Virus record (IMG/VR): IMGVR_UViG_3300045988_160053
Length of the DNA: 64,000 nucleotides
Strand: one strand, 5' to 3'
Source of the DNA: a virus
Both the position numbers and the translations under genes were made by a program. Positions 1 through 64,000 of this stretch are shown one piece after another (positions within the stretch are counted from its first letter, which is position 1; every line of letters starts with the position of its first letter). The notes under the pieces are model-generated. The model searched no databases, was not told where the DNA came from, and saw nothing but the letters and a program-made list of their open reading frames with translations.

Positions 1-1
1 G

Positions 2-283
2 GATAAATTGAAAGAATCTATGACTGCCGTACAGAAATCTATCTCTGATCTGCAGTCTGCAGATTCTTCTTCTAACACTTCAATTGAACAGATCAATACA
101 TCATTACTTAGCATGACCAATAATATCGAAACAATACAGAACAATATTACTACTTTGACTCAGAATACTGCTGAGATCAAGAAAAGTGCTGATAATGCGA
201 ATTCATCAGTCACAACACTGCAGGAAACTATTAAGTCACTACAGACTAGAATTGAAGCTTTAGAAAAAACTCAGACTAAATAA
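2..283 (+). CDS. coiled-coil virion protein, 5' end runs off the window
   Basis: The frame is open from base 2, and the track start at 8 is a TTG. The sequence is heptad-like and S/T/N/Q/I/L-rich (IETIQNNITTLTQNTAEIKK...LQETIKSLQTRIEALEK). It heads the + strand fibre block. Confidence 0.5.
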   Translation, partial: DKLKESMTAVQKSISDLQSADSSSNTSIEQINTSLLSMTNNIETIQNNITTLTQNTAEIKKSADNANSSVTTLQETIKSLQTRIEALEKTQTK

Positions 284-297
284 GGAAGGAGGCAGTT

Positions 298-1005
298 ATG
301 TATACACTAAAAATTACAGATGAAAATACTGTTGTTACAACAGTCAAAGAATCAATTGTGGAAAGAAGCAATTATGTAGATAAGATTCAGATTGTAACAA
401 GTAAAATGTACCGGGAACAGATTGATATGTCAGATACAACTGTTTATATGAAGTATAAGCTTCCAGTGTCAGGCAAAATTAAAATGACACAGCTGATTCC
501 GAATGATCTTGCATATGAACAGAATTATATCCAGTATTTAATTCCCGTTGATGCCGGACTTACTGCTGAAGCTGGTGATATTGAAGTATCTTTCACATTT
601 TTAAAACTGATTGCAAATGAAGACAAATCTTACACTTCTTATATTCGCAAGACCACATCAGGTGTTATCCATATCACTCCACTTGTACAATTTGATAAAT
701 ATGAACCTTCAGAAATGTTTACTGAAATTGATCAGAGACTTCTTGTTATGGAAGGAATGATTAAAGATTTAGATGCTCAGAACAAAGCTGCTTATGAAGG
801 TATGGTAAAAGATATTCGTCTGGATACAGATGGAAGAAAGATTACGCTGACAGACAGAAACGGTGATGACACCGGAGATGGTATCGTTGTAAAAAATCTT
901 TCTGCTATGGTAGCCGAAGATATGACAGGTAAAGATCCTGATGGAACACAGGATGGAGTTGTCCATCTTGATCAGGTTGTTGATCTGGATAAATTATTAA
1001 AGTAA
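298..1005 (+). CDS. hypothetical virion/baseplate-associated protein
   Basis: ATG preceded by a GGAAGGAGG RBS; 235 aa. The motif LIPVDAGLTAEAGDIEVSF resembles LIDAAVTANAGDIIFEI in the N-terminus of the next ORF, suggesting a paralogous N-domain (by eye only). Confidence 0.6.
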   Translation: MYTLKITDENTVVTTVKESIVERSNYVDKIQIVTSKMYREQIDMSDTTVYMKYKLPVSGKIKMTQLIPNDLAYEQNYIQYLIPVDAGLTAEAGDIEVSFTFLKLIANEDKSYTSYIRKTTSGVIHITPLVQFDKYEPSEMFTEIDQRLLVMEGMIKDLDAQNKAAYEGMVKDIRLDTDGRKITLTDRNGDDTGDGIVVKNLSAMVAEDMTGKDPDGTQDGVVHLDQVVDLDKLLK

Positions 1006-1017
1006 AGGAGTCATGAT

Positions 1018-4000
1018 ATGTCATTTAAAGATTCTAAAATTGCTGCTGCGGCTAATTCGGCAATGACTTTGAGTGCTGAGTTAGCCGTAGACACTGAGGA
1101 ATATACATTATGTACTGATGGTCGTTATGAAGTATATACCAAATATCAAGACAATGCATATTCAACAGTGGATAACTTAAAAAATATTGCCGTTGATGCT
1201 ACACAGATTAATATCATGCAGGAAGAAAACAGCCAGTATATGCCATTTAGGATTCCAAGATATTGGGATGGTATGGATCTTATGGATATGCTCATCCAAA
1301 TAAGATATGAATCTGTAGCTGAGAAAAAGGGTAAAGTAGCGACAGTTATCAATGTAGCTTCCAATAATACTTATATTCGATTTGGTTGGTTGATTGATGC
1401 TGCTGTTACAGCAAATGCCGGAGATATAATTTTTGAAATTATGGCTACTGGCGTAAATGAAAAAGGAAACAATTATATTTGGAGAACCAGACCAAATGGT
1501 CAGTTTACTGTTCTTCAAGGATTAAATTATGATGGAATCATTGAACCTTCTGAAGATTGGTATACAAGTTTTGTAAATATGATTCTTGGTCATGTAGCCG
1601 AAGCAAAACAATACGCAGATGAAGCAAAGGCTTCTGCTGCTTCTATTAATGTAGATGATATAAAGGCAGATGTAAAAACATCTGTTATGAATGATCTTAA
1701 TGGAACAGTAACTGAATCTCTGAAAGCATATTATACAAAAACAGAAGTTGATACAAAAGTCAAAGAATTAAACACTGCTATTTCCGGTATTGACAGTTTG
1801 AAGAACTTAAAAGTTGAATATGACAACACAACTGGAAATTTAGTGTTTAAAGATGGAACGGAACCTATTGGAAAACCTATTACTATTAACAGTCTTGCAA
1901 ACCTCATAGTTGAGTATTCTGTTGTCAATGGAAAAGGTTCATTAGTATTTAAAGATGGAGAAACTATTATTCAGACTGTAGAACTTAGTTCTATTGAGCC
2001 ATCTGCTGAGTGGAGAGCTGCATTGAAGCAGGAACTTGAAGCAGAAATGGACGAGAAAGATACAGTAATCTCTAATCGAATTGATCCACTTGAAACAGCT
2101 AAAACTGAAATCGAAAAGAATGTAAATGCCAATACTACTGCTGTCTCAGAGATAAAAACTACTATTTCAAACATTGAGAAGAAAGTAGAAAGTGCCGCTA
2201 CAAAATCTGATGAGGCCAAAAATGCTGTAGATATCTTGAAACAAAATATGACTTCTTATGATACTCAGTTTGAAGGAATTAATACAGATATTACAGATGT
2301 TAAAGCCGCCATTGAAGAAATCAAGAAAAATCCTGCGGCTGCAGAGTACGATGTTACATACGAAAATAGTATTTTTACATTTTTAAAGGATGGAGAAATC
2401 CAGAAAAGCTTTAAAATTGAAGGTGGTGGAGGATCTTCCTCAGATACTACTACTATTACTATTGAAAGAATCACAAATGCAGATGCTATTTTCTTACTTG
2501 GTTCAAAAGCAATTATTGAATATAGTTTTTCATCTGTAGATAATACTGGTGATACAACTGGAGCCGGTACTGCTGTGTGGAAAGTTGGTAATACTATTGT
2601 AGCTACGAATACGGCTGCGCAAGGAAACAATAGTTTTGATATCACTGAATATCTTAATGTCGGTGCAAATACTATTAGATTAACTATTACCGACAGTTTT
2701 GGGACACTTGCCACTAAGACATGGACTGTTACTATTGTAGAATTCAAACTTGAAAGCACATTTGATGATACTTTGTTATATACAAATACAGATGTAGTAT
2801 TTAGGTATACACCTTACGGAAATGTCAATAAGACTCTTCATTTTATTCTTGATGGAAAAGACTTAGGCACTGTTGAAACTCAGTCCTCCGGCAGAATTAT
2901 GTCTTATAATATTCCTAAACAGGAACATGGTAGCCATTTACTCAAAGTATATATGACTGCGACAATTAACAATAAAGAAATAACCTCAAATACTATTTGT
3001 AAGGATATTATTTGTGTTGATCCTACAAATAGAACTCCTATTATTGGATGTGCTCAACAGGAATTTACAGCACAACAGTATCAGGCAACAAGTATTAAAT
3101 ATGTTGTATATGATCCTGATCACAATCCAGCCTCTGTAAAACTATCAATTGATGGTAAAGTACAGAGCACTCTTTCTGTAAATCGTTCTGCTCAAATCTG
3201 GAGTTATAAGTCATCCACTGAAGGAAAACATAACCTGACCATCTCATGTCGTAAAGTGACTAAGATTTTATCAGTTAATATCACTAAACTTGATATTGAT
3301 GTTGAACCAATCATAGCCAACTTAGCATTTGATTTTAACCCTGTTGGAAAATCCAATGGAGATACCGACAGACTCTGGACCGATAAAAATAACTCTGCTA
3401 TTACTCTTTCAGTATCAGATAACTTTGACTGGGATAATGGTGGATACCAGATTGATGCTTCTGGAAACCAGTATTTCTGTGTAAAAGCTGGAACAACTGC
3501 TCAGATTAATTATAATCTCTTCGGAAAAGACCCGAAACAGACTGGTTCTGAATTCAAATTTGTATTTAAGACTCAGAATGTTCGCAATGCTTCTGCTACT
3601 TTCTTATCATGTATTGATGGTACTGAAGGCTCTGACGTAGGTATTAAAATGGATGTTCATGAAGCATACGTGAACACTTCTACTGACAGCTTATATTTTC
3701 CATATAGCGAAGAGGATATTATTGAATTTGAATATAATATCAATACAATTGATACAAAAGACACATCTGCAACTTCTATCATTATGACTTATGAAGACGG
3801 AGTTGGAGGAAGACCTCTTATTTATGATAATTCTCATAGACTGCACCAGTATTCTCCTGTTCCGATTACTATCGGTTCTCCGGATTGTGATGTGTTGATT
3901 TATAGAATGAAAGCTTATTCTGCTTCTCTCACTGATTCAGATATCCTTGCTAACTTTATTGCAGATGCTAGAGATTCAGATGAAATGATTGCAAGATATA

Positions 4001-7000
4001 ATAGAAACCAGATCTACAATGACAACAATGCTCTTACTCCAGATTCTGTAGCTAATGCTTGCCCGAATCTAAGAGTAATCAAAATTGAAGCCCCTCACTT
4101 TACAAATGATAAGAAGGATTTTGTTAAAAATACTTCTATGGAATGTATTTATAAGAATGGGGATCCTAAATTAGATAACTGGAAATTTATTAACTGTTTC
4201 CACGCTGGACAGGGAACTACAAGTAATGAATATGGTTTTGCTGCCAGAAATATTGATGTTATTTGTTGTGCGGATGGTGTACATCAGATCAATAGTAAGA
4301 TTCCTCTTGATCCTAACTATAAGACAGAGTTAGTTCTTGGTGATGGCACAAAATATGAGGACGGAACTGGTAAGATTAGTCTTACAAGAAACTCTGTTCC
4401 AAATAATTGGTGGAATTTTAAAGTAAATGTAGCATCTTCAAATATGGCAACTAATGCATTAGGACAGAAGAGATTCAACGACTTTTTACCATATGAAAGT
4501 CCTGCGGTACGTAGAGATCCTAAAGTTAAAAACTCTATGGAATTTGTCAACTGTGTAATCTTTATTAAAGAATCTGATCCTGATATTACTACTCATAGAG
4601 AATTTCAGGATACAGACTGGCACTTCTACTCTCTCGGTAATATGGGAGATTCAAAGAAGACTGATATTACAAGAGCTTATGATCCAGAGGATATGAAAGA
4701 ATTCTGTATTGAGATCAGTGACAATACTCTCCCAAACTCTGCATTCCAGACCGGTATAACAAACCAAGATGGAACTATGAAATATCCTATCAGTAAAGCT
4801 GAATGGAAAACTGGTAATACAGCATATGATGCTCTGTATAATAACTGGGATGGATCATTTGAATTCAGATATGATTGTTGCGGCGATTCTAAGGATGGTT
4901 CTGCTCTTACTTCTGATGAAGCAAAAAAGAAAATACGTACAGATAACAAACAGATTTGGAGAGACTTCTATGAGTTTGTAATTACGTCTAGTGATAAAGA
5001 ATTTAAAGATGGCTTGAAAGATTGGTGTATTCAGGATGCAATGCTCTATTTCTATTTAGTTACACTCAGATATAGTATGATTGATAATAGAGCCAAGAAT
5101 GTTTTCCCGCATTGGGCAAAACATTATATCACTCAGGAAGAAGCTACAACTATGGGTGATAAAGCTAAATATTATACTATAGATGATGATGCGGCTGCTC
5201 TGCATAATGGTTATAGATTTGATCTATGGGCATATGATATGGACACTCAGCTTGGTATTAATAATTCAGGTGAGCTGTCATTCCCATATGGTAAGGAAGA
5301 TACTGACTATAAAGAAGAAGGAAATCCTTCATCTGGTTATGTTTTCAATGCTGCTGAATCTGTATTGTGGTGCAGAATACGTGATATATTTACACAAGAA
5401 TTAAGAAATATGTATCAGTCTGTAGACTCTAACTGTTGGTCTGATTCTCATTTAATTAATGAATATGAGGCTTGGCAGAGCCAGTTCCCAGAAGAACTTT
5501 GGAGAATCCACTATGAAAGATTATATCTGAGAACATATCGTGCTGGAACAGTAAGATTCCTTAATGAGATGATGAATGGACGTGGAAAATATCATCTCAG
5601 ACAATGGGAACGTGACCAGCATATTTATATGGGAACGAAATTCTTACATACAGATGTAAAGTCTGATCAGATTATGTTCAGATGTAATACTCCTAAGAAA
5701 GTTGTAGTTAAACCAGATTATACTCTGAAGATCATTCCTTATTCTGATATGTATATTTCTGTACTTTATGGTAATTCACCAGAAACTACTCAGGTACGTG
5801 CAAAAGCCGGACAAGAATATAAGATTACTACGGACTTAACAAATATGGATGATACAGCTATTCTTATCTATGCTGCATCAAGAATTGAGGCACTAAATGA
5901 CCTCTCTGCTTGTTATATTCATGATAATGATTTCTCAAAGGCTTCTAAGCTGAAAACTCTTATCATTGGTAATAATACAGCTGGATATCAGAATACTTTT
6001 ATGACATCTCTTAATATGGGTAATAATACTCTTCTTGAGACTTTGGATATTCGTAATTGTCCAAATCTTACAGGATCTGTTAACCTGTCTGCATGTGAAA
6101 ATCTTATTAATCTTTATGCTGATGGAACTATTGTAACATCTGTATTATTTGCTAATCATGGTAAGATTGCTCATGCTTCTCTACCATCTTCTATTAACAC
6201 TCTTACACTCAAGAACCTCAAAGACTTAACTGATCTTAAGGTTGCAGGATACGATAATTTACAGACATTTGTGTGTCAGAACTCTATCGTAGATGCTCTT
6301 GCTATCTTAAATGCTGCTATTAATACTCTTCGTACCGTAACAATTACTGGTATCTCATGGAATCTTGATGATACTACGCTTCTTCTGAAATTAGCAAAGC
6401 TTACTGGTATTGATGATAATGGAGCTACTACAGAGCAGTCTGTTCTTACTGGAACCGTACATGTACCTGTAGTCAGACAGCAGGAATATAAAGAATTTGT
6501 TGGTTCTGAAGATGAACCTGGAATCTGGACAGACCTTGTTCTTACTTACGATTCAATCATTACTCAATTCAAAGTTACATTTATAAATGATGATGAAAGT
6601 AATACTATCCTTGATATCCAGTACGTAGATAAAGGTGGAAACGCTGTTGATCCTACTACAAGAGAAGTTAATCCGATTCCTATTCCTACAAAGAAAAGCA
6701 CAATTAAGCTTGATTATACCTTCAAAGGATGGGAAGGTTCAATGACAGGAATCTTTGCTGACAGAACTATTACTGCTATATATGACAGTAAAATCCGTGA
6801 ATATACTGTAAAATATGTTTCTAAAGGATTATCTCTTCAAGAATCTACTGCCCAGTATGGTTCTTATGTAAAATATACAGGTGATACTCCTGTATATACT
6901 GCTGAGGAATCTGCTTATAAGTACAATCTGTTTAAAGGATGGGATAAGTCAGGATTTGTCGATGGAAATAAAACGATCAATGCAGTATATGAAACATGCG

Positions 7001-8241
7001 AATACGTAGATGGATACTTTGATAGTAAGGATCTGGCCAATATGACACAGGTTGAGCTTTATACTCTTATGAAAATGGGACTTGAAGCAAAATCATTATC
7101 ATTAAAAGATACATTAGATTTCAAACTTGGTGTTGATTATAGCTATGGCGACATTGAAGAGCATGAAGTTATTTCAGCTGCGACTAAATTTGATGGAACA
7201 AACTATATTGACACCGGATTAAAAATCATGGAAAAAGACAGAGACTTTACAATTGCTATTGACTTTGAATTTGATTCAGGAAATAGTGTAAACTCCACTC
7301 TTGCTCAGTGTTTTCAAGGTGATGGTTCAAATGGATTCAGACTTTGGTATTCTCAGGAACCTCGTTTCTCATGGAATACTGATAGTATAACTCCATCTGC
7401 TGGAACAAACCGAGAGATTATTGTATTTCGTCATGAAGCTGGAAGTCAGAAGCTTTATATGTACAATTCAAACATGACTGGGAAAGAAGTATCTTCTACT
7501 ACTCTGAATGCGATCAGGATTCCAGAGCATAGTTCCACTCTCGTATTTGGATGTTCTAAAGCTGACGATGGAGCATATGAAAACTTTGCAAAAGGCACTA
7601 TACATTGGGCTAAAGTCTGGTACGCAGATCTTGGTGAAGAACAATGTATGGATATTGCTGCATGGATCCACGAAGTAATCCCTATGGAAGTGGCTAAGTT
7701 TAAAGGATATTATCTGTCTGACGTTGCTTCAAAGAGAGCTAACATTACATTTGTTGCTTCTAATCTCCTTGGTACAGAAAAACCTTATAATAATAAGAGC
7801 ACAAATGCAGGTGGATGGGCTGATTCTACATTAAATACATGGTTGAATACTCGTATGGTTAAGGCAATCTCTCCTTTATGGAAAGCTCTGATCAAACCTG
7901 TAAAAGTATACTCTTCTATTGGTAATAAATCTAATGACACTTCTGTATCTAATTGCAGATTCTATGTTCCATCTCTGTACGAAGTTGATCCTACTGCTAC
8001 TTCTGAACCATATATTTCTGAAACAAATGCTCCTATTGCTTATTTCACAGATGATGATACCAGAAAGAAAGCAAAACCTTCTATTCCTGCAGAGTATAAA
8101 TCTTATTGGACCAGATCTCCAAATGCTACAGTTGCAAACTGGTTGTATACGGTTAATGAATCTGGTGCAACATATGGATTCTCTTATCCAGGACAGAATT
8201 CTGGAATTTTACTTATGTTCTCAATTTCATGCGAGGGGTAA
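1018..8241 (+). CDS. giant multidomain tail/receptor-binding protein (2407 aa): coiled coil, Ig-like repeats, 2 LamG-like, CotH-like, LRR, 2 Listeria-Bacteroides repeats, DUF6273-like C-terminus
   Basis: AAGGAG RBS; single uninterrupted 7.2 kb ORF. CotH-like motifs: MIDNRAKNVF and FDLWAYDMDTQLG (about 4050-5650). LRR: LETLDIRNCPNLTGSVNLSACENLINLYADG (about 5880-6420). Listeria-Bacteroides repeats: FKVTFINDD...YTFKGWEG...ITAIY and YTVKYVS...FKGWDKSG...INAVY (about 6565-6995). LamG-like: PDCDVLIYRMKAYSASLTDSDI (about 3310-3965) and FDGTNYIDTG...TIHWAKVWYADL (about 7180-7640). C-terminus: GGWADSTLNTWLN...YWTRSPN. Confidence 0.85.
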   Translation: MSFKDSKIAAAANSAMTLSAELAVDTEEYTLCTDGRYEVYTKYQDNAYSTVDNLKNIAVDATQINIMQEENSQYMPFRIPRYWDGMDLMDMLIQIRYESVAEKKGKVATVINVASNNTYIRFGWLIDAAVTANAGDIIFEIMATGVNEKGNNYIWRTRPNGQFTVLQGLNYDGIIEPSEDWYTSFVNMILGHVAEAKQYADEAKASAASINVDDIKADVKTSVMNDLNGTVTESLKAYYTKTEVDTKVKELNTAISGIDSLKNLKVEYDNTTGNLVFKDGTEPIGKPITINSLANLIVEYSVVNGKGSLVFKDGETIIQTVELSSIEPSAEWRAALKQELEAEMDEKDTVISNRIDPLETAKTEIEKNVNANTTAVSEIKTTISNIEKKVESAATKSDEAKNAVDILKQNMTSYDTQFEGINTDITDVKAAIEEIKKNPAAAEYDVTYENSIFTFLKDGEIQKSFKIEGGGGSSSDTTTITIERITNADAIFLLGSKAIIEYSFSSVDNTGDTTGAGTAVWKVGNTIVATNTAAQGNNSFDITEYLNVGANTIRLTITDSFGTLATKTWTVTIVEFKLESTFDDTLLYTNTDVVFRYTPYGNVNKTLHFILDGKDLGTVETQSSGRIMSYNIPKQEHGSHLLKVYMTATINNKEITSNTICKDIICVDPTNRTPIIGCAQQEFTAQQYQATSIKYVVYDPDHNPASVKLSIDGKVQSTLSVNRSAQIWSYKSSTEGKHNLTISCRKVTKILSVNITKLDIDVEPIIANLAFDFNPVGKSNGDTDRLWTDKNNSAITLSVSDNFDWDNGGYQIDASGNQYFCVKAGTTAQINYNLFGKDPKQTGSEFKFVFKTQNVRNASATFLSCIDGTEGSDVGIKMDVHEAYVNTSTDSLYFPYSEEDIIEFEYNINTIDTKDTSATSIIMTYEDGVGGRPLIYDNSHRLHQYSPVPITIGSPDCDVLIYRMKAYSASLTDSDILANFIADARDSDEMIARYNRNQIYNDNNALTPDSVANACPNLRVIKIEAPHFTNDKKDFVKNTSMECIYKNGDPKLDNWKFINCFHAGQGTTSNEYGFAARNIDVICCADGVHQINSKIPLDPNYKTELVLGDGTKYEDGTGKISLTRNSVPNNWWNFKVNVASSNMATNALGQKRFNDFLPYESPAVRRDPKVKNSMEFVNCVIFIKESDPDITTHREFQDTDWHFYSLGNMGDSKKTDITRAYDPEDMKEFCIEISDNTLPNSAFQTGITNQDGTMKYPISKAEWKTGNTAYDALYNNWDGSFEFRYDCCGDSKDGSALTSDEAKKKIRTDNKQIWRDFYEFVITSSDKEFKDGLKDWCIQDAMLYFYLVTLRYSMIDNRAKNVFPHWAKHYITQEEATTMGDKAKYYTIDDDAAALHNGYRFDLWAYDMDTQLGINNSGELSFPYGKEDTDYKEEGNPSSGYVFNAAESVLWCRIRDIFTQELRNMYQSVDSNCWSDSHLINEYEAWQSQFPEELWRIHYERLYLRTYRAGTVRFLNEMMNGRGKYHLRQWERDQHIYMGTKFLHTDVKSDQIMFRCNTPKKVVVKPDYTLKIIPYSDMYISVLYGNSPETTQVRAKAGQEYKITTDLTNMDDTAILIYAASRIEALNDLSACYIHDNDFSKASKLKTLIIGNNTAGYQNTFMTSLNMGNNTLLETLDIRNCPNLTGSVNLSACENLINLYADGTIVTSVLFANHGKIAHASLPSSINTLTLKNLKDLTDLKVAGYDNLQTFVCQNSIVDALAILNAAINTLRTVTITGISWNLDDTTLLLKLAKLTGIDDNGATTEQSVLTGTVHVPVVRQQEYKEFVGSEDEPGIWTDLVLTYDSIITQFKVTFINDDESNTILDIQYVDKGGNAVDPTTREVNPIPIPTKKSTIKLDYTFKGWEGSMTGIFADRTITAIYDSKIREYTVKYVSKGLSLQESTAQYGSYVKYTGDTPVYTAEESAYKYNLFKGWDKSGFVDGNKTINAVYETCEYVDGYFDSKDLANMTQVELYTLMKMGLEAKSLSLKDTLDFKLGVDYSYGDIEEHEVISAATKFDGTNYIDTGLKIMEKDRDFTIAIDFEFDSGNSVNSTLAQCFQGDGSNGFRLWYSQEPRFSWNTDSITPSAGTNREIIVFRHEAGSQKLYMYNSNMTGKEVSSTTLNAIRIPEHSSTLVFGCSKADDGAYENFAKGTIHWAKVWYADLGEEQCMDIAAWIHEVIPMEVAKFKGYYLSDVASKRANITFVASNLLGTEKPYNNKSTNAGGWADSTLNTWLNTRMVKAISPLWKALIKPVKVYSSIGNKSNDTSVSNCRFYVPSLYEVDPTATSEPYISETNAPIAYFTDDDTRKKAKPSIPAEYKSYWTRSPNATVANWLYTVNESGATYGFSYPGQNSGILLMFSISCEG

Positions 8242-8270
8242 CTATTCCCCTCTTATAAGGAGGATATCAC

Positions 8271-8513
8271 ATGTATTATAAAGTAATCAAAAATGATGAA
8301 GTCGTAGATGTCCTTAATCATATCCTGTATATCAAATATCAGGAAAAACATAGTCTGTTGCTTCTATGTGATATCACAGAAGCACAGGCTATTTTAAGTT
8401 CAGACGGAAAATATGGATGGCACATTGAAGGTCTCTATAATTTTCCGCCTGATAATGACATTTATGCAATAAAAGAAATTTCAAAATATGAATATGACAA
8501 ATTGAAGAGGTGA
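8271..8513 (+). CDS. hypothetical protein (80 aa)
   Basis: AAGGAGG RBS 7 nt upstream of the ATG. Lies between fibre genes. No recognisable motif. Confidence 0.6.
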   Translation: MYYKVIKNDEVVDVLNHILYIKYQEKHSLLLLCDITEAQAILSSDGKYGWHIEGLYNFPPDNDIYAIKEISKYEYDKLKR

Positions 8514-8520
8514 TCACAGC

Positions 8521-9384
8521 ATGGCGTTAATTCCAACCTGGTATTCTGCATCAACTAAGCAAATTGCAGAAAAGGCTTTACAAAGAGGGGTGCTAAAATA
8601 CCCAGGACTTTGTTACATCCAAGACAGTAAGAGTATAGCGTGGGTGACCATCGACAACACATTAGAATATGTCAAAGGAGATAAACAGATTACAGATGTA
8701 AAATGCATCGGATCAAATCTTATGTTTTTCTCTGGAGATAAACTGCTTTTCTCTTATGACATATCTATGACTGATGAAGATAAAGATCATATTATTGAAG
8801 AGGTCAAGAAAACAATCGGATTGGATAATTATGTCAAATCTTCTGAGCTTTCTACTCTTTTAGATAATATAATCGGTAATCTTGAAGATAAGTCCACTGT
8901 TGTAGACTATATCAACAGCTTATCTTATAACAAATTATTTGACGTACCTATTGTAAATCTTATAGGTACACTTACTGTTCCTGTGAAGATATCATCACTC
9001 GATGATGGTATTTATAAAGTAAAAGGCCAATGTATCATTGGCGGAAACAATACTACTGTTCAATCTTCTGCAGACGATGTTCTGTATCTTGTATCTCATG
9101 ATGCTGATACTTCCAGCACAACAATCACAAAAATGCAAGGAAAATCTATTACATTGTATTTCATTCAGCAAGATGGTGAATATACGACTGATCGTTATGT
9201 CACTGAAAGCTGGATTAATGAACAGAATTTTGCAAGTGCTGATTCTGTAAAAGAATATGTTTCAAATATCATTGAAGAAACTGTTCTGGATGTTTTAGAT
9301 GAACATATTGACTCTGCTTTAGACCGAAAACTCGGAGGTATTGATTCCGAAGATTTAACAAATATATTTCAAGGAGGAAACTAA
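8521..9384 (+). CDS. hypothetical virion protein (287 aa)
   Basis: Long ORF in the same orientation, tightly packed between structural genes. No motif recognised. Confidence 0.65.
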   Translation: MALIPTWYSASTKQIAEKALQRGVLKYPGLCYIQDSKSIAWVTIDNTLEYVKGDKQITDVKCIGSNLMFFSGDKLLFSYDISMTDEDKDHIIEEVKKTIGLDNYVKSSELSTLLDNIIGNLEDKSTVVDYINSLSYNKLFDVPIVNLIGTLTVPVKISSLDDGIYKVKGQCIIGGNNTTVQSSADDVLYLVSHDADTSSTTITKMQGKSITLYFIQQDGEYTTDRYVTESWINEQNFASADSVKEYVSNIIEETVLDVLDEHIDSALDRKLGGIDSEDLTNIFQGGN

Positions 9385-9386
9385 TT

Positions 9387-10457
9387 ATGGCAAAATTACA
9401 GTTCGCTACACTTTCTAATCTTCAGGAGTTTTTAAATCTGCATAACGTACAGATCGACTCTAAAATCAGTGAGGCTGTCAAAAACTCAATTAAAACAGTA
9501 TCTCAGTCAGAAGACGGATACACACTTTATTTCTACACAAAAACTGCTCCAGTAACTATTGATGAAGCAGCATTTACTATTACTATTCCTCAGCCAACAG
9601 GTAAGGCAGATAAAGTAAAAGGAGCTATTTCCGGACATCTTGCAGGTCTTGATGCTAATGGTAATCTGGTAGATTCTGGAAAGGCAGCTACAGATTTCGA
9701 TGCAGCCGGAGCTGCTAACACAGCAAAAACAGAAGTAATGTCTTATGTTGGTACTATTCCTGCTGATGCAAAAGCTAAAGATGTAGTTTCTTATATTAAA
9801 GAAGCTGTAAAAACAGGCACATATGATGATTCTGCTCTAAAATCCAGTGTTGCAGCTAATACCGCAGCAATCAGTACTCTTAATGGAACCGGGGCTGGAT
9901 CCGTAAAGAAAGCTGTTTCTGATGCAGTTGCTCAGATTGTTAACGGTGCCCCAGAAGCGTATGACACGCTGAAGGAAATCTCTGATTGGATTTCTTCTCA
10001 TGCATCTGATGCAGCAGGAATGAATAGTCAGATTACTACCAATAAAGAGGATATCTCTAAGCTGAAAACACTTATCGGTACTCTCCCAAACACAGCAACA
10101 TCTAAAGATATCGTAAGTTATATTGCTGAATATGTTTCTAAGGCTCTTGCAGATTCTGACCTTTCTCAGTATGCGAAAGCTGAAGATCTGACAGCCGCTG
10201 TAGGAAGAATTGATGCTATTGAAAAGAAATTACCTACATTAGAAGCTGCTGATAAAAAGAATACCGAAGATATTACTGCTATTAAAGGCAGAATGGATAC
10301 AGCAGAAGGCAAAATTACTGCTGTAGAAAAAGATCTTGCTACTGAAAAACCGAAGATTGCTAAAAATGCATCTGATATTGCCGCTCTTAAAGGGCTTGTT
10401 GGAGATGGATATGAAGCAATTCCAAGTGCGTCTATCAAAGGTTTATTTACTGCGTAA
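9387..10457 (+). CDS. fibre-like coiled-coil protein
   Basis: AAGGAGG RBS. Ala/Lys/Asp-rich coiled coil with an internal repeat (AKDVVSYIKEAV / SKDIVSYIAEYV). The GAPEAYDTLKEISDWI motif is of the kind seen in phage fibre shafts. Confidence 0.65.
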   Translation: MAKLQFATLSNLQEFLNLHNVQIDSKISEAVKNSIKTVSQSEDGYTLYFYTKTAPVTIDEAAFTITIPQPTGKADKVKGAISGHLAGLDANGNLVDSGKAATDFDAAGAANTAKTEVMSYVGTIPADAKAKDVVSYIKEAVKTGTYDDSALKSSVAANTAAISTLNGTGAGSVKKAVSDAVAQIVNGAPEAYDTLKEISDWISSHASDAAGMNSQITTNKEDISKLKTLIGTLPNTATSKDIVSYIAEYVSKALADSDLSQYAKAEDLTAAVGRIDAIEKKLPTLEAADKKNTEDITAIKGRMDTAEGKITAVEKDLATEKPKIAKNASDIAALKGLVGDGYEAIPSASIKGLFTA

Positions 10458-10477
10458 AAATACAATTGATTTTATTG

Positions 10478-10512
10478 GGAGGAGGGCTGCAATGCTCTCC
10501 TTCTATTTTAAA
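10478..10512 (+). terminator. possible rho-independent terminator after the 356-aa fibre gene
   Basis: GGAGGAGGGC-tgcaat-GCTCTCCTTC forms a 10-bp stem with two G.U pairs, followed by TATTTTAAAAAT. The U tract is weak. Confidence 0.4.
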
Positions 10513-10543
10513 AATAAAAATGGAAGGATGTGACTAATGCAAA

Positions 10544-13438
10544 ATGAAAGAACAATTTCTTAATCTCACTGGATTAACAGAACTGGTTGGTTATTTGAAG
10601 ACAAGTATAGCTAATCATAAAGAAATACTTCCATATGCTTCCAATAAGTTATTTCCGTCTGTTGGAGATATAAATACTATTTATATAAATACTGCTACGA
10701 ATACTATTTATCGTTGGGATAGCTCAAGCAAAACTTATATTACTCTAGCAAAAGCCGTAAAGTCTGTTGCTATTTCAGAAGCTACTGAAAACGGAAAAAT
10801 CACACTCACTGTAGATGGTAATAAAACTACTGTTCCTATTCATGGATTAGGATCTGCTGCATATACAAATTCAAGTGCTTACTCTCCTGCCGGGCATACT
10901 CATACAAAAGCTCAGGTAGGGCTTGGCAATGTAGATAATACTGCCGATGCAAATAAGAGTGTAAAACATGCAACTACTGCTGATAGTGCAACTACTGCAG
11001 GAACAGCTACAAATGTATCCGCTGGAGAAGGTACTGCTGATGCAGCTAGACATGTTTGGTTTTCTGACTCTACCACAGAGACAAAGCGAGTATACAGCGA
11101 TAAGTTTAAATATAATCCTGTTACTAATAATCTGACGGTAAATGTTACAGGAAATGCTGCGACTGCAAGTAGTGTCGCATGGGGTAACATTACAGAAAAA
11201 CCTTCTACCTATACTCCTTCTGCGCATAATCATAATGATTCAACTATTACTTCTCTCAACGCAAGTAAACTCTTTGGAACAATTGATATTGCAAGGCTTC
11301 CTCATGGAGCATTAGAACGTCTGGTTATTGTTGAAGATGATACTGCACGTTTTAAACTTACTACTGCTAATATTCAGCTTGGTGATACCGTAAAAGTAAC
11401 TAAGACTGAAAAAATGTATTATGTTGTTGATGAGAGCAAATTATCTTCTGAGGCTGGTTATTCAGTATATACTGCCGGAACTGCTACTTCTGTACCATGG
11501 TCTGGAGTTACTGAAAAGCCTAGCAGCTATCCACCAGCATCTCATAATCATGATGAACGTTATTATACCGAGACTGAGATGAATAGTAAATTAGCTGAAA
11601 AAGCTACAAAAGTACATACGCATACTAAAAGTGAAGTTGGATTAGGCAACGTTGACAATACTGCTGATGCCACAAAAAGTGTTAAATATGCTATTTCTGC
11701 AGGTAGCGCATCATCTGCCGCTGCTCTTACTTCTAATGCTGGATCATCAACTCAGCCAGTATATTTCTCAGGTGGTAAGCCAGTAGCTTGTTCATATACA
11801 CTTGGTAAGTCAGTGCCTGCAGATGCATTATTTACCGATCATACTTATGGAAACATGAAGGGTGCTACTTCTTCTTCCGCCGGAAGTGCTGGTCTTGTTC
11901 CTGCACCTAATATAGGAGAACAATTAAAATTTCTTCGTGCAGATGGTACATGGGTAATTCCTACAAATACGACATATTCTGTAGGTACATCAAGTTACTT
12001 AGGAATAACTAAGCTTTATACTGAAACTGGGTCGGCTACAGATGGTACCATGACTCAAAATGCTATTACTTCTGCTCTTAACGGGAAATCTCCTACCTCT
12101 CATACGCACAATTATGCAGGAAGTTCTAGTTCTGGTGGTGCTGCAAACTCCGCAAATAAACTAGCAACTGCTAGAACCGTATCTGGTGGAACTGACATCA
12201 CGCTAAGTTTTAACTATGATGGTAGTGGTAACTCCTCTGCAAATATCGGATTTTATAGTTCGTCTGCGAGTGTAGGCGACAAAAACAATTATCCATTCCA
12301 TCGATTCGCAAAACTGGATACTATTGCTGCAAGCTATTCAGATAAATCAACCACATTCTTTATCTCACAGGATTATAGTGGTGGTGGCTTCGGTATTGTA
12401 CGAATTGTATTACGTACGAATAACAGCAGCTTAGCATCGACAGTTGAAGTAAAATGGCTGGTTCGTTGTGGCTTAAGTGCGGATAGCGTACAAGTCGGAA
12501 TTTACAATGTTTTTGGAAAGACTTACGCAGATGCCTTCTTTAAAACAGGAGGATCGTATGCTGGAACTTGTTTCCGTACACTTGCAAGTGGTGCGCGTGG
12601 TGGTATTAGCAGAACTTGGGTGCTGGTCAATTCTTCAGAAGTAAGTGGAACCTCTGCAACAGATGCAAAAACATCTACCGAGTGTTATGCTACTATTGCA
12701 GCTGCTGGTACCGCACTTCATAAACAAGCATATAGTAGTATCGTTTCTGGTACTGATAGCGGTACTGCATCTTATGCGAATAGTGCTGGCAGTGCAAATT
12801 CTGTTGCTTGGGGTAATGTTACAGGTAAGCCATCTACATTCGCACCATCATCTCATACTCATAACTATGCAGGATCCTCTTCTGCTGGCGGTGCTGCTAC
12901 ATCAGCAATTAAATTATCCACACCTAGAAAAATTGGTAACGCATCTTTTGATGGTACTGCTGATATTACCTTATCTCAGATGGGACTTAATGTTCCTGTT
13001 GAAATTACAAAAGCTAACTATCTTGCAAAAAAGAAAGCTGGAACTTTAAATGCAAATACCTATTACAATGTTATTGATGAATATGATTCTGCAAATGTTA
13101 TTAACGACTCATCTGTAACAACCAACAGTACATTTTCAAGTACTAAATCGGAAAAAACATATGCAAAGAAAAGTACACTTGTTAATACTACTCTCACGGC
13201 TAGTAAATGGACTGGTTCCTCTGCTCCGTATACATATGTATTACCTGTATCTGGTGCGACTACTTCAAATATAGTAGAAATTAATTATGCTTCTAATGCA
13301 TCATCTCAAGCAATAGAGGCATATCAGAACGCTATGTTAGCAGATGGAGGGCAGACTACAAATCAGATTACTATAAAAGCAACCGAGAAACCAACTGTAG
13401 ATATTCCCATTACTATTGTTATAAGAAATGATTTATAA
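10544..13438 (+). CDS. tail fibre protein (964 aa) with repeated HxH and GLGNVDNTAD motifs
   Basis: Two copies of HTHTK(A/S)(Q/E)VGLGNVDNTADA(N/T)KSVK(H/Y)A. Three copies of W(G/S)(N/G)(I/V)T(E/G)KPS(T/S)(Y/F)xP(S/A)SH(N/T)H. Two copies of SHTHNYAGSSS(S/A)GGAA. KLATARTVSG / KLSTPRKIGNASFDGTADIT are typical fibre repeat motifs. Confidence 0.85.
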   Translation: MKEQFLNLTGLTELVGYLKTSIANHKEILPYASNKLFPSVGDINTIYINTATNTIYRWDSSSKTYITLAKAVKSVAISEATENGKITLTVDGNKTTVPIHGLGSAAYTNSSAYSPAGHTHTKAQVGLGNVDNTADANKSVKHATTADSATTAGTATNVSAGEGTADAARHVWFSDSTTETKRVYSDKFKYNPVTNNLTVNVTGNAATASSVAWGNITEKPSTYTPSAHNHNDSTITSLNASKLFGTIDIARLPHGALERLVIVEDDTARFKLTTANIQLGDTVKVTKTEKMYYVVDESKLSSEAGYSVYTAGTATSVPWSGVTEKPSSYPPASHNHDERYYTETEMNSKLAEKATKVHTHTKSEVGLGNVDNTADATKSVKYAISAGSASSAAALTSNAGSSTQPVYFSGGKPVACSYTLGKSVPADALFTDHTYGNMKGATSSSAGSAGLVPAPNIGEQLKFLRADGTWVIPTNTTYSVGTSSYLGITKLYTETGSATDGTMTQNAITSALNGKSPTSHTHNYAGSSSSGGAANSANKLATARTVSGGTDITLSFNYDGSGNSSANIGFYSSSASVGDKNNYPFHRFAKLDTIAASYSDKSTTFFISQDYSGGGFGIVRIVLRTNNSSLASTVEVKWLVRCGLSADSVQVGIYNVFGKTYADAFFKTGGSYAGTCFRTLASGARGGISRTWVLVNSSEVSGTSATDAKTSTECYATIAAAGTALHKQAYSSIVSGTDSGTASYANSAGSANSVAWGNVTGKPSTFAPSSHTHNYAGSSSAGGAATSAIKLSTPRKIGNASFDGTADITLSQMGLNVPVEITKANYLAKKKAGTLNANTYYNVIDEYDSANVINDSSVTTNSTFSSTKSEKTYAKKSTLVNTTLTASKWTGSSAPYTYVLPVSGATTSNIVEINYASNASSQAIEAYQNAMLADGGQTTNQITIKATEKPTVDIPITIVIRNDL

Positions 13439-13452
13439 AAGGAGGCGATAAC

Positions 13453-13995
13453 ATGGCAATTTACAAAGGTGAACAATGTCTTGCTGGAGTTGGTAAGAAT
13501 GCAACTATTAAAATTGGTACTGCTAAAACAGGTACTTCGGCTGCAGTAACCAATTCTGGTACAGATACAGATGCAATATTAAATTTTACACTGCCCAAAG
13601 GTGATCAGGGAGTTGGTATTTCAAGTGTTATCCCTCATTATCTTGCAAGTTCTAAATCGCAGGGAGTGACCAGATCAACTACTGGATGGGCGACTTCCGC
13701 TCAGGTTATGACATCTACAAACAAATATTTGTGGTGCTATCATGAATTTGTTTTATCAAATAATAATCATCTGTATACAAATGCAACCGTTATAGGTGTT
13801 TATGGAGATAAAGGTGATCCGGGCACAACTGATTACAATGGATTACAGAATAAACCGGTCGTTAATGGAGCTGTAACTGCTTATCAGTCAGATATTATGA
13901 AATCTCAGTTAAGGAATGTGACATTCTCTACTGAAGAACCTAAAATAACTGATGGTAAACCTGGTGATATGTGGGTGGTGTATGGCGATGAGTAA
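13453..13995 (+). CDS. small fibre-associated protein (180 aa), cassette 1 adaptor
   Basis: AAGGAGG RBS. The GDKGDPG and C-terminal STEEPKITDGKPGDMWVVY motifs are paralogous to the C-terminus of the 91-aa ORF at 16634. Confidence 0.65.
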   Translation: MAIYKGEQCLAGVGKNATIKIGTAKTGTSAAVTNSGTDTDAILNFTLPKGDQGVGISSVIPHYLASSKSQGVTRSTTGWATSAQVMTSTNKYLWCYHEFVLSNNNHLYTNATVIGVYGDKGDPGTTDYNGLQNKPVVNGAVTAYQSDIMKSQLRNVTFSTEEPKITDGKPGDMWVVYGDE

Positions 13996-16618
13996 TATTA
14001 AAACTGGTGATATTTTAAACTTTGATTATACTGGTACTGTCCAAACTGTAACACTTCCTAAAGGTACATATAAGTTGGAGTGTTGGGGTGCTCAAGGAGG
14101 ATACAGTTCTTCTAATTCAGGAATAGAGGTTGGTATGGGCGGAAAAGGTGGATACTCCGCTGGAACTATTACACTAAACCAAAAAACACTTATATATATT
14201 TATACTGGTGGAGTTGGTAGCATAAGTGGCAACGGTAAAGCAGATGGTGGATTTCCTAATGGTGGTTCATCTTGGGCTTCCAGCACAAGCGAAGGTGCTG
14301 GTGGTGGCGGTGGATCATCCGATATCCGTATTGGTACCGATTCATTGTATGCTCGTGTTATCGTAGCTGGAGGTGGCGGAGGTGGCGGTGAAGACAACGA
14401 AACTGGCGGATATGGTGGCGGTGAAACTGGCGGAACTTCAGGTTCTGGAACACCTGGTAGTCAAACTGCTCCAAGTGGATATTTTGGAATCGGCGGTCAT
14501 ACTTCCTATGATGGTGGAGGTGGTGGCGGTGGATGGTATGGTGCTGATCCAGCCGGTGGTCAAACAACTCCAGCTACCGGTAGCAGTGGAAGTGACACAT
14601 CTGGCTCTCCTGGAGGATCTGGTTACGTTTATACTTCTGCTACAGCCTCTAATTACCCGTCAGGTTGTTTATTAAACTCTTCTTATTACTTATCTGCTGC
14701 TAAAACCATAGCAGGTAACACTTCTTTTACATCTCCCACAGGTTCATCTGAGACAGGGCACTCTGGGAACGGCTATTGTCGAATTACTGTTATTGAATGC
14801 AAGAATACGGCGCTATATACCAGAATAAACAATTCAATGAAAAAGGCTACTGCTTTTTATTTCAAATTAAATAATAACAAAATGTACGGCGTTGGATCTG
14901 CTAATTATAATGGTTCTGTTATGAATTTTGATTATACTGGTTCGGTTCAAACTGTTACATTGGCTCCTGGTACATATAAACTTGAATGCTGGGGCGCTCA
15001 AGGTGGGAATGGATCATCTAATGGTAATTCTAATATAAATGCAGTTGGTGGTCTTGGTGGATATAGTGTTGGCACCATTACATTAAGTAAAACACAAAAA
15101 GTATATATATATTCTGGTGGAAAAGGACAAACTAAATCAAATACCGGTAGCTATTCTACTGTTAATGGTGGATTTAACGGCGGTGGGTCAAATTATACTT
15201 GTGGTTCCGGAGGTTCTGGTGGCGGTGGATCGGATATAAGGATCGGAACTGATTCATTATATGCAAGAGTAATTGTTGCAGGCGGCGGTTCTGGAACAGG
15301 ATGGACAATTAAAGGTGCCGCTGGCGGTGGAATATTAGGCTTATCAAACTATAATTCATCTTACAATAGTACTCAAACAGCAGGAGGAATAGCTTATACT
15401 TCAGCTTACAATATAATGCCCACAGCTGGCACTTTTGGTATAGGTGGCAATGGTTCCGGTTCTTCAGAAGGCGGTTCTGGCGGTGGAGGCGGCTGGTATG
15501 GAGGTGGCGGAGCCGGATATACGGGCGGTTCTAGTGGTGGATCAGGTTATGTCTACACTTCTGTCACTGCTTCAAATTATCCAAATGGTTGTTTACTTAA
15601 CTCTTCTTATTATCTTTCTAATGCTCAAACTATTGCCGGAGATCAATCGTTCCCTGCTCCTTCTGGTTCTACAGAAACTGGTCATTCTGGTAATGGACAT
15701 GTAAAAATCACTAAATTATCAGATGTAATATATCTTACTCATGCTAAGAACAACATAATGGATTTTAATTATACAGGTTCAGTACAATCTAAAACTCTAA
15801 AACCAGGTACGTATACAATAGAATGCTGGGGTGGCCAAGGAGGAACTTACAGTAGTTACATAGGCGGATACGGTGGTTATTCCAAGGGTACTATTACTCT
15901 TACTGAAGCAACTACTGTTTATATATCTGTTGGTGGGGCTGGATCTTCCTCTTCTACTGCTGCAGGATTCAATGGTGGAGGAACTGGTATTTCTTCTGGT
16001 AGAGGTGGTGGAGGAGCTACAGATGTTCGTATAGGTCAAAATTCTCTATATTCAAGAGTTATCGTAGCCGGAGGTGGCGGCGGAGCTGGTGTAACAAGTG
16101 CCAATGCTAATCCTTGTGGTTGTGGCGGTGGAGAATATGGTGGAGATGGATATTACAATGATACCACTGGTTCTTATACTATAGGTCAAAATAGATGTGG
16201 TGGTAGTGCCTCACAAACTGCAGGTGGCAAAACATGGAGCACGAGCACTCAGGCTACTTTTGGTCAAGGCGGAAATGCTTCAGGCTACTCTTGTGGTGGT
16301 GGCGGAGGCGGCTGGTATGGCGGTGGTGGAGCCTATGACAGTGATTCTGACTCTGATGGACGTTGGGGTGGAGGAGGCTCAGGATATGTTTATACCTCTT
16401 CTACAGCTAAAAATTACCCTAACGGATGTCTACTAAATTCTACTCATTATCTCACAAATGCTCAGACTATCGCAGGAAACACTTCTTTTACTTCTCCTAC
16501 AGGATCAGCAGAAACTGGTCACACAGGCAGTGGATTCTGCAGAATTACAAATTTGAACCCAACACAATATGGATTATACGTAAAAACGAACTCTGGTTGG
16601 AAACACATAGATTTATAA
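13982..16618 (+). CDS. fibre protein with three tandem glycine-rich (ALK/LTK Gly_rich-type) domains
   Basis: The track ORF starts at 13952. ATG at 13982 or 13988 is more likely, giving a 14-nt overlap with the upstream stop. Three modules of about 265 aa (about 14015-14797, 14918-15718, 15755-16555) each contain NFDYTGxxQxxTLxPGTYKLECWGAQGG, GGxGGYSxGTITL, IYIYxGG, GGFNGGG, GGGGSDIRIG, LYARVIVAGGGGG, GGGGGGWYG, GGSGYVYTS, NYPxGCLLNSxYYL and ETGHxGNGxCRIT. Confidence 0.8.
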   Translation: MAMSNIKTGDILNFDYTGTVQTVTLPKGTYKLECWGAQGGYSSSNSGIEVGMGGKGGYSAGTITLNQKTLIYIYTGGVGSISGNGKADGGFPNGGSSWASSTSEGAGGGGGSSDIRIGTDSLYARVIVAGGGGGGGEDNETGGYGGGETGGTSGSGTPGSQTAPSGYFGIGGHTSYDGGGGGGGWYGADPAGGQTTPATGSSGSDTSGSPGGSGYVYTSATASNYPSGCLLNSSYYLSAAKTIAGNTSFTSPTGSSETGHSGNGYCRITVIECKNTALYTRINNSMKKATAFYFKLNNNKMYGVGSANYNGSVMNFDYTGSVQTVTLAPGTYKLECWGAQGGNGSSNGNSNINAVGGLGGYSVGTITLSKTQKVYIYSGGKGQTKSNTGSYSTVNGGFNGGGSNYTCGSGGSGGGGSDIRIGTDSLYARVIVAGGGSGTGWTIKGAAGGGILGLSNYNSSYNSTQTAGGIAYTSAYNIMPTAGTFGIGGNGSGSSEGGSGGGGGWYGGGGAGYTGGSSGGSGYVYTSVTASNYPNGCLLNSSYYLSNAQTIAGDQSFPAPSGSTETGHSGNGHVKITKLSDVIYLTHAKNNIMDFNYTGSVQSKTLKPGTYTIECWGGQGGTYSSYIGGYGGYSKGTITLTEATTVYISVGGAGSSSSTAAGFNGGGTGISSGRGGGGATDVRIGQNSLYSRVIVAGGGGGAGVTSANANPCGCGGGEYGGDGYYNDTTGSYTIGQNRCGGSASQTAGGKTWSTSTQATFGQGGNASGYSCGGGGGGWYGGGGAYDSDSDSDGRWGGGGSGYVYTSSTAKNYPNGCLLNSTHYLTNAQTIAGNTSFTSPTGSAETGHTGSGFCRITNLNPTQYGLYVKTNSGWKHIDL

Positions 16619-16633
16619 AAGGAGGGCTTAACT

Positions 16634-16909
16634 ATGCCGATTATATTTCACGGAACAGGTAGTGGCGGCTCTGCTAAAAAACTAAAAACCGCACGAACTA
16701 TTAATGGTACGAATTTTGATGGTACAGCTAATATTACTACTGCTAATTGGGGAACAACAAGAACCGTTACTGTAGGAAATACAAGTAAATCTGTAAATGG
16801 ATCTGGAAACGTAAGTTGGTCGTTAGCTGAAATAGGTATTCATCTTTCAACAACGGAACCTGCAGCTAGTGACGGAAAAAATGGAGATATTTGGATTACT
16901 TATGAATAA
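16634..16909 (+). CDS. small fibre-associated protein (91 aa), cassette 2 adaptor
   Basis: AAGGAGGG RBS. Carries the fibre repeat motif KKLKTARTINGTNFDGTANITT. The C-terminus STTEPAASDGKNGDIWITYE is paralogous to the end of ORF 13453. Confidence 0.7.
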   Translation: MPIIFHGTGSGGSAKKLKTARTINGTNFDGTANITTANWGTTRTVTVGNTSKSVNGSGNVSWSLAEIGIHLSTTEPAASDGKNGDIWITYE

Positions 16910-16933
16910 AAGACTGAAAGGAAGGTGAGGCTT

Positions 16934-19375
16934 ATGGCTTGTAGTAATGGATGTGGAACTTCTTGTTCTACTGACTGCACTCATTCATCATCTGGTGGAT
17001 GTGGTGGTTCTTGTGGTGGTTCTTGCTCTACTAACTGTACTGGTGGATGTTCTGGATATTGTGATGGAACTTGTAAGGGAGGTTCAGGAAGTACTTGTTC
17101 TGACTGTACTGCCAAATGTGCTAATGACTGTACCGGAGCTTGTACAAATGCTTGTGTAACCGGATGCACTGGCTGTGGGAACAACTGTGATGGAGACTGT
17201 ACAAGCGCCTGTGCTCAAAGGTGCTCTAATGATTGCAATGCTGCATGTACTGCTACTTGTGCTTATGATTGCGAACATACTTGCACTGCTTCTTGTGCCA
17301 ACGACTGCACCAGTTGTGGTGGATCTTGCTCAAGTAATTGCTCAGGAAATTGTGATTCCGGTTGTTATACTGGTTGTTATGGTTGTGATTCTACCTGTTC
17401 TGGTGGTTGTTCTGGCACTTGTAATACTACTTGCACTACCACTTGCGCCAATGACTGCACTGGCGGGTGCAAAGGAACCTGTACAGGTGGATGTGGTGGT
17501 TCTTGTGATAATTCATGCGGCTTTTCTTGTGAAGCTTCATGTGATAACAATTGTACTGCTGTTTGTTCTGTATCTTCTGTGTATGGTGGAAACTCAGAGA
17601 AGAGTGTATTGAATTTTGCTTATACAGGTAAAGCTCAATCTGTAACCCTTGAGCCTGGAAAATATGTTCTTGAATGTTGGGGAGCACAGGGAGGTTATCG
17701 TTCTAATTCTAGTTATGGTGGAAAAGGTGGCTATTCTACAGGGACTTTAACATTGACTCAAAAAACTACTATATACATATATGTCGGTGGATCTGGAAAT
17801 TCTGTTACATCAGCATCAAATTCAATCTATCCCGGAGGTTTCAATGGTGGTGGATATAGATACAATTATAAAGGTGGTGGTGGCGCTACTGATATTCGTA
17901 TTGGAAGTGCTTCTTTATATGCCCGTGTTATCGTTGCAGGTGGCGGTGGTTCTGATGGTAGTCCTAATTATAGTGGTGGGTATGCAGGTGGTGTATCTGG
18001 TACTAGGGGAAATTTTGGATGTGGTTCATATGGATATGGTGGATCTCAAACTGCTTCATATTCATCTTTAAGTGCTATTAATTCACAAGGCACCACAAAT
18101 TCTTCTTCTAACTGTGCTGCTGGTTTTGGTTTCGGTGGTTTTGGATGTTATTACGCTTCAGGTTACGGTGGAGCCGGTGGCGGAGGATGGTACGGTGGAC
18201 AAGGTACTTATCCTGATGGTTCTGGAGATGATGATGGCGGTGGCGGAGGTGGATCTGGTTACGTTTATACTTCCTCTTCTGCTTCTAACTATCCTCAAGG
18301 CTGTCTCCTAAATTCATCTTACTATCTTTCTGATGCTTCTAATTTATCTGGCAATGAATCTTTCAAATCTCCTTCTGGTGCTACAGAAACTGGTCATTCT
18401 GATAATGGCTATTGTAGGATTACCTGTTATGTCAAAAAGAAAACTCTACATTGTAAAATGAACAATGAAATTAAAAAAGCAGCTCCAGTATTTATGAAAA
18501 TGAACAATAAAATTTATGATGCTGGCGCTAATGCTGTAATGGATTTTGCTTATACAGGAACAGCTCAAGCTATATCACTTCCAAGAGGAAAATATATTAT
18601 AGAATGCTGGGGCGCTCAAGGCGGTTCATATAGTAGTTATTATGGTGGTGCTGGAGGATATTCTGTCGGAACCATAACTCTAACTAAAAATTCTACGGAT
18701 TTATATATTTATGTTGGTGGACAACCAGAAGCTACAACTTCAACAGGTGAAACACCTGGTGGATTTAACGGAGGAGGAAAAGGTTGTTCAAGAACTTATA
18801 ATTATAGTAGTTATGGACAAGGTGGCGGCGGTGCAACCGATGTTCGTATAGGAAAAAATGATCTTTATGCTAGAGTTATTGTCGCTGGTGGCGGCGGAGG
18901 TTCATCATCAGAAAATTCGCTTACAACAAAATATGGCGGTGGAACTACTGGTGGTTCTTCTGCTTCTGGATATGGAGCTACACAAACTGCTGCAGGTACA
19001 AATGGTTCGTTTGGTCAAGGTGGTTCTGCAACAACTTCTGGAACTAATTATAATTATGGTTCCGGCGGTGGTGGAGGTGGATGGTATGGTGGTGGTGCAT
19101 GTTCTGATTATAGTGACAGCACTAACTACCGAGGCTATAATGGCGGAGGTTCAGGATATGTTTACACTTCAGCTACTGCTGCTAATTATCCAAGTGGTAA
19201 TTATGTAAATTCTTCTTACTACCTTACCAATGCGCAAACTATAGCAGGAAATCAATCATTTAAATCACCTGATGGAACAAATGAAACAGGCCATACCGGA
19301 AATGGTTTCTGTCGAATCACCCGTAAATCAGGAAAAATATTTGTAAAACAAAACGGTTCATGGATCAAAGTATAA
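16934..19375 (+). CDS. fibre protein: N-terminal CXXX (Cys-every-4th) repeat domain + two glycine-rich domains
   Basis: The track start at 16925 is a GTG. The ATG at 16934 has a GGAAGGTGAGG RBS. Residues 3-211 (16940-17566) hold about 52 Cys, almost all spaced C-x3-C. Gly-rich modules 4 (about 17605-18430) and 5 (about 18536-19327) share all motifs of the preceding protein. Confidence 0.85.
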   Translation: MACSNGCGTSCSTDCTHSSSGGCGGSCGGSCSTNCTGGCSGYCDGTCKGGSGSTCSDCTAKCANDCTGACTNACVTGCTGCGNNCDGDCTSACAQRCSNDCNAACTATCAYDCEHTCTASCANDCTSCGGSCSSNCSGNCDSGCYTGCYGCDSTCSGGCSGTCNTTCTTTCANDCTGGCKGTCTGGCGGSCDNSCGFSCEASCDNNCTAVCSVSSVYGGNSEKSVLNFAYTGKAQSVTLEPGKYVLECWGAQGGYRSNSSYGGKGGYSTGTLTLTQKTTIYIYVGGSGNSVTSASNSIYPGGFNGGGYRYNYKGGGGATDIRIGSASLYARVIVAGGGGSDGSPNYSGGYAGGVSGTRGNFGCGSYGYGGSQTASYSSLSAINSQGTTNSSSNCAAGFGFGGFGCYYASGYGGAGGGGWYGGQGTYPDGSGDDDGGGGGGSGYVYTSSSASNYPQGCLLNSSYYLSDASNLSGNESFKSPSGATETGHSDNGYCRITCYVKKKTLHCKMNNEIKKAAPVFMKMNNKIYDAGANAVMDFAYTGTAQAISLPRGKYIIECWGAQGGSYSSYYGGAGGYSVGTITLTKNSTDLYIYVGGQPEATTSTGETPGGFNGGGKGCSRTYNYSSYGQGGGGATDVRIGKNDLYARVIVAGGGGGSSSENSLTTKYGGGTTGGSSASGYGATQTAAGTNGSFGQGGSATTSGTNYNYGSGGGGGGWYGGGACSDYSDSTNYRGYNGGGSGYVYTSATAANYPSGNYVNSSYYLTNAQTIAGNQSFKSPDGTNETGHTGNGFCRITRKSGKIFVKQNGSWIKV

Positions 19376-19413
19376 CACTTTGGTCCATATTTAAATTACG
19401 AGGAGGAATTGTT

Positions 19414-19812
19414 ATGAAACTTATTTTTAAAGACGGACAAGAATTAGTTATTACTCGTGCTAACGATACATATTCATATGAAGGATATAAAGATGGGTTA
19501 GGAAATGATATGAACAAAAATATTGTAGCTACTATTTCTATCTTCAATTCTGATAAATCTTTAAACACTATTAAGGATATGATTACTGATGACAATAGAA
19601 CAGGTTTTAAAATTATTTATGGGAATACCCAGAAAGATTATACTGGAATGAAAATTGAAAGTATTTCAGAAGAAATCTCCAATGAAAGAAGTGTTATTAA
19701 TATCTCATTAGCTACAGATAAAACCATAGCTCCTACTGAGACCACTGGAACAACAACAGAAAAAACTAAAGAAGAAACTAAAGAAAAAACGGAAACAGCT
19801 TCTGATAAATAA
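19414..19812 (+). CDS. hypothetical protein (132 aa) with T/E/K-rich tail
   Basis: The track ORF begins at 19360, but the ATG at 19414 is preceded by an AGGAGG RBS (19401-19406). No recognisable domain. Confidence 0.6.
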   Translation: MKLIFKDGQELVITRANDTYSYEGYKDGLGNDMNKNIVATISIFNSDKSLNTIKDMITDDNRTGFKIIYGNTQKDYTGMKIESISEEISNERSVINISLATDKTIAPTETTGTTTEKTKEETKEKTETASDK

Positions 19813-19837
19813 TTAAGAATGAAAGGAATATAAGGAT

Positions 19838-20176
19838 ATGAGAAAAATAATCGTAAAGGTTGATAAAGAAAAAGCTACAGAGCTTGAAAGAGTTAATTTT
19901 GAATTAAACTTCGTAAAAGACATTGTACAGAGAGTTATTGAATCACATCCAAGCGATTTAGAACTCATCAATGGAGATACTCTTATGTCTTACAATAAAC
20001 GTGGTGCAGAATTACAGAGAAAGTATGCTGCTCTTGCAAATGAGATGGAAAAGGAATACATCCCAGAATACCTCGAAGGTCATCAGTATAGTTGGATTAT
20101 TCCAAATAATTCTGATGAAATGACTATTACTATTAAATGTAATTGTGAGATTCCAGAATTAGAGGGAATAGCATGA
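19838..20176 (+). CDS. small protein translationally coupled to the radical SAM maturase (candidate maturase partner / peptide-recognition protein)
   Basis: 112 aa. Its TGA overlaps the ATG of the radical SAM gene (ATGA at 20173-20176). Function is inferred from the coupling only. Confidence 0.65.
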   Translation: MRKIIVKVDKEKATELERVNFELNFVKDIVQRVIESHPSDLELINGDTLMSYNKRGAELQRKYAALANEMEKEYIPEYLEGHQYSWIIPNNSDEMTITIKCNCEIPELEGIA

Positions 20177-21504
20177 AAAGAACAGAACAATATTCGGACC
20201 AGATAGCTAGACTTTATCCATCTAAGAAGGTAAAAACCGATGACGGACAAAGAATATTAACACAGAGTATCACTTTTCAAGTAACTGATGATTGCAACCT
20301 TGCGTGTCTATATTGTTACCAAGGACACAAAGGAAAAAATCGAATGTCGTTTGAAACAGCTAAGAAATTCTTTGATTTAGTTGTATCAGGTGAAAAAGGT
20401 TTTAAATCTTATATCAATCCAGAGAAATCTCCTGGATTGGTTGTAGATTTCATTGGAGGAGAACCCTTTCTTGAGATAGAGCTTATAGATCAAATCTGTA
20501 CTTATATTATGGATAAACTCATAGAGTTGGATCATCCTTGGGCCATGAAAACTATGTTCTCTATTTGTTCAAATGGTGTTTTATACAGGGACGAAAAAGT
20601 ACAAGCATTTCTTCGTAAATGGGCCAATAGATTATCTTTCTCAGTTACTATTGATGGGAATAAAGAATTACATGATTCCTGCCGAGTTTTTCCAGATGGT
20701 GGTCCAAGTTATGACATAGCTGTCGATGCTGCGTCAGATTGGATGAAACGTGGAAATCATATGGGAAGCAAGATCACAATTGCTCCGGGCAATATCAGCT
20801 TTCTATACGATGCTATTAAGCATATGGTCGATCTTGGATATGATGAAATCAATGCCAATTGTGTATATGAAAAGGGTTGGACACCTGTACATGCAACTGT
20901 TCTTTATGATCAAATGAAACGTATATCTGATTATTTCTTGGAACAGAATTTTGATTTTGAACGTGATTTCTTCTGTTCCCTTTATAATGAAGACTTCTTT
21001 CAGCCTAAAGATCCTGATGATTTACAAAGTTGGTGTGGAGGCGTTGGTAATTCAATGATTGCTTGCGATCCTCAAGGTCGCATATTTCCATGTATCAGAT
21101 ATATGGAATCTTCTCTTAATGGAGAGCAAGAACCGTACTCTATTGGTGATGTAGATAATGGTATAGGATGCACAGAATGTTATAAATGCAGAATTAATTG
21201 TATGGCAAAAATAGATAGAAGGACACAGAGTACAGATGAATGTTTCTATTGTCCTATAGCTGCAGGATGTTCTAATTGTTCTGGTTATGATTATCAAGTG
21301 AATGGTACTCCTGACTCAAAAGCTACTTATATATGTGTTATGCATAAAGCTCGTGCTCTTGGGAATCTGTATTTCTGGAATAAATATTATAGAAAAAATA
21401 ATATGAGTAAGCGAATGAAAAACTATGTGCCAGATGAATGGGCGCTTGAGATTATTTCTGAATCAGAACTTAATATGTTGAAAGAACTTGAAAGAGAGGA
21501 TTAA
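20173..21504 (+). CDS. radical SAM / SPASM-domain peptide(protein)-modifying maturase (anSME-like)
   Basis: CX3CX2C cluster motif in VTDDCNLACLYCYQG (about 20293-20316). GGEPFL SAM-binding motif. Cys-rich C-terminal SPASM-like region: WCGGVGNSMIACDPQGRIFPCIRY ... CTECYKCRINC ... ECFYCPIAAGCSNCSGYDY. Confidence 0.9.
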   Translation: MKRTEQYSDQIARLYPSKKVKTDDGQRILTQSITFQVTDDCNLACLYCYQGHKGKNRMSFETAKKFFDLVVSGEKGFKSYINPEKSPGLVVDFIGGEPFLEIELIDQICTYIMDKLIELDHPWAMKTMFSICSNGVLYRDEKVQAFLRKWANRLSFSVTIDGNKELHDSCRVFPDGGPSYDIAVDAASDWMKRGNHMGSKITIAPGNISFLYDAIKHMVDLGYDEINANCVYEKGWTPVHATVLYDQMKRISDYFLEQNFDFERDFFCSLYNEDFFQPKDPDDLQSWCGGVGNSMIACDPQGRIFPCIRYMESSLNGEQEPYSIGDVDNGIGCTECYKCRINCMAKIDRRTQSTDECFYCPIAAGCSNCSGYDYQVNGTPDSKATYICVMHKARALGNLYFWNKYYRKNNMSKRMKNYVPDEWALEIISESELNMLKELERED

Positions 21505-21519
21505 AAGCCTCTCTTTTTT
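21493..21519 (+). terminator. rho-independent terminator overlapping the radical SAM stop codon
   Basis: AGAGAGG-attaaaag-CCTCTCT followed by TTTTT. The stop codon (21502-21504) lies in the loop. Confidence 0.7.
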
Positions 21520-21544
21520 ATTGACTAAAAGGAGGCTTGATATT

Positions 21545-23215
21545 ATGGCAGAAATTAAAGGAATTGATGTTTCCAGATGGAATGGAAACATCGACTGGAA
21601 AACTGTTGCTAGTTATGGAATGGGCTTCGCTATCCTAAGAATTACAGAAAAAGGAAATATTGTTGATAGCACATTCGAACCTAATTATAAAGGCTGTATT
21701 GAGAATAAGATTCCTGTTGGAGTCTATAAATACAGCTATGCTACTACTATTGCTCAGATTGAAGATGAAGCAAATGTAGTTATTAAAACATTGAATAAAA
21801 GAAAACTGGATTATCCAGTGTTTCTTGATATAGAGGATAAATGTCAGGAGAATTTATCTGACAGTTTAATGATGAAAATGATCGAAGCTTTTAGAGCTAT
21901 TATTGTCAAAGCTGGATATAAATTTGGTATTTACTGTGGTTATTCTTGGTATCAGAACCAGTTACCAAAAGGTGCTAAAAAGTACGATTGCTGGGTTGCT
22001 CGATATCCTAATAATGATACCGGTGAATTACAGGAAAGATTAAGAGTTCCTGCTTCTACTGGTGTTATTGGATGGCAATATTCTAGTAAGGCAACCATTC
22101 CTGGTATTCCAACAAAAACCGATCGAAGTGTATTCTATAAAGACTATTCTAAATCTTCTACTACTTCTACAAACTCTCTCAAACCAACAACTACACAAGG
22201 AAGTGATACTATGAATAAAGATAAAGCTATTGATGCTCTTATTGCTTGCGCTGAAAATGAGGTTGGATATTTAGAGAAGAAATCTAATTCTCAGCTTGAT
22301 GATAAAACTGCAAATGCAGGTTACAATAACTACACTAAATACTGGAGAGACGTATATCCTCAGTATCAGGCACAGGCTTGGTGTGCAGCGTTTGTGAGTT
22401 GGTGCATGATGAAAACATTCGGTCTTGATGTAGCTAAAAAACTCCTTAAACATTGGCCTTATGTATACTGTCCTACTCTTGGAAATCTCTTCACAAAGTA
22501 TGCAAATCCACAGCGAGGAGACATTGTGATCTTCTATCGTAACGGTACTTTTGCACATACAGGAATTGTCACAAAAGTTGAAGGTGATAAGTTTTATACT
22601 ATTGAAGGGAATACTTCAGCTGGCTCTACTGTTGTTCCAAATGGTGGAGGAGTTTTTGCTAAATCTTATTACAATTCTAATCTTCCAGGCACTAAATTCT
22701 GTCGTCCAGACTATTCTATTGTCACATCTATTTTAACATCTACTGCACCTGTACAGCCATCTTATACTGCATGGGTAGGTTCTTGTACAGCTAATGGAAC
22801 AGATGTATTCTCAGACGCTACAGGAGCTTCTAAGCTAAGTACATATCCTAAACTTAATGCAGGTAATCTTGTGGATATCATCGGTGAATCTGGTACAAGA
22901 TATCAGGTTCGTATCGCTGCAAAATATATAGGGTATGTAGAAAAATCTAACATTAAAAATCCTAATACTCCTGCTGCAACAACTACAAAAAAATATCCAT
23001 TTGTAGGAAAAGTAACTGCAAGTAAATTGAATGTTCGCAAAAAACCCGGTACTGAACATCCATTACTTCCAGAGTATCCGATGTTAAATAAAGACAATCT
23101 TGTTAATGTCCTCGGAGTTACAAAAGATACTAAAGGTAACAGATGGTACAAAGTATCAATTACTAAAAATGAATATGTTGGCTATGTATCAGCCAAATAT
23201 ATTACTAAGGCATAA
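21545..23215 (+). CDS. endolysin: GH25 muramidase + CHAP peptidase/amidase + 2 SH3b wall-binding domains
   Basis: AGGAGG RBS before the ATG at 21545 (track start 21488 is upstream). GH25: GIDVSRWNGNIDW, FLDIED, WVARY, GWQYS. CHAP: QAWCAAFVSWC ... FAHTGIV ... EGNTS. Two SH3b-like repeats: LNAGNLVDIIGESGTRYQV and NLVNVLGVTKDTKGNRWYKV. Confidence 0.9.
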   Translation: MAEIKGIDVSRWNGNIDWKTVASYGMGFAILRITEKGNIVDSTFEPNYKGCIENKIPVGVYKYSYATTIAQIEDEANVVIKTLNKRKLDYPVFLDIEDKCQENLSDSLMMKMIEAFRAIIVKAGYKFGIYCGYSWYQNQLPKGAKKYDCWVARYPNNDTGELQERLRVPASTGVIGWQYSSKATIPGIPTKTDRSVFYKDYSKSSTTSTNSLKPTTTQGSDTMNKDKAIDALIACAENEVGYLEKKSNSQLDDKTANAGYNNYTKYWRDVYPQYQAQAWCAAFVSWCMMKTFGLDVAKKLLKHWPYVYCPTLGNLFTKYANPQRGDIVIFYRNGTFAHTGIVTKVEGDKFYTIEGNTSAGSTVVPNGGGVFAKSYYNSNLPGTKFCRPDYSIVTSILTSTAPVQPSYTAWVGSCTANGTDVFSDATGASKLSTYPKLNAGNLVDIIGESGTRYQVRIAAKYIGYVEKSNIKNPNTPAATTTKKYPFVGKVTASKLNVRKKPGTEHPLLPEYPMLNKDNLVNVLGVTKDTKGNRWYKVSITKNEYVGYVSAKYITKA

Positions 23216-23226
23216 GGAGGTACATC

Positions 23227-23775
23227 ATGGGTATTGAACAGATACAGAAAATCCATGAGTTTGGTGAGATCAATGTGATCATATCTTTACTTCTTTGTGC
23301 AATGCTTGTTATAGCTTTAAAAGCTGGATGGGAGAAACTTCTTGATGTTCTTGGTCTCGAAACAAAAGCATCTCTACAGAAGAAAGCTTTAGAGAAGAAG
23401 TTGTCTGATATGGAACAGAAAATTGCTGATTTTGAGCAGTCTCAACATAATTATCATGACCAGTCCATTAATATCAGAGATGATCTGAGAACAAATCAAA
23501 ATACTCTGAGCACACAGCTTACTGATCTTACAACTTTGATGCAGAACTTTATAACTAATCAAGATGAGTGTACTGTAGCATCATTTAGAAGTTCTCTCTG
23601 GAGAATGCATAGAGACTTTATGGCACAAGGGTACATCACACCGGATGGATTAAAGACATTCCTAGAGATGGGAAAGCTTTATGAAAAGGCTGGTGGAAAT
23701 GATATTTATCATGAGAAATTACTTCCAGATATTGAATCTCTGGAAGTCAGATATACAAAAGACAATGTACTATAA
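23227..23775 (+). CDS. membrane-anchored coiled-coil protein, possible holin or lysis accessory
   Basis: AAGGAGG RBS. One N-terminal TM segment (INVIISLLLCAMLVIALKAGW). Position directly after the endolysin. No family motif recognised. Confidence 0.4.
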   Translation: MGIEQIQKIHEFGEINVIISLLLCAMLVIALKAGWEKLLDVLGLETKASLQKKALEKKLSDMEQKIADFEQSQHNYHDQSINIRDDLRTNQNTLSTQLTDLTTLMQNFITNQDECTVASFRSSLWRMHRDFMAQGYITPDGLKTFLEMGKLYEKAGGNDIYHEKLLPDIESLEVRYTKDNVL

Positions 23776-23780
23776 TTTAT

Positions 23781-23817
23781 GGGTAGTCAAGCATTATACT
23801 TGGCTACCCATTTTTTT
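23781..23817. terminator. bidirectional rho-independent terminator between convergent genes
   Basis: GGGTAGTCAAG-cattata-CTTGGCTACCC followed by a T7 run. Sits between the stop at 23775 (+) and the stop at 23816 (-). Confidence 0.75.
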
Positions 23818-24085
23818 ACTTTGATTCTTTATCAAGCATATTCCGAACGTCTTCTACAGAAAGTCCTTTTTCTCGAAGTAATTTGGCAAGATCTTTCATA
23901 GACTGTTCTTCTTTTACGGCTGCTTCTTTCTTCTCTGCTGCAACAAAATCTTTAGAAAGATTCTTTTTCTGCAATTTAAGAGTCTTAAGCTCGTCAGTAA
24001 GCTTAGTAATTTGTTCTTCTGTTGATGCAATCTGCGCTTTAACTTCTTCAGTTGTTAATTCCACTACTCGTCTTTTACCTCTCAT
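23816..24085 (-). CDS. hypothetical coiled-coil protein (89 aa)
   Basis: AGGAGG RBS (24095-24100 on the complement). Lys/Glu-rich helical sequence. No motif recognised. Confidence 0.6.
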   Translation of the reverse strand: MRGKRRVVELTTEEVKAQIASTEEQITKLTDELKTLKLQKKNLSKDFVAAEKKEAAVKEEQSMKDLAKLLREKGLSVEDVRNMLDKESK

Positions 24086-24115
24086 TTGAAGTACCTCCTG
24101 ACATAATTATAAATA

Positions 24116-24144
24116 ATCATATCATAAAATTATTAAAGGTACAA
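24116..24144 (-). promoter_or_regulatory. sigma70-like promoter for the 89-aa gene
   Basis: On the - strand: TTGTAC (24144-24139), 17 nt, TATGAT (24121-24116). Confidence 0.35.
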
Positions 24145-24228
24145 GATGTCACCGGAGTGTTAACATCATTTACCTACCTCCTCTGGTAGTTATTTTAGGA
24201 AAATTGTCTCATTGTACTGTTTAGTTTT

Positions 24229-24251
24229 GACACCATTTGTACACCATTTTT
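24229..24251. repeat. tandem ACACCATTT half-sites (copy 1), candidate integrase arm site
   Basis: GACACCATTTGTACACCATTTTT. Confidence 0.4.
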
Positions 24252-24434
24252 GTGTTAAGTTACGTGAAGATATAACATGATACGTGAATGTTAATCCTTT
24301 AAATTCAATATATAATGGTTAAAAATGGTCATATTTATTTAATTTCATGTTCCTCATGGAAATGCTTATATTTTTCTATAAGTCGTTTATAGGTCCCTGT
24401 AAAATCAATGATTTTAATGTGCTAATACTGATTT

Positions 24435-24454
24435 TACACCATTTTTACACCATT
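24435..24454. repeat. tandem ACACCATTT half-sites (copy 2), candidate integrase arm site
   Basis: TACACCATTTTTACACCATT, 7 nt from the int stop codon. Same orientation as copy 1. Confidence 0.4.
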
Positions 24455-24460
24455 CTATAG

Positions 24461-25669
24461 TTAGCTGATTTTTTGGAATGCTCTGCACGTATTTATATCG
24501 TTCATCGTATTTTCTAACAACTTAATGTCACTCATTTTTTTATCACTTAAAACTTCTGTATAGATATCCATGGTCATCTGAATATTTGTATGTCCAAGAT
24601 ATGATTGTACTGTTTTTGGTGGGATTCCTGCCTCAAAACAGCGTGTGGCAAATGTGTGTCTAAATGTATGCGCACTAAATTTTGGCATCAGAGGCTGATT
24701 TTGAGATGCTCTAATTTTATTAACATTATTTCTTACTGTACGTATCGAACTACCAAGTACTTCATCCATCAAGGGTCTATTATTTCTTGTCACGAAAAGG
24801 AGTTTGCCAAGAACGTCAGAGTCATAATCAATCGGTGGCAATGTATTGAGCTGCTGTACTTGATCTTCAATTGCTTTTCTACATATGGAATTCATCGGTA
24901 CGGTTCTTATACTGGATTTAGTTTTTGGTATGCTGATTTTGTATCCTAAAAAATCATCTTTTGAAGATTTTCTAAAATAAGTTAAAGTTTTAGTAACATT
25001 TATAGTATTATTTTCAAAATCAATATCATCTAAAGTAAGCGCTCTCAATTCTCCTGAGCGAAGTCCTGTATTAACTGCGACAACATATAGATTATAATAG
25101 AAGCATCCTTTCGCCATAAAGAAGAAATCTCTTTGATCCTCACGGGATAAGGTAACGATTTTTCTTCTGTCAGTTCCGATTATTTTTATGCCTTTTGCCG
25201 GGTTTTTAGTACATAAATCATTATCCATAGCATAAGAGAATAAATCGCACAAAACTGTACGTATATTATTGACTGTACTTTTATGTAACCTTTTACCCAG
25301 TCCGTTAAGTAAATCTGTTACCATCAATTTAGTAATTGATGACAATGGCAATCTGCCTAGCACAGGTTTTATATAGCAATGGTATGTACGTATATATATT
25401 CTAATTGTACTTGGCTTCAGAACAGGTTCTTTATATACCCTCATCCACTTTTCATACCACTGATCCAAAGTCATATTGGAGTCTACTACATTATTTTTAC
25501 TGTAATTATCTACAACTTCACTCATTAATGCATTTTTAACTTCTTTTAAAGTTATCCCGTATACACATCTACGCTTCCCGAACCTATCTGTAAATCGGGC
25601 TTGATATCTACCGTCCTTTCTCTGTGAAATGCCCTTTCCGAGTTCTTTACCTTTTAAATCTTTTCCCAT
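24461..25669 (-). CDS. int: tyrosine recombinase / phage integrase
   Basis: C-terminal catalytic signature: LRSGELRAL ... AHTFRHTFATRCFEAGIPPKTVQSYLGHTNIQMTMDIYTEV (R, HxxR, H, Y). The N-terminal SAM-like domain is typical of Firmicutes phage integrases. Confidence 0.95.
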   Translation of the reverse strand: MGKDLKGKELGKGISQRKDGRYQARFTDRFGKRRCVYGITLKEVKNALMSEVVDNYSKNNVVDSNMTLDQWYEKWMRVYKEPVLKPSTIRIYIRTYHCYIKPVLGRLPLSSITKLMVTDLLNGLGKRLHKSTVNNIRTVLCDLFSYAMDNDLCTKNPAKGIKIIGTDRRKIVTLSREDQRDFFFMAKGCFYYNLYVVAVNTGLRSGELRALTLDDIDFENNTINVTKTLTYFRKSSKDDFLGYKISIPKTKSSIRTVPMNSICRKAIEDQVQQLNTLPPIDYDSDVLGKLLFVTRNNRPLMDEVLGSSIRTVRNNVNKIRASQNQPLMPKFSAHTFRHTFATRCFEAGIPPKTVQSYLGHTNIQMTMDIYTEVLSDKKMSDIKLLENTMNDINTCRAFQKIS

Positions 25670-25688
25670 TATACATCATCCTTTCAAA

Positions 25689-25746
25689 AAGTCCGTATGT
25701 ACAATGAGGCAATTTTCTACATTAATCATATCATACATACGGACTT
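25689..25746 (-). promoter_or_regulatory. 13-bp perfect inverted repeat + U-run between xis and int (attenuator/terminator-like)
   Basis: AAGTCCGTATGTA (25689-25701) pairs with TACATACGGACTT (25734-25746). On the - strand the hairpin is followed by TTTTTG and then the int RBS. Confidence 0.5.
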
Positions 25747-25753
25747 CTTTCAA

Positions 25754-25942
25754 TTATAAATAGACAATGCTATCTAAATATTTTTCAAACTTCTGTCTTT
25801 TTATCAGACATCTGTTACCGGAGTACATGACAAAAGTACATCCCGGTTCTTTAACAAGCTCACGTAGCTTATTTTTTCCTATATTAAAGTATTGAGCAGC
25901 CTCATCTATAGTTAGAGCATATTTCTCAGATAATGCGATCAT
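25754..25942 (-). CDS. xis: excisionase-family HTH DNA-binding protein
   Basis: 62 aa. LTIDEAAQYFNIGKNKLRELV...RCLIKRQKFEKYLD matches the excisionase/MerR-like HTH pattern. Lies immediately upstream of int. Confidence 0.75.
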   Translation of the reverse strand: MIALSEKYALTIDEAAQYFNIGKNKLRELVKEPGCTFVMYSGNRCLIKRQKFEKYLDSIVYL

Positions 25943-26177
25943 CTTCTTCTACTTTCCAAAATCCAAGTTGATGCTCCAGATCTTCTATTAATTTAGTATT
26001 GTCACTCTGAATTACTACTTCAATTGTTTTTGGAAGTTCAAATGATAACACTCCTAAAATAGATTTAAGATCTATAATATATCTTCCAAATTTTCCATCA
26101 ATATCACAATCTTTAAACTTATTTGCAATAGATACAACAGCCGTAGCATCTGCTGAATTATTTAGTCGAATTTTCAT
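25926..26177 (-). CDS. hypothetical protein (83 aa), weak HPr-fold resemblance
   Basis: IDLKSILGVLSFELPKTIEVVIQSDN loosely resembles the HPr core, but no His-15 motif is present. Overlaps xis by 17 nt. Confidence 0.5.
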   Translation of the reverse strand: MKIRLNNSADATAVVSIANKFKDCDIDGKFGRYIIDLKSILGVLSFELPKTIEVVIQSDNTKLIEDLEHQLGFWKVEEDDRII

Positions 26178-26274
26178 AGTTATCCTTTCTTTTTATCAAA
26201 TAAAATGATATACTATACATGGTTGTATTTGATGTATAGCATTCATACATATAACCATACACATTTTTCTTTAA

Positions 26275-26312
26275 AGAGGCACTAACCATATACGGAGTGC
26301 CTCTTTTTTTTT
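26275..26312 (-). terminator. hairpin terminator separating the early operon from the xis/int unit
   Basis: AGAGGCACT-12 nt-AGTGCCTCT, with a T8 run on the + side and TTTAAAG on the - side. Probably bidirectional, and weaker in the - direction. Confidence 0.5.
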
Positions 26313-26316
26313 ACTT

Positions 26317-26496
26317 TTAATCATCATATTCCCATTCACGAGTGTGTCTATTATAATGACTATTCGCTTTGCACCGGAAGTCATATTGAGTAGAATCTCC
26401 TTTACGAAGTGGACACTCATTACAATGGACACGATTATTTTTATCATATGTGCTATATTTTTCGCATATAGCTTTTTCTCTGTCTGTTGTAAGCAT
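26317..26496 (-). CDS. small Cys-rich protein (59 aa), below the ORF-track cutoff
   Basis: Hand translation: MLTTDREKAICEKYSTYDKNNRVHCNECPLRKGDSTQYDFRCKANSHYNRHTREWEYDD. The ATG lies 3 nt after the upstream stop. Possible zinc ribbon (C-x18-CxxC-x14-C). Confidence 0.4.
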   Translation of the reverse strand: MLTTDREKAICEKYSTYDKNNRVHCNECPLRKGDSTQYDFRCKANSHYNRHTREWEYDD

Positions 26497-26499
26497 ATG

Positions 26500-26976
26500 T
26501 TATTCGTCTCTCACCTCTAATTTTTTCAAGTCTTCAATGCCCCAAGGTGCTTCATCCTCCCATTTAATGAAGTTAAACATATTACCATACATATCTCTTG
26601 ATACATAAAAATAATTACTATCTTCAGTTATCCACAATTCATTCATAGAATTACGTCTTGGTTTATTATAGTAAATATAAAGATCATTATTGATATCTCT
26701 TGCAATATATTTACAATTAGACAGAAGGGCATCAAGGAAGTTCTTTTCTCTTGATGTAATTGTAGGTTTCTCTACATATTCTGATTCAGCCCATTCACGT
26801 AATCGATCGGAGCATGCCTGTGAACGTCCAATATGTTTACCACAACCATCAAACATGCATGATTCACATGATATATTACTACAATAAGCGATTTTATTTT
26901 CTTTTGTTACTGCTATACTCCTACCATTACAAGCAATATCCAAAATCTCTTTAGCAAATTTCTCTCTATTCTTCAT
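26500..26976 (-). CDS. hypothetical protein (158 aa) with a Cys cluster
   Basis: RBS present. CSNISCESCMFDGCGKH cluster. No family recognised. Confidence 0.65.
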   Translation of the reverse strand: MKNREKFAKEILDIACNGRSIAVTKENKIAYCSNISCESCMFDGCGKHIGRSQACSDRLREWAESEYVEKPTITSREKNFLDALLSNCKYIARDINNDLYIYYNKPRRNSMNELWITEDSNYFYVSRDMYGNMFNFIKWEDEAPWGIEDLKKLEVRDE

Positions 26977-26990
26977 AAGCGTTTACACCT

Positions 26991-27521
26991 CTACTTATTC
27001 TTTGTTGTACTTCCAAATCCACCATTTCTTATGCCTGTTACTTCATCATCAATAGTAATACCATATTCTAAAAATACTCCCTGTACAACATTGTCACCTT
27101 CTCTAATTGTACATTCTTTATCACCATTATTTTTCAGTTTAACAAAGATATGTCCTTCGTTATCACTGTAATAAAAATCTGAATCCACAATACCTGTTTG
27201 ATTCATGAGATTTAACCCATATTTGCATCCTAATCCACTTCTAGGATATAACATTAGGACCCAATCTATGTTCATTTCACATCTGATCCCTGTAGGAATT
27301 TTAATGGTTTCACCCGGCTTTAAAGTAAATGTCAAAGGACTTACAAAGTCATATCCTGCGCTGCCTTTTGTTGCTCTTTTAGGTAACGTAATTGCATCAT
27401 AAATATCCTTAATATTTCGCCTAGTTGACATATTTAGTTCAGGAACATTAAATGCATCAATCCAATCTTTTTCAAACTGTCTGTATGTAACTTTCTCAAA
27501 TCTTGCTACTCTTTTTGCCAT
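26991..27521 (-). CDS. dut: dUTP diphosphatase (trimeric dUTPase)
   Basis: AAGGAG RBS. Motifs: GSAGYD, PRSGL, GIVDSDFY and the C-terminal RNGGFGST. Confidence 0.92.
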   Translation of the reverse strand: MAKRVARFEKVTYRQFEKDWIDAFNVPELNMSTRRNIKDIYDAITLPKRATKGSAGYDFVSPLTFTLKPGETIKIPTGIRCEMNIDWVLMLYPRSGLGCKYGLNLMNQTGIVDSDFYYSDNEGHIFVKLKNNGDKECTIREGDNVVQGVFLEYGITIDDEVTGIRNGGFGSTTKNK

Positions 27522-27576
27522 ATTATTAATCTCCTTTTTGTATGTAATTTAATGTATATATTATCTGAGTATAACT

Positions 27577-28029
27577 TTATATTAAATGAGCATTTTGCAA
27601 TTCTTTTAGTTTAGTTTGTGCTTCTTCATACGTAAAAAAGTATTTTTTACCAATATCCTTTTTAGAAATATAATCCAAGTGACTAATAAGGTTAATCGTG
27701 TCTATATAGTATTCTTTCTTACTACTACATCCATAGTCGTTACAATGGTTACATTCATCACTATATCCATCGTGTTCTATTCCTTTATGACATTTCGACC
27801 ATATAAAATCAATATAATAAAGTATTATATCGTTACTTAATTTTATTGATTGTTTAATATTGTCAGATTGTTCATAATTTGCTAATTGACGAGCAATTTT
27901 ATTAAGAATTTTCCATCTTTTGTTTTTTGCAAGTTGCTTAATTGTAAGTCCTTTATCAGATGGATAACCGTCTGGGTGGAACAAAATCTCTCCATTTTCA
28001 GTAACGTAAGTTAATCTTTCGATCCGCAT
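27577..28029 (-). CDS. hypothetical protein (150 aa)
   Basis: AAGGAG RBS. Cys/His cluster CHKGIEHDGYSDECNHCNDYGC. Overlaps the upstream gene by 19 nt. Confidence 0.6.
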   Translation of the reverse strand: MRIERLTYVTENGEILFHPDGYPSDKGLTIKQLAKNKRWKILNKIARQLANYEQSDNIKQSIKLSNDIILYYIDFIWSKCHKGIEHDGYSDECNHCNDYGCSSKKEYYIDTINLISHLDYISKKDIGKKYFFTYEEAQTKLKELQNAHLI

Positions 28030-28718
28030 TTACAAATCTCCTTTTTTAAATATTCAATATATTCATTCCATTCGCCTAATGAATGGATATATTCTTTAGT
28101 TTTTAAACATTTTTTCTTCATATCTTTTTTCAAATCAATTGTCCTATACTGCTTATTTTTTTGAAGTTTATTGGTCAAAAAAGCATCGGTTACCCTAGAG
28201 ACTAACAAGTAATCCTTACTGTCCATAGAATCCAAAATAGCGTTGTATTCTGCTAAATCTTCCTCAGGAATAGGGTAATTACATTTGGGTAAGTTCTTAG
28301 TCGAGAAAGGACTAATATCAGCTCCTGCAATCGCAGGTTTAAGAAAAAGTGCTATGTATTCTAACTTACGAGCATGGAACTTAAACTCTATTTCTTTGTC
28401 GTTTTCCATGATACTTCGTACAGTTCCTTCATCTTCAAGTGCCTTATATAATTCTTCATAAGTTTCATATTCAGGTAACCCAATATCATTAGCTATAGCT
28501 TTTAAAATATTGTGTCCTCTTCCTATAGATGGGATATAAGCTACAAGAGTAGAAAAACCATAATGATATATCTGAGCGCCACCATAACACTTAATATAAA
28601 TATCATCAAAACTTGGATCTATTCCTCCAGAATCATCTCTGGGATAATCATTGGTACTTTGATCTATTGCAGCTTTTAGTCTATAAGTACCTTTATATTT
28701 CATTAGATATTTTGCCAT
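28011..28718 (-). CDS. hypothetical protein (235 aa)
   Basis: Long ORF in the operon with an RBS. No motif recognised. Confidence 0.6.
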   Translation of the reverse strand: MAKYLMKYKGTYRLKAAIDQSTNDYPRDDSGGIDPSFDDIYIKCYGGAQIYHYGFSTLVAYIPSIGRGHNILKAIANDIGLPEYETYEELYKALEDEGTVRSIMENDKEIEFKFHARKLEYIALFLKPAIAGADISPFSTKNLPKCNYPIPEEDLAEYNAILDSMDSKDYLLVSRVTDAFLTNKLQKNKQYRTIDLKKDMKKKCLKTKEYIHSLGEWNEYIEYLKKEICKCGSKD

Positions 28719-28767
28719 TTAAAACCTCTTCTTTTTCCTCTCATAACCAAATAAATATTATTCATGT

Positions 28768-29259
28768 TTATCTTTTAAACTCCTCTGCTAAAATTTCAAA
28801 CTCCACATCATCATGCAACTTTCCATCCATTAATTTACATATTTGTTTATGATAAGCACACTCTCTGCCGCCATGCTCCTTAATAAAGTTTCTGTACCCA
28901 CGAATAGCCGGATTGTCTGCTATACAGATCCAACAAAGTCTATTCAAATGGTATTTATCAAAGATATCACATATGATTTGATATAAATCTTTAGCAAATA
29001 ATACATTACCTTTATCAAAACTAATTGCGCCAAAACGATCAGCGCTCATTGTTACAAAGCTAACAGAATATGAAATATATCCTAATATATTGCCGTTATT
29101 GTCAACAGAAACAAAATGATGAGAATCATAATTGTTGTTTGGAATATCCAGTTCTTCAACTCCAGACCAACCAGAATAATACATGTATTCTTCGTTATAC
29201 CAAGTCTCTATATATTTCTTTTTTATTTCTTCTTTATATAATTGTGCTGGTTTAATCAT
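28768..29259 (-). CDS. possible GNAT-family N-acetyltransferase
   Basis: HHFVSVDNNGNILGYISY ... LNRLCWICIADNPAIRGYRNFIKEHGGRE follows the GNAT beta4-alpha3 / motif A pattern. By eye only. Confidence 0.4.
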   Translation of the reverse strand: MIKPAQLYKEEIKKKYIETWYNEEYMYYSGWSGVEELDIPNNNYDSHHFVSVDNNGNILGYISYSVSFVTMSADRFGAISFDKGNVLFAKDLYQIICDIFDKYHLNRLCWICIADNPAIRGYRNFIKEHGGRECAYHKQICKLMDGKLHDDVEFEILAEEFKR

Positions 29260-29279
29260 TCTTTATTCCTCATATTTAT

Positions 29280-29399
29280 TTAATATGTCATTAATGGTAA
29301 CAAAAACGCCCATAAGCACCATGCTGAATGCGTGACTTTAATGCCTACAATTACTGCTAATGCAGTTGAAATCCATGCTGCTGCTTTTGCAAATTCCAT
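29280..29399 (-). CDS. possible 39-aa membrane peptide (below the track cutoff)
   Basis: Hand translation: MEFAKAAAWISTALAVIVGIKVTHSAWCLWAFLLPLMTY. Fills the gap between two genes. Confidence 0.3.
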   Translation of the reverse strand: MEFAKAAAWISTALAVIVGIKVTHSAWCLWAFLLPLMTY

Positions 29400-29402
29400 A
29401 TA

Positions 29403-29645
29403 TTAATCCTCCTTTAATACCATAATAACTGCATTACACATACCAATAATCCTTTGAAATTTTTCATCTTTCGAATGAACGTTTGTGCTAGGCAAGACAT
29501 ATCCATTTTCTGCAATTTCTTTTATTGCTGACATCCATTCAACAACAATGTTACTACCGGATTTTTCCTGAGACGTTTTTTTATCTGGTGGTGATACGTA
29601 AGGCAATTGTTGCGGCCTTCCTGGTGTCATATCTGCTTCCTCCAT
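29403..29645 (-). CDS. hypothetical protein (80 aa)
   Basis: ORF in the operon. No motif recognised. Confidence 0.5.
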   Translation of the reverse strand: MEEADMTPGRPQQLPYVSPPDKKTSQEKSGSNIVVEWMSAIKEIAENGYVLPSTNVHSKDEKFQRIIGMCNAVIMVLKED

Positions 29646-29683
29646 TAATTTAATATAATTCCTTTAATGTTTTTATCATAATT

Positions 29684-30232
29684 TTAATTCTCCTTTATGC
29701 TTTCCATAAGTTCACTACGAATTTCATCATACATTTTATGTAACTTAGGATTCACAAAAGTCATCCATTCTCGCCGTTTATCCTGTATCATAAGTGCTCT
29801 CAACATAGTCCCAGAGATGGGTAATTCTTCACGATTAATGATTAATTCGGTTGTGTTCTTTAAATCTTTCTTGTCGAACCATCCACTCCGGCTATCATCA
29901 TTACCATAAATCATTACATCTGGATTTTTATAAATATACCGATCCACATTTTGAAGAAGATATCTACCCCAATCTGGTGTGATATCATTTTCATCAGTAA
30001 GGTCTGATAATGCATAAATCATAATATTCGGATTATCACCATACACTTCACGTATCATCTTGATTCTAGTATTGACATTCAAAGGATTACGTTCTGTCCC
30101 GCATTCTTGAGCGCTACCGACGAGAATAAGCATTCGATCACAAAGTAATAACCCAGTATCAATAAGTTTTTCATGGCCTTTATGGAATGTTTGAAAACGT
30201 CCACAAACAAGCCCAACATCATATGGTTTCAT
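29684..30232 (-). CDS. nicotinamide/nicotinate mononucleotide adenylyltransferase (NadM/NadR-type NMNAT)
   Basis: The ATG at 30232 has an AAGGAG RBS (track start 30259). Motifs: GRFQTFHKGH (the GRFQPxHxGH nucleotidyltransferase motif) and ISGTMLR (the ISxTxxR motif). Confidence 0.8.
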   Translation of the reverse strand: MKPYDVGLVCGRFQTFHKGHEKLIDTGLLLCDRMLILVGSAQECGTERNPLNVNTRIKMIREVYGDNPNIMIYALSDLTDENDITPDWGRYLLQNVDRYIYKNPDVMIYGNDDSRSGWFDKKDLKNTTELIINREELPISGTMLRALMIQDKRREWMTFVNPKLHKMYDEIRSELMESIKEN

Positions 30233-30233
30233 A

Positions 30234-30497
30234 TTATTTCTTCTCCTTTTTAATTCCAAGCATATGAATAAATGGTATTAAGAACACAATGAAAAGAACG
30301 ATATATATAATAATTGCTGCAGGAATAGTAAATATAATTACGATAGCAGTATATATTTTCCCAAACCAGTTTTTATTTTGGAGCCACGTTTTATATTCTC
30401 CTATTGGTAATAATTCATCTATCGCGCAATTAACCACTAAAACAATTGTGAAATAAATTTCGATTAAAAAGAATGATGTAAATACTACGTCATCCAT
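30234..30497 (-). CDS. small polytopic membrane protein (87 aa)
   Basis: Two to three strongly hydrophobic segments. TAATG overlap with the nadE stop. Confidence 0.55.
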   Translation of the reverse strand: MDDVVFTSFFLIEIYFTIVLVVNCAIDELLPIGEYKTWLQNKNWFGKIYTAIVIIFTIPAAIIIYIVLFIVFLIPFIHMLGIKKEKK

Positions 30498-31258
30498 TAT
30501 GCTACCTCCACTTTTAATCCAGGATTAAATACCGGGATCTTCTCTGATTTAAAAAGACATCGTTTGTGCATTAAATCAATCTTAGCTTTTACATCCAGAT
30601 CGTCAATCTCTCCTGTACGAAGATATCTGTCCAGAACTTCATATGGGAATCCTAAATTGTCCTCATCTGTCTTTTCACACAAGCCATCTATCGGGATCTT
30701 TTCAATAAGTTCTGTAGGAAGCAATAATTCATATCCAAGTTTTTTAACTTCATATACAGTTAATTTTCCTAACGGACTAAAATCACCTGCCGAATCACCA
30801 TACCTGGTTTCATAACCGACATATGATTCTGAAAGATTACATGTATTTGCTACTCTTCCATTACAAGACTGAGAGACAGCATATAATGTAGACATTCTAA
30901 TACGTGCCGGAAGATTTATTTTTGTCTGTTCACTGATCTCGATTCCTGAGCTTTCGAGCCTTGCCAGTACACTTCGAACCGTATCTCCAATATTAATCTC
31001 GTAAGACTTAATATTAAGAAATTCACAAAGTTTGTACGCAGCATAAATATCTTTCTGCTGACCCTGTGGCATCAGTACACCAATTACACGATCTTTTCCA
31101 AGAGCTTCTACACAAAGTGCTGCTACTACAGAAGAATCTTTTCCGCCAGAGATTCCTACAATTGCATTGCATCCGGGACCATTCTGATCGAACCAGTCTC
31201 TGATCCACTGTACAATTTCATTCTTGAGTTCTTTAACATATCCATTGTAATATTTCAT
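30497..31258 (-). CDS. nadE: NH3-dependent NAD+ synthetase
   Basis: AGGAGG RBS. PP-loop VGISGGKDSSVVAAL. Length of 253 aa and overall pattern fit NadE. Confidence 0.9.
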   Translation of the reverse strand: MKYYNGYVKELKNEIVQWIRDWFDQNGPGCNAIVGISGGKDSSVVAALCVEALGKDRVIGVLMPQGQQKDIYAAYKLCEFLNIKSYEINIGDTVRSVLARLESSGIEISEQTKINLPARIRMSTLYAVSQSCNGRVANTCNLSESYVGYETRYGDSAGDFSPLGKLTVYEVKKLGYELLLPTELIEKIPIDGLCEKTDEDNLGFPYEVLDRYLRTGEIDDLDVKAKIDLMHKRCLFKSEKIPVFNPGLKVEVA

Positions 31259-31259
31259 C

Positions 31260-31619
31260 TTATAATCCTCCTAAACAATTAATATATTGTTTAACATTGC
31301 CATTATCATATGTCTTTGTAATCAATACGGCAGACACTGTTTGTCCTATTCTTCCATGATATTTACGATATGTACTTTCATCACTAAGTGAATATTCCAC
31401 TCCGTTATAGTCTACCGTAATTTCATACTCGGCATAATCTGTCCGAAATTGTGGAACATGATTAATCATACCTGTAAAATGAACTTCTTTCGGCTTATAG
31501 TATTCATTAACAATTTTGACTTTTACACTTTCTTCTTTCTTATCAATACATTTAGCGCATCCAGTCAACATAAATACACTGATAAGCAGAAGAATTAATA
31601 TAGTAGCTGCCTTTTTCAC
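31260..31619 (-). CDS. lipoprotein (119 aa)
   Basis: GTG start with an AGGAGG RBS (GTGA overlap with the upstream stop). Signal peptide plus lipobox MLTGC. Confidence 0.6.
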   Translation of the reverse strand: MKKAATILILLLISVFMLTGCAKCIDKKEESVKVKIVNEYYKPKEVHFTGMINHVPQFRTDYAEYEITVDYNGVEYSLSDESTYRKYHGRIGQTVSAVLITKTYDNGNVKQYINCLGGL

Positions 31620-32044
31620 TTTGATTCCTCCTGCAGTTTCTTTCTTACTTTCATAAGAATTCTACCAAGCCTGTTTTCTCCAATACCATTAACAGTTCCC
31701 CAAGTTGTATCTCCCCATGTATTTCCTTCTTCCAAATGTTCATTACCTGTAGCAAGTAACTTTTCCTTAAGGTCTGGATTCTGAGTGAATTTAGCCAGTA
31801 CGATTTCATACATTACTTTATCTTTTACTTCTTCCCAATCTGATCTCAGATCAATCTTTCTACCTGTTGCCTTTGCCTCTGATGGGCTAGCTTTAGAAAA
31901 TAACTGGAATCTTAGTCTACGATTCTTTGTTTTCTGCGCTTGAAAAGCTGCTTCATTATTTGTATAGTCCCATCCGTTGTAACTTACCGGTGCCATATAA
32001 AAGTTACTTAAAAAGTAATAATCTCCAGTAAAACTATTAATCAT
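31616..32044 (-). CDS. NADAR-family (DUF1768/YbiA-like) ADP-ribose-processing hydrolase
   Basis: The ATG at 32044 has a GGAGGG RBS (track start 32125 is upstream). Motifs: YFLSNFY, NNEAAFQAQK, LLATGNEHLEEGNTWGDTTWG, NRLGRILMKVR. Confidence 0.85.
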   Translation of the reverse strand: MINSFTGDYYFLSNFYMAPVSYNGWDYTNNEAAFQAQKTKNRRLRFQLFSKASPSEAKATGRKIDLRSDWEEVKDKVMYEIVLAKFTQNPDLKEKLLATGNEHLEEGNTWGDTTWGTVNGIGENRLGRILMKVRKKLQEESK

Positions 32045-32045
32045 C

Positions 32046-32594
32046 TTAAATACCCTCCATTGCTTTCCACTGTTTTCTTCTCTTACTCTGCATCTTCCAA
32101 CCAGACACTTTGGATCCTTTCTCATAATCCCATGAATCTATTTTTCTTTTTGGTTTTATAGGCTTGAGAGTAATACCATATTCATTTCTTACCTCTACAA
32201 TCTCTTCTGGTGTAATACTTTTACGCTGATCCGGCTCTGTTGAAGCCCGATGAATATTCCATCCATGATGTTTATGATATGTACGATAATATTTCTTCTT
32301 ATATTTCTTAGTAAGCTGATGAAAGTCTCGTACATTACCATAATCATCCATAATCAAATATCTGTGATATTCTTTTGTTGTCGTAAAGTAACATCTACCG
32401 TGCATGTATTCATCTTCAAAATAATTAAACTTATTATAAAATTGTTTATCGTATTTTGTTTCGAAATATGTATACACTTCTTTAGTACCTGTTAGATATC
32501 CGAGATATTCCCATGGTAACCATTTATATTTGGCCCATTCGCAATGATATTCAACTACTTTTGTTCTTTGCATATAAATATGATATTCTCTCAT
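32046..32594 (-). CDS. hypothetical basic, Tyr/Lys-rich protein (182 aa)
   Basis: ORF in the operon. No motif recognised. Confidence 0.6.
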   Translation of the reverse strand: MREYHIYMQRTKVVEYHCEWAKYKWLPWEYLGYLTGTKEVYTYFETKYDKQFYNKFNYFEDEYMHGRCYFTTTKEYHRYLIMDDYGNVRDFHQLTKKYKKKYYRTYHKHHGWNIHRASTEPDQRKSITPEEIVEVRNEYGITLKPIKPKRKIDSWDYEKGSKVSGWKMQSKRRKQWKAMEGI

Positions 32595-32603
32595 ATAAAA
32601 CTC

Positions 32604-32888
32604 CTACTGTCCTTTATGTCTTGACATATCGACTGTTGTTTTAAAATATTTACCAATTGTTGCAATTGTTGCACAAATAACAGGGATCATTGGTTTCGTA
32701 AATCTAGTTGTATTAAATATGATATTTAGTCCATTAACCAATGCGTCTCCTACAAAAAATTTCAGTATACATCCACCTATGTAAGCAAACATAAATGATA
32801 ATGCCGGACTAATAACAAGAGTGAAAATCGCAAGGATGATTACTGTAAACGCACCTATTCCTTCTAATGTATTATCTTTTCTGTTCAT
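32604..32888 (-). CDS. small membrane protein (94 aa)
   Basis: Three hydrophobic segments. Confidence 0.55.
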   Translation of the reverse strand: MNRKDNTLEGIGAFTVIILAIFTLVISPALSFMFAYIGGCILKFFVGDALVNGLNIIFNTTRFTKPMIPVICATIATIGKYFKTTVDMSRHKGQ

Positions 32889-33385
32889 TCATCCAGCCTC
32901 CATAATTCCACATCATAATCTTTAAGTTCCTCTTCAATGATTTTATAAACCACTTCCCAGTCTGCTCCCCCTCTTACACAACCAATCTTATACGGAAGTG
33001 CTACTGAGGTTCTACAAAGATCTTTTCCTTCTAGTCCATTTTTTTCACGCCATACTCCAAAATGTTGCGAAATATATCTTAAACCATCTCTAAAAGCTTC
33101 AAGATCTGTATACTGTTTACCATCATATCCATATTTATTTTGTGCGAATAAAGACAATACAATTTGACCTCTATCTTTCAATAAATATGCATCACATGTT
33201 CCGAGTAGTTCTTCCGGCTCGAACTTACAAAATTCACAAAACTTTCTATAGTGTTTATAAATGCCTTCATCATAATCTCTTAATGCTTTAGCAACTCCAG
33301 ATCCCATAACACCCTGGCAGTTAACCTGATGAATTATAAAATCTGTCTTTGCATTAACGATATTACCTTCAATAATTTTAATCAT
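32885..33385 (-). CDS. Macro domain protein (ADP-ribose binding/hydrolase)
   Basis: The ATG at 33385 has an AGGAGG RBS (track start 33430). Motifs: IIHQVNCQGVMGSGVAKAL and LPYKIGCVRGGADWEVV. Confidence 0.85.
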   Translation of the reverse strand: MIKIIEGNIVNAKTDFIIHQVNCQGVMGSGVAKALRDYDEGIYKHYRKFCEFCKFEPEELLGTCDAYLLKDRGQIVLSLFAQNKYGYDGKQYTDLEAFRDGLRYISQHFGVWREKNGLEGKDLCRTSVALPYKIGCVRGGADWEVVYKIIEEELKDYDVELWRLDE

Positions 33386-33395
33386 TTGCTTCCTC

Positions 33396-33812
33396 CTATA
33401 TAAAATTCTGAAATGTAAATTTCTCGCCACAAGAACAGATTACTTCTCCAACAGTTCCAATTGATGTTGGTGTAAAGCACCATGTAAGAGAGCCGCCTAT
33501 GCAACCATGTCCCATTGCTCTCTGTTCCATAGTTTTCAAACCATGTTTCTCAGCATCATGTTTTAATTCCCACTCTCTGATTTTCTCTTGTTCTTTTTCT
33601 GAAATTGGAAATCCTCTATACAGATCCTCTTTCGCTTTTTTCAGTTCTGTTTCCATTCTCTGCATTTCAGAATCTTTATAATGCTCATCTTTGAGTTTCT
33701 TGTTTTCTTCTTCTAAGTATTTAATTCGTTTTTCATAAGTATCTGCTTTATCAATAATTCCTTGACAAAGATCTGAAACAGAATCGGAAAAATATGTCTT
33801 TTTCATTTTCAT
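33396..33812 (-). CDS. hypothetical coiled-coil protein with a C-terminal Cys motif (138 aa)
   Basis: ORF in the operon. GHGCIGG...CFTP...CSCGEKF. No family recognised. Confidence 0.6.
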   Translation of the reverse strand: MKMKKTYFSDSVSDLCQGIIDKADTYEKRIKYLEEENKKLKDEHYKDSEMQRMETELKKAKEDLYRGFPISEKEQEKIREWELKHDAEKHGLKTMEQRAMGHGCIGGSLTWCFTPTSIGTVGEVICSCGEKFTFQNFI

Positions 33813-33813
33813 C

Positions 33814-34353
33814 TTAAATTTCCTTTACTAAATATTTCACTGGAACATTTTTAGTCAGCCAAACTCCATTTTTAGATAAGTAAAATTTGTATCCATCTTT
33901 GTACATCTGTTCACTATTGATAGAATAAACAACTTCTTTACCATGTCTTTTGCCGACAGCTTTGGCGGTTTCAACATCTTTTGACAAATGAACATATAAA
34001 CGACTTTTAGGAATCAGTCCGTTCTGATCAATAGACGCTATATATTTCTCGCCGGTTCCATGATAAAGAATTCTAGGCGGCTCTTTCTCTTCCAGTTCTA
34101 CATCTACCGGAATTGAATGTCCCTGATTCGCTCTGATCAATGTTTTGTCATCATTGAAAGAATATCGCTGCTTATTGTCAGTCCGTACAATTTCCTCTAA
34201 AATTTCTTTGTTGAATCCGGGATTGTTTTTAGCAATGCCCTGAATTAGTTCTTCTACATTCGCCCATCCGTGTTCATTTAAAGTAATATTGATCACTTCA
34301 GGTTTATGTCTTAATATAAGACTTATATATCTACTAATACTTTGTAAATTCAT
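33814..34353 (-). CDS. kptA: RNA 2'-phosphotransferase (Tpt1/KptA family, NAD+-dependent)
   Basis: [10 protein letters not shown]...[20 protein letters not shown]...[22 protein letters not shown]...[13 protein letters not shown]. The R-H-R-R catalytic tetrad context is visible. Confidence 0.88.
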
Positions 34354-34358
34354 TCTCT

Positions 34359-36305
34359 TTACTCCATAAATGATGAAACATGTACGGTTACAAAATCGCT
34401 ATGTGCACGAATATAATCCAAAGTTTTTACTGTATCCTCTACAATTGCAATCTGAGATGGCTTAAGCCCAAGCTTTTGCTGCAACGTCTGAAGCACAGTA
34501 AGTTTTTCTGTTTTTTCTAAAGTGAAATAGATATTATCATCCGGAAGATTATAGTTGTTTTTGATAAAAGCTCTTTTGCCGGGGATCTCACTAGAAGGAC
34601 TCTTTGAACAAGTATATACTTTATCAATACCTTTCTTTTGAATAAACTTTTGCATTAATTTAATCGGACGCACATCTTTATACGGATTCTCACCGAAAGC
34701 TACAAGTCTATCCCATTCATCATCAGTCATACTATGACTTAATTCAGAAAACTCATACGGAGCAAGTACTCCATCTACGTCCATTACTACAATCACATCA
34801 TCTTTTAATAAATAATCTGTAATTTTACTTATCTTTGTTTTTTTGTTTCCTCCGTTTAATCTTTCTCTAATGTCTTCAAATGTTTCTTTATTGCAAGCTT
34901 CCCCATCTACAAATACAGTTCTTAATGTTCCATTACCAAATATACTATCATATCCGTCTTCACACTGTAATTCTCCATTGTCATCGTAATATATACAACA
35001 ACACCCCTTATGAGATTTTTTCAAATGACTCGTATCGGTTTTTGGATCTTTATAGATCATAATTGGCTCGCCATTGACAATTCCATAAGTGGCTTTCATA
35101 GCAATACCAAACATATCTCTGGTTACAACAACCATATGTCCATCAGGCTCTATAACTGCTGAGAAGCAAAATGCTCCGACTCCGAATACGATATTGTTTG
35201 CAGCAAATCCTTTTTTCTTCAATTCTTCCCATACCTGCTTTACATTATTAAGAGTACATCCGTCCCCATAAATAATTCCAATATGAGAGTCAAGTACTTT
35301 ATATCCTTTGCTATTTACTGTTCCGCCGAATGTATTCCAAAGTTTCTCAATGGTCTTTACGGCAATTTCTACCATATCTCCGGAATCTGGACGAACCAGA
35401 AGTTTGCCATTATGCTGCATGATTTCTTTTTTACAAGCCGGAAGAATATTATCAATCATATTCCAGTAATCATAAGTATCAGATACCATGCTAAAAGATG
35501 CATTAGGATATAGTTCCGTAAGTAGTCTTTTTACAAATGTGATTTCATCACCGTCTACTGCATAATTTGAAGCCATAACTGAATGTTCTGTTGATACAGC
35601 GCCAATTCCAATCTTTTCAGCCCAGCAACAAGCATCATAATATGTATCTATATAATCAATAGCAGGAATTGTGCTTGTCTTATCAAATGATAATAACCAA
35701 GCAGATGAACATCTCACGGCCTCTTCCATACAAGACATTCCTCTCATACCAAAGTCTGAGCAGGCCATTTCAGGTCTTAAAAAGTCATCACAGGTCATTT
35801 TATAGTAGTCGTTTGCAAGTTCTCTATACATATGACCAATTGTTGCATGAGCACATGGTTTCCAGAGTTCAACCTGCAGAATACATTCGATCCACTGTAC
35901 TACCCAGGCAAAATCTGGATGTGTATTTGTAATTTCGATGCATGGGATGCCCATTGGTACTAATGTTCCCTCCGGAATAGCACGTATCCGAATTGGAAGA
36001 TAACCTAATTTATGAAGTTTCATAATAGGCTCTAGGTCATAATTGTTTCCTAACTGTATATCCATACTGTATTTATATGTATGTTCAACTTCTGCTGCTG
36101 TTAATTCAAAAAAGTTTTTATTAAAATAATCAACCAGATACTCTTCAATAAATGCCTGTAAACCAAAGAATACCATTTTGTTTTGATTCTTAAGCATTGA
36201 TCTTCGTGGGGTCCAGTAAGATACTAATTGATCCAGTCCTTTCGGATAGATTTTATTATGTATCTGTTTATATGTATCGCTTAATAGGATTGCTAAAGTA
36301 TTCAT
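34359..36305 (-). CDS. nicotinamide phosphoribosyltransferase-family enzyme (Nampt/NadV or Namat-like) fused to a C-terminal HAD-like phosphatase domain
   Basis: The ATG at 36305 lies after the upstream stop (track start 36341). The N-terminus [15 protein letters not shown] matches the Nampt TDSYKxxHxxxYP motif. The C-terminal roughly 170 aa (about 34359-34880) carries HAD motif [10 protein letters not shown] plus a later VEDT. Confidence 0.85.
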
Positions 36306-36322
36306 AATATTCTCCCTCAAGT

Positions 36323-36613
36323 CTATTCTTCTGTATAACAAGTATTTGTCACTTTTTTATATACATCCTCGTAAAGTTCCTGTTTATCGCCATTGTATGT
36401 ATATTCAGCATAAATACCATCACCAGAAACCGTAGTAGAAGCAAGACATTTGTAGTTCTGTAAAGTCTTGCACGACCAAACAATAAATACATTTGATAAA
36501 TTAATTGGCTTAATTGCATTTGGACCTTCGTGAATCATACAGCTATTGTTATACCATTCAACTAATTTCTTTTTGCATACATCTTGAAAATGTTCCATTC
36601 CTGTAATAATCAT
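36323..36613 (-). CDS. hypothetical protein (96 aa)
   Basis: ORF in the operon. No motif recognised. Confidence 0.55.
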   Translation of the reverse strand: MIITGMEHFQDVCKKKLVEWYNNSCMIHEGPNAIKPINLSNVFIVWSCKTLQNYKCLASTTVSGDGIYAEYTYNGDKQELYEDVYKKVTNTCYTEE

Positions 36614-37002
36614 TATTTTTTATTCTCCTCTTTATCGTTTACAACTTTGTCAATCTGGTCAGTAATATAATCAACTACATCTTTGCCGGTTTTCCCAATT
36701 GCTTGGATGTTATCTGTCGTTACATTATCTAGCACAAGCATTGTATACATGGTATCTTTTGATGGAACTGTTGTAAAAAGTAAACTACTAACACAAAGCC
36801 AGATAACTGATTTCTTTAAATACTTTTTACATGTAACAATAGGTTTTTCATCCTGTCTATAATCCATAGAACTCAAAAGCCAAATAATTGATAATACCAC
36901 CGCTGCACATCCAAGTAAAATTGATGCAATACCAAATAACTCCCTTAAATCATCAAATAAATCAATTAAATAAATCAACCACGGGCTAATAATCGGTTTC
37001 AT
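36613..37002 (-). CDS. membrane protein (129 aa)
   Basis: AAGGAGG RBS. Three hydrophobic segments. Confidence 0.55.
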   Translation of the reverse strand: MKPIISPWLIYLIDLFDDLRELFGIASILLGCAAVVLSIIWLLSSMDYRQDEKPIVTCKKYLKKSVIWLCVSSLLFTTVPSKDTMYTMLVLDNVTTDNIQAIGKTGKDVVDYITDQIDKVVNDKEENKK

Positions 37003-37011
37003 AATGCCTCC

Positions 37012-37815
37012 TTATCTAAACCTCTCAACAAGTTCAATCTTAGGACTTTCCAGATTTGTCAGAATCGTATCTGTCGTATAAATCTTCTCAATCAATCCAT
37101 TATTTTTCAGAAGTTCTCCTTCATAAATAGTATTCTCACAATGAGTAATATAAAGATAAATCTTACCTACACCGGCCTCTTTCAGCTTTTTAGCACTATA
37201 ATAAAAAGTACCACCTCTGCTGCAAATGTCATCTACAATAAGAATGTCTTTACCTGGTAATTGATCAATTTCACCAGATAAATCTAAACCTTTAATCTCT
37301 CCGGTCTCCCAATCTCTATTCTTAATACCGAAAGCATATGGAAGATGTACTGCTGAAGAATATCGCTTCATGGATCCCGCATCCGGATAAAACATCATAA
37401 GGTTATTACTCGCAATCTTCTTAACAGCATCCTCAATCATTCGATTCGGGGATTCTACATGTACTTTATTAAATAATGCGGCAGATACATCAGAATGCGG
37501 ATCTAAAACTTCTACTTTTCCAAAATGTAATGAATTAATAGTCTGAGCAAAATATTTTAAAGTAAATAATTCGTTCTTATGCTTAACTCGGTCCATACGT
37601 GCATCTGGGATATAAGGCATATATAAATTAGGCACTACTCTATGATCCCAACAATATCTAGTAATATATTCAACTGCTGTTAACTCTTCCATTGATTCAA
37701 AGAACCATTCAATATTATCTCTGCGCCATCCTCCGATGGGTGGGAGATTCTTAAATAAGAATGTCCCATCCGGATATTTATCAAGTTTGATTTCTACGTC
37801 GTTTAATTTAATCAT
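37012..37815 (-). CDS. ribose-phosphate pyrophosphokinase-family enzyme (Prs or ADPR-pyrophosphokinase Adps-like)
   Basis: GAGGAG RBS. By-eye alignment to Prs: YPDGT, MPYIPDARMDR, VLDPHS, YPDAGSMKR and the PRPP loop ILIVDDICSRGGT. At 267 aa it is shorter than bacterial Prs. Confidence 0.8.
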   Translation of the reverse strand: MIKLNDVEIKLDKYPDGTFLFKNLPPIGGWRRDNIEWFFESMEELTAVEYITRYCWDHRVVPNLYMPYIPDARMDRVKHKNELFTLKYFAQTINSLHFGKVEVLDPHSDVSAALFNKVHVESPNRMIEDAVKKIASNNLMMFYPDAGSMKRYSSAVHLPYAFGIKNRDWETGEIKGLDLSGEIDQLPGKDILIVDDICSRGGTFYYSAKKLKEAGVGKIYLYITHCENTIYEGELLKNNGLIEKIYTTDTILTNLESPKIELVERFR

Positions 37816-38922
37816 TTAGTTCTCCTCACGTTCAAACAATTTTAATTTCCAGTTATCTTTGAATATTTTATGTATTTCATAAAGAGATATATTAGACTCG
37901 CAATATTCATTCATATGAGTCATAGCCAATGTCTTTCGACATGGGATTCCAGAGGTTTTTATGTCTGCTTGACATCTTTCATATAGTTCTTCAACATTTA
38001 ACTTCCCATATCTCAAAGTATCCTGATGCGGATTTGGAACATTGGTTAAATCTTTTATGTCTGGATTAATCTCTTCCTTATTACATTCAGTTGGGAACGC
38101 ACCGGCTCCATGTCTAGTCATATATGTACGTGTCACATAACAAGCTTCTATATTAATCTCATCAGTCCAATTTACAGACTTTATAATTCTTGCAGGATTT
38201 TTAATACCAGTGTTGGATGGAGTAAGATGTGGGTAATATTCAGTATTATTTTGATCTAAAAGAAGCCCCTGCCCATTTTCAAATACTATGATATCGTATC
38301 CATCAAGTAATTGATCATCATTCACGACATGTATGTGCGACATCATAAAATCAAAATCTTCATTGTAATGGTCTTGAAGCCCAGGATTTTTGAAATGATT
38401 AAATAATTCTTCTTCCTGCTCAGATAACGTAATTCCCATGCGCTTGAACATATTCATATAATATGACCATGACGATGAATATGAAGTAATATGTTTTTTA
38501 TAGCGTTGAATTGTATTATAAATACCCATTCCACAGCTTCCGTGTTTATTATTACCGCGACTTCGCTCAATAATTTGATTTGCCATCATATCAAGAGGAT
38601 TCGTAATCATACATTGTTCATGAACGTACACATAAGGTTCCCATCCTAATTTCTTCAACTCTTCCCATTCTTCCCTAAATACCAGAGGATTTAAAATAAA
38701 ATCCTCCGGTAAATAAGTATCTGCTCCGTTTAATGTTCCAGAGCCGAAATGATGAAAGACATGCCGGGTTCCGTCTGATTTTAATACTGTGTGTCCTCTT
38801 TGAGCACCGCCATTTGAACACACAACGATACAGTTATCTGCATTTTTAGTATAATAATCTGTTAATTTACCCTTGCCCTCGTCACCAAAGTTTGCTCCGA
38901 TGACAATTTTTATATCTTTCAT
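37816..38922 (-). CDS. adenylosuccinate synthetase-family (PurA-like, short form) ligase
   Basis: AAGGAG RBS. P-loop NFGDEGKGKLTD, GGAQRGHT, FENGQGLLLD, YPHLTPSNTG, TRHGAGAFPTE. The canonical GxTTGRxRRxGW aspartate loop is not recognisable. Confidence 0.8.
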   Translation of the reverse strand: MKDIKIVIGANFGDEGKGKLTDYYTKNADNCIVVCSNGGAQRGHTVLKSDGTRHVFHHFGSGTLNGADTYLPEDFILNPLVFREEWEELKKLGWEPYVYVHEQCMITNPLDMMANQIIERSRGNNKHGSCGMGIYNTIQRYKKHITSYSSSWSYYMNMFKRMGITLSEQEEELFNHFKNPGLQDHYNEDFDFMMSHIHVVNDDQLLDGYDIIVFENGQGLLLDQNNTEYYPHLTPSNTGIKNPARIIKSVNWTDEINIEACYVTRTYMTRHGAGAFPTECNKEEINPDIKDLTNVPNPHQDTLRYGKLNVEELYERCQADIKTSGIPCRKTLAMTHMNEYCESNISLYEIHKIFKDNWKLKLFEREEN

Positions 38923-38934
38923 AAGTTATTCTCC

Positions 38935-39834
38935 TTACCAAACAATAGCTCCTGATTCATCTGTCTCTGCAGAAATTACAGTGGATGAGACTACTACAGG
39001 TTCATTATTTTCTGCAGCCGCAACTACAATCTTTACAATTTCATCTGCAATATCATCAAGACGATTAATGGTCCTAAAATGATTATCATCAAGATACTCT
39101 GAAAAAGACTCAACTATTCCTCTCTGGTCATATCCATCACGATGATTTACATTAATGTGATAAATATCAAATTTCTCAGATGTTTCCATATATAAATCTT
39201 TAGTTTCTACATCGGCCTGAAGCGTATCGCCAGTTGTAATTCCTAATCCAGAGCGTCGTCCTGATACTGGTAAGTACGGATTAAGACGTTCGTCCCCAAT
39301 TGTGATAATTACGCCTTTTTTACCCCTATTCCAACAATCAAGTTTTGTATGACGAGATCCAAAATACCAAGCAGCAGTATATGACTCGAAACAATTACCT
39401 CCGCCGCCAAATTCAAAATAGATTTTATCAAGCTGCTCCGCAATTCTAATATCGGATTCAAACTGTGATGCCTGAATTGGATAATTATCATATGCTAAAT
39501 CACCAATACCCATAATCATAAATTCTACATCTTTAATCTGACCATATAATTTTGTCATGATTTCATTAAGTCTTTTTGCAATTTCTACTGCGGTCTGTCC
39601 CATAGATCCTGTGACATCCAAAGCTAAAATGACTGGTAAAGTATTCGGATGCTCTTCATTATCACAACATTCTCTAATAACACCTTTAGGATCGAGTGCT
39701 GCATCAATATTTTTTGCTTTAAACATTTCCTGATTAGAATAACTTCCTGTAACTACTCCTCGTGAATCAGTGCCATATCCTTTTGATGTTGAATAACTTA
39801 CAAAACTTCTAGTATCCCAACTTCCGCTTCCCAT
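38935..39834 (-). CDS. von Willebrand factor A (vWA) domain protein
   Basis: GAGGAGG RBS. MIDAS-like LALDVTGSMG followed by GGGGN and ITIGDE segments. Confidence 0.7.
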   Translation of the reverse strand: MGSGSWDTRSFVSYSTSKGYGTDSRGVVTGSYSNQEMFKAKNIDAALDPKGVIRECCDNEEHPNTLPVILALDVTGSMGQTAVEIAKRLNEIMTKLYGQIKDVEFMIMGIGDLAYDNYPIQASQFESDIRIAEQLDKIYFEFGGGGNCFESYTAAWYFGSRHTKLDCWNRGKKGVIITIGDERLNPYLPVSGRRSGLGITTGDTLQADVETKDLYMETSEKFDIYHINVNHRDGYDQRGIVESFSEYLDDNHFRTINRLDDIADEIVKIVVAAAENNEPVVVSSTVISAETDESGAIVW

Positions 39835-39836
39835 AA

Positions 39837-40454
39837 TTATTCATCCTCCTCTAAATCATCTTCACTATCTTCTGTGTCTGTATCATCCATGCTAAAATCA
39901 AACATACCGTCAAATACATCACCAATACCACCATTCATCATCATAAATGGCATCATAGCACTCATTGGATTACTGTCTGTTCCAGTTCCGGTACCGGCCG
40001 CTCCATTCATCATCTGGGACATCATCATATATTTAAAGATTTTATTTGCACTATTCTTATCTTTTCCAAGATTACTTCCGAACATAGATACAATTTTCCC
40101 ATAGAAATAAGTATTGCCCATAAATACATGGCGCTCCGGCAGAATTGTTTCAACTGTAGAATCTTCATAATTGATTACAGTGATCTTTGTTTTATCTGCT
40201 TCGATGACGCACTTAGGTTTGCCATTTACAAGGATGATGTCTCCTTTAGCCACCTTATTTGTTGGAATGACGAAGAAAAAGTTTTCATCTACTCCTGGGA
40301 ATACAAAATTTCCACAGTTTGTGAGCTTACCGGATTTAACATTGTAACTCTTATATCCATTAGAGGTTTTTACTGCGATATTACCACTCATAGATAACTT
40401 ACACATTCCACTACCAATTTTTCCAAACATTCCATTCATAAAATTATTCATCAT
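39837..40454 (-). CDS. hypothetical protein with Met/Gly-rich region and acidic tail (205 aa)
   Basis: The ATG at 40454 has a GGAGGG RBS formed by the track's first codons. C-terminus: DDTDTEDSEDDLEEDE. Confidence 0.55.
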   Translation of the reverse strand: MMNNFMNGMFGKIGSGMCKLSMSGNIAVKTSNGYKSYNVKSGKLTNCGNFVFPGVDENFFFVIPTNKVAKGDIILVNGKPKCVIEADKTKITVINYEDSTVETILPERHVFMGNTYFYGKIVSMFGSNLGKDKNSANKIFKYMMMSQMMNGAAGTGTGTDSNPMSAMMPFMMMNGGIGDVFDGMFDFSMDDTDTEDSEDDLEEDE

Positions 40455-40470
40455 TTTAATTCCCTCCATT

Positions 40471-40484
40471 GTTTAATTTAATTT
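40471..40484 (-). promoter_or_regulatory. AAATTAAATTAAAC motif copy
   Basis: Exact 14-mer on the - strand, about 17 nt upstream of the ATG at 40454. Confidence 0.45.
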
Positions 40485-41032
40485 CTATTGATTACATTAA
40501 TCTGGCAGCTTTCCATTACATCAAGAGCCGCTTTATGCTTTTCCGGTGTTGATCCTGCGCAGCATGATGCATCAACTGTGATTTTTGCCTCTGGATAATA
40601 AGTTTTAATCAAAAGAGCGTTTGTAATAACACAGATATCTGTGCATATGCCAATAATTTCAATATCTAATAAAGAAGAATCATATGCGATACCAAATGTT
40701 TCTTCCCAATCCCAGTCATCAAATCCAAAAGTAGATTTACAACATACCATAAAACTATCGAGATTTTTATAATCAAGTTCATCAACAATTTCCCAACCTT
40801 TAGTACCATACATACAATGTTCAGGAAGTTTTCTGCCCTCTGAAGTATCTGCGTAATCTGAATGATGAGTATCCTTTGTAAGAATTACATAATCCCCATT
40901 ATTCTTATATTCATCAAATTTCTCTTTTACATTCGGAATAATAGCCTGAGCTTCCGGTGTACCAAGTGAACCGGTTACAAAATCATTCTGTACATCAATC
41001 ACAATCAAGACTTTCTTTTTCTCTTTTTCCAT
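40478..41032 (-). CDS. pncA: isochorismatase-family cysteine hydrolase, nicotinamidase-like
   Basis: The ATG at 41032 has a GGGAGA RBS (track start 41143 is upstream). Motifs: VLIVIDVQNDFV, TKDTHH, GICTDICVITNAL (D-K-C triad context). Confidence 0.75.
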   Translation of the reverse strand: MEKEKKKVLIVIDVQNDFVTGSLGTPEAQAIIPNVKEKFDEYKNNGDYVILTKDTHHSDYADTSEGRKLPEHCMYGTKGWEIVDELDYKNLDSFMVCCKSTFGFDDWDWEETFGIAYDSSLLDIEIIGICTDICVITNALLIKTYYPEAKITVDASCCAGSTPEKHKAALDVMESCQINVINRN

Positions 41033-41354
41033 CTCTGTTCTCCCATTCTTTAATTTGCTGTGATCCATCTTCAACTTGCTGCTTATCATGTTTTGAATAG
41101 TTGTCTGCCGGACCATAAGCACCTTTATGTCGATATGAAGCATGTCCTTTACGAGTATTAGTTTTTACTGCAGTGCCACCTCGACCAAGCAAACCATTAT
41201 GACCTTTTGCTAATACACCAGATTTAAATTCAGGTTCATCAATCCATTCTCCAAGATATCTTCCGGAATATTTTTGGCCCTTAATTAATCTGCGTCTCTT
41301 TTTAATACTTTTTAACCTTTGTTCTCTCAAATATCCTCTGTTACGTTCCGGCAT
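40995..41354 (-). CDS. hypothetical highly basic protein (119 aa)
   Basis: GGAGGA RBS. Arg/Lys/Gly-rich. Overlaps the pncA-like start by about 38 nt. Confidence 0.5.
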   Translation of the reverse strand: MPERNRGYLREQRLKSIKKRRRLIKGQKYSGRYLGEWIDEPEFKSGVLAKGHNGLLGRGGTAVKTNTRKGHASYRHKGAYGPADNYSKHDKQQVEDGSQQIKEWENRDGKREKESLDCD

Positions 41355-41356
41355 TA

Positions 41357-41815
41357 CTATTCCTCCAGTCTATACAAAATAATTGGTCCACCTTCAATAT
41401 AGAACGTCGCATTGTAATCTATAAATTCTCTAGCCTCATCTTCTGTCATATCCTCATGATTAACTAAAGATTCAACCATTTTTTCGTAATCATATATTGC
41501 TCTATCATCAGAAGAAATACCAAGAAACGCATCTTCATAAGATGGATTTGTAAAAAATATCGTTCCCTCGTACCCGGCCTCTAACAATAACCGTTCTGTT
41601 TTTGATACTTGGTCTTCATATATATTATCTGCATGTGCTTCAATGTCATCATGTAACGTCTCTTCTGGGTAATCTATAAGAGAATCCATAATATAAGAAG
41701 AAGTAATCATATTTAAAGCCTTTTCTTCTGAAATTTGATATTTTCTTTGTAATACAGCTTGCAATCCTTCAATGTAACCCTTAACACTTTCTGTAAGTTC
41801 TGATATATCTACCAT
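41357..41815 (-). CDS. hypothetical acidic protein (152 aa)
   Basis: ORF in the operon. No motif recognised. Confidence 0.6.
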   Translation of the reverse strand: MVDISELTESVKGYIEGLQAVLQRKYQISEEKALNMITSSYIMDSLIDYPEETLHDDIEAHADNIYEDQVSKTERLLLEAGYEGTIFFTNPSYEDAFLGISSDDRAIYDYEKMVESLVNHEDMTEDEAREFIDYNATFYIEGGPIILYRLEE

Positions 41816-42552
41816 TATGCGATCCTCACAATCTGTTCATATATAACTATATCTTTTATTGTTATTGCTTTATTGTCGTGGTAATGCCCACACAACCAAC
41901 GCTTATAATCAACATTGCGCCTTATTTCTTCCAGATAATTTGTTAACTTATCCGGCTTATATAGTCCATGTGATAATAATGCTGCTGTAGAAGAAGCTGT
42001 ACAATGTGTTAAGATAAAATCTACCTTATTATTATGTTCTGCCAGATTCTTTATACCCTCATCCATCTCTTCTTGATTTGGCATTTCTCGTTCCCACCAT
42101 GAAATATGATTGATTCGGTACATTTTATCCGGATCATCCCTCCATTCTTTTACTCTTGGATCGTCAATCTCTAATACTCCATCTGAAATATCATGACTTG
42201 AAGCTCCTCCAAAGGTAAAGAATTTTAATCCGTCTATATCAAATACCTGTCCTCTCATAAGATGAATTATCGATGGTTTAATAAAATGCACCTTACCACC
42301 ATGCCATTCTTCTACCGGATAAGAATCTAATATATCGTAATTCTCATGATTTCCGTCAATAAAGAGTGTTGTGAAATGTTTCTCTTCAAGCCAATTCAGG
42401 TACCACCTTTGTTGCGGTGAATCTCTCCATATTCCAAAATCTCCAAGAATTATCACATAATCGTCCTTCGACATCTCACGCTGTTCGGGAAAAGAATCCA
42501 TATTAACTCTATGGATCCAATCCCCATGCGTATCTCCAGTTACCCAAATCAT
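41815..42552 (-). CDS. calcineurin-like metallophosphoesterase
   Basis: ATG at 42552 (the track TTG at 42567 is unlikely). Motifs: VTGDTHGD, ILGDFG, DGNHEN, LTHC, CGHYH. Confidence 0.85.
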   Translation of the reverse strand: MIWVTGDTHGDWIHRVNMDSFPEQREMSKDDYVIILGDFGIWRDSPQQRWYLNWLEEKHFTTLFIDGNHENYDILDSYPVEEWHGGKVHFIKPSIIHLMRGQVFDIDGLKFFTFGGASSHDISDGVLEIDDPRVKEWRDDPDKMYRINHISWWEREMPNQEEMDEGIKNLAEHNNKVDFILTHCTASSTAALLSHGLYKPDKLTNYLEEIRRNVDYKRWLCGHYHDNKAITIKDIVIYEQIVRIA

Positions 42553-42707
42553 GTCCGTGATCCCCAAATGAAGTAGTTAACACTTAAAATAAATAATGAT
42601 ATTGCAGAAGGCCAATAACCATCCGGAACAACATTATTCATAACAACGCTCATGCATATCACACTGATAATGAAAAACACAATATTTTTTAATATCGTTT
42701 TAATCAT
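42549..42707 (-). CDS. 52-aa two-TM membrane peptide (below the track cutoff)
   Basis: Hand translation: MIKTILKNIVFFIISVICMSVVMNNVVPDGYWPSAISLFILSVNYFIWGSRT. TAATG overlap upstream and ATGA overlap downstream. Confidence 0.45.
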   Translation of the reverse strand: MIKTILKNIVFFIISVICMSVVMNNVVPDGYWPSAISLFILSVNYFIWGSRT

Positions 42708-43327
42708 TATTTCGTTAACTCCTTATACTGATCAAGCAAGGCCGCCAGTTCTGGATTCTCAGCCGCATACATTTCATATTTCTTTGTTACATCCATCTGC
42801 TTAATAACTGCATCCATATCTTTTTTAAGCTTCTCAGCTTTCTTTCTATTTTCAACACGCTGGTCATATGCAGATGTATCAACTCTACAGATAATTTCTG
42901 CAGTAATATTCTTGGCGCATTTTACTTCTGCTTCCGACACAGTTAAAATTTCTTTAATTGTCAGAACATCTTTGTTACAACCACTTACTAAAACCTGGTC
43001 TCCGGCTTTATATGTATTGCCATCGTCAAAGACTGCATAATAATAGTCTTTTTTACAACAACAAGTTACTTCTTCAATTACTGCTACTGCATAATATCCT
43101 GTTAATTTTGCCATTTGTCCATTCTCCTCTTCTGATTTATATAAATGCGTCAAATATTGTTTTTCTACTTCAAAAATCATAGAATCAGAATTATGTACTG
43201 TATATAATTCGCAATTAATGTTCGTGATGATTCCCTCAGTTCCCTCAAGGCGTTCGTAACCTTGAGGGAGATTGGTTAATTTTACATAATCGCCAACAAT
43301 AAATTTTTCTATTTTCCATCTAATCAT
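42707..43327 (-). CDS. hypothetical protein (206 aa)
   Basis: ORF in the operon. No motif recognised. Confidence 0.6.
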   Translation of the reverse strand: MIRWKIEKFIVGDYVKLTNLPQGYERLEGTEGIITNINCELYTVHNSDSMIFEVEKQYLTHLYKSEEENGQMAKLTGYYAVAVIEEVTCCCKKDYYYAVFDDGNTYKAGDQVLVSGCNKDVLTIKEILTVSEAEVKCAKNITAEIICRVDTSAYDQRVENRKKAEKLKKDMDAVIKQMDVTKKYEMYAAENPELAALLDQYKELTK

Positions 43328-43330
43328 AGT

Positions 43331-43504
43331 TTATTTCCCAAATACTGATTTCAGTAATAAGATTACAAGCCAAATTCCTGTAGCAATCAACCAGCTGAAA
43401 GCGACCCCGAAACATAATGTGATTAATTTTATAATTCCACATGTTACGATCCAACTGAAAGCTAATGCCAATAATGACATAATAATAAGTAACATTCCCC
43501 TCAT
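43331..43504 (-). CDS. 57-aa two-TM membrane peptide (below the track cutoff)
   Basis: Hand translation: MRGMLLIIMSLLALAFSWIVTCGIIKLITLCFGVAFSWLIATGIWLVILLLKSVFGK. AAGGAG RBS. Directly downstream of the SPFH gene. Confidence 0.45.
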   Translation of the reverse strand: MRGMLLIIMSLLALAFSWIVTCGIIKLITLCFGVAFSWLIATGIWLVILLLKSVFGK

Positions 43505-43505
43505 A

Positions 43506-44468
43506 TTATTCTCCTTTTACACTTGCTGTTCCTGATGTTAAATCACCTGCATCAACAATTGTTGCAGCATTTCCACCTTGTACCTTCGGCACATCACCAT
43601 TCCACTTATCAATCTTCTGTTTCTCAATAAGCTCTGGAGTAAGAGACTCAGCAATTTTCTTATTTGCTTCTGCTTCAGCATCCGCTTTAATTCTTGTTGC
43701 TTCCGCTTTACCTTCAGCAGTGATCTTCGCCTGTTCAGCCTCAATAGCGGCCTTTTCTTTATCCTGTTCTGCTGCAATAAGAGCAACTTCTTTATCTTTA
43801 TCTGCCTGTACCTTTGCAGTCTTAGCTTCAATATTTGCAAGTTCCAGTTCCTGCTGTGCATTTACTTTCTTCTGAATAGCTGCCTGAGTTTCATCATCGG
43901 TTGAAATCGAAGTAAAGTTTACAGTATCAATGATAATTCCATATGGCTCAAATTTCTTTTTCAAGTATTTGTCAAGTGCTTCATTCAGTTCCTGGCGTTT
44001 ATCACCAAATACATCTGTTACCGGATACTTAGCAGTTACTTCCTGTGTCCACGCTTTCATCTTTGGTTTAATGAAAGTATTTTTTACACTTTCACCGGAC
44101 TGACCTTTAAATCTTGTAAATACATCAGCAACTTGATCCTGATCGAACTTATAAGAGAATTCCAAATCAACAAGAAGCTGTTTTCCATCAGCAGTAGGTG
44201 TTTTAAAACTCTCATCTTTTGGTGAATCACCTTTATCTTCTGAAGTCAGATAAGACTGTTCAATACCAATTGAATACAGTGATGTTTTTACTGTAGGTGA
44301 AATCAAATGCCATCCCTGTGGAAGAGTATCATTTGAAATTCCGCCGTTCATCTTGTATTCTACAGCTACATAACCAGCAGGAACTCTTACCGTACACTTT
44401 GCTACACAAATTAATCCTGCTACAATTATTACTGCTAATCCAACCCCACCTAAAAATCCTTTTCTCAT
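43506..44468 (-). CDS. SPFH/Band-7 (prohibitin/HflC-like) membrane protein
   Basis: N-terminal TM (GGVGLAVIIVAGLICVA). The SPFH-like core begins VRVPAGYVAVEYKMNGG. Ala/Glu/Lys coiled-coil C-terminus typical of the family. Confidence 0.8.
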   Translation of the reverse strand: MRKGFLGGVGLAVIIVAGLICVAKCTVRVPAGYVAVEYKMNGGISNDTLPQGWHLISPTVKTSLYSIGIEQSYLTSEDKGDSPKDESFKTPTADGKQLLVDLEFSYKFDQDQVADVFTRFKGQSGESVKNTFIKPKMKAWTQEVTAKYPVTDVFGDKRQELNEALDKYLKKKFEPYGIIIDTVNFTSISTDDETQAAIQKKVNAQQELELANIEAKTAKVQADKDKEVALIAAEQDKEKAAIEAEQAKITAEGKAEATRIKADAEAEANKKIAESLTPELIEKQKIDKWNGDVPKVQGGNAATIVDAGDLTSGTASVKGE

Positions 44469-44635
44469 TACTCATTCTCCTTATCTTTTTCTTTATTTTC
44501 TTCTCTGTTTATTTCATCTGCTGCATCTTTCCAGATCCTATGTAAGAATCTACCAAATGGATAAAACAATGCAGATAATAGAAACCATAAAATTACTGCT
44601 CCAACTAATACTAAAAATATAAATACCGGATTCAT
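44468..44635 (-). CDS. 55-aa single-TM peptide with a charged tail (below the track cutoff)
   Basis: Hand translation: MNPVFIFLVLVGAVILWFLLSALFYPFGRFLHRIWKDAADEINREENKEKDKENE. AAGGAG RBS. TAATG overlap with the SPFH start. Confidence 0.5.
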   Translation of the reverse strand: MNPVFIFLVLVGAVILWFLLSALFYPFGRFLHRIWKDAADEINREENKEKDKENE

Positions 44636-44650
44636 ATAATTCTCCTTACT

Positions 44651-44678
44651 ACGGTATGCGTGTTCTTACGCATACCGT
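44651..44678 (-). other. 11-bp perfect RNA hairpin between the coiled-coil gene and the SPFH cluster
   Basis: ACGGTATGCGT-gttctt-ACGCATACCGT with no U-run. May be a processing or stability element rather than a terminator. Confidence 0.4.
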
Positions 44679-44690
44679 ATAATTAAATTA

Positions 44691-45671
44691 TCATTTATTA
44701 TTCTGCTGAGTCTGACCGTTCAGAATTTTAACTCCACCGGTAGATTCTACAGTCTTAGCAGCAAGTTCTCTCATCTGAGCATATGCATCGTCAAGTTTCT
44801 GCTGTAATTCAACTTTTTCTGCTCTCGCATTAGCCAGATCCTCTGTAAGTCTTTCATTTTTATCTTCCAGAAGCTGTTTCTGATATTCAGCATCTTTCTT
44901 AAGTGCTCTGACCTCAAACGCATTTGATTTATCAGCATCGGCTCTACCTTTTTTAATACCTTCCTCTGTTGCTGCTGCAATCAATGTCGGAATCTCTTCT
45001 ACTTTTGCTTCTAATTCCTTTACATGATCAGCTTTTGCATTCAGTTCTGTTTCTTTCTCAAGAGCCGCTGTTTCTCTAAGTTCCAAAATCTTTTCTCTAG
45101 CAGCTTTCTCATCTTCCCACTTATCATTTTCAGCTTTACGACTACGTTTCAGATTATAGGTATATTCATCTTCCTCACGGCTACGAGTTAATTTAATTTC
45201 ATTTTCTCTTGCTTTAGCTTCTGCATTGATAGAATCAATAATTTCCTGTTTCTGCTGCTTCAGTGCCTCAATTTCAGCTTTCAGTGTATCTTTTTTCTCA
45301 CCCAATTCAGCTTCAATCTCTGCTTCTTTCGCTGCCTGAGCCTCTTTTAACTCTTCATTTTTCTCTTTATAAGCATTGATCATAGCTGCCATAGCATTTG
45401 CTTTTGTCTCAATGCCATATAATTCATCTAACTCAAGCTGTTTAATTTCAATAGCTTCTGTAAGATCATTGTATTTCTTGATAATCTCTGGATTAAAGAT
45501 ATCCTCTTTTGCTGTTGCATCTGCAGATTCGATAACTTCTACCTTTTTAGCCTTCGCTGCTTCTTTTGCAGGATCATCAATCATTCGGTCTCTTGTATCA
45601 AGTTTCTCCACCGCTGCCTTATACGCTTCCATAATTTCTGCCTTTGTTGATTTCATTGTAATTTCTGCCAT
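44691..45671 (-). CDS. long coiled-coil protein (326 aa)
   Basis: Continuous Ala/Glu/Lys heptad-like sequence. RBS present. Confidence 0.65.
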   Translation of the reverse strand: MAEITMKSTKAEIMEAYKAAVEKLDTRDRMIDDPAKEAAKAKKVEVIESADATAKEDIFNPEIIKKYNDLTEAIEIKQLELDELYGIETKANAMAAMINAYKEKNEELKEAQAAKEAEIEAELGEKKDTLKAEIEALKQQKQEIIDSINAEAKARENEIKLTRSREEDEYTYNLKRSRKAENDKWEDEKAAREKILELRETAALEKETELNAKADHVKELEAKVEEIPTLIAAATEEGIKKGRADADKSNAFEVRALKKDAEYQKQLLEDKNERLTEDLANARAEKVELQQKLDDAYAQMRELAAKTVESTGGVKILNGQTQQNNK

Positions 45672-45701
45672 GTTTTTAGTTCTCCTTTTTCTCCGTGTTT
45701 T

Positions 45702-45715
45702 GTTTAATTAAATTT
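45702..45715 (-). promoter_or_regulatory. variant of the AAATTAAATTAAAC motif (AAATTTAATTAAAC)
   Basis: Lies about 30 nt upstream of the ATG at 45671, in the nrdG-to-coiled-coil intergenic gap. Confidence 0.35.
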
Positions 45716-45739
45716 TTATATCAAAGCTTTAATAGCTTA

Positions 45740-46267
45740 TCAATCATTATTAATGTCATCTTTATACAGAACGATCTTTTTCTCTTCGAGTGATCTCTGC
45801 ACATCAATTACTCTTTGATTAGTTGATCCAGCCCAATGATAATTTACATCTGCCAAATCTTTCTTAAACATACCGTCTACAATTACATTTGTATTCAACA
45901 AAATATCTGTTAAAATAGGAAATGCTTCTTCTATAATTTCATTCCAAGTGTATCCAGTATAAATCCAAATAGATTTAGAATTACCATATCTTGATTTAAT
46001 TTTACTTATTAAATTACAAACTTCAACTCTGTTATTTTCATTTAACGGATCCCCTCCAGAAAAAGTAATTCCAGAAATATAATCATTATCAAGCTGTTTA
46101 AAAATCTCTTCTATTGCTGTATTATCAAATGGAATTCCAGATTTGGTGTCCCATGTTTCCGGGTTTTGACAGCCATTGCAATAATGATCACAACCGGAAA
46201 CAAAAAGGGTGACTCTTAATCCTGGCCCATTGTTCATGTCGTCATGTTTAATATCGTGATAATTCAT
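45740..46267 (-). CDS. nrdG: anaerobic ribonucleotide reductase activating protein (radical SAM)
   Basis: NNGPGLRVTLFVSGCDHYCNGCQNPETW (CX3CX2C in NrdG context) and GITFSGGDPL. Confidence 0.92.
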   Translation of the reverse strand: MNYHDIKHDDMNNGPGLRVTLFVSGCDHYCNGCQNPETWDTKSGIPFDNTAIEEIFKQLDNDYISGITFSGGDPLNENNRVEVCNLISKIKSRYGNSKSIWIYTGYTWNEIIEEAFPILTDILLNTNVIVDGMFKKDLADVNYHWAGSTNQRVIDVQRSLEEKKIVLYKDDINND

Positions 46268-46273
46268 TACATT

Positions 46274-46990
46274 TTAACTCGCTTTCTTAATTTCTTTAGG
46301 ATGAGAAACATAATATAATTCCATACGTAGTCTATAAGGTAATTCCATTTTATATTTCAAATATAATTTTTGCATATATTCAACATCATGTCTTTTATAA
46401 TTAATTGCAGTATTTATTTCTTTAGGTAGAAAACAGCACGTTGCAGGCGAATATATTTTATTACCTTCATATAAGAAATCTTTATCAAGTTCTAATGGAT
46501 AATTACATTCATATATATTATGGTTATACCATTCAGCAAAAATTTGAAAATTTTGAAATGGTTCTGCTACAGTACATCCTATATATGAGGGTTGTCTTTC
46601 ATGATATTTATCATCATAACAACGAACAAACATGCTAATCCATTTGATATATTCTTCTGTTTTTATATTATTATTTCTAGCGGTATAATTACCAACTCCA
46701 TAATATCCTATATTATATACAGACCTTTTATATGGATTTTTTATCTGACCATTTTTGATATTTTGTAAAGTTGTCCAAATAGTAACATCTGGATTATCAT
46801 TAAATTTTATTACAATTTCATGTCTTCCAATATAATCTAAAATGGTAATTTTATATCCTTCGTTAGTAGTATATTCTCGTCCAATATATTCTCGAAAATC
46901 TTTTGTTATATTACATCGATCTCCTCTCTGCAATTTCAGCCATTTTCGCTTTATTATATCTTGTATCACCGTGAACACGAGTATAACCAA
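46274..46990 (-). CDS. free-standing homing-endonuclease-like ORF between nrdD and nrdG (start uncertain)
   Basis: Motifs as I recall them from phage HNH/homing-endonuclease-associated DNA-binding proteins: NIGYYGVGNY, YIKWISMFVRCYD, PSYIGCTVAEPFQNFQIFAEWY, LELDKDFL...YSPATCCFLPKEIN. The track start is a TTG inside nrdD, with no in-frame ATG for about 120 codons. Confidence 0.4.
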   Translation of the reverse strand: MVILVFTVIQDIIKRKWLKLQRGDRCNITKDFREYIGREYTTNEGYKITILDYIGRHEIVIKFNDNPDVTIWTTLQNIKNGQIKNPYKRSVYNIGYYGVGNYTARNNNIKTEEYIKWISMFVRCYDDKYHERQPSYIGCTVAEPFQNFQIFAEWYNHNIYECNYPLELDKDFLYEGNKIYSPATCCFLPKEINTAINYKRHDVEYMQKLYLKYKMELPYRLRMELYYVSHPKEIKKAS

Positions 46991-49088
46991 TATATCCGTT
47001 CATGCGATCTATCTTTGTAATGTCTTCGCTGCCACATTTAGGACACATATCCATATTTAATTCTTCATAGCCACAATGTTCACAATAAGATAACGCCAAA
47101 TTGACACCTTCGTAATATCCCATCTTCATTGCTCTTCTGATTAAAGTAACAACAGCTTCACGATTGTAATTGATCGGATAACGTACATACTGGATTTTGC
47201 CGCCATTAAACAGATTCCAAAATCTATTTTCCAGATCTTGTTTCTGAATTGGTGTAATATCTTCAGTTACATGGCAGTGGAAACTGTTGCTCACATATTC
47301 TCTGTCAGAAACCCCTTTCACAATGCCATACATCTTACGGAACTGTTCCACCTGCAGTCCACATAAACTCTCTGCTGGTGTTCCATAAATCGCATATAAT
47401 AATCCGTCCTCATGTTTAAATTGAGTAATCTTTTTATTAATGTATTTCATTACATCTACAGCAAACTTACCATCCTCAACTAATGACTTCTTATTATAAA
47501 GTTCCTGCAATTCATTCAAAGCAGTAATTCCAAATGATAAAGTCATAGGTTTAAGAATTGAACGTATTTTTTCATCTGGTTTTAAATAACCATTAAGGAA
47601 GCCACCCTCGCAATATGCAAGAGGATTTGTACTTGCTTTCATTTCACCAATGTAATCGTATGTACGTTTATGAATATTTCTAATCATCTCAAGATAATAA
47701 TCCAATACTTCATAGAAATCTCTACTTTCACGCTGCGCTTTTGCCAAAATCATTGGAAGATGAAGGCTTACAACACCAAGATTGAAACGTCCTTCAAAAA
47801 TTGCTTTATCGTTCTCATCCTCTGGTTCTATTCCACCTTTTTCATACCAAGGACTTAAGAATGCGCGACACCCCATTGGACTAACAACTGTACCATATTT
47901 TTTGTACATACTTGGTACATATCCTTCACCTGTTAGAGATAACCAGTCTGGATACATTGTTTTCATACTACATTCAATACCTGCATTGAATACATCTTCA
48001 TTAACCTTTCCTGGTCCATGTAAATTCTCATCATATAAAAATACCAATTTGGGGAATAACACAGGTTTTTTATTACCGGCCTTACCTTGGCCTTCTTTAT
48101 GAACATTTAAGAATGTGATAGAAGCCATTTTACCAAATTTTGTGGTTGAGAGACCGAACGTCATTGTTACAAATGGATAATCACCTCTTGATGATCCTAC
48201 AGTATTTAACTTATATTCAATTCCCTGCCAGCCCTGTTCAAAATCACGTTTTACTTTATTTGTTGCATATTCACAAGCTTTTTCTTCAATCAAATGTTCT
48301 GATGTTGAAAAAGCATCAACATAAACACCATCAATATCGGAATCAAAAACTTCAAAAAATTCTTTATAATATTTCTGATAACTTTTTTCTGCATATGGTT
48401 CCAAAATCTTGTCTACTTCCGGCACTGTGAATCCGCCATACTGCTGTGCAGCAGTGCTCAGGATAATATCACCCATAACATCAAACGCAGTATCAAGAGA
48501 ATTTGGTTCGTTATACCAGACATTTCCCATTTCGAAGCCGCCTTTCATAACTTCTCCAACTCTAAATAAGCAACAGTTAATAGTATCAAGTCTGGCAGAC
48601 TGATCATGAATATAAATATATCCGTCCTTACATGCCTGTAATTCATCTCTTGTCATGAAGAATTTTCTATACAAGTTTTTGTTCAATTCATTAAAGATCA
48701 GGCTTCGCTTTGTAGCTACAAGCGCACTATCTGTATTGGCATTACTCTTATCACCAATATAACGGATTGCCTGACTCTTGGTGAAAACGTCATCCATCAT
48801 ATGAACAAATTCTTTCTTATAATTACGATAATCTTTATAAGACTTTGCAATCTTTGGATTAAATTCATCCAATGCGGATTCTACTGCATTATGTAATTCT
48901 TCTACTGTACATGTGGTATTTTCATCTATATCATCAGCAATAAGCTCGTCCCAAACAAGATCTATGATTCTTTTATAATCATCATTTGTTAACTCGACCA
49001 TTACTCGTGATGCTGACTTATTTACGGCATCAACAATTTTCTGATCGTCAAAAGGTTCAACTGTTAAATCCTTTTTAACTACATTCAT
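46911..49088 (-). CDS. nrdD: anaerobic ribonucleoside-triphosphate reductase, class III large subunit
   Basis: N-terminal ATP-cone (VVKKDLTVEPFDDQKIVDAV). C-terminal Zn ribbon CEHCGYE...CPKCGS. Glycyl-radical motif RMNGYIGY. Confidence 0.95.
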   Translation of the reverse strand: MNVVKKDLTVEPFDDQKIVDAVNKSASRVMVELTNDDYKRIIDLVWDELIADDIDENTTCTVEELHNAVESALDEFNPKIAKSYKDYRNYKKEFVHMMDDVFTKSQAIRYIGDKSNANTDSALVATKRSLIFNELNKNLYRKFFMTRDELQACKDGYIYIHDQSARLDTINCCLFRVGEVMKGGFEMGNVWYNEPNSLDTAFDVMGDIILSTAAQQYGGFTVPEVDKILEPYAEKSYQKYYKEFFEVFDSDIDGVYVDAFSTSEHLIEEKACEYATNKVKRDFEQGWQGIEYKLNTVGSSRGDYPFVTMTFGLSTTKFGKMASITFLNVHKEGQGKAGNKKPVLFPKLVFLYDENLHGPGKVNEDVFNAGIECSMKTMYPDWLSLTGEGYVPSMYKKYGTVVSPMGCRAFLSPWYEKGGIEPEDENDKAIFEGRFNLGVVSLHLPMILAKAQRESRDFYEVLDYYLEMIRNIHKRTYDYIGEMKASTNPLAYCEGGFLNGYLKPDEKIRSILKPMTLSFGITALNELQELYNKKSLVEDGKFAVDVMKYINKKITQFKHEDGLLYAIYGTPAESLCGLQVEQFRKMYGIVKGVSDREYVSNSFHCHVTEDITPIQKQDLENRFWNLFNGGKIQYVRYPINYNREAVVTLIRRAMKMGYYEGVNLALSYCEHCGYEELNMDMCPKCGSEDITKIDRMNGYIGYTRVHGDTRYNKAKMAEIAERRSM

Positions 49089-49657
49089 AACGATTTCTCC
49101 TTTTCCATTTCACTCTTAAGTAAGTCACGTAATGCTTCTGAAGCTTTCGAAAAGCTCATATCATTCACAAATAAGTGGTCATACCCTTCAGCTTCTTCAT
49201 ATTTAGTGAATTGTTCATCTTCACTGTTATATCTGGAGTAAAATTCTTCTTCTGATCCATCTCTTTTAAGGAACCTGTCTTTTGCTAATTCAAATGGTGA
49301 AGAAAAATAAATCTCGATAAATTTAAATTCATCTTTGCAATGTTCTTTCAAATACTTTGCTCCGTTCGGATCAATTACATAAATATCTGAGTTCACAATT
49401 TCATTATATGTAGTGCCATATTTAATTCCGTTAATTTCAGTATACGCTACAAAGCCTTCTTTAAATTTAATTTCATCGAATTCACTCTCAGATACAAAGT
49501 AATGATCTTCATATCCTGTTATTTCATCTTTGCGCGGCAGTCTTGTTGTAATGCTTTTTACCTGTCGAAGTCCTAATGTCTCGCATATATATCTTGCAAG
49601 CGATGATTTACCAGAAGCGGTTCTTCCAATAAATAAAAATACTAACTTTTTATGCAT
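49085..49657 (-). CDS. guanylate kinase-like nucleoside monophosphate kinase
   Basis: ATG at 49657 (ATGCATAA overlap with the upstream stop). P-loop GRTASGKSS. TTRLPRKDEITGYEDHYFVSESEF resembles the Gmk signature TTRxxRxxExxGxxYxF. Confidence 0.7.
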   Translation of the reverse strand: MHKKLVFLFIGRTASGKSSLARYICETLGLRQVKSITTRLPRKDEITGYEDHYFVSESEFDEIKFKEGFVAYTEINGIKYGTTYNEIVNSDIYVIDPNGAKYLKEHCKDEFKFIEIYFSSPFELAKDRFLKRDGSEEEFYSRYNSEDEQFTKYEEAEGYDHLFVNDMSFSKASEALRDLLKSEMEKEKSL

Positions 49658-49880
49658 TATTTGTTTCATTCCTTTCCGGTATATATAAGATGTGATGATT
49701 TTCATCATTACACATAATCTTAAAAAGTCTTGTGCTTACATTGCCATCTGAATCAAGAAATCTTTTGCAAGTATCTTTCTTGCAGCACTCATTACCATCT
49801 TTCTGGCAAAAATAATAACTATCTTTTTCATTATCACATCCAACTATCATATTAGTTCCGTTTGCAAAATATACATTCAT
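49650..49880 (-). CDS. hypothetical Cys-rich protein (76 aa)
   Basis: ORF coupled on both sides. CDNEKDSYYFCQKDGNECCKKDTC. Confidence 0.5.
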   Translation of the reverse strand: MNVYFANGTNMIVGCDNEKDSYYFCQKDGNECCKKDTCKRFLDSDGNVSTRLFKIMCNDENHHILYIPERNETNNA

Positions 49881-50629
49881 ACATTATTGCTCGCAATCTT
49901 TAAAAGTAATTCTCTATTAATTCCCGGATACCAAGACTCAATCTGATTAATTAAATCTTCAATCATGATCTGAAGCTCCGGAGCAGCTGTTCCATGAGCG
50001 CCACCATCTTTTGATCCTCTCTCAACATAAATATGCGCTAATTCAGTAATATTTATTTTGAAAGTAAAATTCATGGGAATTGCCAGTGGATATAAACCAC
50101 GTTTTACATCTTTATTATTTTCTAATCCTTTTTTAATGAAACCATTATTTGACCTTACATAAGTATCACCATAATAACTAATCTCACCAGGAATTTTCGT
50201 ACCAAGATATTTTAATACTTCATCCCATGTGATAATTTTATCTTCGTACCATTCAGAAACTTCTCCCTCATGGTAATCTGCAAGCCTTGTACTGCTACGA
50301 ATAATCCTGTTATCCATTCTCTTTGCGTGGGAATCCAGATCATCAGTTGCCCCTCTATGAAGACCTTCTACAACAACGGAAATATCTTCAAATCGTAGCA
50401 TTGTGATATGCTTTTGTCCCCATTTAAGAAGTTTTGCTACTTCTTTGTCGAATTTAATTTTTAATTCATCATCCTCTGGCAGATCTAATGGCCTCCCATA
50501 ACGATCTGTGCAATGATCTACCATTTCTTTAAGCTGCTGCTCTATCTCTACATTCCATGTTCTTTTGCTCATGTACATTGTTCTGATTGCATCTCTTATT
50601 GAGTGCATTTCTGTAAGGGTTACTTTCAT
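49877..50629 (-). CDS. divergent ThyX-like (flavin-dependent thymidylate synthase fold) protein
   Basis: AAGGAG RBS. By-eye alignment to ThyX: HITMLRFEDISVVVEG...DDLDSHAKRMDNRIIRSSTRLA versus HETPFEH..F.F.v......Q..RHRxxSxxxxSxRY. The RHR triad is replaced by HAK-R. Confidence 0.45.
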   Translation of the reverse strand: MKVTLTEMHSIRDAIRTMYMSKRTWNVEIEQQLKEMVDHCTDRYGRPLDLPEDDELKIKFDKEVAKLLKWGQKHITMLRFEDISVVVEGLHRGATDDLDSHAKRMDNRIIRSSTRLADYHEGEVSEWYEDKIITWDEVLKYLGTKIPGEISYYGDTYVRSNNGFIKKGLENNKDVKRGLYPLAIPMNFTFKINITELAHIYVERGSKDGGAHGTAAPELQIMIEDLINQIESWYPGINRELLLKIASNNV

Positions 50630-50646
50630 GTCTACATATCTCCTTG

Positions 50647-50665
50647 AGTTAATTTAATTTGTTTT
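50647..50665 (-). repeat. 19-nt direct repeat copy A (contains AAATTAAATTAAC)
   Basis: + strand AGTTAATTTAATTTGTTTT, identical to copy B. Lies just upstream of the RBS of the ThyX-like gene. Confidence 0.6.
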
Positions 50666-50677
50666 CCCTGTGCCATT

Positions 50678-50706
50678 ATAATAGCACTATAGGTTTCTGA
50701 TGTCAA
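50678..50706 (-). promoter_or_regulatory. strong sigma70-type promoter
   Basis: On the - strand: TTGACA (50706-50701), 17 nt, TATTAT (50683-50678). Flanked by the two 19-nt repeats. Confidence 0.6.
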
Positions 50707-50713
50707 TAGCAAA

Positions 50714-50732
50714 AGTTAATTTAATTTGTTTT
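50714..50732 (-). repeat. 19-nt direct repeat copy B (contains AAATTAAATTAAC)
   Basis: + strand AGTTAATTTAATTTGTTTT. Overlaps the stop codon of the HD gene. Confidence 0.6.
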
Positions 50733-51488
50733 ATTTTTTAAAAGCTCATTTACGAATGTTTTCATAGGCTCTCTCATATTGACATTCTCAGATAACCATT
50801 CCAGATATTCAGGGTCTGTCTTTGCAACGTCTACCAGTAATTCATCCTTATGTTTCTTATACGGACATTTATATGTTTCAATATCCGGCAAGTCATATGC
50901 ATTAACATCCTCTTTAAAAGAAATATCAATATCCTTTCTAGAAGCCAGATAATCTGCTAAATGCACAATCTTCTCTACTTCGCTTTTGGGTTTAGGCAAG
51001 ATAATATTTTCACGCTTATCAGTATTCCACTGCCCCATATGCGTTTCGATAAGTCTGGCAATATCTTCCAGATCATCATCTTCTAAATACATTCCTTTAT
51101 AATTACGAATATATTCTGCTGCCAATAAAGGATGGTTAAATACAGTGAATACTTTTTTCCCATCTTTTAACTTTTCATTATAATATTCTTCTGTCCCGGA
51201 TTTTTGAATATCATGTGCTAAACATGCGACTCGACCTAAATCTATTACTCTTTCTCCAAATGGATACTGCTCTAACCCTACAATATAATTATAGATTCTT
51301 AATACTGCTTTCGTGTGCCGCATAAGACCTCCATCACCCAGCGCATATGCCGGGTGATATTTACCTGTAGAACTCGCCGCAACCTTGAAAAAATAGTCAG
51401 GAGCATCATCCAAGACAACTTTTGCAAAATCACGGATATCGTCTGATTGAATCGTTTTTAATTCATTCTGAAATAATTCTGACTTCAT
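50721..51488 (-). CDS. HD-domain metal-dependent phosphohydrolase
   Basis: SSTGKYHPAYALGDGGLMRHTKAV and VACLAHDIQK (H...HD...D pattern). Confidence 0.8.
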   Translation of the reverse strand: MKSELFQNELKTIQSDDIRDFAKVVLDDAPDYFFKVAASSTGKYHPAYALGDGGLMRHTKAVLRIYNYIVGLEQYPFGERVIDLGRVACLAHDIQKSGTEEYYNEKLKDGKKVFTVFNHPLLAAEYIRNYKGMYLEDDDLEDIARLIETHMGQWNTDKRENIILPKPKSEVEKIVHLADYLASRKDIDISFKEDVNAYDLPDIETYKCPYKKHKDELLVDVAKTDPEYLEWLSENVNMREPMKTFVNELLKNKTN

Positions 51489-53782
51489 TTGTTCTCCTTT
51501 TTGTTTAATTTAATTTTTATTTTCTTTAATACATCTAATAAGAAAGTGTTCCTCTTAAAGTTCTCCTTCTTTTTAGTTGCTCTGTTTACAGTATCTTTAT
51601 CGCCAATATGAAAACTTTTTTCTTTTGTACGTGTCAATGCCACATATAATAAATTAGAATTCATCATGTATGCATGACAAGATGGCGTAAGTGTAATTGT
51701 CACTTTAGCACTTCCTCCCTGGCTTTTATGAATAGAAATTGCATATCCCAATAATAACATTGACATTTCTGATTTTTCATATTTTACTCTAACACCGTCA
51801 AAATCAATAATCGCACCAGTTTTATGTTCGTTTGTATATGGGATAGTTTCGTCATAAATATCAACGATCTTTCCTAACATACCATTAGGAATAAATGTTG
51901 TATCAACAGAATATTCTCTAGGATTAGCATTTTCTATCTTCATATCACCCATATCTACTTCTGCTTCATAATTGTTTTTTATCTGAATAACTATATCTCT
52001 AACATAATATGTCGTGTCTCCAGATTTGATACATTTTTCTGACCCATAATTTGGATTTGCAATTTTTTGAATCGAATTATTAATTACAATAGTGCCACAA
52101 TCTCCTTTATTAAAAGCAGATAAAACAAGAATGTCTTCGGAAGAATATTGGGTAAGAAGTTTTTGGTACAAACTAATTGCACATTTTATTGATTGTTCAT
52201 TATTTGCATTAATGAATGTATAATCGTTCCCAAATTTTGCTATACCATTATTCAAATCGTATAAATATGGTTTCATATTTCTAACATCCGTAGCGACTTT
52301 CATCAATCCGCCTTCAGCGTATCTAAAAATCTGATTTAAAGTTATTGTAGGTATAACAAATGAATTAATCATATCATAAAGCAAATTTCCTGGCCCAACG
52401 GATGGAAGCTGTGCGGAATCTCCTACAACAATAAGTTTTGTTCTACTAAAATCAATTGCTTCACATAAATGTAAGAACAGGAATATATCTGTCATTGAAA
52501 ATTCATCTACAAGAACAACATCAAATGGTAATTGGTATTCGCTATTATATCCCCATCTATTCTTTGGCATATATCCTAATCCACGATGAATTGTAGCCGC
52601 TGGCCTGCCAGTATAATCACTCAATACTTTTGCAGCGCGTCCTGTTGGAGCCATCAAGGTATATGAGATACTATTATCCTCTAGCATTTTGATGATCATT
52701 GCAGAAGTAGCACTTTTACCAGATCCTGCAAAGCCATTTAATATCATGATATTATTATTACATATGCATTCCAATGCACTGGTTTGTTCATCAGTTAAAT
52801 AATATTCTCCTGCTGTCTGGTAACTTTTCCAATCAAAATCCCATATTTTAGGTTTTAAGTTTGCTACGAATAATGAAGCTGCTATTTGACATTCAGTATC
52901 ATGTGTGATTTTTAATGCTACTTCAAAAGTTTCTTTATTATAATAAATATCTGAATCTTTTAAACACTCAACATAATGTGAAGAACAAGCCGGAACAAGT
53001 TTTACAATTTGTTTTCTAAGATCACGGAGATCCATTTTTGTATTTCCTTCTTTTTGATTCTCCTCCAAATAATACTCCATACAAGCAGCACATCTTTGAG
53101 CGGATGATTTTAATTCAAAAGGAAAATCAATTTTACCCAATCGCTGCAATTCTAAAAGAATACTATCTGCCTTAATAAAACCTACCCCAGATATTTTGGT
53201 TAATGATTTATATGGTCGTTTTCTCAATTCCTGTTTCATTTTGGGAATTGATTTAAATTCATCGTATAGTTTTTTCAACATAGACATTGTAAGAATTCCA
53301 CCAAATTCAACTACTAAGTCATAGATACAATAATTCTCAATTATTTTTGTCTTAATAGTTTCAAACGTTTTTTCGCCAATACCTTTTAATTTATCCAAAT
53401 CAACGGTATCTGCTTCTCCTCTTAAAATAATATCAATAATATCCGGATAATGCTGCCAAAGTACTCCTGCCTGGTTCTCAGTTAAAATTTCTCTTAAGAA
53501 CATATAGACTTCTTCCTCATTCTTGGGTTTATCCATCCGTATATTTACAATATCGTATCCATATCCATACTTATTATCAAGCTGCTCCACAGCCGTAACT
53601 TCATACGACTGTGAAACTACCAAATTATGTACGTCTCCATAAATAGTGACGTTATCATATTTATTATGCTTAATATTAGGAAACTCTTTTTTATCTACGT
53701 ATGTAGCATAAATCTTGTAATTCTCTGAATTATACATACGCTTTACGATTTTACAATTAAATTTCACTTCTTTTTTACTCAT
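51485..53782 (-). CDS. RecD2/YrrC-like SF1B ATP-dependent DNA helicase
   Basis: Walker A LNGFAGSGKSATS. Walker B VLVDEFSMTD. Also LIVVGDSAQLPSVGPG, SIHKSQGGSAKV, LYVALTRTKEK, and an N-terminal HhH-like region. Confidence 0.88.
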   Translation of the reverse strand: MSKKEVKFNCKIVKRMYNSENYKIYATYVDKKEFPNIKHNKYDNVTIYGDVHNLVVSQSYEVTAVEQLDNKYGYGYDIVNIRMDKPKNEEEVYMFLREILTENQAGVLWQHYPDIIDIILRGEADTVDLDKLKGIGEKTFETIKTKIIENYCIYDLVVEFGGILTMSMLKKLYDEFKSIPKMKQELRKRPYKSLTKISGVGFIKADSILLELQRLGKIDFPFELKSSAQRCAACMEYYLEENQKEGNTKMDLRDLRKQIVKLVPACSSHYVECLKDSDIYYNKETFEVALKITHDTECQIAASLFVANLKPKIWDFDWKSYQTAGEYYLTDEQTSALECICNNNIMILNGFAGSGKSATSAMIIKMLEDNSISYTLMAPTGRAAKVLSDYTGRPAATIHRGLGYMPKNRWGYNSEYQLPFDVVLVDEFSMTDIFLFLHLCEAIDFSRTKLIVVGDSAQLPSVGPGNLLYDMINSFVIPTITLNQIFRYAEGGLMKVATDVRNMKPYLYDLNNGIAKFGNDYTFINANNEQSIKCAISLYQKLLTQYSSEDILVLSAFNKGDCGTIVINNSIQKIANPNYGSEKCIKSGDTTYYVRDIVIQIKNNYEAEVDMGDMKIENANPREYSVDTTFIPNGMLGKIVDIYDETIPYTNEHKTGAIIDFDGVRVKYEKSEMSMLLLGYAISIHKSQGGSAKVTITLTPSCHAYMMNSNLLYVALTRTKEKSFHIGDKDTVNRATKKKENFKRNTFLLDVLKKIKIKLNKKENK
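51503..51516 (-). promoter_or_regulatory. AAATTAAATTAAAC motif copy
   Basis: Exact 14-mer on the - strand, immediately 5' of the AAGGAG RBS of the HD gene and inside the 3' end of the helicase gene. Confidence 0.45.
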
Positions 53783-53790
53783 ATTTACAC

Positions 53791-56700
53791 CTATTTAATT
53801 ACTTCATATTCATCAAGTATATTTTCAAGTTCGTCTGTTTCCTGCCATGTTCCATTCACACATTTTTTCTTCTTTTTCTTTGTAAAGTGTGGAACTTTCA
53901 AAATAGAAAATTCACCAAATGGATTATCCTGATATACTTTTATACTGGTTACTCTTGCTTTTACATCCTCTCCGGTTTTAATATTATGTAATACACAATA
54001 TGGTTTTCTGACTTCCTTGAATGTTTTATAATCTGTCACGACGTAAAAACATTGATTTACTTTTGGATTTACATATACAACATACTGAAGATATTCCTTT
54101 TCGAATTTTACCTGATCAATGACAGACATTGCTTTATTTTCTAAACGACTAGATAACTCAGCTATAAGCCCTGTATTATCCAAATCCCTATATTGAGAAG
54201 CAGTCTCTTTCCCGGCATATTTCTTCATCAGATACTCTGTCAAGCCAAGACTTTCCATCTTTTTTTTACTGATAATCTTACATAAAGCAAATTTGTCGTA
54301 GATCTCAGATACTTGCATCAAATACTGATTTTTTCCGAACTCCTCGAAATAATTTAATCCAATAAGAATCGTTAGCTGTCTGGAATTTACAGATGTTTTT
54401 GTATTTACATCTGCCAGAACTTCTGTAAAATTGTTATATCGATTCGTTGCTAGCTCAAGAAGATCATCTGCTATTTGAGCATTACAGAATTTAATTGATG
54501 CAATACCCTTATATAATGCATGATTCGCTTTATCTACGGTATATTCGGCGCCGGATTTTCGGAACTTGATATTTTTTATCTCAATGTTCTTTATCTTCGC
54601 CAATTCAGTCCCCATCAGAATATCGTCTGTATTGTTTGCACAGTTTAAATATGCAGCAATGAATTCTTCTGGATAATAATACCTACAGAATGCACACATG
54701 TAACCAATCATAGAATAGCCTGTTGAATGGTTGTATCCAAACATATAATTAGATGAATCTTCAATGATTTTAAGGAACGTCTTAGCTTCTTCCTCTGCGA
54801 CATCTTGAGGCTGCGGAGACATTTTACAATATCCCTTCAGAATACTCGGAAGTGCTTTTTGTAATCGACCCATTTGCTTACGACCAATCGCACGTCTTAC
54901 ATTATCTGCTTCAGATCCACTTAAACCACATATCTTTTGAAGAAATGCAATTACATCCTCCTGAAAAATAAGAAATCCTCTATTATCTTTCAGCAATTCA
55001 TCAATAAGTGGTGATGGATTTTTATTTGTTTCACCTGCCAGTAGCCTATCTCGATATGAAGCCCCAGATGGTCTTAGTGACGCATTTATCATTGATAAAT
55101 CGTTGATACATTGTGGGCCGTAATTCTTGAGCATTTCATATGCGTATGGCGATTCGAACTGAAATACACCAGCAGGACAAAGAACAATATCATTCCATAC
55201 CTTCTTATCATTCCAGTTAATCTGATGTGATTTTGGATATGGAAGTCCGGCATATTCATAGCACTTTCGAATAATTTCCAGATTCTTTAGGCCAAGTAAA
55301 TCGTATTTAACAAGACCGGCTCCATCATGAATTTCTTCCATATTAATACACATAATACGTTTTCCATCATTCCAAAACGTTCCATAGTTGTCTGGAAGTG
55401 TTACCGGAGAAACTACAATGCCTGCCGGATGAATTGACTGAGAAACCGGAGTGCCGTTAATTCCATCAAAATAATAGAACAATTTCCTGTACTGATTATC
55501 TTTCAGATCATTCATTTGCTTTATAGCCTTGTCACGCTCAGTTATCTTATTCTCATAATCACGACGTAGGCCATAATATTCTGATTCTTTATTTGCCTGT
55601 TTAATTTCATCAAAATGAATCATGTCCTCGATTTCTTTAATTCTTTTTCCGGTTGATTCAATTGTATCTTTATAAGCACTATACATCTCCTTAATATGCG
55701 CAACCTCATCAAGTGGAATATCTAAAGCGCGCCCGATTTCATCAATAGTTCCTTTATCAGACACAGTTCCGATAGCAAGAATATATGCTGTCTTATCATA
55801 TCCAAATGACTCAATGATGTGATTGTAAACTAATTCTCGCTGATCTGGTGAAATATCAAGATCGATATCTCCAACCTCTTCACGATCTTCATTCGCAAAT
55901 CGTGAGAAAATTGTATTCCATATAACTGGATCAACATCAATGATATCTGTTATGTATGCAACAGTAGAACCACCTACAGATCCTCTACATGGCCCAACTG
56001 GTATACCATTTTCCCAACACCAACATACCAGTTCGGACATAAAGAGCATAAATCCAATCATATTAATCTTTTTAAATACACGCATTTCCTCTTTGATACG
56101 CTTCACGTATTCTGGAATTTTTTTCTTTTTGATAATTCCTGCATCAATTTTCTCATGCAATTTATCAAAAATTCTTTTCTTTAATACTTCCTCTTCATTA
56201 TCGTATAATTTTGGATATTTTACAGAAGTATCAAGTTCGAAATCAGTAACAGAATCGGCCATCACATTTGTATTCTCTATTGCCTGCAGAATCACATCAA
56301 ATGGAATATCGCAATTCTGAATACGAAACATTTCAACCAACTCTTCGTAAGTCTTTAATGTCAGATCAAATTTATCTTCGTCAGCATATTCGATACGTTT
56401 TGCTTTCTGTAAAATGCTTCTGCATTCAGCTTTATAATAATCAATGCTATGTGTATCTGTTCCGGCGATTAAAGGTTTCCCTGTCTGTTTTGATGCAGCA
56501 TATAAAAATTCGTTATATTGTTTCTGCTCTGGAAAATCATGCGGCTGAATTTCATAGTAATCATATGTTTCCAGTAACTTATAAAAAGTCTCTCTCGCTG
56601 TCACATTCATAAGCTGAACTTCTTCAAGCAGATTATCATAATATTGCTTCAACTTATCAATTTGAGCTTCGATATAATGCAAATATGAATCTTCAGGGAT

Positions 56701-57270
56701 GCATCCATTTTCATCAAACTGTTTCAACCATGTAATCATGGCCTTTTGATCATTCTTCTGCTTTTCAAGTTCAGCAACTTTATTTGCCAGTTCCTGTTTC
56801 AATGCAGCAGTTTTCTCTGCCATTTGTTTCTGAATATCTTTTGGATATTTATTCAGTGGTGATGCCAAACAAGCAGAAATCTTGATCACATTATCTGAAA
56901 TATTAAAGAACTCTTCAAATGTAATACGTGGTTTATAATATCGATGATCTGGTTGTGTAGATTTATCAATCAAAAGATTGATTTCTTTTACACCTTCATA
57001 GTTTTTAGCCAAAAGAATTGTATGATAATTGTCCCTCACCTTCTCTTCTAGTGAAGCTGTTAAATAACACTCAACTCCGTGTATGTATTTCAATCCTTTT
57101 GAATTGATATACATCTTTTTTTCAACCCAATTGTAGGCATTACCATGTTCCGTCAGAGCTAAGGCTTTATACCCTAGCTCCGATACACGGTCTGCATATT
57201 CTTTATAACCAGTACAACTATCAAGAAGAGAACGGTTTGAGTGGCAATGATAAATAGTATACTGTCCCAT
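53791..57270 (-). CDS. dnaE: DNA polymerase III alpha subunit (DnaE-type, with PHP domain)
   Basis: AAGGAG RBS. PHP: YHCHSNRSLLDS...ALALTEHGN. Palm/fingers: GPCRGSVGGSTVAYITDIIDVDP, FSRFANEDREEVGDIDLDIS, HPAGIVVSP, KYDLLGLKNL. Confidence 0.93.
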   Translation of the reverse strand: MGQYTIYHCHSNRSLLDSCTGYKEYADRVSELGYKALALTEHGNAYNWVEKKMYINSKGLKYIHGVECYLTASLEEKVRDNYHTILLAKNYEGVKEINLLIDKSTQPDHRYYKPRITFEEFFNISDNVIKISACLASPLNKYPKDIQKQMAEKTAALKQELANKVAELEKQKNDQKAMITWLKQFDENGCIPEDSYLHYIEAQIDKLKQYYDNLLEEVQLMNVTARETFYKLLETYDYYEIQPHDFPEQKQYNEFLYAASKQTGKPLIAGTDTHSIDYYKAECRSILQKAKRIEYADEDKFDLTLKTYEELVEMFRIQNCDIPFDVILQAIENTNVMADSVTDFELDTSVKYPKLYDNEEEVLKKRIFDKLHEKIDAGIIKKKKIPEYVKRIKEEMRVFKKINMIGFMLFMSELVCWCWENGIPVGPCRGSVGGSTVAYITDIIDVDPVIWNTIFSRFANEDREEVGDIDLDISPDQRELVYNHIIESFGYDKTAYILAIGTVSDKGTIDEIGRALDIPLDEVAHIKEMYSAYKDTIESTGKRIKEIEDMIHFDEIKQANKESEYYGLRRDYENKITERDKAIKQMNDLKDNQYRKLFYYFDGINGTPVSQSIHPAGIVVSPVTLPDNYGTFWNDGKRIMCINMEEIHDGAGLVKYDLLGLKNLEIIRKCYEYAGLPYPKSHQINWNDKKVWNDIVLCPAGVFQFESPYAYEMLKNYGPQCINDLSMINASLRPSGASYRDRLLAGETNKNPSPLIDELLKDNRGFLIFQEDVIAFLQKICGLSGSEADNVRRAIGRKQMGRLQKALPSILKGYCKMSPQPQDVAEEEAKTFLKIIEDSSNYMFGYNHSTGYSMIGYMCAFCRYYYPEEFIAAYLNCANNTDDILMGTELAKIKNIEIKNIKFRKSGAEYTVDKANHALYKGIASIKFCNAQIADDLLELATNRYNNFTEVLADVNTKTSVNSRQLTILIGLNYFEEFGKNQYLMQVSEIYDKFALCKIISKKKMESLGLTEYLMKKYAGKETASQYRDLDNTGLIAELSSRLENKAMSVIDQVKFEKEYLQYVVYVNPKVNQCFYVVTDYKTFKEVRKPYCVLHNIKTGEDVKARVTSIKVYQDNPFGEFSILKVPHFTKKKKKKCVNGTWQETDELENILDEYEVIK

Positions 57271-57279
57271 TTTATCTCC

Positions 57280-58461
57280 TTATAAATCGTTAAGCCAATC
57301 TAAGTTATCAATGTCGTATTCTTCATCCTGCTTATTTTTCGTACCCAAAATATCTCCATTTTTCTTTGCATCTTGAGCATCAAGATAAGCTTTTAACGGT
57401 TTATAAAGTTTAGTGGAATAACCACACAAATTCGTAAGATAATAACTTTGCTTTTTTAGACTCTCTTCATCTTCCCACCAAAGTTTATCTGCTTCATCAT
57501 ATTTTCCTGCCGCCTTTAGTTCCGCATATGTAGCTTCTTTATCACGAATCATTTTCATAGTATTGATAATAAAATCTTCCCAATACTGAATCAACTCCGG
57601 AGTCAAGTCAACATATACATAACAATCATGCAATTCATATTTCTCCTGTACTTCCGGTGGAAGACAGGTAATATCATTTGTTTGAGCTAATTTATCCAGA
57701 TACTCCAGCATGTTTTCTTCATATCCGAATTCTTTTAACCACATCTTTGCATTTGCCTGTAGCTTCTCCCCAAGCTCAAAGCGTTCGATTTCTCTTACTT
57801 TCTTTACACCTTTTTTAGATTGAACAGTTACACACTGATATTTAAGGAAATTCCATGCAATTTTGATCTTTTCAAACGGAATTCCCATCTGATGTAAAGC
57901 CAGAGAGTACATTACCAGCTGCCCACATTCATTTTTCGCTTTATCTCCCTTGTATATGCTGCTTGTCTTCCAATCTAATATAGTATAATTACCATTTTCA
58001 TCTGTCACCAGAGCGTCAATATACCCCTGGTAATATTCGTCACCAACCTTTACAGTTACAAACTTTTCAATATCAATATGATCAGTAATCTTCTCGTGTG
58101 TCTCAAAGAAATTTTTCAAATCATAATAATACTTAGTTGCAATACTATTGTTTCTGGCGCCATCTCCACGAACAAATTTTAGATCAGCAATATCAAATGC
58201 CATCAGCCATCCTTCGTCAAACTCTTCAGCCATTTTTTCATAAGCTAATTCTTCGGTATAAAATCGCTCTATAATATCATGACTAATACCGCCAGTTACT
58301 TTATAAATAGAATCATCACGATCCTCTTTTTTATGTAATACATACTTCAAAAAATACTCATAGAGACCATTGTGTACGCAGTTTACACGGCTCCATGAAT
58401 TGAGTCTATCGACTCCAAGTGCCTCGCACATCTTCTGCAGTTCTTCATAGCTTAATCTCAA
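57280..58461 (-). CDS. PD-(D/E)XK (RecB/Cas4-like) nuclease
   Basis: GGISHDIIERFY, GYIDALVTDENGNYTILDWKTSS (D...D/E-x-K) and QLVMYSLAL. The start is uncertain: TTG at 58461 (TTGA overlap) or ATG at 58431. Confidence 0.65.
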   Translation of the reverse strand: MRLSYEELQKMCEALGVDRLNSWSRVNCVHNGLYEYFLKYVLHKKEDRDDSIYKVTGGISHDIIERFYTEELAYEKMAEEFDEGWLMAFDIADLKFVRGDGARNNSIATKYYYDLKNFFETHEKITDHIDIEKFVTVKVGDEYYQGYIDALVTDENGNYTILDWKTSSIYKGDKAKNECGQLVMYSLALHQMGIPFEKIKIAWNFLKYQCVTVQSKKGVKKVREIERFELGEKLQANAKMWLKEFGYEENMLEYLDKLAQTNDITCLPPEVQEKYELHDCYVYVDLTPELIQYWEDFIINTMKMIRDKEATYAELKAAGKYDEADKLWWEDEESLKKQSYYLTNLCGYSTKLYKPLKAYLDAQDAKKNGDILGTKNKQDEEYDIDNLDWLNDL

Positions 58462-59543
58462 CTATTTTTTTTCAAACTCTTTAAATATTCTCTGTGTTTA
58501 CTTTCATCATAAGGGATTCTCCATTTAAACAGAAAATTGTATATTTTATTTGGCGCATCTGCAGGTGAGTCCTTTGGGCCAAGCAGTTTCCATTTATCAC
58601 GAATGTAGCTAACTTTGCGTAATCCGTAAAACTTCTCACACATATTCCAGACCTCTTCTATTGGAACATCATTATCCATCGCGATAATAACTTCTTCTAC
58701 TCCGATGCCAAGTATAATTCGCACCTGCTCATCTGAAAGTACATGGCCTTCAATTGCACCGCCAGTTGGATCCATTCTACTATCTCTTTTAAGAACAGAT
58801 TTCTCGGCTTCGAATATAACAATATATCCTGCTTTCTGAATATCTTTATAATTTTCCCACAATCCATATATATTAATTTCTTTTCGCATCCCAGGTGTTA
58901 TAAAGTACTTTGATATTCCAAATTCAGAACAATTTTCGATGGAACTTCTGGCATTATATCCCATCAGAGTTCCATCTAGCCAATATCTAATTGGAAATAT
59001 TGTTCTCCTCCATCTATACGAATATCCAAGTCCAAATTTTTTAATTGTTCGTTTTATAATCCCTTCACGAAATAAATCAATATGAATATATGGAACAAAA
59101 TCATTTAAAATATCTTCACTCATAGGATCAAAATCATTTACGACACATTTCCTACGCTTAACCACAAATCTTGAGAACACGAACCAGGAATCATCCGGCT
59201 TTTTCTTCTCCTCTTTTACTTTGTATAAATTTTTCAATCCTAAAAGTTTATGAAGATATTTCATTGCATTTGCAAAATCAATATTTTTATTATACTGAAC
59301 TAAAGAAATTAAATCCTTACCATCGTCATATTCAACTCCTCTGGTATAATTTCGATAATTCAGATATTTATTATTTCTTATATTGATGGCGGCTGGATTG
59401 TTACAGTCACCACCCACCGCATTAGAGCAGCTATAATAATCCTTGTTATCATGATATACTATATTGCTACACCCAATGCTTTCTAAAACATAAGGTATTT
59501 TTCCATTTTTTTGAATGTATTCCTTAATCTCTAATGCAGTCAT
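58458..59543 (-). CDS. DNA primase (Zn-finger + TOPRIM)
   Basis: N-terminal Cys cluster (CSNIVYHDNKDYYSCSNAVGGDC). TOPRIM Glu in YIVIFEAEKSVL and DxD in VIIAMDNDVP. Confidence 0.75.
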   Translation of the reverse strand: MTALEIKEYIQKNGKIPYVLESIGCSNIVYHDNKDYYSCSNAVGGDCNNPAAINIRNNKYLNYRNYTRGVEYDDGKDLISLVQYNKNIDFANAMKYLHKLLGLKNLYKVKEEKKKPDDSWFVFSRFVVKRRKCVVNDFDPMSEDILNDFVPYIHIDLFREGIIKRTIKKFGLGYSYRWRRTIFPIRYWLDGTLMGYNARSSIENCSEFGISKYFITPGMRKEINIYGLWENYKDIQKAGYIVIFEAEKSVLKRDSRMDPTGGAIEGHVLSDEQVRIILGIGVEEVIIAMDNDVPIEEVWNMCEKFYGLRKVSYIRDKWKLLGPKDSPADAPNKIYNFLFKWRIPYDESKHREYLKSLKKNS

Positions 59544-59556
59544 TTTTACTCTCCGC

Positions 59557-61080
59557 TTAAAAATCTTGTGCTATATTACAAATAGCAACATCTTTGTGCA
59601 TATTGGTACTCAGATCATACTCTGAGATTATCTGGAATTGGTCTGTAGCCCCAAATCTATTTTTAGTAATAAATGTGATCATATAATGTTTATCCGGATC
59701 CAGATGATACGGAATCTTTGAGGAATTATTTTTTCCCGCCAACTTATAAGCTTTAATCTCATGTGAACCACCAGGGAACTCATCTTCAAATGGTTTACGC
59801 ATCATTAAATTCACACTAAATACATCCAATATATTCTTTGCTTGTCCAATTTCATTATTTGTAAGATACCTCATCTTTACTGAAGCTTTCCCTAACTGAT
59901 ATGTAACAAATAATGCTACATTTTTAGCAGCTGGTTTCACAACATCGTAAAGATCAACCATATCTCGTTCCATAGATTTCCATGTTTCTGTGTCTCTTGA
60001 ATCAGATGATTCTTTTAATGTATCCAGAACAAATAGCCTTACTCCCATGCTAGAGTATTTTTTTATTACTTTGATTGCTGCTTTGACGGTATATTTTTCA
60101 AAAGGAACGATTGTAATATTTCTGCGTTCTTTTAACTCTTCAAGATATTTTGCTGCCTTACGAAGCTTATCTAAAACATCTTTACTAAAATGGCCATCAC
60201 GTAAAATATATTTATGTAGTCCAGCACTATATAAATTATTTGCAACCCAGACAAGTAACTCTTTCTTTACTTTGTCCTGATCTTCTTCATTAATCATAAT
60301 GACCATTTTTTCATTATGTTCTAATACTGAAGGCATTAAGTAGTTGATTGCTGTTGTTGATTTTCCAACACCTGAATTGGCACCTAGACCATAAATGTTT
60401 CCATTAAAATTAATGCCGCCAATTTCTCTGTTCAAAATATCACAATGTTTAAGTGGCATTCCTACCTGACTTCCAGCATTTAATTTATCAATCAAATCAA
60501 ATAATCCGTCGCAGGCATTATAAGTTTTAACTTCAGATTCCACATTAATAAATGTGTGATTCAAAAGTGCCTCAAGTTCGTTATATATATCTTCAGCTTT
60601 AGCATCGACATATTTACTTAACTTTTCTTTTATAGGAAAGCCCATTCGGGCTAATTTCATTACAGCGTTCCACTTTTTTACCTCATTCACATAAGAATCA
60701 AAATTAGCCTCTTCGATATATGTAAATGAACTTTCAATCTTCCCATATCCACCATATTCATCGTATTTCTTACTTAATTTTGAATGTTTCGATAGATACA
60801 TATTGATTGTAATTTCATCTAATGTATTTTTTTGTTCTACATTGATGATATCGTTCGCAATTGAAAAATATACTCTCCAAGCATTATTTGTTATATCTTC
60901 CAGTTTCAAAGAAGTGTCTCTGACTAAATCCGGGTTCTTGTAAATAGAAGACACTGCATTTGCTTCTGCAATTAACTTATATTCATTTACCTTTTTAATA
61001 GTCTCAATACATTCCTTTTCAAAAGGGGACATTGTTTTCGCACTACTGCGATCTTTCGTCTTAGTAGTGATAGATGTCAA
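59557..61080 (-). CDS. dnaB: DnaB-like replicative DNA helicase
   Basis: TTG start with a GAGGGGA RBS. N-terminal domain IAEANAVSSIYKNPDLV. Walker A GLGANSGVGKSTTAINY. Walker B-like LFVLDTLKES. Confidence 0.8.
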   Translation of the reverse strand: MTSITTKTKDRSSAKTMSPFEKECIETIKKVNEYKLIAEANAVSSIYKNPDLVRDTSLKLEDITNNAWRVYFSIANDIINVEQKNTLDEITINMYLSKHSKLSKKYDEYGGYGKIESSFTYIEEANFDSYVNEVKKWNAVMKLARMGFPIKEKLSKYVDAKAEDIYNELEALLNHTFINVESEVKTYNACDGLFDLIDKLNAGSQVGMPLKHCDILNREIGGINFNGNIYGLGANSGVGKSTTAINYLMPSVLEHNEKMVIMINEEDQDKVKKELLVWVANNLYSAGLHKYILRDGHFSKDVLDKLRKAAKYLEELKERRNITIVPFEKYTVKAAIKVIKKYSSMGVRLFVLDTLKESSDSRDTETWKSMERDMVDLYDVVKPAAKNVALFVTYQLGKASVKMRYLTNNEIGQAKNILDVFSVNLMMRKPFEDEFPGGSHEIKAYKLAGKNNSSKIPYHLDPDKHYMITFITKNRFGATDQFQIISEYDLSTNMHKDVAICNIAQDF

Positions 61081-61551
61081 TTACCAAATCCCCTCGAATG
61101 TAGAATTTACGACCTCTTCCGTCTGACGTTGATATTTAGCGGCTTCACTATTTTGCGCTCCTATATCAATCTTTTCAGACTTCTCTTCGCTTTTCTTTGC
61201 ATTTTTCATTCTGGTGTACATATCATTAATTCGGTTGCTTACAATAGCACAAATGTAAGCCACTTTCTGATCTTCGCTGTTAAATGTTTTTCCTTTTATT
61301 GCTTTTAAAATGACATATTTGTTCGCTTTAAAAGTATTAAAAATAACATCAATAGGATATTCTCCATACATTTCATGAGAATTATTCGCCATACTTTGTC
61401 CTTTTCTTAGCCCCTGCAATCTTAGACATGCGTTCTTATGCAAACGCTGCGTCCCAGAATACCCCATCAATTCTCTTTCAACCCAATCACACATTTGTAA
61501 GAAGTCTTCATTTTTCCAACCAGTTGTGTCCTTTTTATTTTCCTTACTCAA
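61081..61551 (-). CDS. hypothetical protein, possible helicase-loader position (156 aa)
   Basis: Likely TTG start at 61551 with an AAGGAG RBS 7 nt upstream (the track start at 61575 is another TTG, upstream of that RBS). No motif recognised. Confidence 0.5.
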   Translation of the reverse strand: MSKENKKDTTGWKNEDFLQMCDWVERELMGYSGTQRLHKNACLRLQGLRKGQSMANNSHEMYGEYPIDVIFNTFKANKYVILKAIKGKTFNSEDQKVAYICAIVSNRINDMYTRMKNAKKSEEKSEKIDIGAQNSEAAKYQRQTEEVVNSTFEGIW

Positions 61552-61602
61552 TGTTATTCTCCTTAGAAATCCCAAGGCAGAAGCCCTGGGATCAATATTT
61601 AT

Positions 61603-62751
61603 TTACGCAACAGTAAGTTCAAGAATCTTTTTTGCGTCATCAATATTTGTTACTTTCATCGGATTGTCATAACCCATTTCTTTAGCTGCAGCTACAAGTG
61701 GTTTTAATTTTGCAGTTTTACCTTTATTAGCAATACAGAACGCCTTAATCTTTTCTGTGATTTCACTAAGTTCTTTCTGTATTTTAGATTCTGCCTCAGC
61801 TTCCGCAATCTTTTCAGCTCTTTTTTCTGCAGCTGAATCCTGTTCTTTCTTTAATTCATCAACAGATTTACTCCCTTTAGATGCTTCGGCTTTGATAGCA
61901 TCTGTAAGAGCCTTGATTAATGCATCTGAACTAAATTCAATTTCCGGAACAATGTCAGCAAATCTTGATTTAGAATCGATAGAATAAGAATCATCACGGA
62001 ATGTAATTTTACGGCTTTCGCTTGTAATTACACCTTTCATAATATCTACATCTTTTTTACCTTCCTTTTTAGTCTTGCCAGTCTTTTCCTGCACGATTTC
62101 TCTATCAATAGAAGCAACACCAAGAAAATGTAATTTTGTTTTGATTGCATTAAAATCTCTCATTGACATATTAGTTGTCAGAGAAGTATATGTCTGTCCC
62201 GTTGTTACATCATCTTGTGTACGCTGCTTAACGTGTCCAATAATAATGAAATGAACACCAACCGATTTCAGTTCCCATAACTTATTCAGAACAATTTCTG
62301 TTGCCTTATCCTCTCCGGCCATATAACCACCAAAAGCTGCTTTGATAGATTTTACCGGTTTCTCAGGATTCTCCGCATTATGCATACGAATAACTTCTGG
62401 CTTTGCAATTTCTACAAGCTGATCATATGTATCAATAACAACTGTTTTCAAATCAGGATATTCTGTGGATTTATTCTCAACGACATCATCCACAAAATCT
62501 TCAAATCCAATACTGTTTGTTTCTTCATCATAATCCATTGACCATTCCGGACAATTCAAATAGTTGATTCCATTAATACCGTCAGCGCCATCTTCTTTAC
62601 CACACTCAAGAAAACGATATCCATCTTCACCTACAAGTTTCTCGCACATCTCTTTAATAATTGTTGTTTTTCCGATACCACTTTCCCCAATAAGTCCAAT
62701 ATTATATGATAAAGGATCAATTTTAATTGTATTCTTTTTTCCGTATCCCAT
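61603..62751 (-). CDS. P-loop ATPase (phage Sak4/RecA-like recombination or replication ATPase) with coiled-coil C-terminus
   Basis: Walker A LIGESGIGKTT, Walker B VVIDTYDQL, and FIIIGHVK. Confidence 0.7.
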   Translation of the reverse strand: MGYGKKNTIKIDPLSYNIGLIGESGIGKTTIIKEMCEKLVGEDGYRFLECGKEDGADGINGINYLNCPEWSMDYDEETNSIGFEDFVDDVVENKSTEYPDLKTVVIDTYDQLVEIAKPEVIRMHNAENPEKPVKSIKAAFGGYMAGEDKATEIVLNKLWELKSVGVHFIIIGHVKQRTQDDVTTGQTYTSLTTNMSMRDFNAIKTKLHFLGVASIDREIVQEKTGKTKKEGKKDVDIMKGVITSESRKITFRDDSYSIDSKSRFADIVPEIEFSSDALIKALTDAIKAEASKGSKSVDELKKEQDSAAEKRAEKIAEAEAESKIQKELSEITEKIKAFCIANKGKTAKLKPLVAAAKEMGYDNPMKVTNIDDAKKILELTVA

Positions 62752-62796
62752 AGTATTTGTTTCCTTTCTGTACTTTGTATAATTTAATTATTATAG

Positions 62797-64000
62797 TTAA
62801 TCATCAAGCAGCGAATCTAACATTGAATCATAATCAATTTCTTCATCCTGATCCGTTGTATCAGTTTCTGAATCTTCTTCTACTTCATCCACTTCTTCGT
62901 CATCATCTGCTTCAATCAGATAATCTAATACAAGATCATCTTCCGAATACATAGAATCGAATTTCTGAATCTGTGGAATCTTAGATCCGTCTTCTCCAAC
63001 TAACTTAATAACCGGTCTAGTAAGTAACATCCTGCGTTCTTTACTAGCATTTTCTGTACAAAGTGCTAATGCTTCCTCCAAAGTGTAAGCTCCCATTTCT
63101 ACCAGTTCTTTAATATCGTCTGGTAAATCGTCTTCAGTTGTCTGGATCACTGCACCGCCTTCAACAAATACTCCTTGACAAGTAATCAATGTCACGTTTT
63201 TCTTAACTTTGAAAAGTTTTCCTGCGCGCTCAATAGATTTTTCATCTTCCGGATCATAAACATATTCAAATGTCTTTCTCAAAGGTACAAACTTTCCGCC
63301 TTTTACAGCGCCACCTTCAGTCAAGTCATTACCATTATATTCTTTGAATTTCTCCAGAATATATGCCGTTATCGGGAACGCACATTTATCTTTATCTGCT
63401 TTTCCGATTGAATACTTGTCAAGAAGCATCGACTGAGTAAATGCTGCTTCATAAGTATTCAATTCCTTCTCTCTTGGAAGATAAATACTGTTAATTTCTT
63501 TTCTTACTTGTATATGTTTGTCATAGACAGTATATTTTAACTGCCCTCTTACCTTAATCTCCATACCATCCTGCAATGCTTCAGACAGATATTTAATTGC
63601 ATCATATGCATGTAAGAATTTATTGATAACAACTTCACCTTTTGTATCCTTCTCAATACCAATTTTGATAAAGCAAAGATCTCCGATATCTTTTAGAATA
63701 TCCTCGTCAAATCGATCATCAAAATCAATCTGGTATCTGTTATCAAAATCATCTCCACCATTCTCATCTTTGCCATGAACATAAATAACATTGTTTCTGC
63801 CAGCTCCATAACCACCCATTAATTCGCAGCCAACTTTTCCGTATTTATCGCCGCAGTCAACATTCAGGTTAATAGAATTGTAAATCCAGTCACTTTTCTT
63901 AGAATGTTCATCAATTTTGAATGTGTAATCTTTAATACATGCCTTTCCAATCAATTCAAATGTCTGAACCCAGCCTTTTTTATCTAACGGTTTTTTTTCT
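62797..64000 (-). CDS. putative ssDNA-binding protein with an acidic C-terminal tail; 5' end runs off the window
   Basis: The frame stays open to base 63999 (the track TTG at 63954 is probably not the start). C-terminus: EADDDEEVDEVEEDSETDTTDQDEEIDYDSMLDSLLDD. Position is next to the recombination ATPase. Confidence 0.4.
   Translation of the reverse strand, partial: EKKPLDKKGWVQTFELIGKACIKDYTFKIDEHSKKSDWIYNSINLNVDCGDKYGKVGCELMGGYGAGRNNVIYVHGKDENGGDDFDNRYQIDFDDRFDEDILKDIGDLCFIKIGIEKDTKGEVVINKFLHAYDAIKYLSEALQDGMEIKVRGQLKYTVYDKHIQVRKEINSIYLPREKELNTYEAAFTQSMLLDKYSIGKADKDKCAFPITAYILEKFKEYNGNDLTEGGAVKGGKFVPLRKTFEYVYDPEDEKSIERAGKLFKVKKNVTLITCQGVFVEGGAVIQTTEDDLPDDIKELVEMGAYTLEEALALCTENASKERRMLLTRPVIKLVGEDGSKIPQIQKFDSMYSEDDLVLDYLIEADDDEEVDEVEEDSETDTTDQDEEIDYDSMLDSLLDD

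What the first reader, a model, noticed from the sequence alone, without database searches (positions are those of the whole stretch)
16940..17566. About 210-residue Cys-every-fourth (CXXX) repeat at the N-terminus of a fibre protein
By hand count, residues 3-211 contain about 52 cysteines. Spacing is C-x3-C throughout, except for four C-x2-C steps (after Cys55, 78, 125 and 148). There are also two 8-residue steps where the in-phase position is Ser (S19, S51).

The intervening residues are almost only G/S/T/A/N/D, for example CANDC, CSTNC, CTGGC and CDGDC. With no hydrophobic core, a normal globular fold is implausible.

The periodicity is at codon level (12 nt), not a DNA tandem repeat. Candidate roles are a covalently cross-linked rod, a metal/thiolate ladder or a disulfide ladder.
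Basis: seen in the sequence. Interest (0 to 1): 0.85.

Follow-up and report, generated by a model that had tools for sequence, protein, structure and literature searches.

The report
Radical-SAM-targeted Cys-every-fourth stalk on phage fibre
The first 210 residues of a gut-phage tail-fibre protein have a cysteine at every fourth position, and three genes downstream lies a radical SAM enzyme of the family databases already pair with such "CXXX repeats", so the phage probably cross-links its own fibre chemically, which has not been described for a virion protein.

Summary
The ORF at 16934-19375 (+) encodes 813 aa. Residues 3-211 hold 52 Cys, with 45 steps of 4, four of 3 and two of 8. This is not a DNA tandem repeat.

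The rest of the protein is two ALK/LTK-type glycine-rich domains. The gene sits in a tail-fibre module just upstream of the endolysin.

Three genes downstream (20173-21504) is a radical SAM/SPASM enzyme. It scores 520 bits on NCBIfam TIGR04115, "radical SAM peptide maturase, CXXX-repeat target family" (cut-off 350). A conserved 112-aa partner gene overlaps its start.

Co-occurrence is near universal: 76 of 80 viral loci and 47 of 51 bacterial or archaeal genome loci with this enzyme carry a CXXX-run ORF beside it. Cysteines are conserved while the X residues drift.

The best reading is that the repeat is the enzyme's substrate and becomes a covalently cross-linked, probably thioether, stalk. 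The chemistry is untested and I found no paper on it. The pairing itself is already in databases. What appears new is its home in phage tail modules and its fusion to a large fibre protein.

The parts
16920..16930 (+). Shine-Dalgarno-like sequence GGAAGGTGAGG upstream of the ATG at 16934
   Evidence: Read directly from the sequence. It places translation start right at the repeat (MACSNGC...).
16934..19375 (+). Gene for the 813-aa fibre protein: an N-terminal CXXX repeat followed by two glycine-rich domains
   Evidence: ORF list and translation. Pfam PF12810 ALK_LTK_GRD at 325.9 bits in 2 stretches. PHROG phrog_1589/5811/7388 on residues 224-507 and phrog_6085 on the repeat.
16940..17566 (+). 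CXXX repeat domain, Cys3 to Cys211, with 52 Cys. This is the presumed substrate region of the radical SAM enzyme.
   Evidence: Counts and spacing and statistics. There is a weak match to NCBIfam TIGR04117 'Cys-Xaa-Xaa-Xaa repeat radical SAM target protein', 20.4 bits against a cut-off of 50. Cys columns are conserved across homologues while X identity is 21-30%. All Cys-codon changes are synonymous.
17612..19372 (+). Two ALK/LTK-type glycine-rich domains (about residues 227-498 and 537-797), the presumed distal or receptor-side part of the fibre
   Evidence: Pfam PF12810, E = 2.8e-97, best stretch 236-498. Domain starts were located by the NFAYTG and DFAYTG motifs.
19360..19812 (+). 150-aa protein of unknown function. 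It is conserved between the fibre gene and the maturase cassette in some related phages.
   Evidence: tblastn with the 101-aa L045 protein gives E = 3e-18. No Pfam, NCBIfam, PHROG or PADLOC match.
19838..20176 (+). 112-aa accessory protein of the CXXX system. Its stop overlaps the radical SAM start (ATGA).
   Evidence: 43% identical to the 109-aa protein in the same position in prophage L075. Found in 32/51 genome loci. The family has 219 clusters, all stand-alone and about 100-120 aa. AF2 pLDDT is 89.7: a strand, a long helical hairpin and a beta-hairpin. No PDB fold match at E < 0.9. It has an invariant C-terminal CxC.
20173..21504 (+). Radical SAM/SPASM enzyme of the CXXX-repeat target family (443 aa)
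   Evidence: NCBIfam TIGR04115 at 520 bits against a cut-off of 350; next best is PapB at 166.5. Closest solved structure is CteB 5WGG, E = 4e-19, aligned from CteB residue 91. It has CX3CX2C at C41/45/48 and seven invariant SPASM Cys at 288, 307, 357, 360, 366, 369 and 388.
21488..23215 (+). Endolysin (GH25 + CHAP + SH3). It marks the end of the structural module and indicates a Gram-positive host.
   Evidence: Pfam PF01183, PF05257 and PF08239. PHROG endolysin families.
13952..16618 (+). Paralogous 888-aa protein with three glycine-rich domains and no CXXX repeat (context)
   Evidence: Pfam PF12810 at 459 bits in 3 stretches. No CXXX run elsewhere in the window.
16634..16909 (+). 91-aa protein with tail-fibre repeat similarity, immediately upstream (context)
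   Evidence: PHROG phrog_21722 'long tail fiber protein distal subunit', E = 3e-12, and other tail-fibre families.

Best explanation
The N-terminal 210 residues are a CXXX-repeat module. I propose it is the substrate of the phage's own radical SAM/SPASM enzyme (20173-21504), working with the 112-aa partner protein (19838-20176).

**Proposed mechanism.**
- In the anaerobic host cytoplasm, before virion assembly, each substrate Cys thiolate binds the open iron site of auxiliary cluster 1.
- The 5'-deoxyadenosyl radical abstracts an H atom from a nearby residue.
- A C-S (thioether) bond forms. This repeats along the chain, giving a ladder of small covalent rings.

**Proposed role.** The product would be a stiff stalk whose bonds do not depend on redox state, and which is probably protease-resistant. 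It would connect the baseplate-proximal end of the fibre to the two distal glycine-rich domains. This would suit a phage that assembles in a reducing cytoplasm and works in the anoxic gut, where disulfides would not hold.

**Shown here.**
- The repeat is real and its Cys are under selection.
- The enzyme belongs to TIGR04115.
- CXXX ORFs, the enzyme and the 110-aa partner co-occur almost without exception.
- The cassette lies in tail-module context.
- The auxiliary-cluster Cys pattern is CteB/PapB-like.

**Inferred.**
- That the enzyme acts on this domain.
- That the product is a thioether, and which carbon is attacked. The variable, Gly/Ser/Thr-rich X positions argue for a chemistry that does not need a particular side chain, such as attack at the alpha-carbon.
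- That the modified domain is part of the virion and acts as a rigid stalk.
For: **Enzyme identity.** TIGR04115 scores 520 bits against a cut-off of 350.

**Co-occurrence.**
- 76/80 IMG/VR loci have a CXXX run beside the enzyme; 191 viral stretches matched in all.
- 47/51 genome loci have one, at enzyme identities from 38% to 68%.
- The loci lacking a run include short or truncated contigs (for example L004, L013, L018, L028, L114, L130), but also L125, which has a full 8-kb flank on both sides and no run.

**Selection.**
- Cys columns are kept (42-52 C-C against 0-4 C-nonC) while X identity is only 21-30%.
- All 6 Cys-codon changes are synonymous.
- Repeat number varies in frame, from 45 to 64 Cys in the relatives compared and up to 95 in genome loci. 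This is what a stalk or spacer would do.

**Structural context.**
- The window gene is flanked by tail-fibre-like genes and the endolysin.
- In prophage L075 the cassette directly follows baseplate-wedge and tail-collar genes.
- Among the 25 PHROG families matched by the most of the 124 neighbouring proteins at 38 genome loci, every one that carries an annotation is an endolysin, amidase, tail-fibre or tail family.

**Chemistry lead.**
- The closest characterised relatives are the thioether formers PapB and CteB.
- The seven invariant SPASM Cys map onto CteB's three-ligand AC1 (C344/C362/C413) and four-ligand AC2.
- Substrate Cys/SeCys was shown to bind the AC1 iron in PapB and Tte1186 (PMC10177961).

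**No autonomous fold.** AF2 mean pLDDT is 44.5.

**Hosts.** All identified hosts are anaerobes: Blautia, Lachnospiraceae, Oscillospiraceae, Eubacterium, Christensenella, Methanobrevibacter and Treponemataceae.
Against: **No biochemical data exist for any TIGR04115 member that I could find**.

**The enzyme is not a PapB or a SCIFF maturase.** It scores 166.5 against 340 on PapB and 99 against 425 on the SCIFF model.

**No conserved acceptor residue.**
- Position i+4 is Cys, not Asp.
- X1-X3 are variable over 1,963 units.
- Known ranthipeptide regiochemistry therefore cannot simply be transferred.

**No recognition element was identified.** The enzyme lacks the N-terminal RRE of CteB, and the 112-aa partner has no RRE-like fold match.

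**Virion incorporation is inferred from gene order only.** PHROGs lists both the CXXX family (phrog_6085) and the glycine-rich domain families as "unknown function".

**The module is not fibre-specific.** It also occurs fused to peptidoglycan-binding domains in a non-fibre protein (L129).
Confidence: 0.55

Rival explanations
1. The radical SAM enzyme does modify the repeat, but not by making thioether cross-links. It might convert Cys to formylglycine or a dehydro-amino acid, epimerise residues, or make another Cys-centred change. The stalk's properties would then come from that different chemistry.
For: The X positions carry no conserved acceptor. SPASM enzymes catalyse many reactions. Weak matches to anaerobic sulfatase maturase, cyclophane-forming enzymes and others appear in the same scan.
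Against: The best characterised relatives by score are thioether formers: PapB at 166.5 bits and the SCIFF maturase at 99, against 41.5 for anSME. The anSME target motif C-x-[PA]-x-R is absent, with Pro about 0% and Arg at most 1.4% at the X positions. The AC1 Cys pattern matches the three-ligand CteB type that binds substrate thiolate.
Confidence: 0.15
2. The repeat is a metal- or iron-sulfur-binding thiolate ladder, comparable to the iron-binding His ladder in the T4 gp37 fibre tip. Metal ions would hold the chains of the fibre together. The radical SAM enzyme would be incidental or would serve another target.
For: A quarter of the residues are Cys, with small flexible spacers. Metal ladders in phage fibres are known (T4 gp37; from my own knowledge).
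Against: This does not explain the near-obligate linkage to a dedicated radical SAM maturase and its 110-aa partner across 38-100% enzyme identity. C-x3-C is not a classical chelating spacing. No Pfam metal-binding family matches.
Confidence: 0.08
3. The cysteines stay unmodified and form a disulfide ladder after lysis, as in Cys-rich antifreeze beta-helices or twin CX3C helical hairpins.
For: The periodic Cys pattern would line up on one face of a helix. AF2 draws low-confidence helices for residues 55-116.
Against: All identified hosts are strict anaerobes of reducing habitats. The composition (G/S/T/N) is anti-helical, and model confidence is too low to use. The linked radical SAM enzyme would have no role.
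Confidence: 0.07
4. The repeat is a genuine RiPP-type precursor. It would be modified, cleaved from its carrier domain and released as a separate bioactive product, such as a bacteriocin-like or signalling peptide, with no structural role.
For: The family is named a 'peptide maturase'. In many relatives the CXXX protein is a separate 190-270-aa polypeptide.
Against: The window cassette contains no protease or exporter; its two small proteins match no Pfam family. The repeats reach 200-350 residues, far beyond known RiPP cores. The module is fused N- or C-terminally to varied large domains. The cassette sits inside baseplate and fibre gene blocks.
Confidence: 0.1

Closest known systems
NCBIfam/TIGRFAMs CXXX-repeat system: TIGR04115 (radical SAM peptide maturase, CXXX-repeat target family) with TIGR04117 (Cys-Xaa-Xaa-Xaa repeat radical SAM target protein)
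   Same: The enzyme passes the curated TIGR04115 cut-off (520 against 350). The neighbouring target has tandem Cys-X-X-X units and hits TIGR04117 weakly. The pairing holds across 123 of 131 loci examined.
   Different: Here the target is the N-terminal domain of an 813-aa phage protein with two glycine-rich domains, not a small stand-alone peptide. It does not reach the cut-off of TIGR04117, which is a paralogue model (20.4 against 50). The database entries assign no chemistry, function or phage context. I found no paper on the system.
Ranthipeptide maturases PapB (freyrasin), CteB (thermocellin, PDB 5WGG) and Tte1186
   Same: These are the closest characterised relatives by sequence. They share the CX3CX2C motif and the seven-Cys SPASM pattern, with a three-ligand AC1. 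PapB installs six cross-links in repeated CX3D motifs, so it too modifies a periodic Cys motif several times (PMC10177961).
   Different: Scores are far below those families' cut-offs. There is no N-terminal RRE. The residue at i+4 is Cys, not Asp. There is no conserved Asp, Glu or Thr acceptor. There are 52 sites instead of 1-6. The substrate is a large structural protein, not a leader-plus-core peptide.
QhpD/QhpC (quinohemoprotein amine dehydrogenase gamma subunit)
   Same: A SPASM radical SAM enzyme that installs several Cys thioether cross-links in a protein subunit and not in a secreted peptide. The NCBIfam model TIGR03906 matches at 95.6 bits. That it makes Cys-Asp/Glu thioethers in a protein is from my own knowledge.
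   Different: The score is well below the cut-off of 453. QhpC has only three cross-links, no periodic repeat and no phage context.
HxsA/HxsB/HxsC His-Xaa-Ser repeat system
   Same: Another radical SAM target made of short tandem motifs. It was predicted in silico more than a decade before a function was found (PMC13128918). HxsB matches weakly (66 bits).
   Different: It has five HxS repeats, a single +8 Da modification, a periplasmic anti-phage effector role and a bacterial (not phage) origin.
ALK/LTK glycine-rich domain (PF12810)
   Same: The C-terminal 590 residues of the same protein match this family twice, at E = 2.8e-97.
   Different: This concerns the partner domains, not the repeat. 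No CXXX repeat is known on animal ALK/LTK, and the genome loci with CXXX cassettes lack this domain (0/51).

Membership tests
TIGR04115/TIGR04117 CXXX-repeat radical SAM system | Radical SAM enzyme scores above the curated TIGR04115 cut-off | tested here: met
   520 bits against a cut-off of 350, covering profile positions 1-359 of 359.
TIGR04115/TIGR04117 CXXX-repeat radical SAM system | CX3CX2C cluster motif plus a C-terminal SPASM domain with conserved Cys | tested here: met
   C41/C45/C48 and C288, C307, C357, C360, C366, C369, C388 are invariant in 12 homologues of 61-100% identity.
TIGR04115/TIGR04117 CXXX-repeat radical SAM system | A protein with tandem Cys-X-X-X repeats is encoded next to the enzyme | tested here: met
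   52-Cys repeat three genes upstream. A CXXX run lies beside the enzyme in 76/80 viral loci and 47/51 genome loci.
TIGR04115/TIGR04117 CXXX-repeat radical SAM system | Target protein scores above the TIGR04117 cut-off | tested here: not met
   20.4 bits against a cut-off of 50. TIGR04117 is a 98-position 'paralog' model, so the window protein is a CXXX target but not a member of that particular paralogue set.
TIGR04115/TIGR04117 CXXX-repeat radical SAM system | The enzyme actually modifies the repeat | not testable with these tools
   This needs anaerobic co-expression and mass spectrometry.
Ranthipeptides (PapB / CteB / SCIFF type) | Maturase scores above the PapB (NF047865) or SCIFF maturase (TIGR03974) cut-off | tested here: not met
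   166.5 against 340 and 99.1 against 425.
Ranthipeptides (PapB / CteB / SCIFF type) | RiPP recognition element, either N-terminal in the enzyme or as a separate PqqD-like protein | tested here: not met
   The alignment to CteB starts at CteB residue 91, so the RRE region is absent. The 112-aa partner modelled at pLDDT 89.7 has no PDB fold match better than E = 0.9 and none to an RRE.
Ranthipeptides (PapB / CteB / SCIFF type) | Fixed acceptor residue (Asp/Glu at CX3D, or Thr) at a set distance from the donor Cys | tested here: not met
   Position i+4 is Cys. Over 1,963 units, Asp is 4-6% and Thr 11-19% at each X position.
Ranthipeptides (PapB / CteB / SCIFF type) | Auxiliary cluster 1 with three Cys ligands and an open site for substrate thiolate | tested here: met
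   C288/C307/C369 correspond to CteB C344/C362/C413, and the extra C298 is not conserved. This rests on sequence correspondence only.
Sactipeptides | Sactisynthase family membership and a Cys S to alpha-carbon bond | tested here: not met
   The RumMC-family model scores 40.9 against 720 and other sactisynthase models are weaker. The bond type itself cannot be tested here. A sactionine-like chemistry remains the option most compatible with the variable X residues.
Anaerobic sulfatase-maturing enzymes (Cys to formylglycine) | Enzyme above the TIGR03942 cut-off, and target motif C/S-x-P/A-x-R | tested here: not met
   41.5 against 349. Pro is about 0% and Arg at most 1.4% at the X positions.
ALK/LTK glycine-rich domain (PF12810), for the rest of the protein | Score above Pfam's gathering threshold | tested here: met
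   325.9 bits against 24.5, in two stretches.
Eukaryotic/HGT 'cysteine-rich repeats' (CysRRep, Daugavet et al.) | Cys spacing Cx6-9Cx5-7Cx8-11Cx7-8CC | tested here: not met
   The spacing here is C-x3-C throughout, unlike the published pattern.

The most novel reading that the evidence does not exclude
The whole TIGR04115 'CXXX-repeat peptide maturase' family would not be a bacteriocin-type RiPP system at all. It would be a maturation system for phage tail fibres: a phage-encoded radical SAM enzyme and a 110-aa partner of new fold install tens of covalent cross-links (up to about 50-95 per chain) in a virion structural protein.

That would give anaerobe-infecting phages an oxygen-independent substitute for disulfides. 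It would be the first virion protein known to be matured by radical SAM chemistry, and one of the most densely cross-linked natural polypeptides.
Probability: 0.4. Interest if true: 0.85.

Novelty: new variant of a known kind. Interest (0 to 1): 0.68.

Why it matters
**For phage biology.** If the repeat is cross-linked by the linked enzyme, radical SAM chemistry is being used to build a virus particle and not only small antibiotics. It would explain how phages of strict anaerobes get covalent stabilisation where disulfides cannot form or survive.

**For an old open question.** A function could finally be assigned to a database family that has been left as a prediction. The system looks directly testable. 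It has three small genes and a 225-residue substrate. Relatives occur in cultured strains such as Anaerolentibacter hominis CSJ-1, Eubacterium pyruvativorans i6 and Desnuesiella massiliensis mt10.

**For genome mining.** "RiPP" or "ranthipeptide" clusters called in gut Clostridia may in part be prophage tail modules.

**For protein engineering.** An enzyme able to staple a sequence-tolerant C-x3 motif dozens of times would be an attractive tool.

Tried and rejected
1. **DNA tandem repeat or slippage artefact.** Rejected. TRF finds only 2-copy fragments, and 50 of 52 12-mers are unique.

2. **The 112-aa partner as a stand-alone RiPP recognition element.** Not supported. The confident AF2 model has no PDB fold match below E = 0.9. 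The family is never fused to the enzyme.

3. **A fold for the repeat from AlphaFold2 with a 25-sequence alignment.** Mean pLDDT is 44.5, which is unusable. I did not run a fold search on it.

4. **Literature.**
   - 'CXXX repeat' plus 'radical SAM', 'TIGR04115' and spelling variants gave nothing relevant.
   - 'ranthipeptide' plus 'bacteriophage', and tail fibre plus thioether, gave nothing on this system.
   - The Haft & Basu 2011 paper (PMC3133131) is not held.
   - The 'cysteine-rich repeats' of Daugavet et al. have a different Cys spacing and are unrelated.

5. **Close phage relatives in GenBank (INPHARED).** None at DNA level; the one hit covers 6% of the query at 74% identity. Two uncultured faecal phage contigs carry the enzyme at 34-36% identity; I did not examine them further.

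6. **Defence-system libraries.** Only generic viperin-level radical SAM similarity turned up.

7. **Pfam for the repeat and for the roughly 110-aa 'N-domain' of relatives.** No hit in the local copy. The precomputed label PF27846 on most homologues is newer than that copy, so I could not read its name.

8. **A second CXXX protein or N-domain protein in the window.** None found.
Full report
**1. The observation**

The ORF at 16925/16934..19375 (+) encodes an 813-aa protein counted from the ATG at 16934. Residues 3-211 (nt 16940-17566) contain 52 cysteines. The other residues are almost only G, T, S, N, A and D.

- Cys makes up 24.8% of this stretch and 2.0% of the rest of the protein.
- The binomial tail for that enrichment is 1e-40. 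The 45 gaps of four compare with a mean of 5.4 and a maximum of 17 in 200,000 shuffles.
- At DNA level there is no tandem array. TRF reports only five fragments of 2.2-2.6 copies, and 50 of 52 in-phase 12-mers are unique.
- A Shine-Dalgarno-like GGAAGGTGAGG precedes the ATG.
- No other CXXX run exists in the window.

**2. It is real and translated**

The same segment recurs on dozens of independent IMG/VR contigs from different metagenomes.

- Among 14 distinct same-length DNA variants there are 27 synonymous and 14 non-synonymous codon changes. All six changes in Cys codons are TGT<->TGC.
- In divergent homologues, whose enzymes are 60-81% identical, 42-52 Cys columns are retained against 0-4 mismatches. 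The X residues are only 21-30% identical. The alignment is Cys-driven, but each sequence keeps the period on its own.
- Repeat number changes in frame: 45, 51, 52, 55 and 64 Cys in viral relatives, and up to 95 in genome loci.

**3. What the protein and its neighbourhood are**

Residues about 227-797 are two copies of the ALK/LTK glycine-rich domain (PF12810, 325.9 bits). The upstream gene (13952-16618) has three copies and no repeat.

Upstream genes match tail, tail-fibre and minor-tail PHROGs: 9387-10457, 10544-13438, 13453-13995 and 16634-16909.

Downstream lie, in order:
- a 150-aa unknown protein (19360-19812);
- a 112-aa unknown protein (19838-20176);
- a 443-aa radical SAM protein (20173-21504);
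- a GH25 + CHAP + SH3 endolysin (21488-23215).

The 112-aa gene and the radical SAM gene overlap by ATGA. The repeat therefore sits at the N-terminus of a protein in the fibre block of a phage with a Gram-positive host. "Fibre" is a contextual inference. PHROGs lists the glycine-rich domain families and the CXXX family (phrog_6085) as "unknown function".

**4. The linked enzyme**

The radical SAM protein scores 520 bits on NCBIfam TIGR04115, "radical SAM peptide maturase, CXXX-repeat target family" (cut-off 350). The next matches are all far below their own cut-offs: PapB (166.5), the SCIFF maturase (99), QhpD (95.6), CcpM and CefB. The repeat itself hits TIGR04117, "Cys-Xaa-Xaa-Xaa repeat radical SAM target protein", at 20.4 bits against a cut-off of 50.

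The closest solved structure is CteB (5WGG, E = 4e-19). The alignment starts at CteB residue 91, so the N-terminal recognition domain of CteB is missing.

The cluster-binding Cys are as follows.
- The radical SAM cluster Cys are C41, C45 and C48.
- Seven further Cys (288, 307, 357, 360, 366, 369, 388) are invariant in 12 homologues.
- By position these correspond to CteB's AC1 (C344, C362, C413; three ligands) and AC2 (C400, C403, C409, C432), as listed in PMC10177961.
- That paper shows that the substrate Cys/SeCys of PapB and Tte1186 binds an iron of AC1 before the thioether forms.

**5. Co-occurrence**

A scan of IMG/VR with the enzyme found 191 viral stretches, of which 80 loci were kept. 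76 of these have a CXXX-run ORF upstream. The four without one are contigs cut off 1-2 kb upstream of the enzyme.

A scan of one genome per species found 51 true relatives at 38-68% identity. They come from Blautia, Lachnospiraceae, Oscillospiraceae, Eubacterium, Christensenella, Anaerolentibacter and Desnuesiella. There are also single MAGs labelled Methanobrevibacter, Treponemataceae and Raoultibacter. 47 of the 51 have a CXXX run beside the enzyme. Of the four without one, L114 and L130 are short contigs, L091 has only 2.2 kb upstream, and L125 has full flanks and no run.

The architectures differ:
- **A.** N-terminal repeat plus two glycine-rich domains. This is the window type, seen in L001-L040 wherever the upstream region is present. 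These are loci from contigs of up to 177 kb, with enzymes at least 81% identical to the window's.
- **B.** Two proteins. One is a roughly 110-aa non-repeat domain followed by 'CRGxCTGLC' and 11-17 Cys. The other is a separate protein starting 'MACSKGCGTSC' that is nearly all repeat, with 50-64 Cys (L041-L080, L082).
- **C.** One protein with the 110-aa domain and up to 95 Cys (L097).
- **D.** Repeat plus other C-terminal domains, for example two PG_binding_1 domains and a glycine-zipper membrane segment in L129.

The start of the window protein (MACSNGCGTSCSTDCTHSSSGGC) aligns with the start of the stand-alone type-B protein, including the conserved eight-residue step.

**6. The partner protein**

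The 112-aa protein is 43% identical to the protein in the same position in prophage L075. It is detected in 32 of the 51 genome loci.

A profile search of 1.84 billion representative proteins finds 219 clusters. Nearly all are stand-alone proteins of 100-120 aa, a few are tandem duplicates, and none is fused to the enzyme.

AlphaFold2 models it at pLDDT 89.7 as a strand, a long helical hairpin and a beta-hairpin. Foldseek against the PDB gives nothing below E = 0.9. It has an invariant C-terminal CxC. Its role is unknown and it is not recognisably an RRE.

**7. Phage context is general**

In L075, an IMG/VR viral contig whose sample ID looks like that of an isolate genome, and in the near-identical Blautia wexlerae locus L082, the cassette directly follows phrog_120 and phrog_6 (baseplate wedge), phrog_1160 (baseplate) and phrog_1780 (tail collar fibre). 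It precedes further large proteins that occupy the fibre position. In L045 the next large protein carries GDSL esterase and Big_2 domains.

I scanned 124 neighbouring proteins from 38 genome loci against PHROGs. Among the 25 families matched by the most proteins, every one that carries an annotation is an endolysin, amidase, tail-fibre, tail or minor-tail family. This is a coarse census, with 5-9 members per family, but it points one way.

**8. What the repeat can and cannot tell about the chemistry**

Over 1,963 non-redundant CXXX units:
- X1 is mainly S, T or G;
- X2 is mainly G;
- X3 is G, S or T;
- Pro is essentially absent;
- no position carries a conserved Asp, Glu or Thr.

In the 585 CXX units the second residue is Gly in 75%. 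A PapB-type Cys-X3-Asp link is therefore not general, because i+4 is Cys. A chemistry indifferent to side chain fits better. Attack at the alpha-carbon, as in sactipeptides, is one such option (my inference).

AlphaFold2 gives no confident fold for the unmodified domain (pLDDT 44.5).

**9. Interpretation**

The most economical reading has three parts.
- The repeat is the substrate of the linked enzyme.
- The product is a multiply cross-linked, probably thioether, stalk.
- In this phage lineage the stalk has been fused to a glycine-rich fibre protein.

An anaerobic lifestyle fits both the oxygen-sensitive enzyme and the uselessness of disulfides in a reducing cytoplasm and gut.

The steps from "linked" to "modified", from "modified" to "thioether" and from "fibre gene block" to "virion stalk" are all inferences. 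The rivals cannot be excluded without mass spectrometry: other Cys chemistry, a metal ladder, a disulfide ladder, or a cleaved RiPP product.

**10. Novelty**

The enzyme-target pairing is already encoded in curated models (TIGR04115, TIGR04117), so the kind is known. I found no publication on its chemistry, function or phage association in the searchable library. The founding bioinformatics paper is not held.

The following appear new:
- the location in tail-fibre modules of many gut phages and prophages;
- the fusion to a large fibre protein;
- the dedicated 110-aa partner of unmatched fold;
- the scale, at 52 sites per chain.

I rate it a new variant of a known kind, with interest 0.68.

Noticed in passing
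L029:6807-9206 (relative of window 20173-21504): In close relatives the radical SAM gene carries an intein of about 356 aa inserted exactly inside the CX3CX2C motif (...CNLACSY|CLSGDT...AVHN|CYQGHK). The +1 Cys of the C-extein is therefore the third Fe-S ligand. Many homologues carry precomputed intein, Hint or LAGLIDADG Pfam domains. The window copy has no intein.
   Followed up: partly
L129:10008-12767: A Bacillota MAG encodes a 920-aa protein with an N-terminal 91-Cys CXXX run, two PG_binding_1 domains, a weak fn3 match and a C-terminal glycine-zipper membrane segment, next to a TIGR04115-like enzyme. The CXXX module is therefore also attached to non-fibre, cell-wall-binding proteins.
   Followed up: partly
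window 13952-16618 and 16934-19375: Two adjacent large phage proteins carry three and two copies of the ALK/LTK glycine-rich domain (PF12810), a domain best known from animal receptor kinases. PHROGs lists the corresponding phage families as 'unknown function'.
   Followed up: partly
proteins P0122-P0179: Most CXXX-domain homologues carry a precomputed Pfam label, PF27846, that is newer than the local Pfam copy, so I could not read its name. A conserved non-repeat domain of about 100 aa ('...YDYSV.P..G..I..EH...') occurs either N- or C-terminal to the repeat in different proteins. The window has no copy of it.
   Followed up: partly
L075:12829-14106: Just downstream of the large protein in the fibre position in this prophage is a 425-aa ORF with a reverse-transcriptase-like YMDD motif. 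It may belong to a diversity-generating retroelement acting on the tail fibre.
   Followed up: no
window 1018-8241: A 2,407-aa ORF at the start of the structural block matches only PHROG families of unknown function (phrog_14959, phrog_24896).
   Followed up: no
L117, L099, L093: CXXX cassettes also occur on contigs binned to Methanobrevibacter (archaeon), Treponemataceae and Raoultibacter. If the binning is right, the system or its phages reach well beyond Clostridia.
   Followed up: no
protein P0121: A 186-aa database protein joins a subtilase-like N-terminus to a 95%-identical fragment of the window's repeat. This is probably a chimeric short contig (1.7 kb) and not a real architecture.
   Followed up: no
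window 21488-21504: The endolysin ORF, as listed from a TTG start, overlaps the end of the radical SAM gene by 17 nt. The maturase cassette is thus packed tightly between the fibre gene and the lysis gene.
   Followed up: no

Follow-up and report, generated by a model that had tools for sequence, protein, structure and literature searches.

A 64,000-nucleotide stretch of viral DNA, here called the window, probably carries a phage-borne CXXX-repeat radical SAM maturation system that acts on a structural tail protein of the phage and whose product would be a thioether-stapled fibre. Chemical modification of the phage's own fibre is thus probable, with thioether cross-links as the most likely result. 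We found no description in the literature of a tail fibre modified by a phage radical SAM enzyme, or of thioether cross-links in any virus particle; if true, this would be previously undescribed RiPP-type thioether chemistry on a virus particle. The novelty lies in the virion context and not in the size of the substrate. The initial annotation had taken the CXXX families to be defined for small peptides, but this is an artefact of naming, as the cellular targets are 100 to 370 residues long with signal peptides and extra domains, whereas the phage targets lack signal peptides. Cultured lysogens exist, so direct testing is possible.

The proposed substrate is an 813-residue fibre protein (16934..19375, plus strand), the open reading frame of which has its own ribosome-binding site (AGGAAGGTGAGG) ahead of the ATG at 16934. 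Its first 215 residues (16934..17578, plus strand) form a CXXX-repeat domain containing 52 cysteines (24% of the domain). Of the 51 distances between successive cysteines, 46 equal four, which bears out the repeat domain described in the initial annotation; only 12 cysteines occur in the other 588 residues. When 52 cysteines were placed at random in 215 positions 100,000 times, no placement reached 46 such spacings, and the maximum was 18. The X positions are mostly Gly, Ser, Thr, Asn, Asp, or Ala. A DNA tandem repeat was rejected as the source of the periodicity, since TRF returned only arrays of about two copies. The domain matches TIGR04117 weakly (20 bits against a cutoff of 50), and phrog_6085 matches the cysteine repeat. 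In alignments with relatives, 51 or all 52 of the cysteines align while the non-cysteine positions are 31 to 39% identical, and every cysteine is kept in 30 clade variants. This retention of cysteines as the X positions diverge suggests, at the level of sequence, that the cysteine register is under selection. An identical fibre protein is present on at least 804 contigs and is annotated as a "hypothetical protein" in Blautia isolates.

The remainder of the protein consists of two TNF-like, glycine-rich modules (17639..19372, plus strand, boundaries approximate), which are likely the receptor-binding part of the fibre. The Pfam family PF12810 (ALK_LTK_GRD) matches in two stretches with 325.9 bits, the better one covering residues 239 to 501 of an 816-residue reading of the gene and the second following it. 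The protein also matches PHROGs 1589, 5811, and 7388, and the PHROG families that match the glycine-rich part are labelled "unknown function". In the fibre gp24 of phage Pam3, the receptor-binding tip has a PF12810-type fold and resembles the ligand-binding domain of ALK (PMC9608196). The C-terminal two-thirds of the 813-residue protein, like the neighbouring 888-residue protein, strongly match PF12810, the glycine-rich type of Pam3 gp24, S16 gp38, and ALK/LTK. In contrast to the 813-residue protein, the known fibres with glycine-rich tips (Pam3 gp24 and S16 gp38) are attached through alpha-helical or beta-helical N-terminal parts, and none has been reported with a cysteine at every fourth residue of its N-terminal domain or with a radical SAM maturase.

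The module lies in a tail-fibre block immediately before the lysis genes, and the fusion of the CXXX domain to a fibre protein in such a block was confirmed. Genes matching tail and tail-fibre PHROGs precede it in the window, including one for an 888-residue paralogous fibre protein (13952..16618, plus strand; PHROG matches, and PF12810 with 459 bits in three stretches) that has no CXXX domain, and one for a 91-residue protein directly upstream of the CXXX gene (16634..16909, plus strand) that resembles tail-fibre segments (matches to tail-fibre PHROGs with E 3e-12 at best). Downstream, an endolysin with GH25, CHAP, and SH3 domains (21545..23215, plus strand; Pfam) ends the structural block. 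With NCBIfam and Pfam, none of the four module genes, nor the endolysin next to them, was recognisable as a peptidase or exporter, which speaks against a secreted RiPP.

A survey of 160 related loci showed that the linkage of CXXX repeat, radical SAM gene, and partner gene is conserved and that tail genes surround it in several phage lineages. A CXXX-repeat gene lies beside the radical SAM gene in nearly all loci with enough flanking sequence, the co-occurrence that the initial annotation had proposed to look for: an upstream CXXX reading frame on the same strand is found in 76 of the 80 viral loci, the upstream flank of the remaining four being shorter than 2.1 kb, and a CXXX reading frame in 70 of the 80 genome loci. 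One locus (L237) encodes a genuine CXXX protein with no radical SAM gene within the 5.7 kb available. The module is not peculiar to the window. Throughout the Firmicutes branch of the enzyme family, which is almost always found among tail-fibre and baseplate genes, it is the rule, and tail markers accompany it in no fewer than 20 of the 28 closer genome loci. The phage of the window is a very common prophage in the human-gut bacterium Blautia.

From this context we infer that the modified 813-residue protein is part of the virion. The pre-lysis position is, however, also where accessory "moron" genes sit, and this counts against our interpretation. The module could then be cargo outside the virion, with the prophage encoding a giant RiPP-like product such as a modified adhesin, decoy, or toxin-like protein released at lysis or shown on the lysogen. 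That the module ends the structural block and adjoins the lysis genes fits such cargo, as do the Bacteroidales cellular homologues, which have no relation to phages and are exported as lipoprotein- or TAT-type proteins. Nevertheless, baseplate and tail-fibre genes enclose the module, and fibre genes flank it on either side, in clade B (between baseplate-J and further fibre genes), in L001 (among baseplate-like genes), in L272, and in many genome loci. The protein begins with MACSNGCG and has no signal peptide, its CXXX domain is joined to fibre-tip modules that the 888-residue paralogue also has, and the module runs in the same direction as the late operon, from which only short gaps separate it. 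We therefore regard moron cargo as distinctly improbable.

Three genes downstream of the fibre gene lies the gene for the putative maturase, a 443-residue radical SAM/SPASM protein (20173..21504, plus strand). The features first noted for it proved correct: the cluster motif is C41-x3-C45-x2-C48, GGEPFL occupies residues 95 to 100, and seven more invariant cysteines (C288, C307, C357, C360, C366, C369, and C388) make up the SPASM pattern. Its suspected membership in the CXXX-repeat maturase family was borne out by a profile search against NCBIfam/TIGRFAM, in which TIGR04115 matched with E 3.9e-156 and 520 bits (cutoff 350), and the NCBI name of an identical protein is "radical SAM peptide maturase, CXXX-repeat target family". 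The next-best families all form thioethers, namely PapB, the SCIFF maturase, and QhpD, although the enzyme falls below the cutoff of each (166 against 340, 99 against 425, and 96 against 453 bits, respectively). The closest solved structure is CteB (5WGG), and the alignment begins only at CteB residue 91, so that the phage enzyme lacks the N-terminal RRE domain that is fused in CteB. To our knowledge, no member of TIGR04115 has been biochemically characterised, and the reaction assigned to the enzyme is for this reason an extrapolation.

We infer that the CXXX domain is the substrate of this enzyme and, by analogy with PapB, the SCIFF maturase CteB, and QhpD, that the product is a thioether and not another cysteine modification. 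The conservation of all cysteines at a fixed spacing fits cysteine as one partner in a regular intramolecular link. For the other partner, Ser, Thr, Asn, Asp, or Glu, the acceptor types known for PapB, CteB, NxxcB, and QhpD (PMC9413430, PMC8326336), is present in 49 of the 51 inter-cysteine segments. Asp or Glu occurs in only 15 of the 51, too few for Cys-Asp chemistry of the PapB type to account for the entire repeat. The same enzyme might instead act on the same substrate with other chemistry, modifying the repeat cysteines or their neighbours without a cross-link (anSME-like oxidation of Cys to formylglycine, epimerisation, or C-methylation) or forming a Calpha-thioether (sactionine) in place of beta or gamma links. 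The segment would then be reactive or resistant to proteases instead of forming a stapled rod. SPASM enzymes carry out many reactions, the family is uncharacterised, most repeats lack Asp and Glu, weaker matches include cyclophane, sactipeptide, anSME, and other maturases, and anSME, too, removes hydrogen from the Cbeta of Cys or Ser (PMC8326336). On the other hand, Cys-thioether formation is common to the three characterised relatives with the highest scores and to the closest solved structure. A grouping with sulfatase maturases, which by the initial annotation would have refuted its proposal, was rejected, as TIGR03942 gave 41 bits against a cutoff of 349 and the anSME families 38 to 41 bits. 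Together with the strict cysteine spacing, this leaves other chemistry as a possible but unlikely alternative.

A third explanation is that the cysteines stay thiolates and that the domain is a metallothionein-like stalk binding metal or iron-sulfur clusters, the radical SAM enzyme acting elsewhere or merely helping to load the cluster or metal. The high cysteine content with small residues in between would suit such a stalk, and the AF2 model of the unmodified domain shows no confident fold (pLDDT 46). We consider it very unlikely, however, since the linkage of CXXX genes to a radical SAM/SPASM maturase of RiPP type is strict in phage and cellular loci, relatives of the enzyme family consume cysteine thiols in cross-links, and the module contains no metal-handling gene.

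The gene preceding the maturase encodes a 112-residue partner (19838..20176, plus strand), and the predicted translational coupling of the two through an ATGA overlap is real. The partner had been proposed to be a CXXX repeat peptide modification system protein. It has no direct NCBIfam match, the TIGR04116 (CXXX_rpt_assoc) model included, but is probably a distant relative. An iterative profile search found a single partner homologue in each of 155 loci out of 163; a profile built from phage and Firmicutes partners only finds true TIGR04116 proteins with E 2e-5 to 9e-4 in a small restricted database; and hhalign gave a collinear alignment with TIGR04116 (probability 35%, E 4e-4), so the link is a weak one. 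The AF2 model is confident (pLDDT 89) and has no match in the PDB. The partner presumably serves as a substrate chaperone.

We propose that, on late expression of a large temperate Blautia prophage, the 813-residue fibre protein would be made together with smaller amounts of the partner and the radical SAM/SPASM enzyme from the same transcript. The most likely role of the partner, always translationally coupled to an enzyme without an RRE, is to hold or present the cysteine-rich segment while the enzyme works along the 52-cysteine domain. At each step the enzyme would take hydrogen from a nearby Ser, Thr, Asn, or Asp side-chain or backbone carbon, and this carbon would be joined to the cysteine sulfur. 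The resulting dense ladder of thioether staples could form a covalently rigid stalk, resistant to reduction and proteolysis, that bears both glycine-rich modules for receptor binding. In the anaerobic, reducing gut, where disulfides are unreliable, thioethers would be well suited. Covalent stabilisation of a virion component is known from the HK97 capsid, where autocatalytic isopeptide cross-links form a "chainmail". The parallel is conceptual only, without sequence relationship, and sets an autocatalytic capsid reaction against a proposed phage-encoded radical enzyme acting on a tail-fibre domain.

The closest known counterpart is the cellular CXXX-repeat radical SAM maturation system (NCBIfam TIGR04114-04119), which is bioinformatically defined and biochemically uncharacterised, and which is typified by Bacteroidales loci such as L002. 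The phage version shares with it the TIGR04115 enzyme family (by a wide margin over the cutoff), a long Cys-Xaa3 run encoded beside the enzyme, and a small associated protein of about 90 to 110 residues. It differs in that TIGR04119, the canonical second SPASM-type maturase of the cellular system (235 bits in L002), is absent by profile comparison; the partner lies upstream of the enzyme gene and overlaps it, whereas the cellular TIGR04116 partner lies downstream, and is too diverged to match that model; and the targets are tail-module proteins, the repeat in the window being fused to two modules of receptor-binding type.

Among characterised enzymes, PapB is the best-scoring family, yet the phage enzyme is not a member. 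The SPASM radical SAM enzymes of the PapB/PapA (freyrasin), SCIFF/CteB, and NxxcB ranthipeptide systems form several thioethers from Cys to side-chain carbons in repeated short motifs, CX3D occurring six times in PapA (PMC9413430, PMC8326336). The phage enzyme is likewise of the SPASM type, but the phage has no leader peptide, protease, or exporter, and its substrate is a large structural protein with 52 cysteines, mostly without Asp, rather than a secreted peptide of about 50 residues with 6 cysteines. QhpD, third among the characterised families and far below its cutoff, makes intramolecular Cys-Asp/Glu thioethers in a protein that stays a structural subunit and is not released as a peptide (PMC8326336). 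QhpD/QhpC (maturation of the quinohemoprotein amine dehydrogenase gamma-subunit) is thus a precedent for radical SAM/SPASM thioethers within a lasting structural subunit, although it concerns a cellular enzyme subunit with few specific cross-links, no repeat array, and no phage context.

Between the fibre and partner genes lies a reading frame for a 132-residue protein (19414..19812, plus strand; ATG 19414, ribosome-binding site GAGGAGG) without a family match in NCBIfam, Pfam, or PHROGs. It had been suggested as a member of the system, but its distribution is that of a lineage-specific accessory gene: homologues were found in the clade of the window, in clade B (28 of its 40 loci), and at a single genome locus, L083 from Blautia. 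Clade B loci of the L076 type, L001, and the other genome loci lack it. A terminator-like scan and the sequence also revealed a 12-bp hairpin across the fibre gene stop codon (19360..19388, plus strand), which may serve upstream of the maturase genes as an attenuator or partial terminator. The terminator initially placed at 21493-21519 was confirmed in part: the scanner reported the minus strand only, but on the plus strand a 9-bp hairpin (21491..21516; stem AAAGAGAGG/CCTCTCTTT) overlaps the stop codon of the radical SAM gene and is followed by TTTATT, and it is plausible that this hairpin and T-run form an intrinsic terminator closing the module.

We assigned the radical SAM/SPASM enzyme (rSAM; 20173-21504, 443 aa) by a family-model scan, in which it matched TIGR04115 with 520 bits (E 3.9e-156) against a curated cutoff of 350; the alignment pairs rSAM residues 30-401 with model positions 1-359 of 359, i.e. 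the full model. Membership in the CXXX-repeat maturase family, which the initial annotation had proposed, is therefore confirmed, and an identical protein already bears the NCBI name 'radical SAM peptide maturase, CXXX-repeat target family'. The motifs read from the sequence earlier are also present: the CX3CX2C cluster consists of C41, C45, and C48, GGEP lies at 95-98 (GGEPFL), and the SPASM cysteines C288, C307, C357, C360, C366, C369, and C388 are invariant in five diverse members. The domain with 52 cysteines is encoded three genes upstream of the enzyme. We found no paper on TIGR04115 members or on their catalytic activity.

The next-best families were all thioether formers, each below its cutoff: PapB (166 bits; 166.5 with the PapB-family ranthipeptide maturase model NF047865, cutoff 340), the SCIFF maturase (99 bits), and QhpD (96 bits). 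A sulfatase-maturing enzyme had been considered as a different identity for the rSAM, and it was rejected at a score of about 40 bits: TIGR03942 and NF010308 gave 41.5 and 37.8 bits, far under their cutoffs of 349 and 484, and aligned with the N-terminal radical SAM core only. The nearest solved structure is that of CteB (5WGG), with which the alignment begins at CteB residue 91, and alignments with RRE-containing maturases begin at model positions 84-93, corresponding to rSAM residues 25-33. From these starting points, the rSAM has no fused recognition (RRE) domain. The window also differs from the canonical CXXX system, which has a second SPASM protein (TIGR04119), in having no such gene; a TIGR04119 search of the window and all phage-type loci matched the rSAM itself only.

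The fibre gene (16934-19375, 813 aa) begins with an ATG at 16934 behind a Shine-Dalgarno sequence of its own. Within the first ~215 residues of the protein there are 52 cysteines, and the spacing is exactly four in 46 of the 51 intervals, while random placement gave at most 18 such spacings in 100,000 trials. The X positions are occupied by G, S, T, N, D, and A, and the region is not a tandem repeat at the DNA level. Among 30 variants from the window's phage clade, no cysteine was lost while the X residues varied, and in one variant a middle segment had been swapped in with the cysteine register kept. When the domain was compared with relatives whose rSAMs are 81% and 67% identical, 51 to 52 of the 52 cysteines aligned, and the non-cysteine positions were 31 to 39% identical. 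Because the cysteines are kept in variants and relatives while the X residues diverge, selection acts on the cysteine spacing. The model TIGR04117 (Cys-rich repeat rSAM target) reached 20.4 bits on residues 1-222, short of its cutoff of 50, and neither TIGR04114 nor TIGR04117 matched the full-length protein. The CXXX domain also matches phrog_6085, and PF12810 matches the fibre protein in two modules with 325.9 bits (gathering score 24.5). An AF2 model of the CXXX domain from a 28-sequence alignment had a pLDDT of 46; it was uninformative and was discarded. Most of the CXXX relatives of window 16934-17620 that we retrieved (P0088-P0150) carry the precomputed Pfam domain PF27846, and their non-cysteine domain, which lies N- or C-terminal of the repeat, often has a hydrophobic-x2-L-x3-hydrophobic-x2-E-x2-RR motif at which the maturase or the partner may dock.

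The fibre gene lies in a late block on the plus strand, recognized by gene order, Pfam, and PHROGs, that extends from position 1 to ~24 kb. At its start, a 2,407-aa ORF (1018-8241) matches only the unknown-function families phrog_14959 and phrog_24896 and is possibly a tape-measure or giant tail protein. It is followed by proteins matching tail and tail-fibre PHROGs (9387-10457, 10544-13438, and 13453-13995). Next come the genes for a protein of 888 aa (13952-16618) that bears three glycine-rich modules of the ALK/LTK type and for a tail-fibre-like protein of 91 aa (16634-16909), then the CXXX/glycine-rich fibre gene, three genes at short spacing (19414-19812, 19838-20176, and 20173-21504), and an endolysin with GH25, CHAP, and SH3 domains according to Pfam (21545-23215). 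The module is thus framed in the window by tail PHROGs upstream and an endolysin downstream. On the minus strand, within 24461-63954, are genes for an integrase, a DNA polymerase III alpha subunit, a RecD-like helicase, a PD-(D/E)XK nuclease, an anaerobic ribonucleotide reductase (NrdD), a NAMPT/NAPRTase-like enzyme, and an adenylosuccinate synthetase. The late block and this minus-strand gene set identify the element as a large temperate phage of an anaerobe. Proteins identical to the rSAM, fibre protein, and partner occur in NCBI records of Blautia wexlerae (RHT11454.1) and the 'Ruminococcus sp.' isolates AM40-10AC and AM45-9BH, and in 804 to more than 1,000 assembled contigs; the prophage is found in cultured Blautia isolates. 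The virus is a large temperate phage of Blautia that carries genes for nucleotide and NAD salvage, and related contigs reach 177 kb. Megablast of the window's first 24 kb found no relative among deposited phages, and tblastn gave more than 30% identity in only two contigs, both unannotated and from the gut.

We read the 813-aa protein as a probable tail component, since the module sits inside a tail-fibre cluster in at least three phage lineages, since the repeat is fused to PF12810 modules in the window, and since the fibre gp24 of Pam3 binds its receptor through a tip of this TNF-like plus glycine-rich fold, which is similar to the ligand-binding domain of ALK (PMC9608196). Three successive ORFs of the fibre region (13952-16618, 16634-16909, and 16925-19375) share one frame and are separated by single TAA stops and 15-nt spacers. 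Recoding or readthrough of these in-frame neighbors was considered and rejected: both junctions read, those of the 91-aa gene and the CXXX gene, have their own RBS and start, and no tRNA genes were found in the window, so the ORFs were treated as separate genes.

To survey the neighborhoods of homologs, we scanned viral contigs with the rSAM and kept 80 of 191 relatives, and a genome scan with a five-sequence alignment returned a further 80 loci. The co-occurrence anticipated in the initial annotation was borne out in both surveys, as a CXXX-repeat gene adjoins the rSAM in 76 of the 80 viral and 70 of the 80 genome loci. Half of the viral loci kept (40) belong to the window's clade (81-100% identity, contigs up to 177 kb), in which the CXXX-glycine-rich fusion is present in every locus with enough flank. 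The other 40 form a second viral rSAM clade (clade B; ~67% identity, contigs of 30-60 kb), in which the module sits between baseplate-J and further fibre genes. Its gene order begins with a 168-195-aa protein in which an N-terminal domain of ~110 aa precedes a CXXX tail with 17 Cys, continues with a stand-alone CXXX protein of 224-267 aa (the type in locus L076 begins MACSKGCGTSC like the window protein, the conserved form being MACSxGCGTSC) and, in some loci, a 101-aa homolog of the window's 132-aa gene, and ends with a partner overlapping the rSAM, followed by the rSAM. In a third lineage (34% identity), the rSAM lies amid baseplate-like genes together with a partner of 94 aa and a CXXX-tailed protein of 193 aa.

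Among the genome loci, a closer group of 28 belongs to Blautia, Lachnospiraceae, Oscillospiraceae, and other Clostridia; in most of these the CXXX protein has 170-650 aa and consists of an N-domain and a CXXX tail, and at least 20 of the 28 have markers of baseplate, tail, or fibre. Of the repeat arrays seen, the longest was that of locus L095, from an uncultured 'Tenericutes' MAG, where a 650-aa protein (5177-7129) has a ~120-aa N-domain and then ~144 cysteines in CXXX register; its gene immediately follows a tail-fibre gene and precedes those of a partner and an rSAM of 505 aa. The ~52 more distant loci, mainly Bacteroidales, carry the canonical cellular system, which differs in having short CXXX proteins with signal peptides together with the rSAM, TIGR04119, and TIGR04116. 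TIGR04119 occurs in canonical cellular loci (235 bits in the Bacteroidales locus L002) but never in phage-type loci. The Bacteroidales CXXX proteins (L002 2222-2746; P0141) have twin-arginine or lipoprotein-type signals at their start, e.g. SRREFFKNAAKSVLPILG..., and one has an OB-fold-like domain ahead of the repeat. To judge from these sequences, the cellular CXXX targets seem to be surface proteins that undergo modification first and are then exported. The earlier view that CXXX targets are small peptides does not hold, as the cellular targets are proteins with extra domains, such as a 369-aa Bacteroidales lipoprotein; 'peptide' in the family name is a label only.

Taken together, these surveys reveal a real, conserved, and previously undescribed use, inside phage tail modules, of a maturation system that is known but uncharacterized. 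The novelty claimed for the phage association stands as far as the phage context is concerned, but the association is general for the Firmicutes branch and not a one-off. Our literature search found no description of CXXX-repeat systems or of radical SAM modification of phage structural proteins.

The 112-aa partner gene (19838-20176) ends in a stop codon that overlaps the rSAM start by ATGA, so the coupling described earlier is present. The suggestion that the partner is the CXXX repeat peptide modification system protein failed at the model, as there was no TIGR04116 match even at E <= 10 (curated cutoff 50 bits), and NCBIfam, Pfam, and PHROGs scans at E up to 10 returned nothing for either the 112-aa or the 132-aa protein. 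An iterative profile search of all ORFs in 163 fetched loci found one partner homolog per locus in 155 of them. A profile of phage and Firmicutes partners only recovered ~15 Bacteroidales proteins with no off-target, at E values of 2e-5 to 9e-4 that come from a small, context-restricted database of neighboring ORFs. From this recovered set, the proteins of L002 and L157 were scanned and are true TIGR04116 members (105 and 85 bits), and hhalign of the partner with TIGR04116 was collinear over 87 columns with a probability of only 35% (E 4e-4). Because there is no model match and the profile-profile probability is only 35%, we class the partner as a putative distant TIGR04116-like protein, not a member. 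Its AlphaFold model is confident (pLDDT 89) and shows a long alpha-hairpin preceded by one strand at the N-terminus and followed by two at the C-terminus. A Foldseek search of the PDB with this model gave only generic helical-hairpin matches (best E 0.6), so that a PqqD/RRE-like fold was rejected for the partner.

The 132-aa gene (19414-19812), which the initial annotation had tentatively added to the system, is lineage-specific, with a 101-aa homolog in some clade B loci. Of the terminator placed after the rSAM, the hairpin with a T-run at the end of the gene is present, but the scanner flagged the opposite strand only. A second hairpin, of 12 bp, covers the fibre-gene stop codon (19360-19388) just before the 132-aa, partner, and rSAM genes and could reduce expression of the maturase genes relative to the structural gene.

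The conserved adjacency of CXXX gene, partner, and rSAM, the conserved cysteine register, and the relatives of the enzyme family lead us to infer that the CXXX domain is the rSAM substrate. We consider it fairly probable that the window encodes a phage-borne CXXX maturation system acting on its own tail fibre protein. By analogy with the related enzymes, the likeliest chemistry is a thioether between a cysteine sulfur and a carbon of a neighboring residue: the rSAM would join sulfurs to nearby residues and so install thioether staples. In CX3D motifs, PapB connects Cys with Asp Cbeta, and it accepts spacings from 0 to 6 (PMC9413430); SCIFF maturases use Thr Cgamma and NxxcB uses Asn Cbeta, and QhpD makes thioether links within a protein subunit (PMC8326336). 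An S, T, N, D, or E is present in 49 of the 51 inter-cysteine segments and a D or E in only 15, so that the acceptors would have to be mixed. The modification would take place in situ, which fits the absence of a protease or exporter, and in a reducing habitat devoid of oxygen the thioethers would act as covalent staples that are insensitive to redox conditions.

More tentatively, and with somewhat less confidence than we place in the system itself, we propose that gut Firmicutes phages routinely staple a CXXX segment of the tail fibre with dozens of thioethers by means of their own RiPP-type rSAM and a small partner of novel fold, which would be a new class of enzymatic, post-translational virion cross-linking and the first function for a CXXX system. 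The product would then be a protein rod of a new type, laddered by covalent links and suited to anoxic, reducing habitats. If this is true, RiPP chemistry extends beyond small secreted peptides into the phage infection machinery, and an enzyme-installed covalent modification joins the short list of virion reinforcement modes. It would also give the widespread, unstudied TIGR04115/04116 family its first biological role and natural substrate, and explain why prophages of Blautia and of other abundant Clostridia of the gut share a conserved set of genes. A naturally processive enzyme with 17 to 144 Cys sites per substrate would be of interest for protein stapling.

In clade B loci of the L052 type (L052 8132-9310), a CXXX-tailed 168-aa ORF is followed by a single TAA and then, in the same frame, by the stand-alone CXXX ORF (8639-9310), which has no ATG, GTG, or TTG start; the sole nearby ATG is out of frame. 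Such a junction could be a case of stop-codon readthrough or of a non-canonical start giving one long CXXX protein. At the corresponding junction, loci of the L076 type (L076 8327-9664) have TAA TGA and then an RBS and ATG.

A substrate-side scan, in which viral contigs were searched for 8 Cys codons spaced 12 nt apart, returned, among the matches listed, mostly simple 12-nt DNA repeats read in the Cys frame, together with at least three to four genuine CXXX proteins, including those of L269, which also has the rSAM and a partner, of L272, where the rSAM is a different one, and of L237. In L272 (2-2583), two paralogs, each with an N-domain and a CXXX tail, lie behind fibre-like ORFs of 1,102 and 1,900 aa; after them come an ORF of 332 aa and a radical SAM gene that is truncated (CNLNCSFC, GGEP). 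This enzyme has no detectable similarity to the window enzyme and belongs to a different rSAM subfamily, which may have been co-opted for a substrate of the same type. In L237, a locus from a 292-kb viral contig, no rSAM was found within 5.7 kb on one side of the CXXX gene (5715-6815), and the locus ends on the other side; in the protein of 367 aa, a CXXX domain with 44 Cys at the N-terminus precedes a non-cysteine domain at the C-terminus, an architecture that resembles that of the window's fibre protein.
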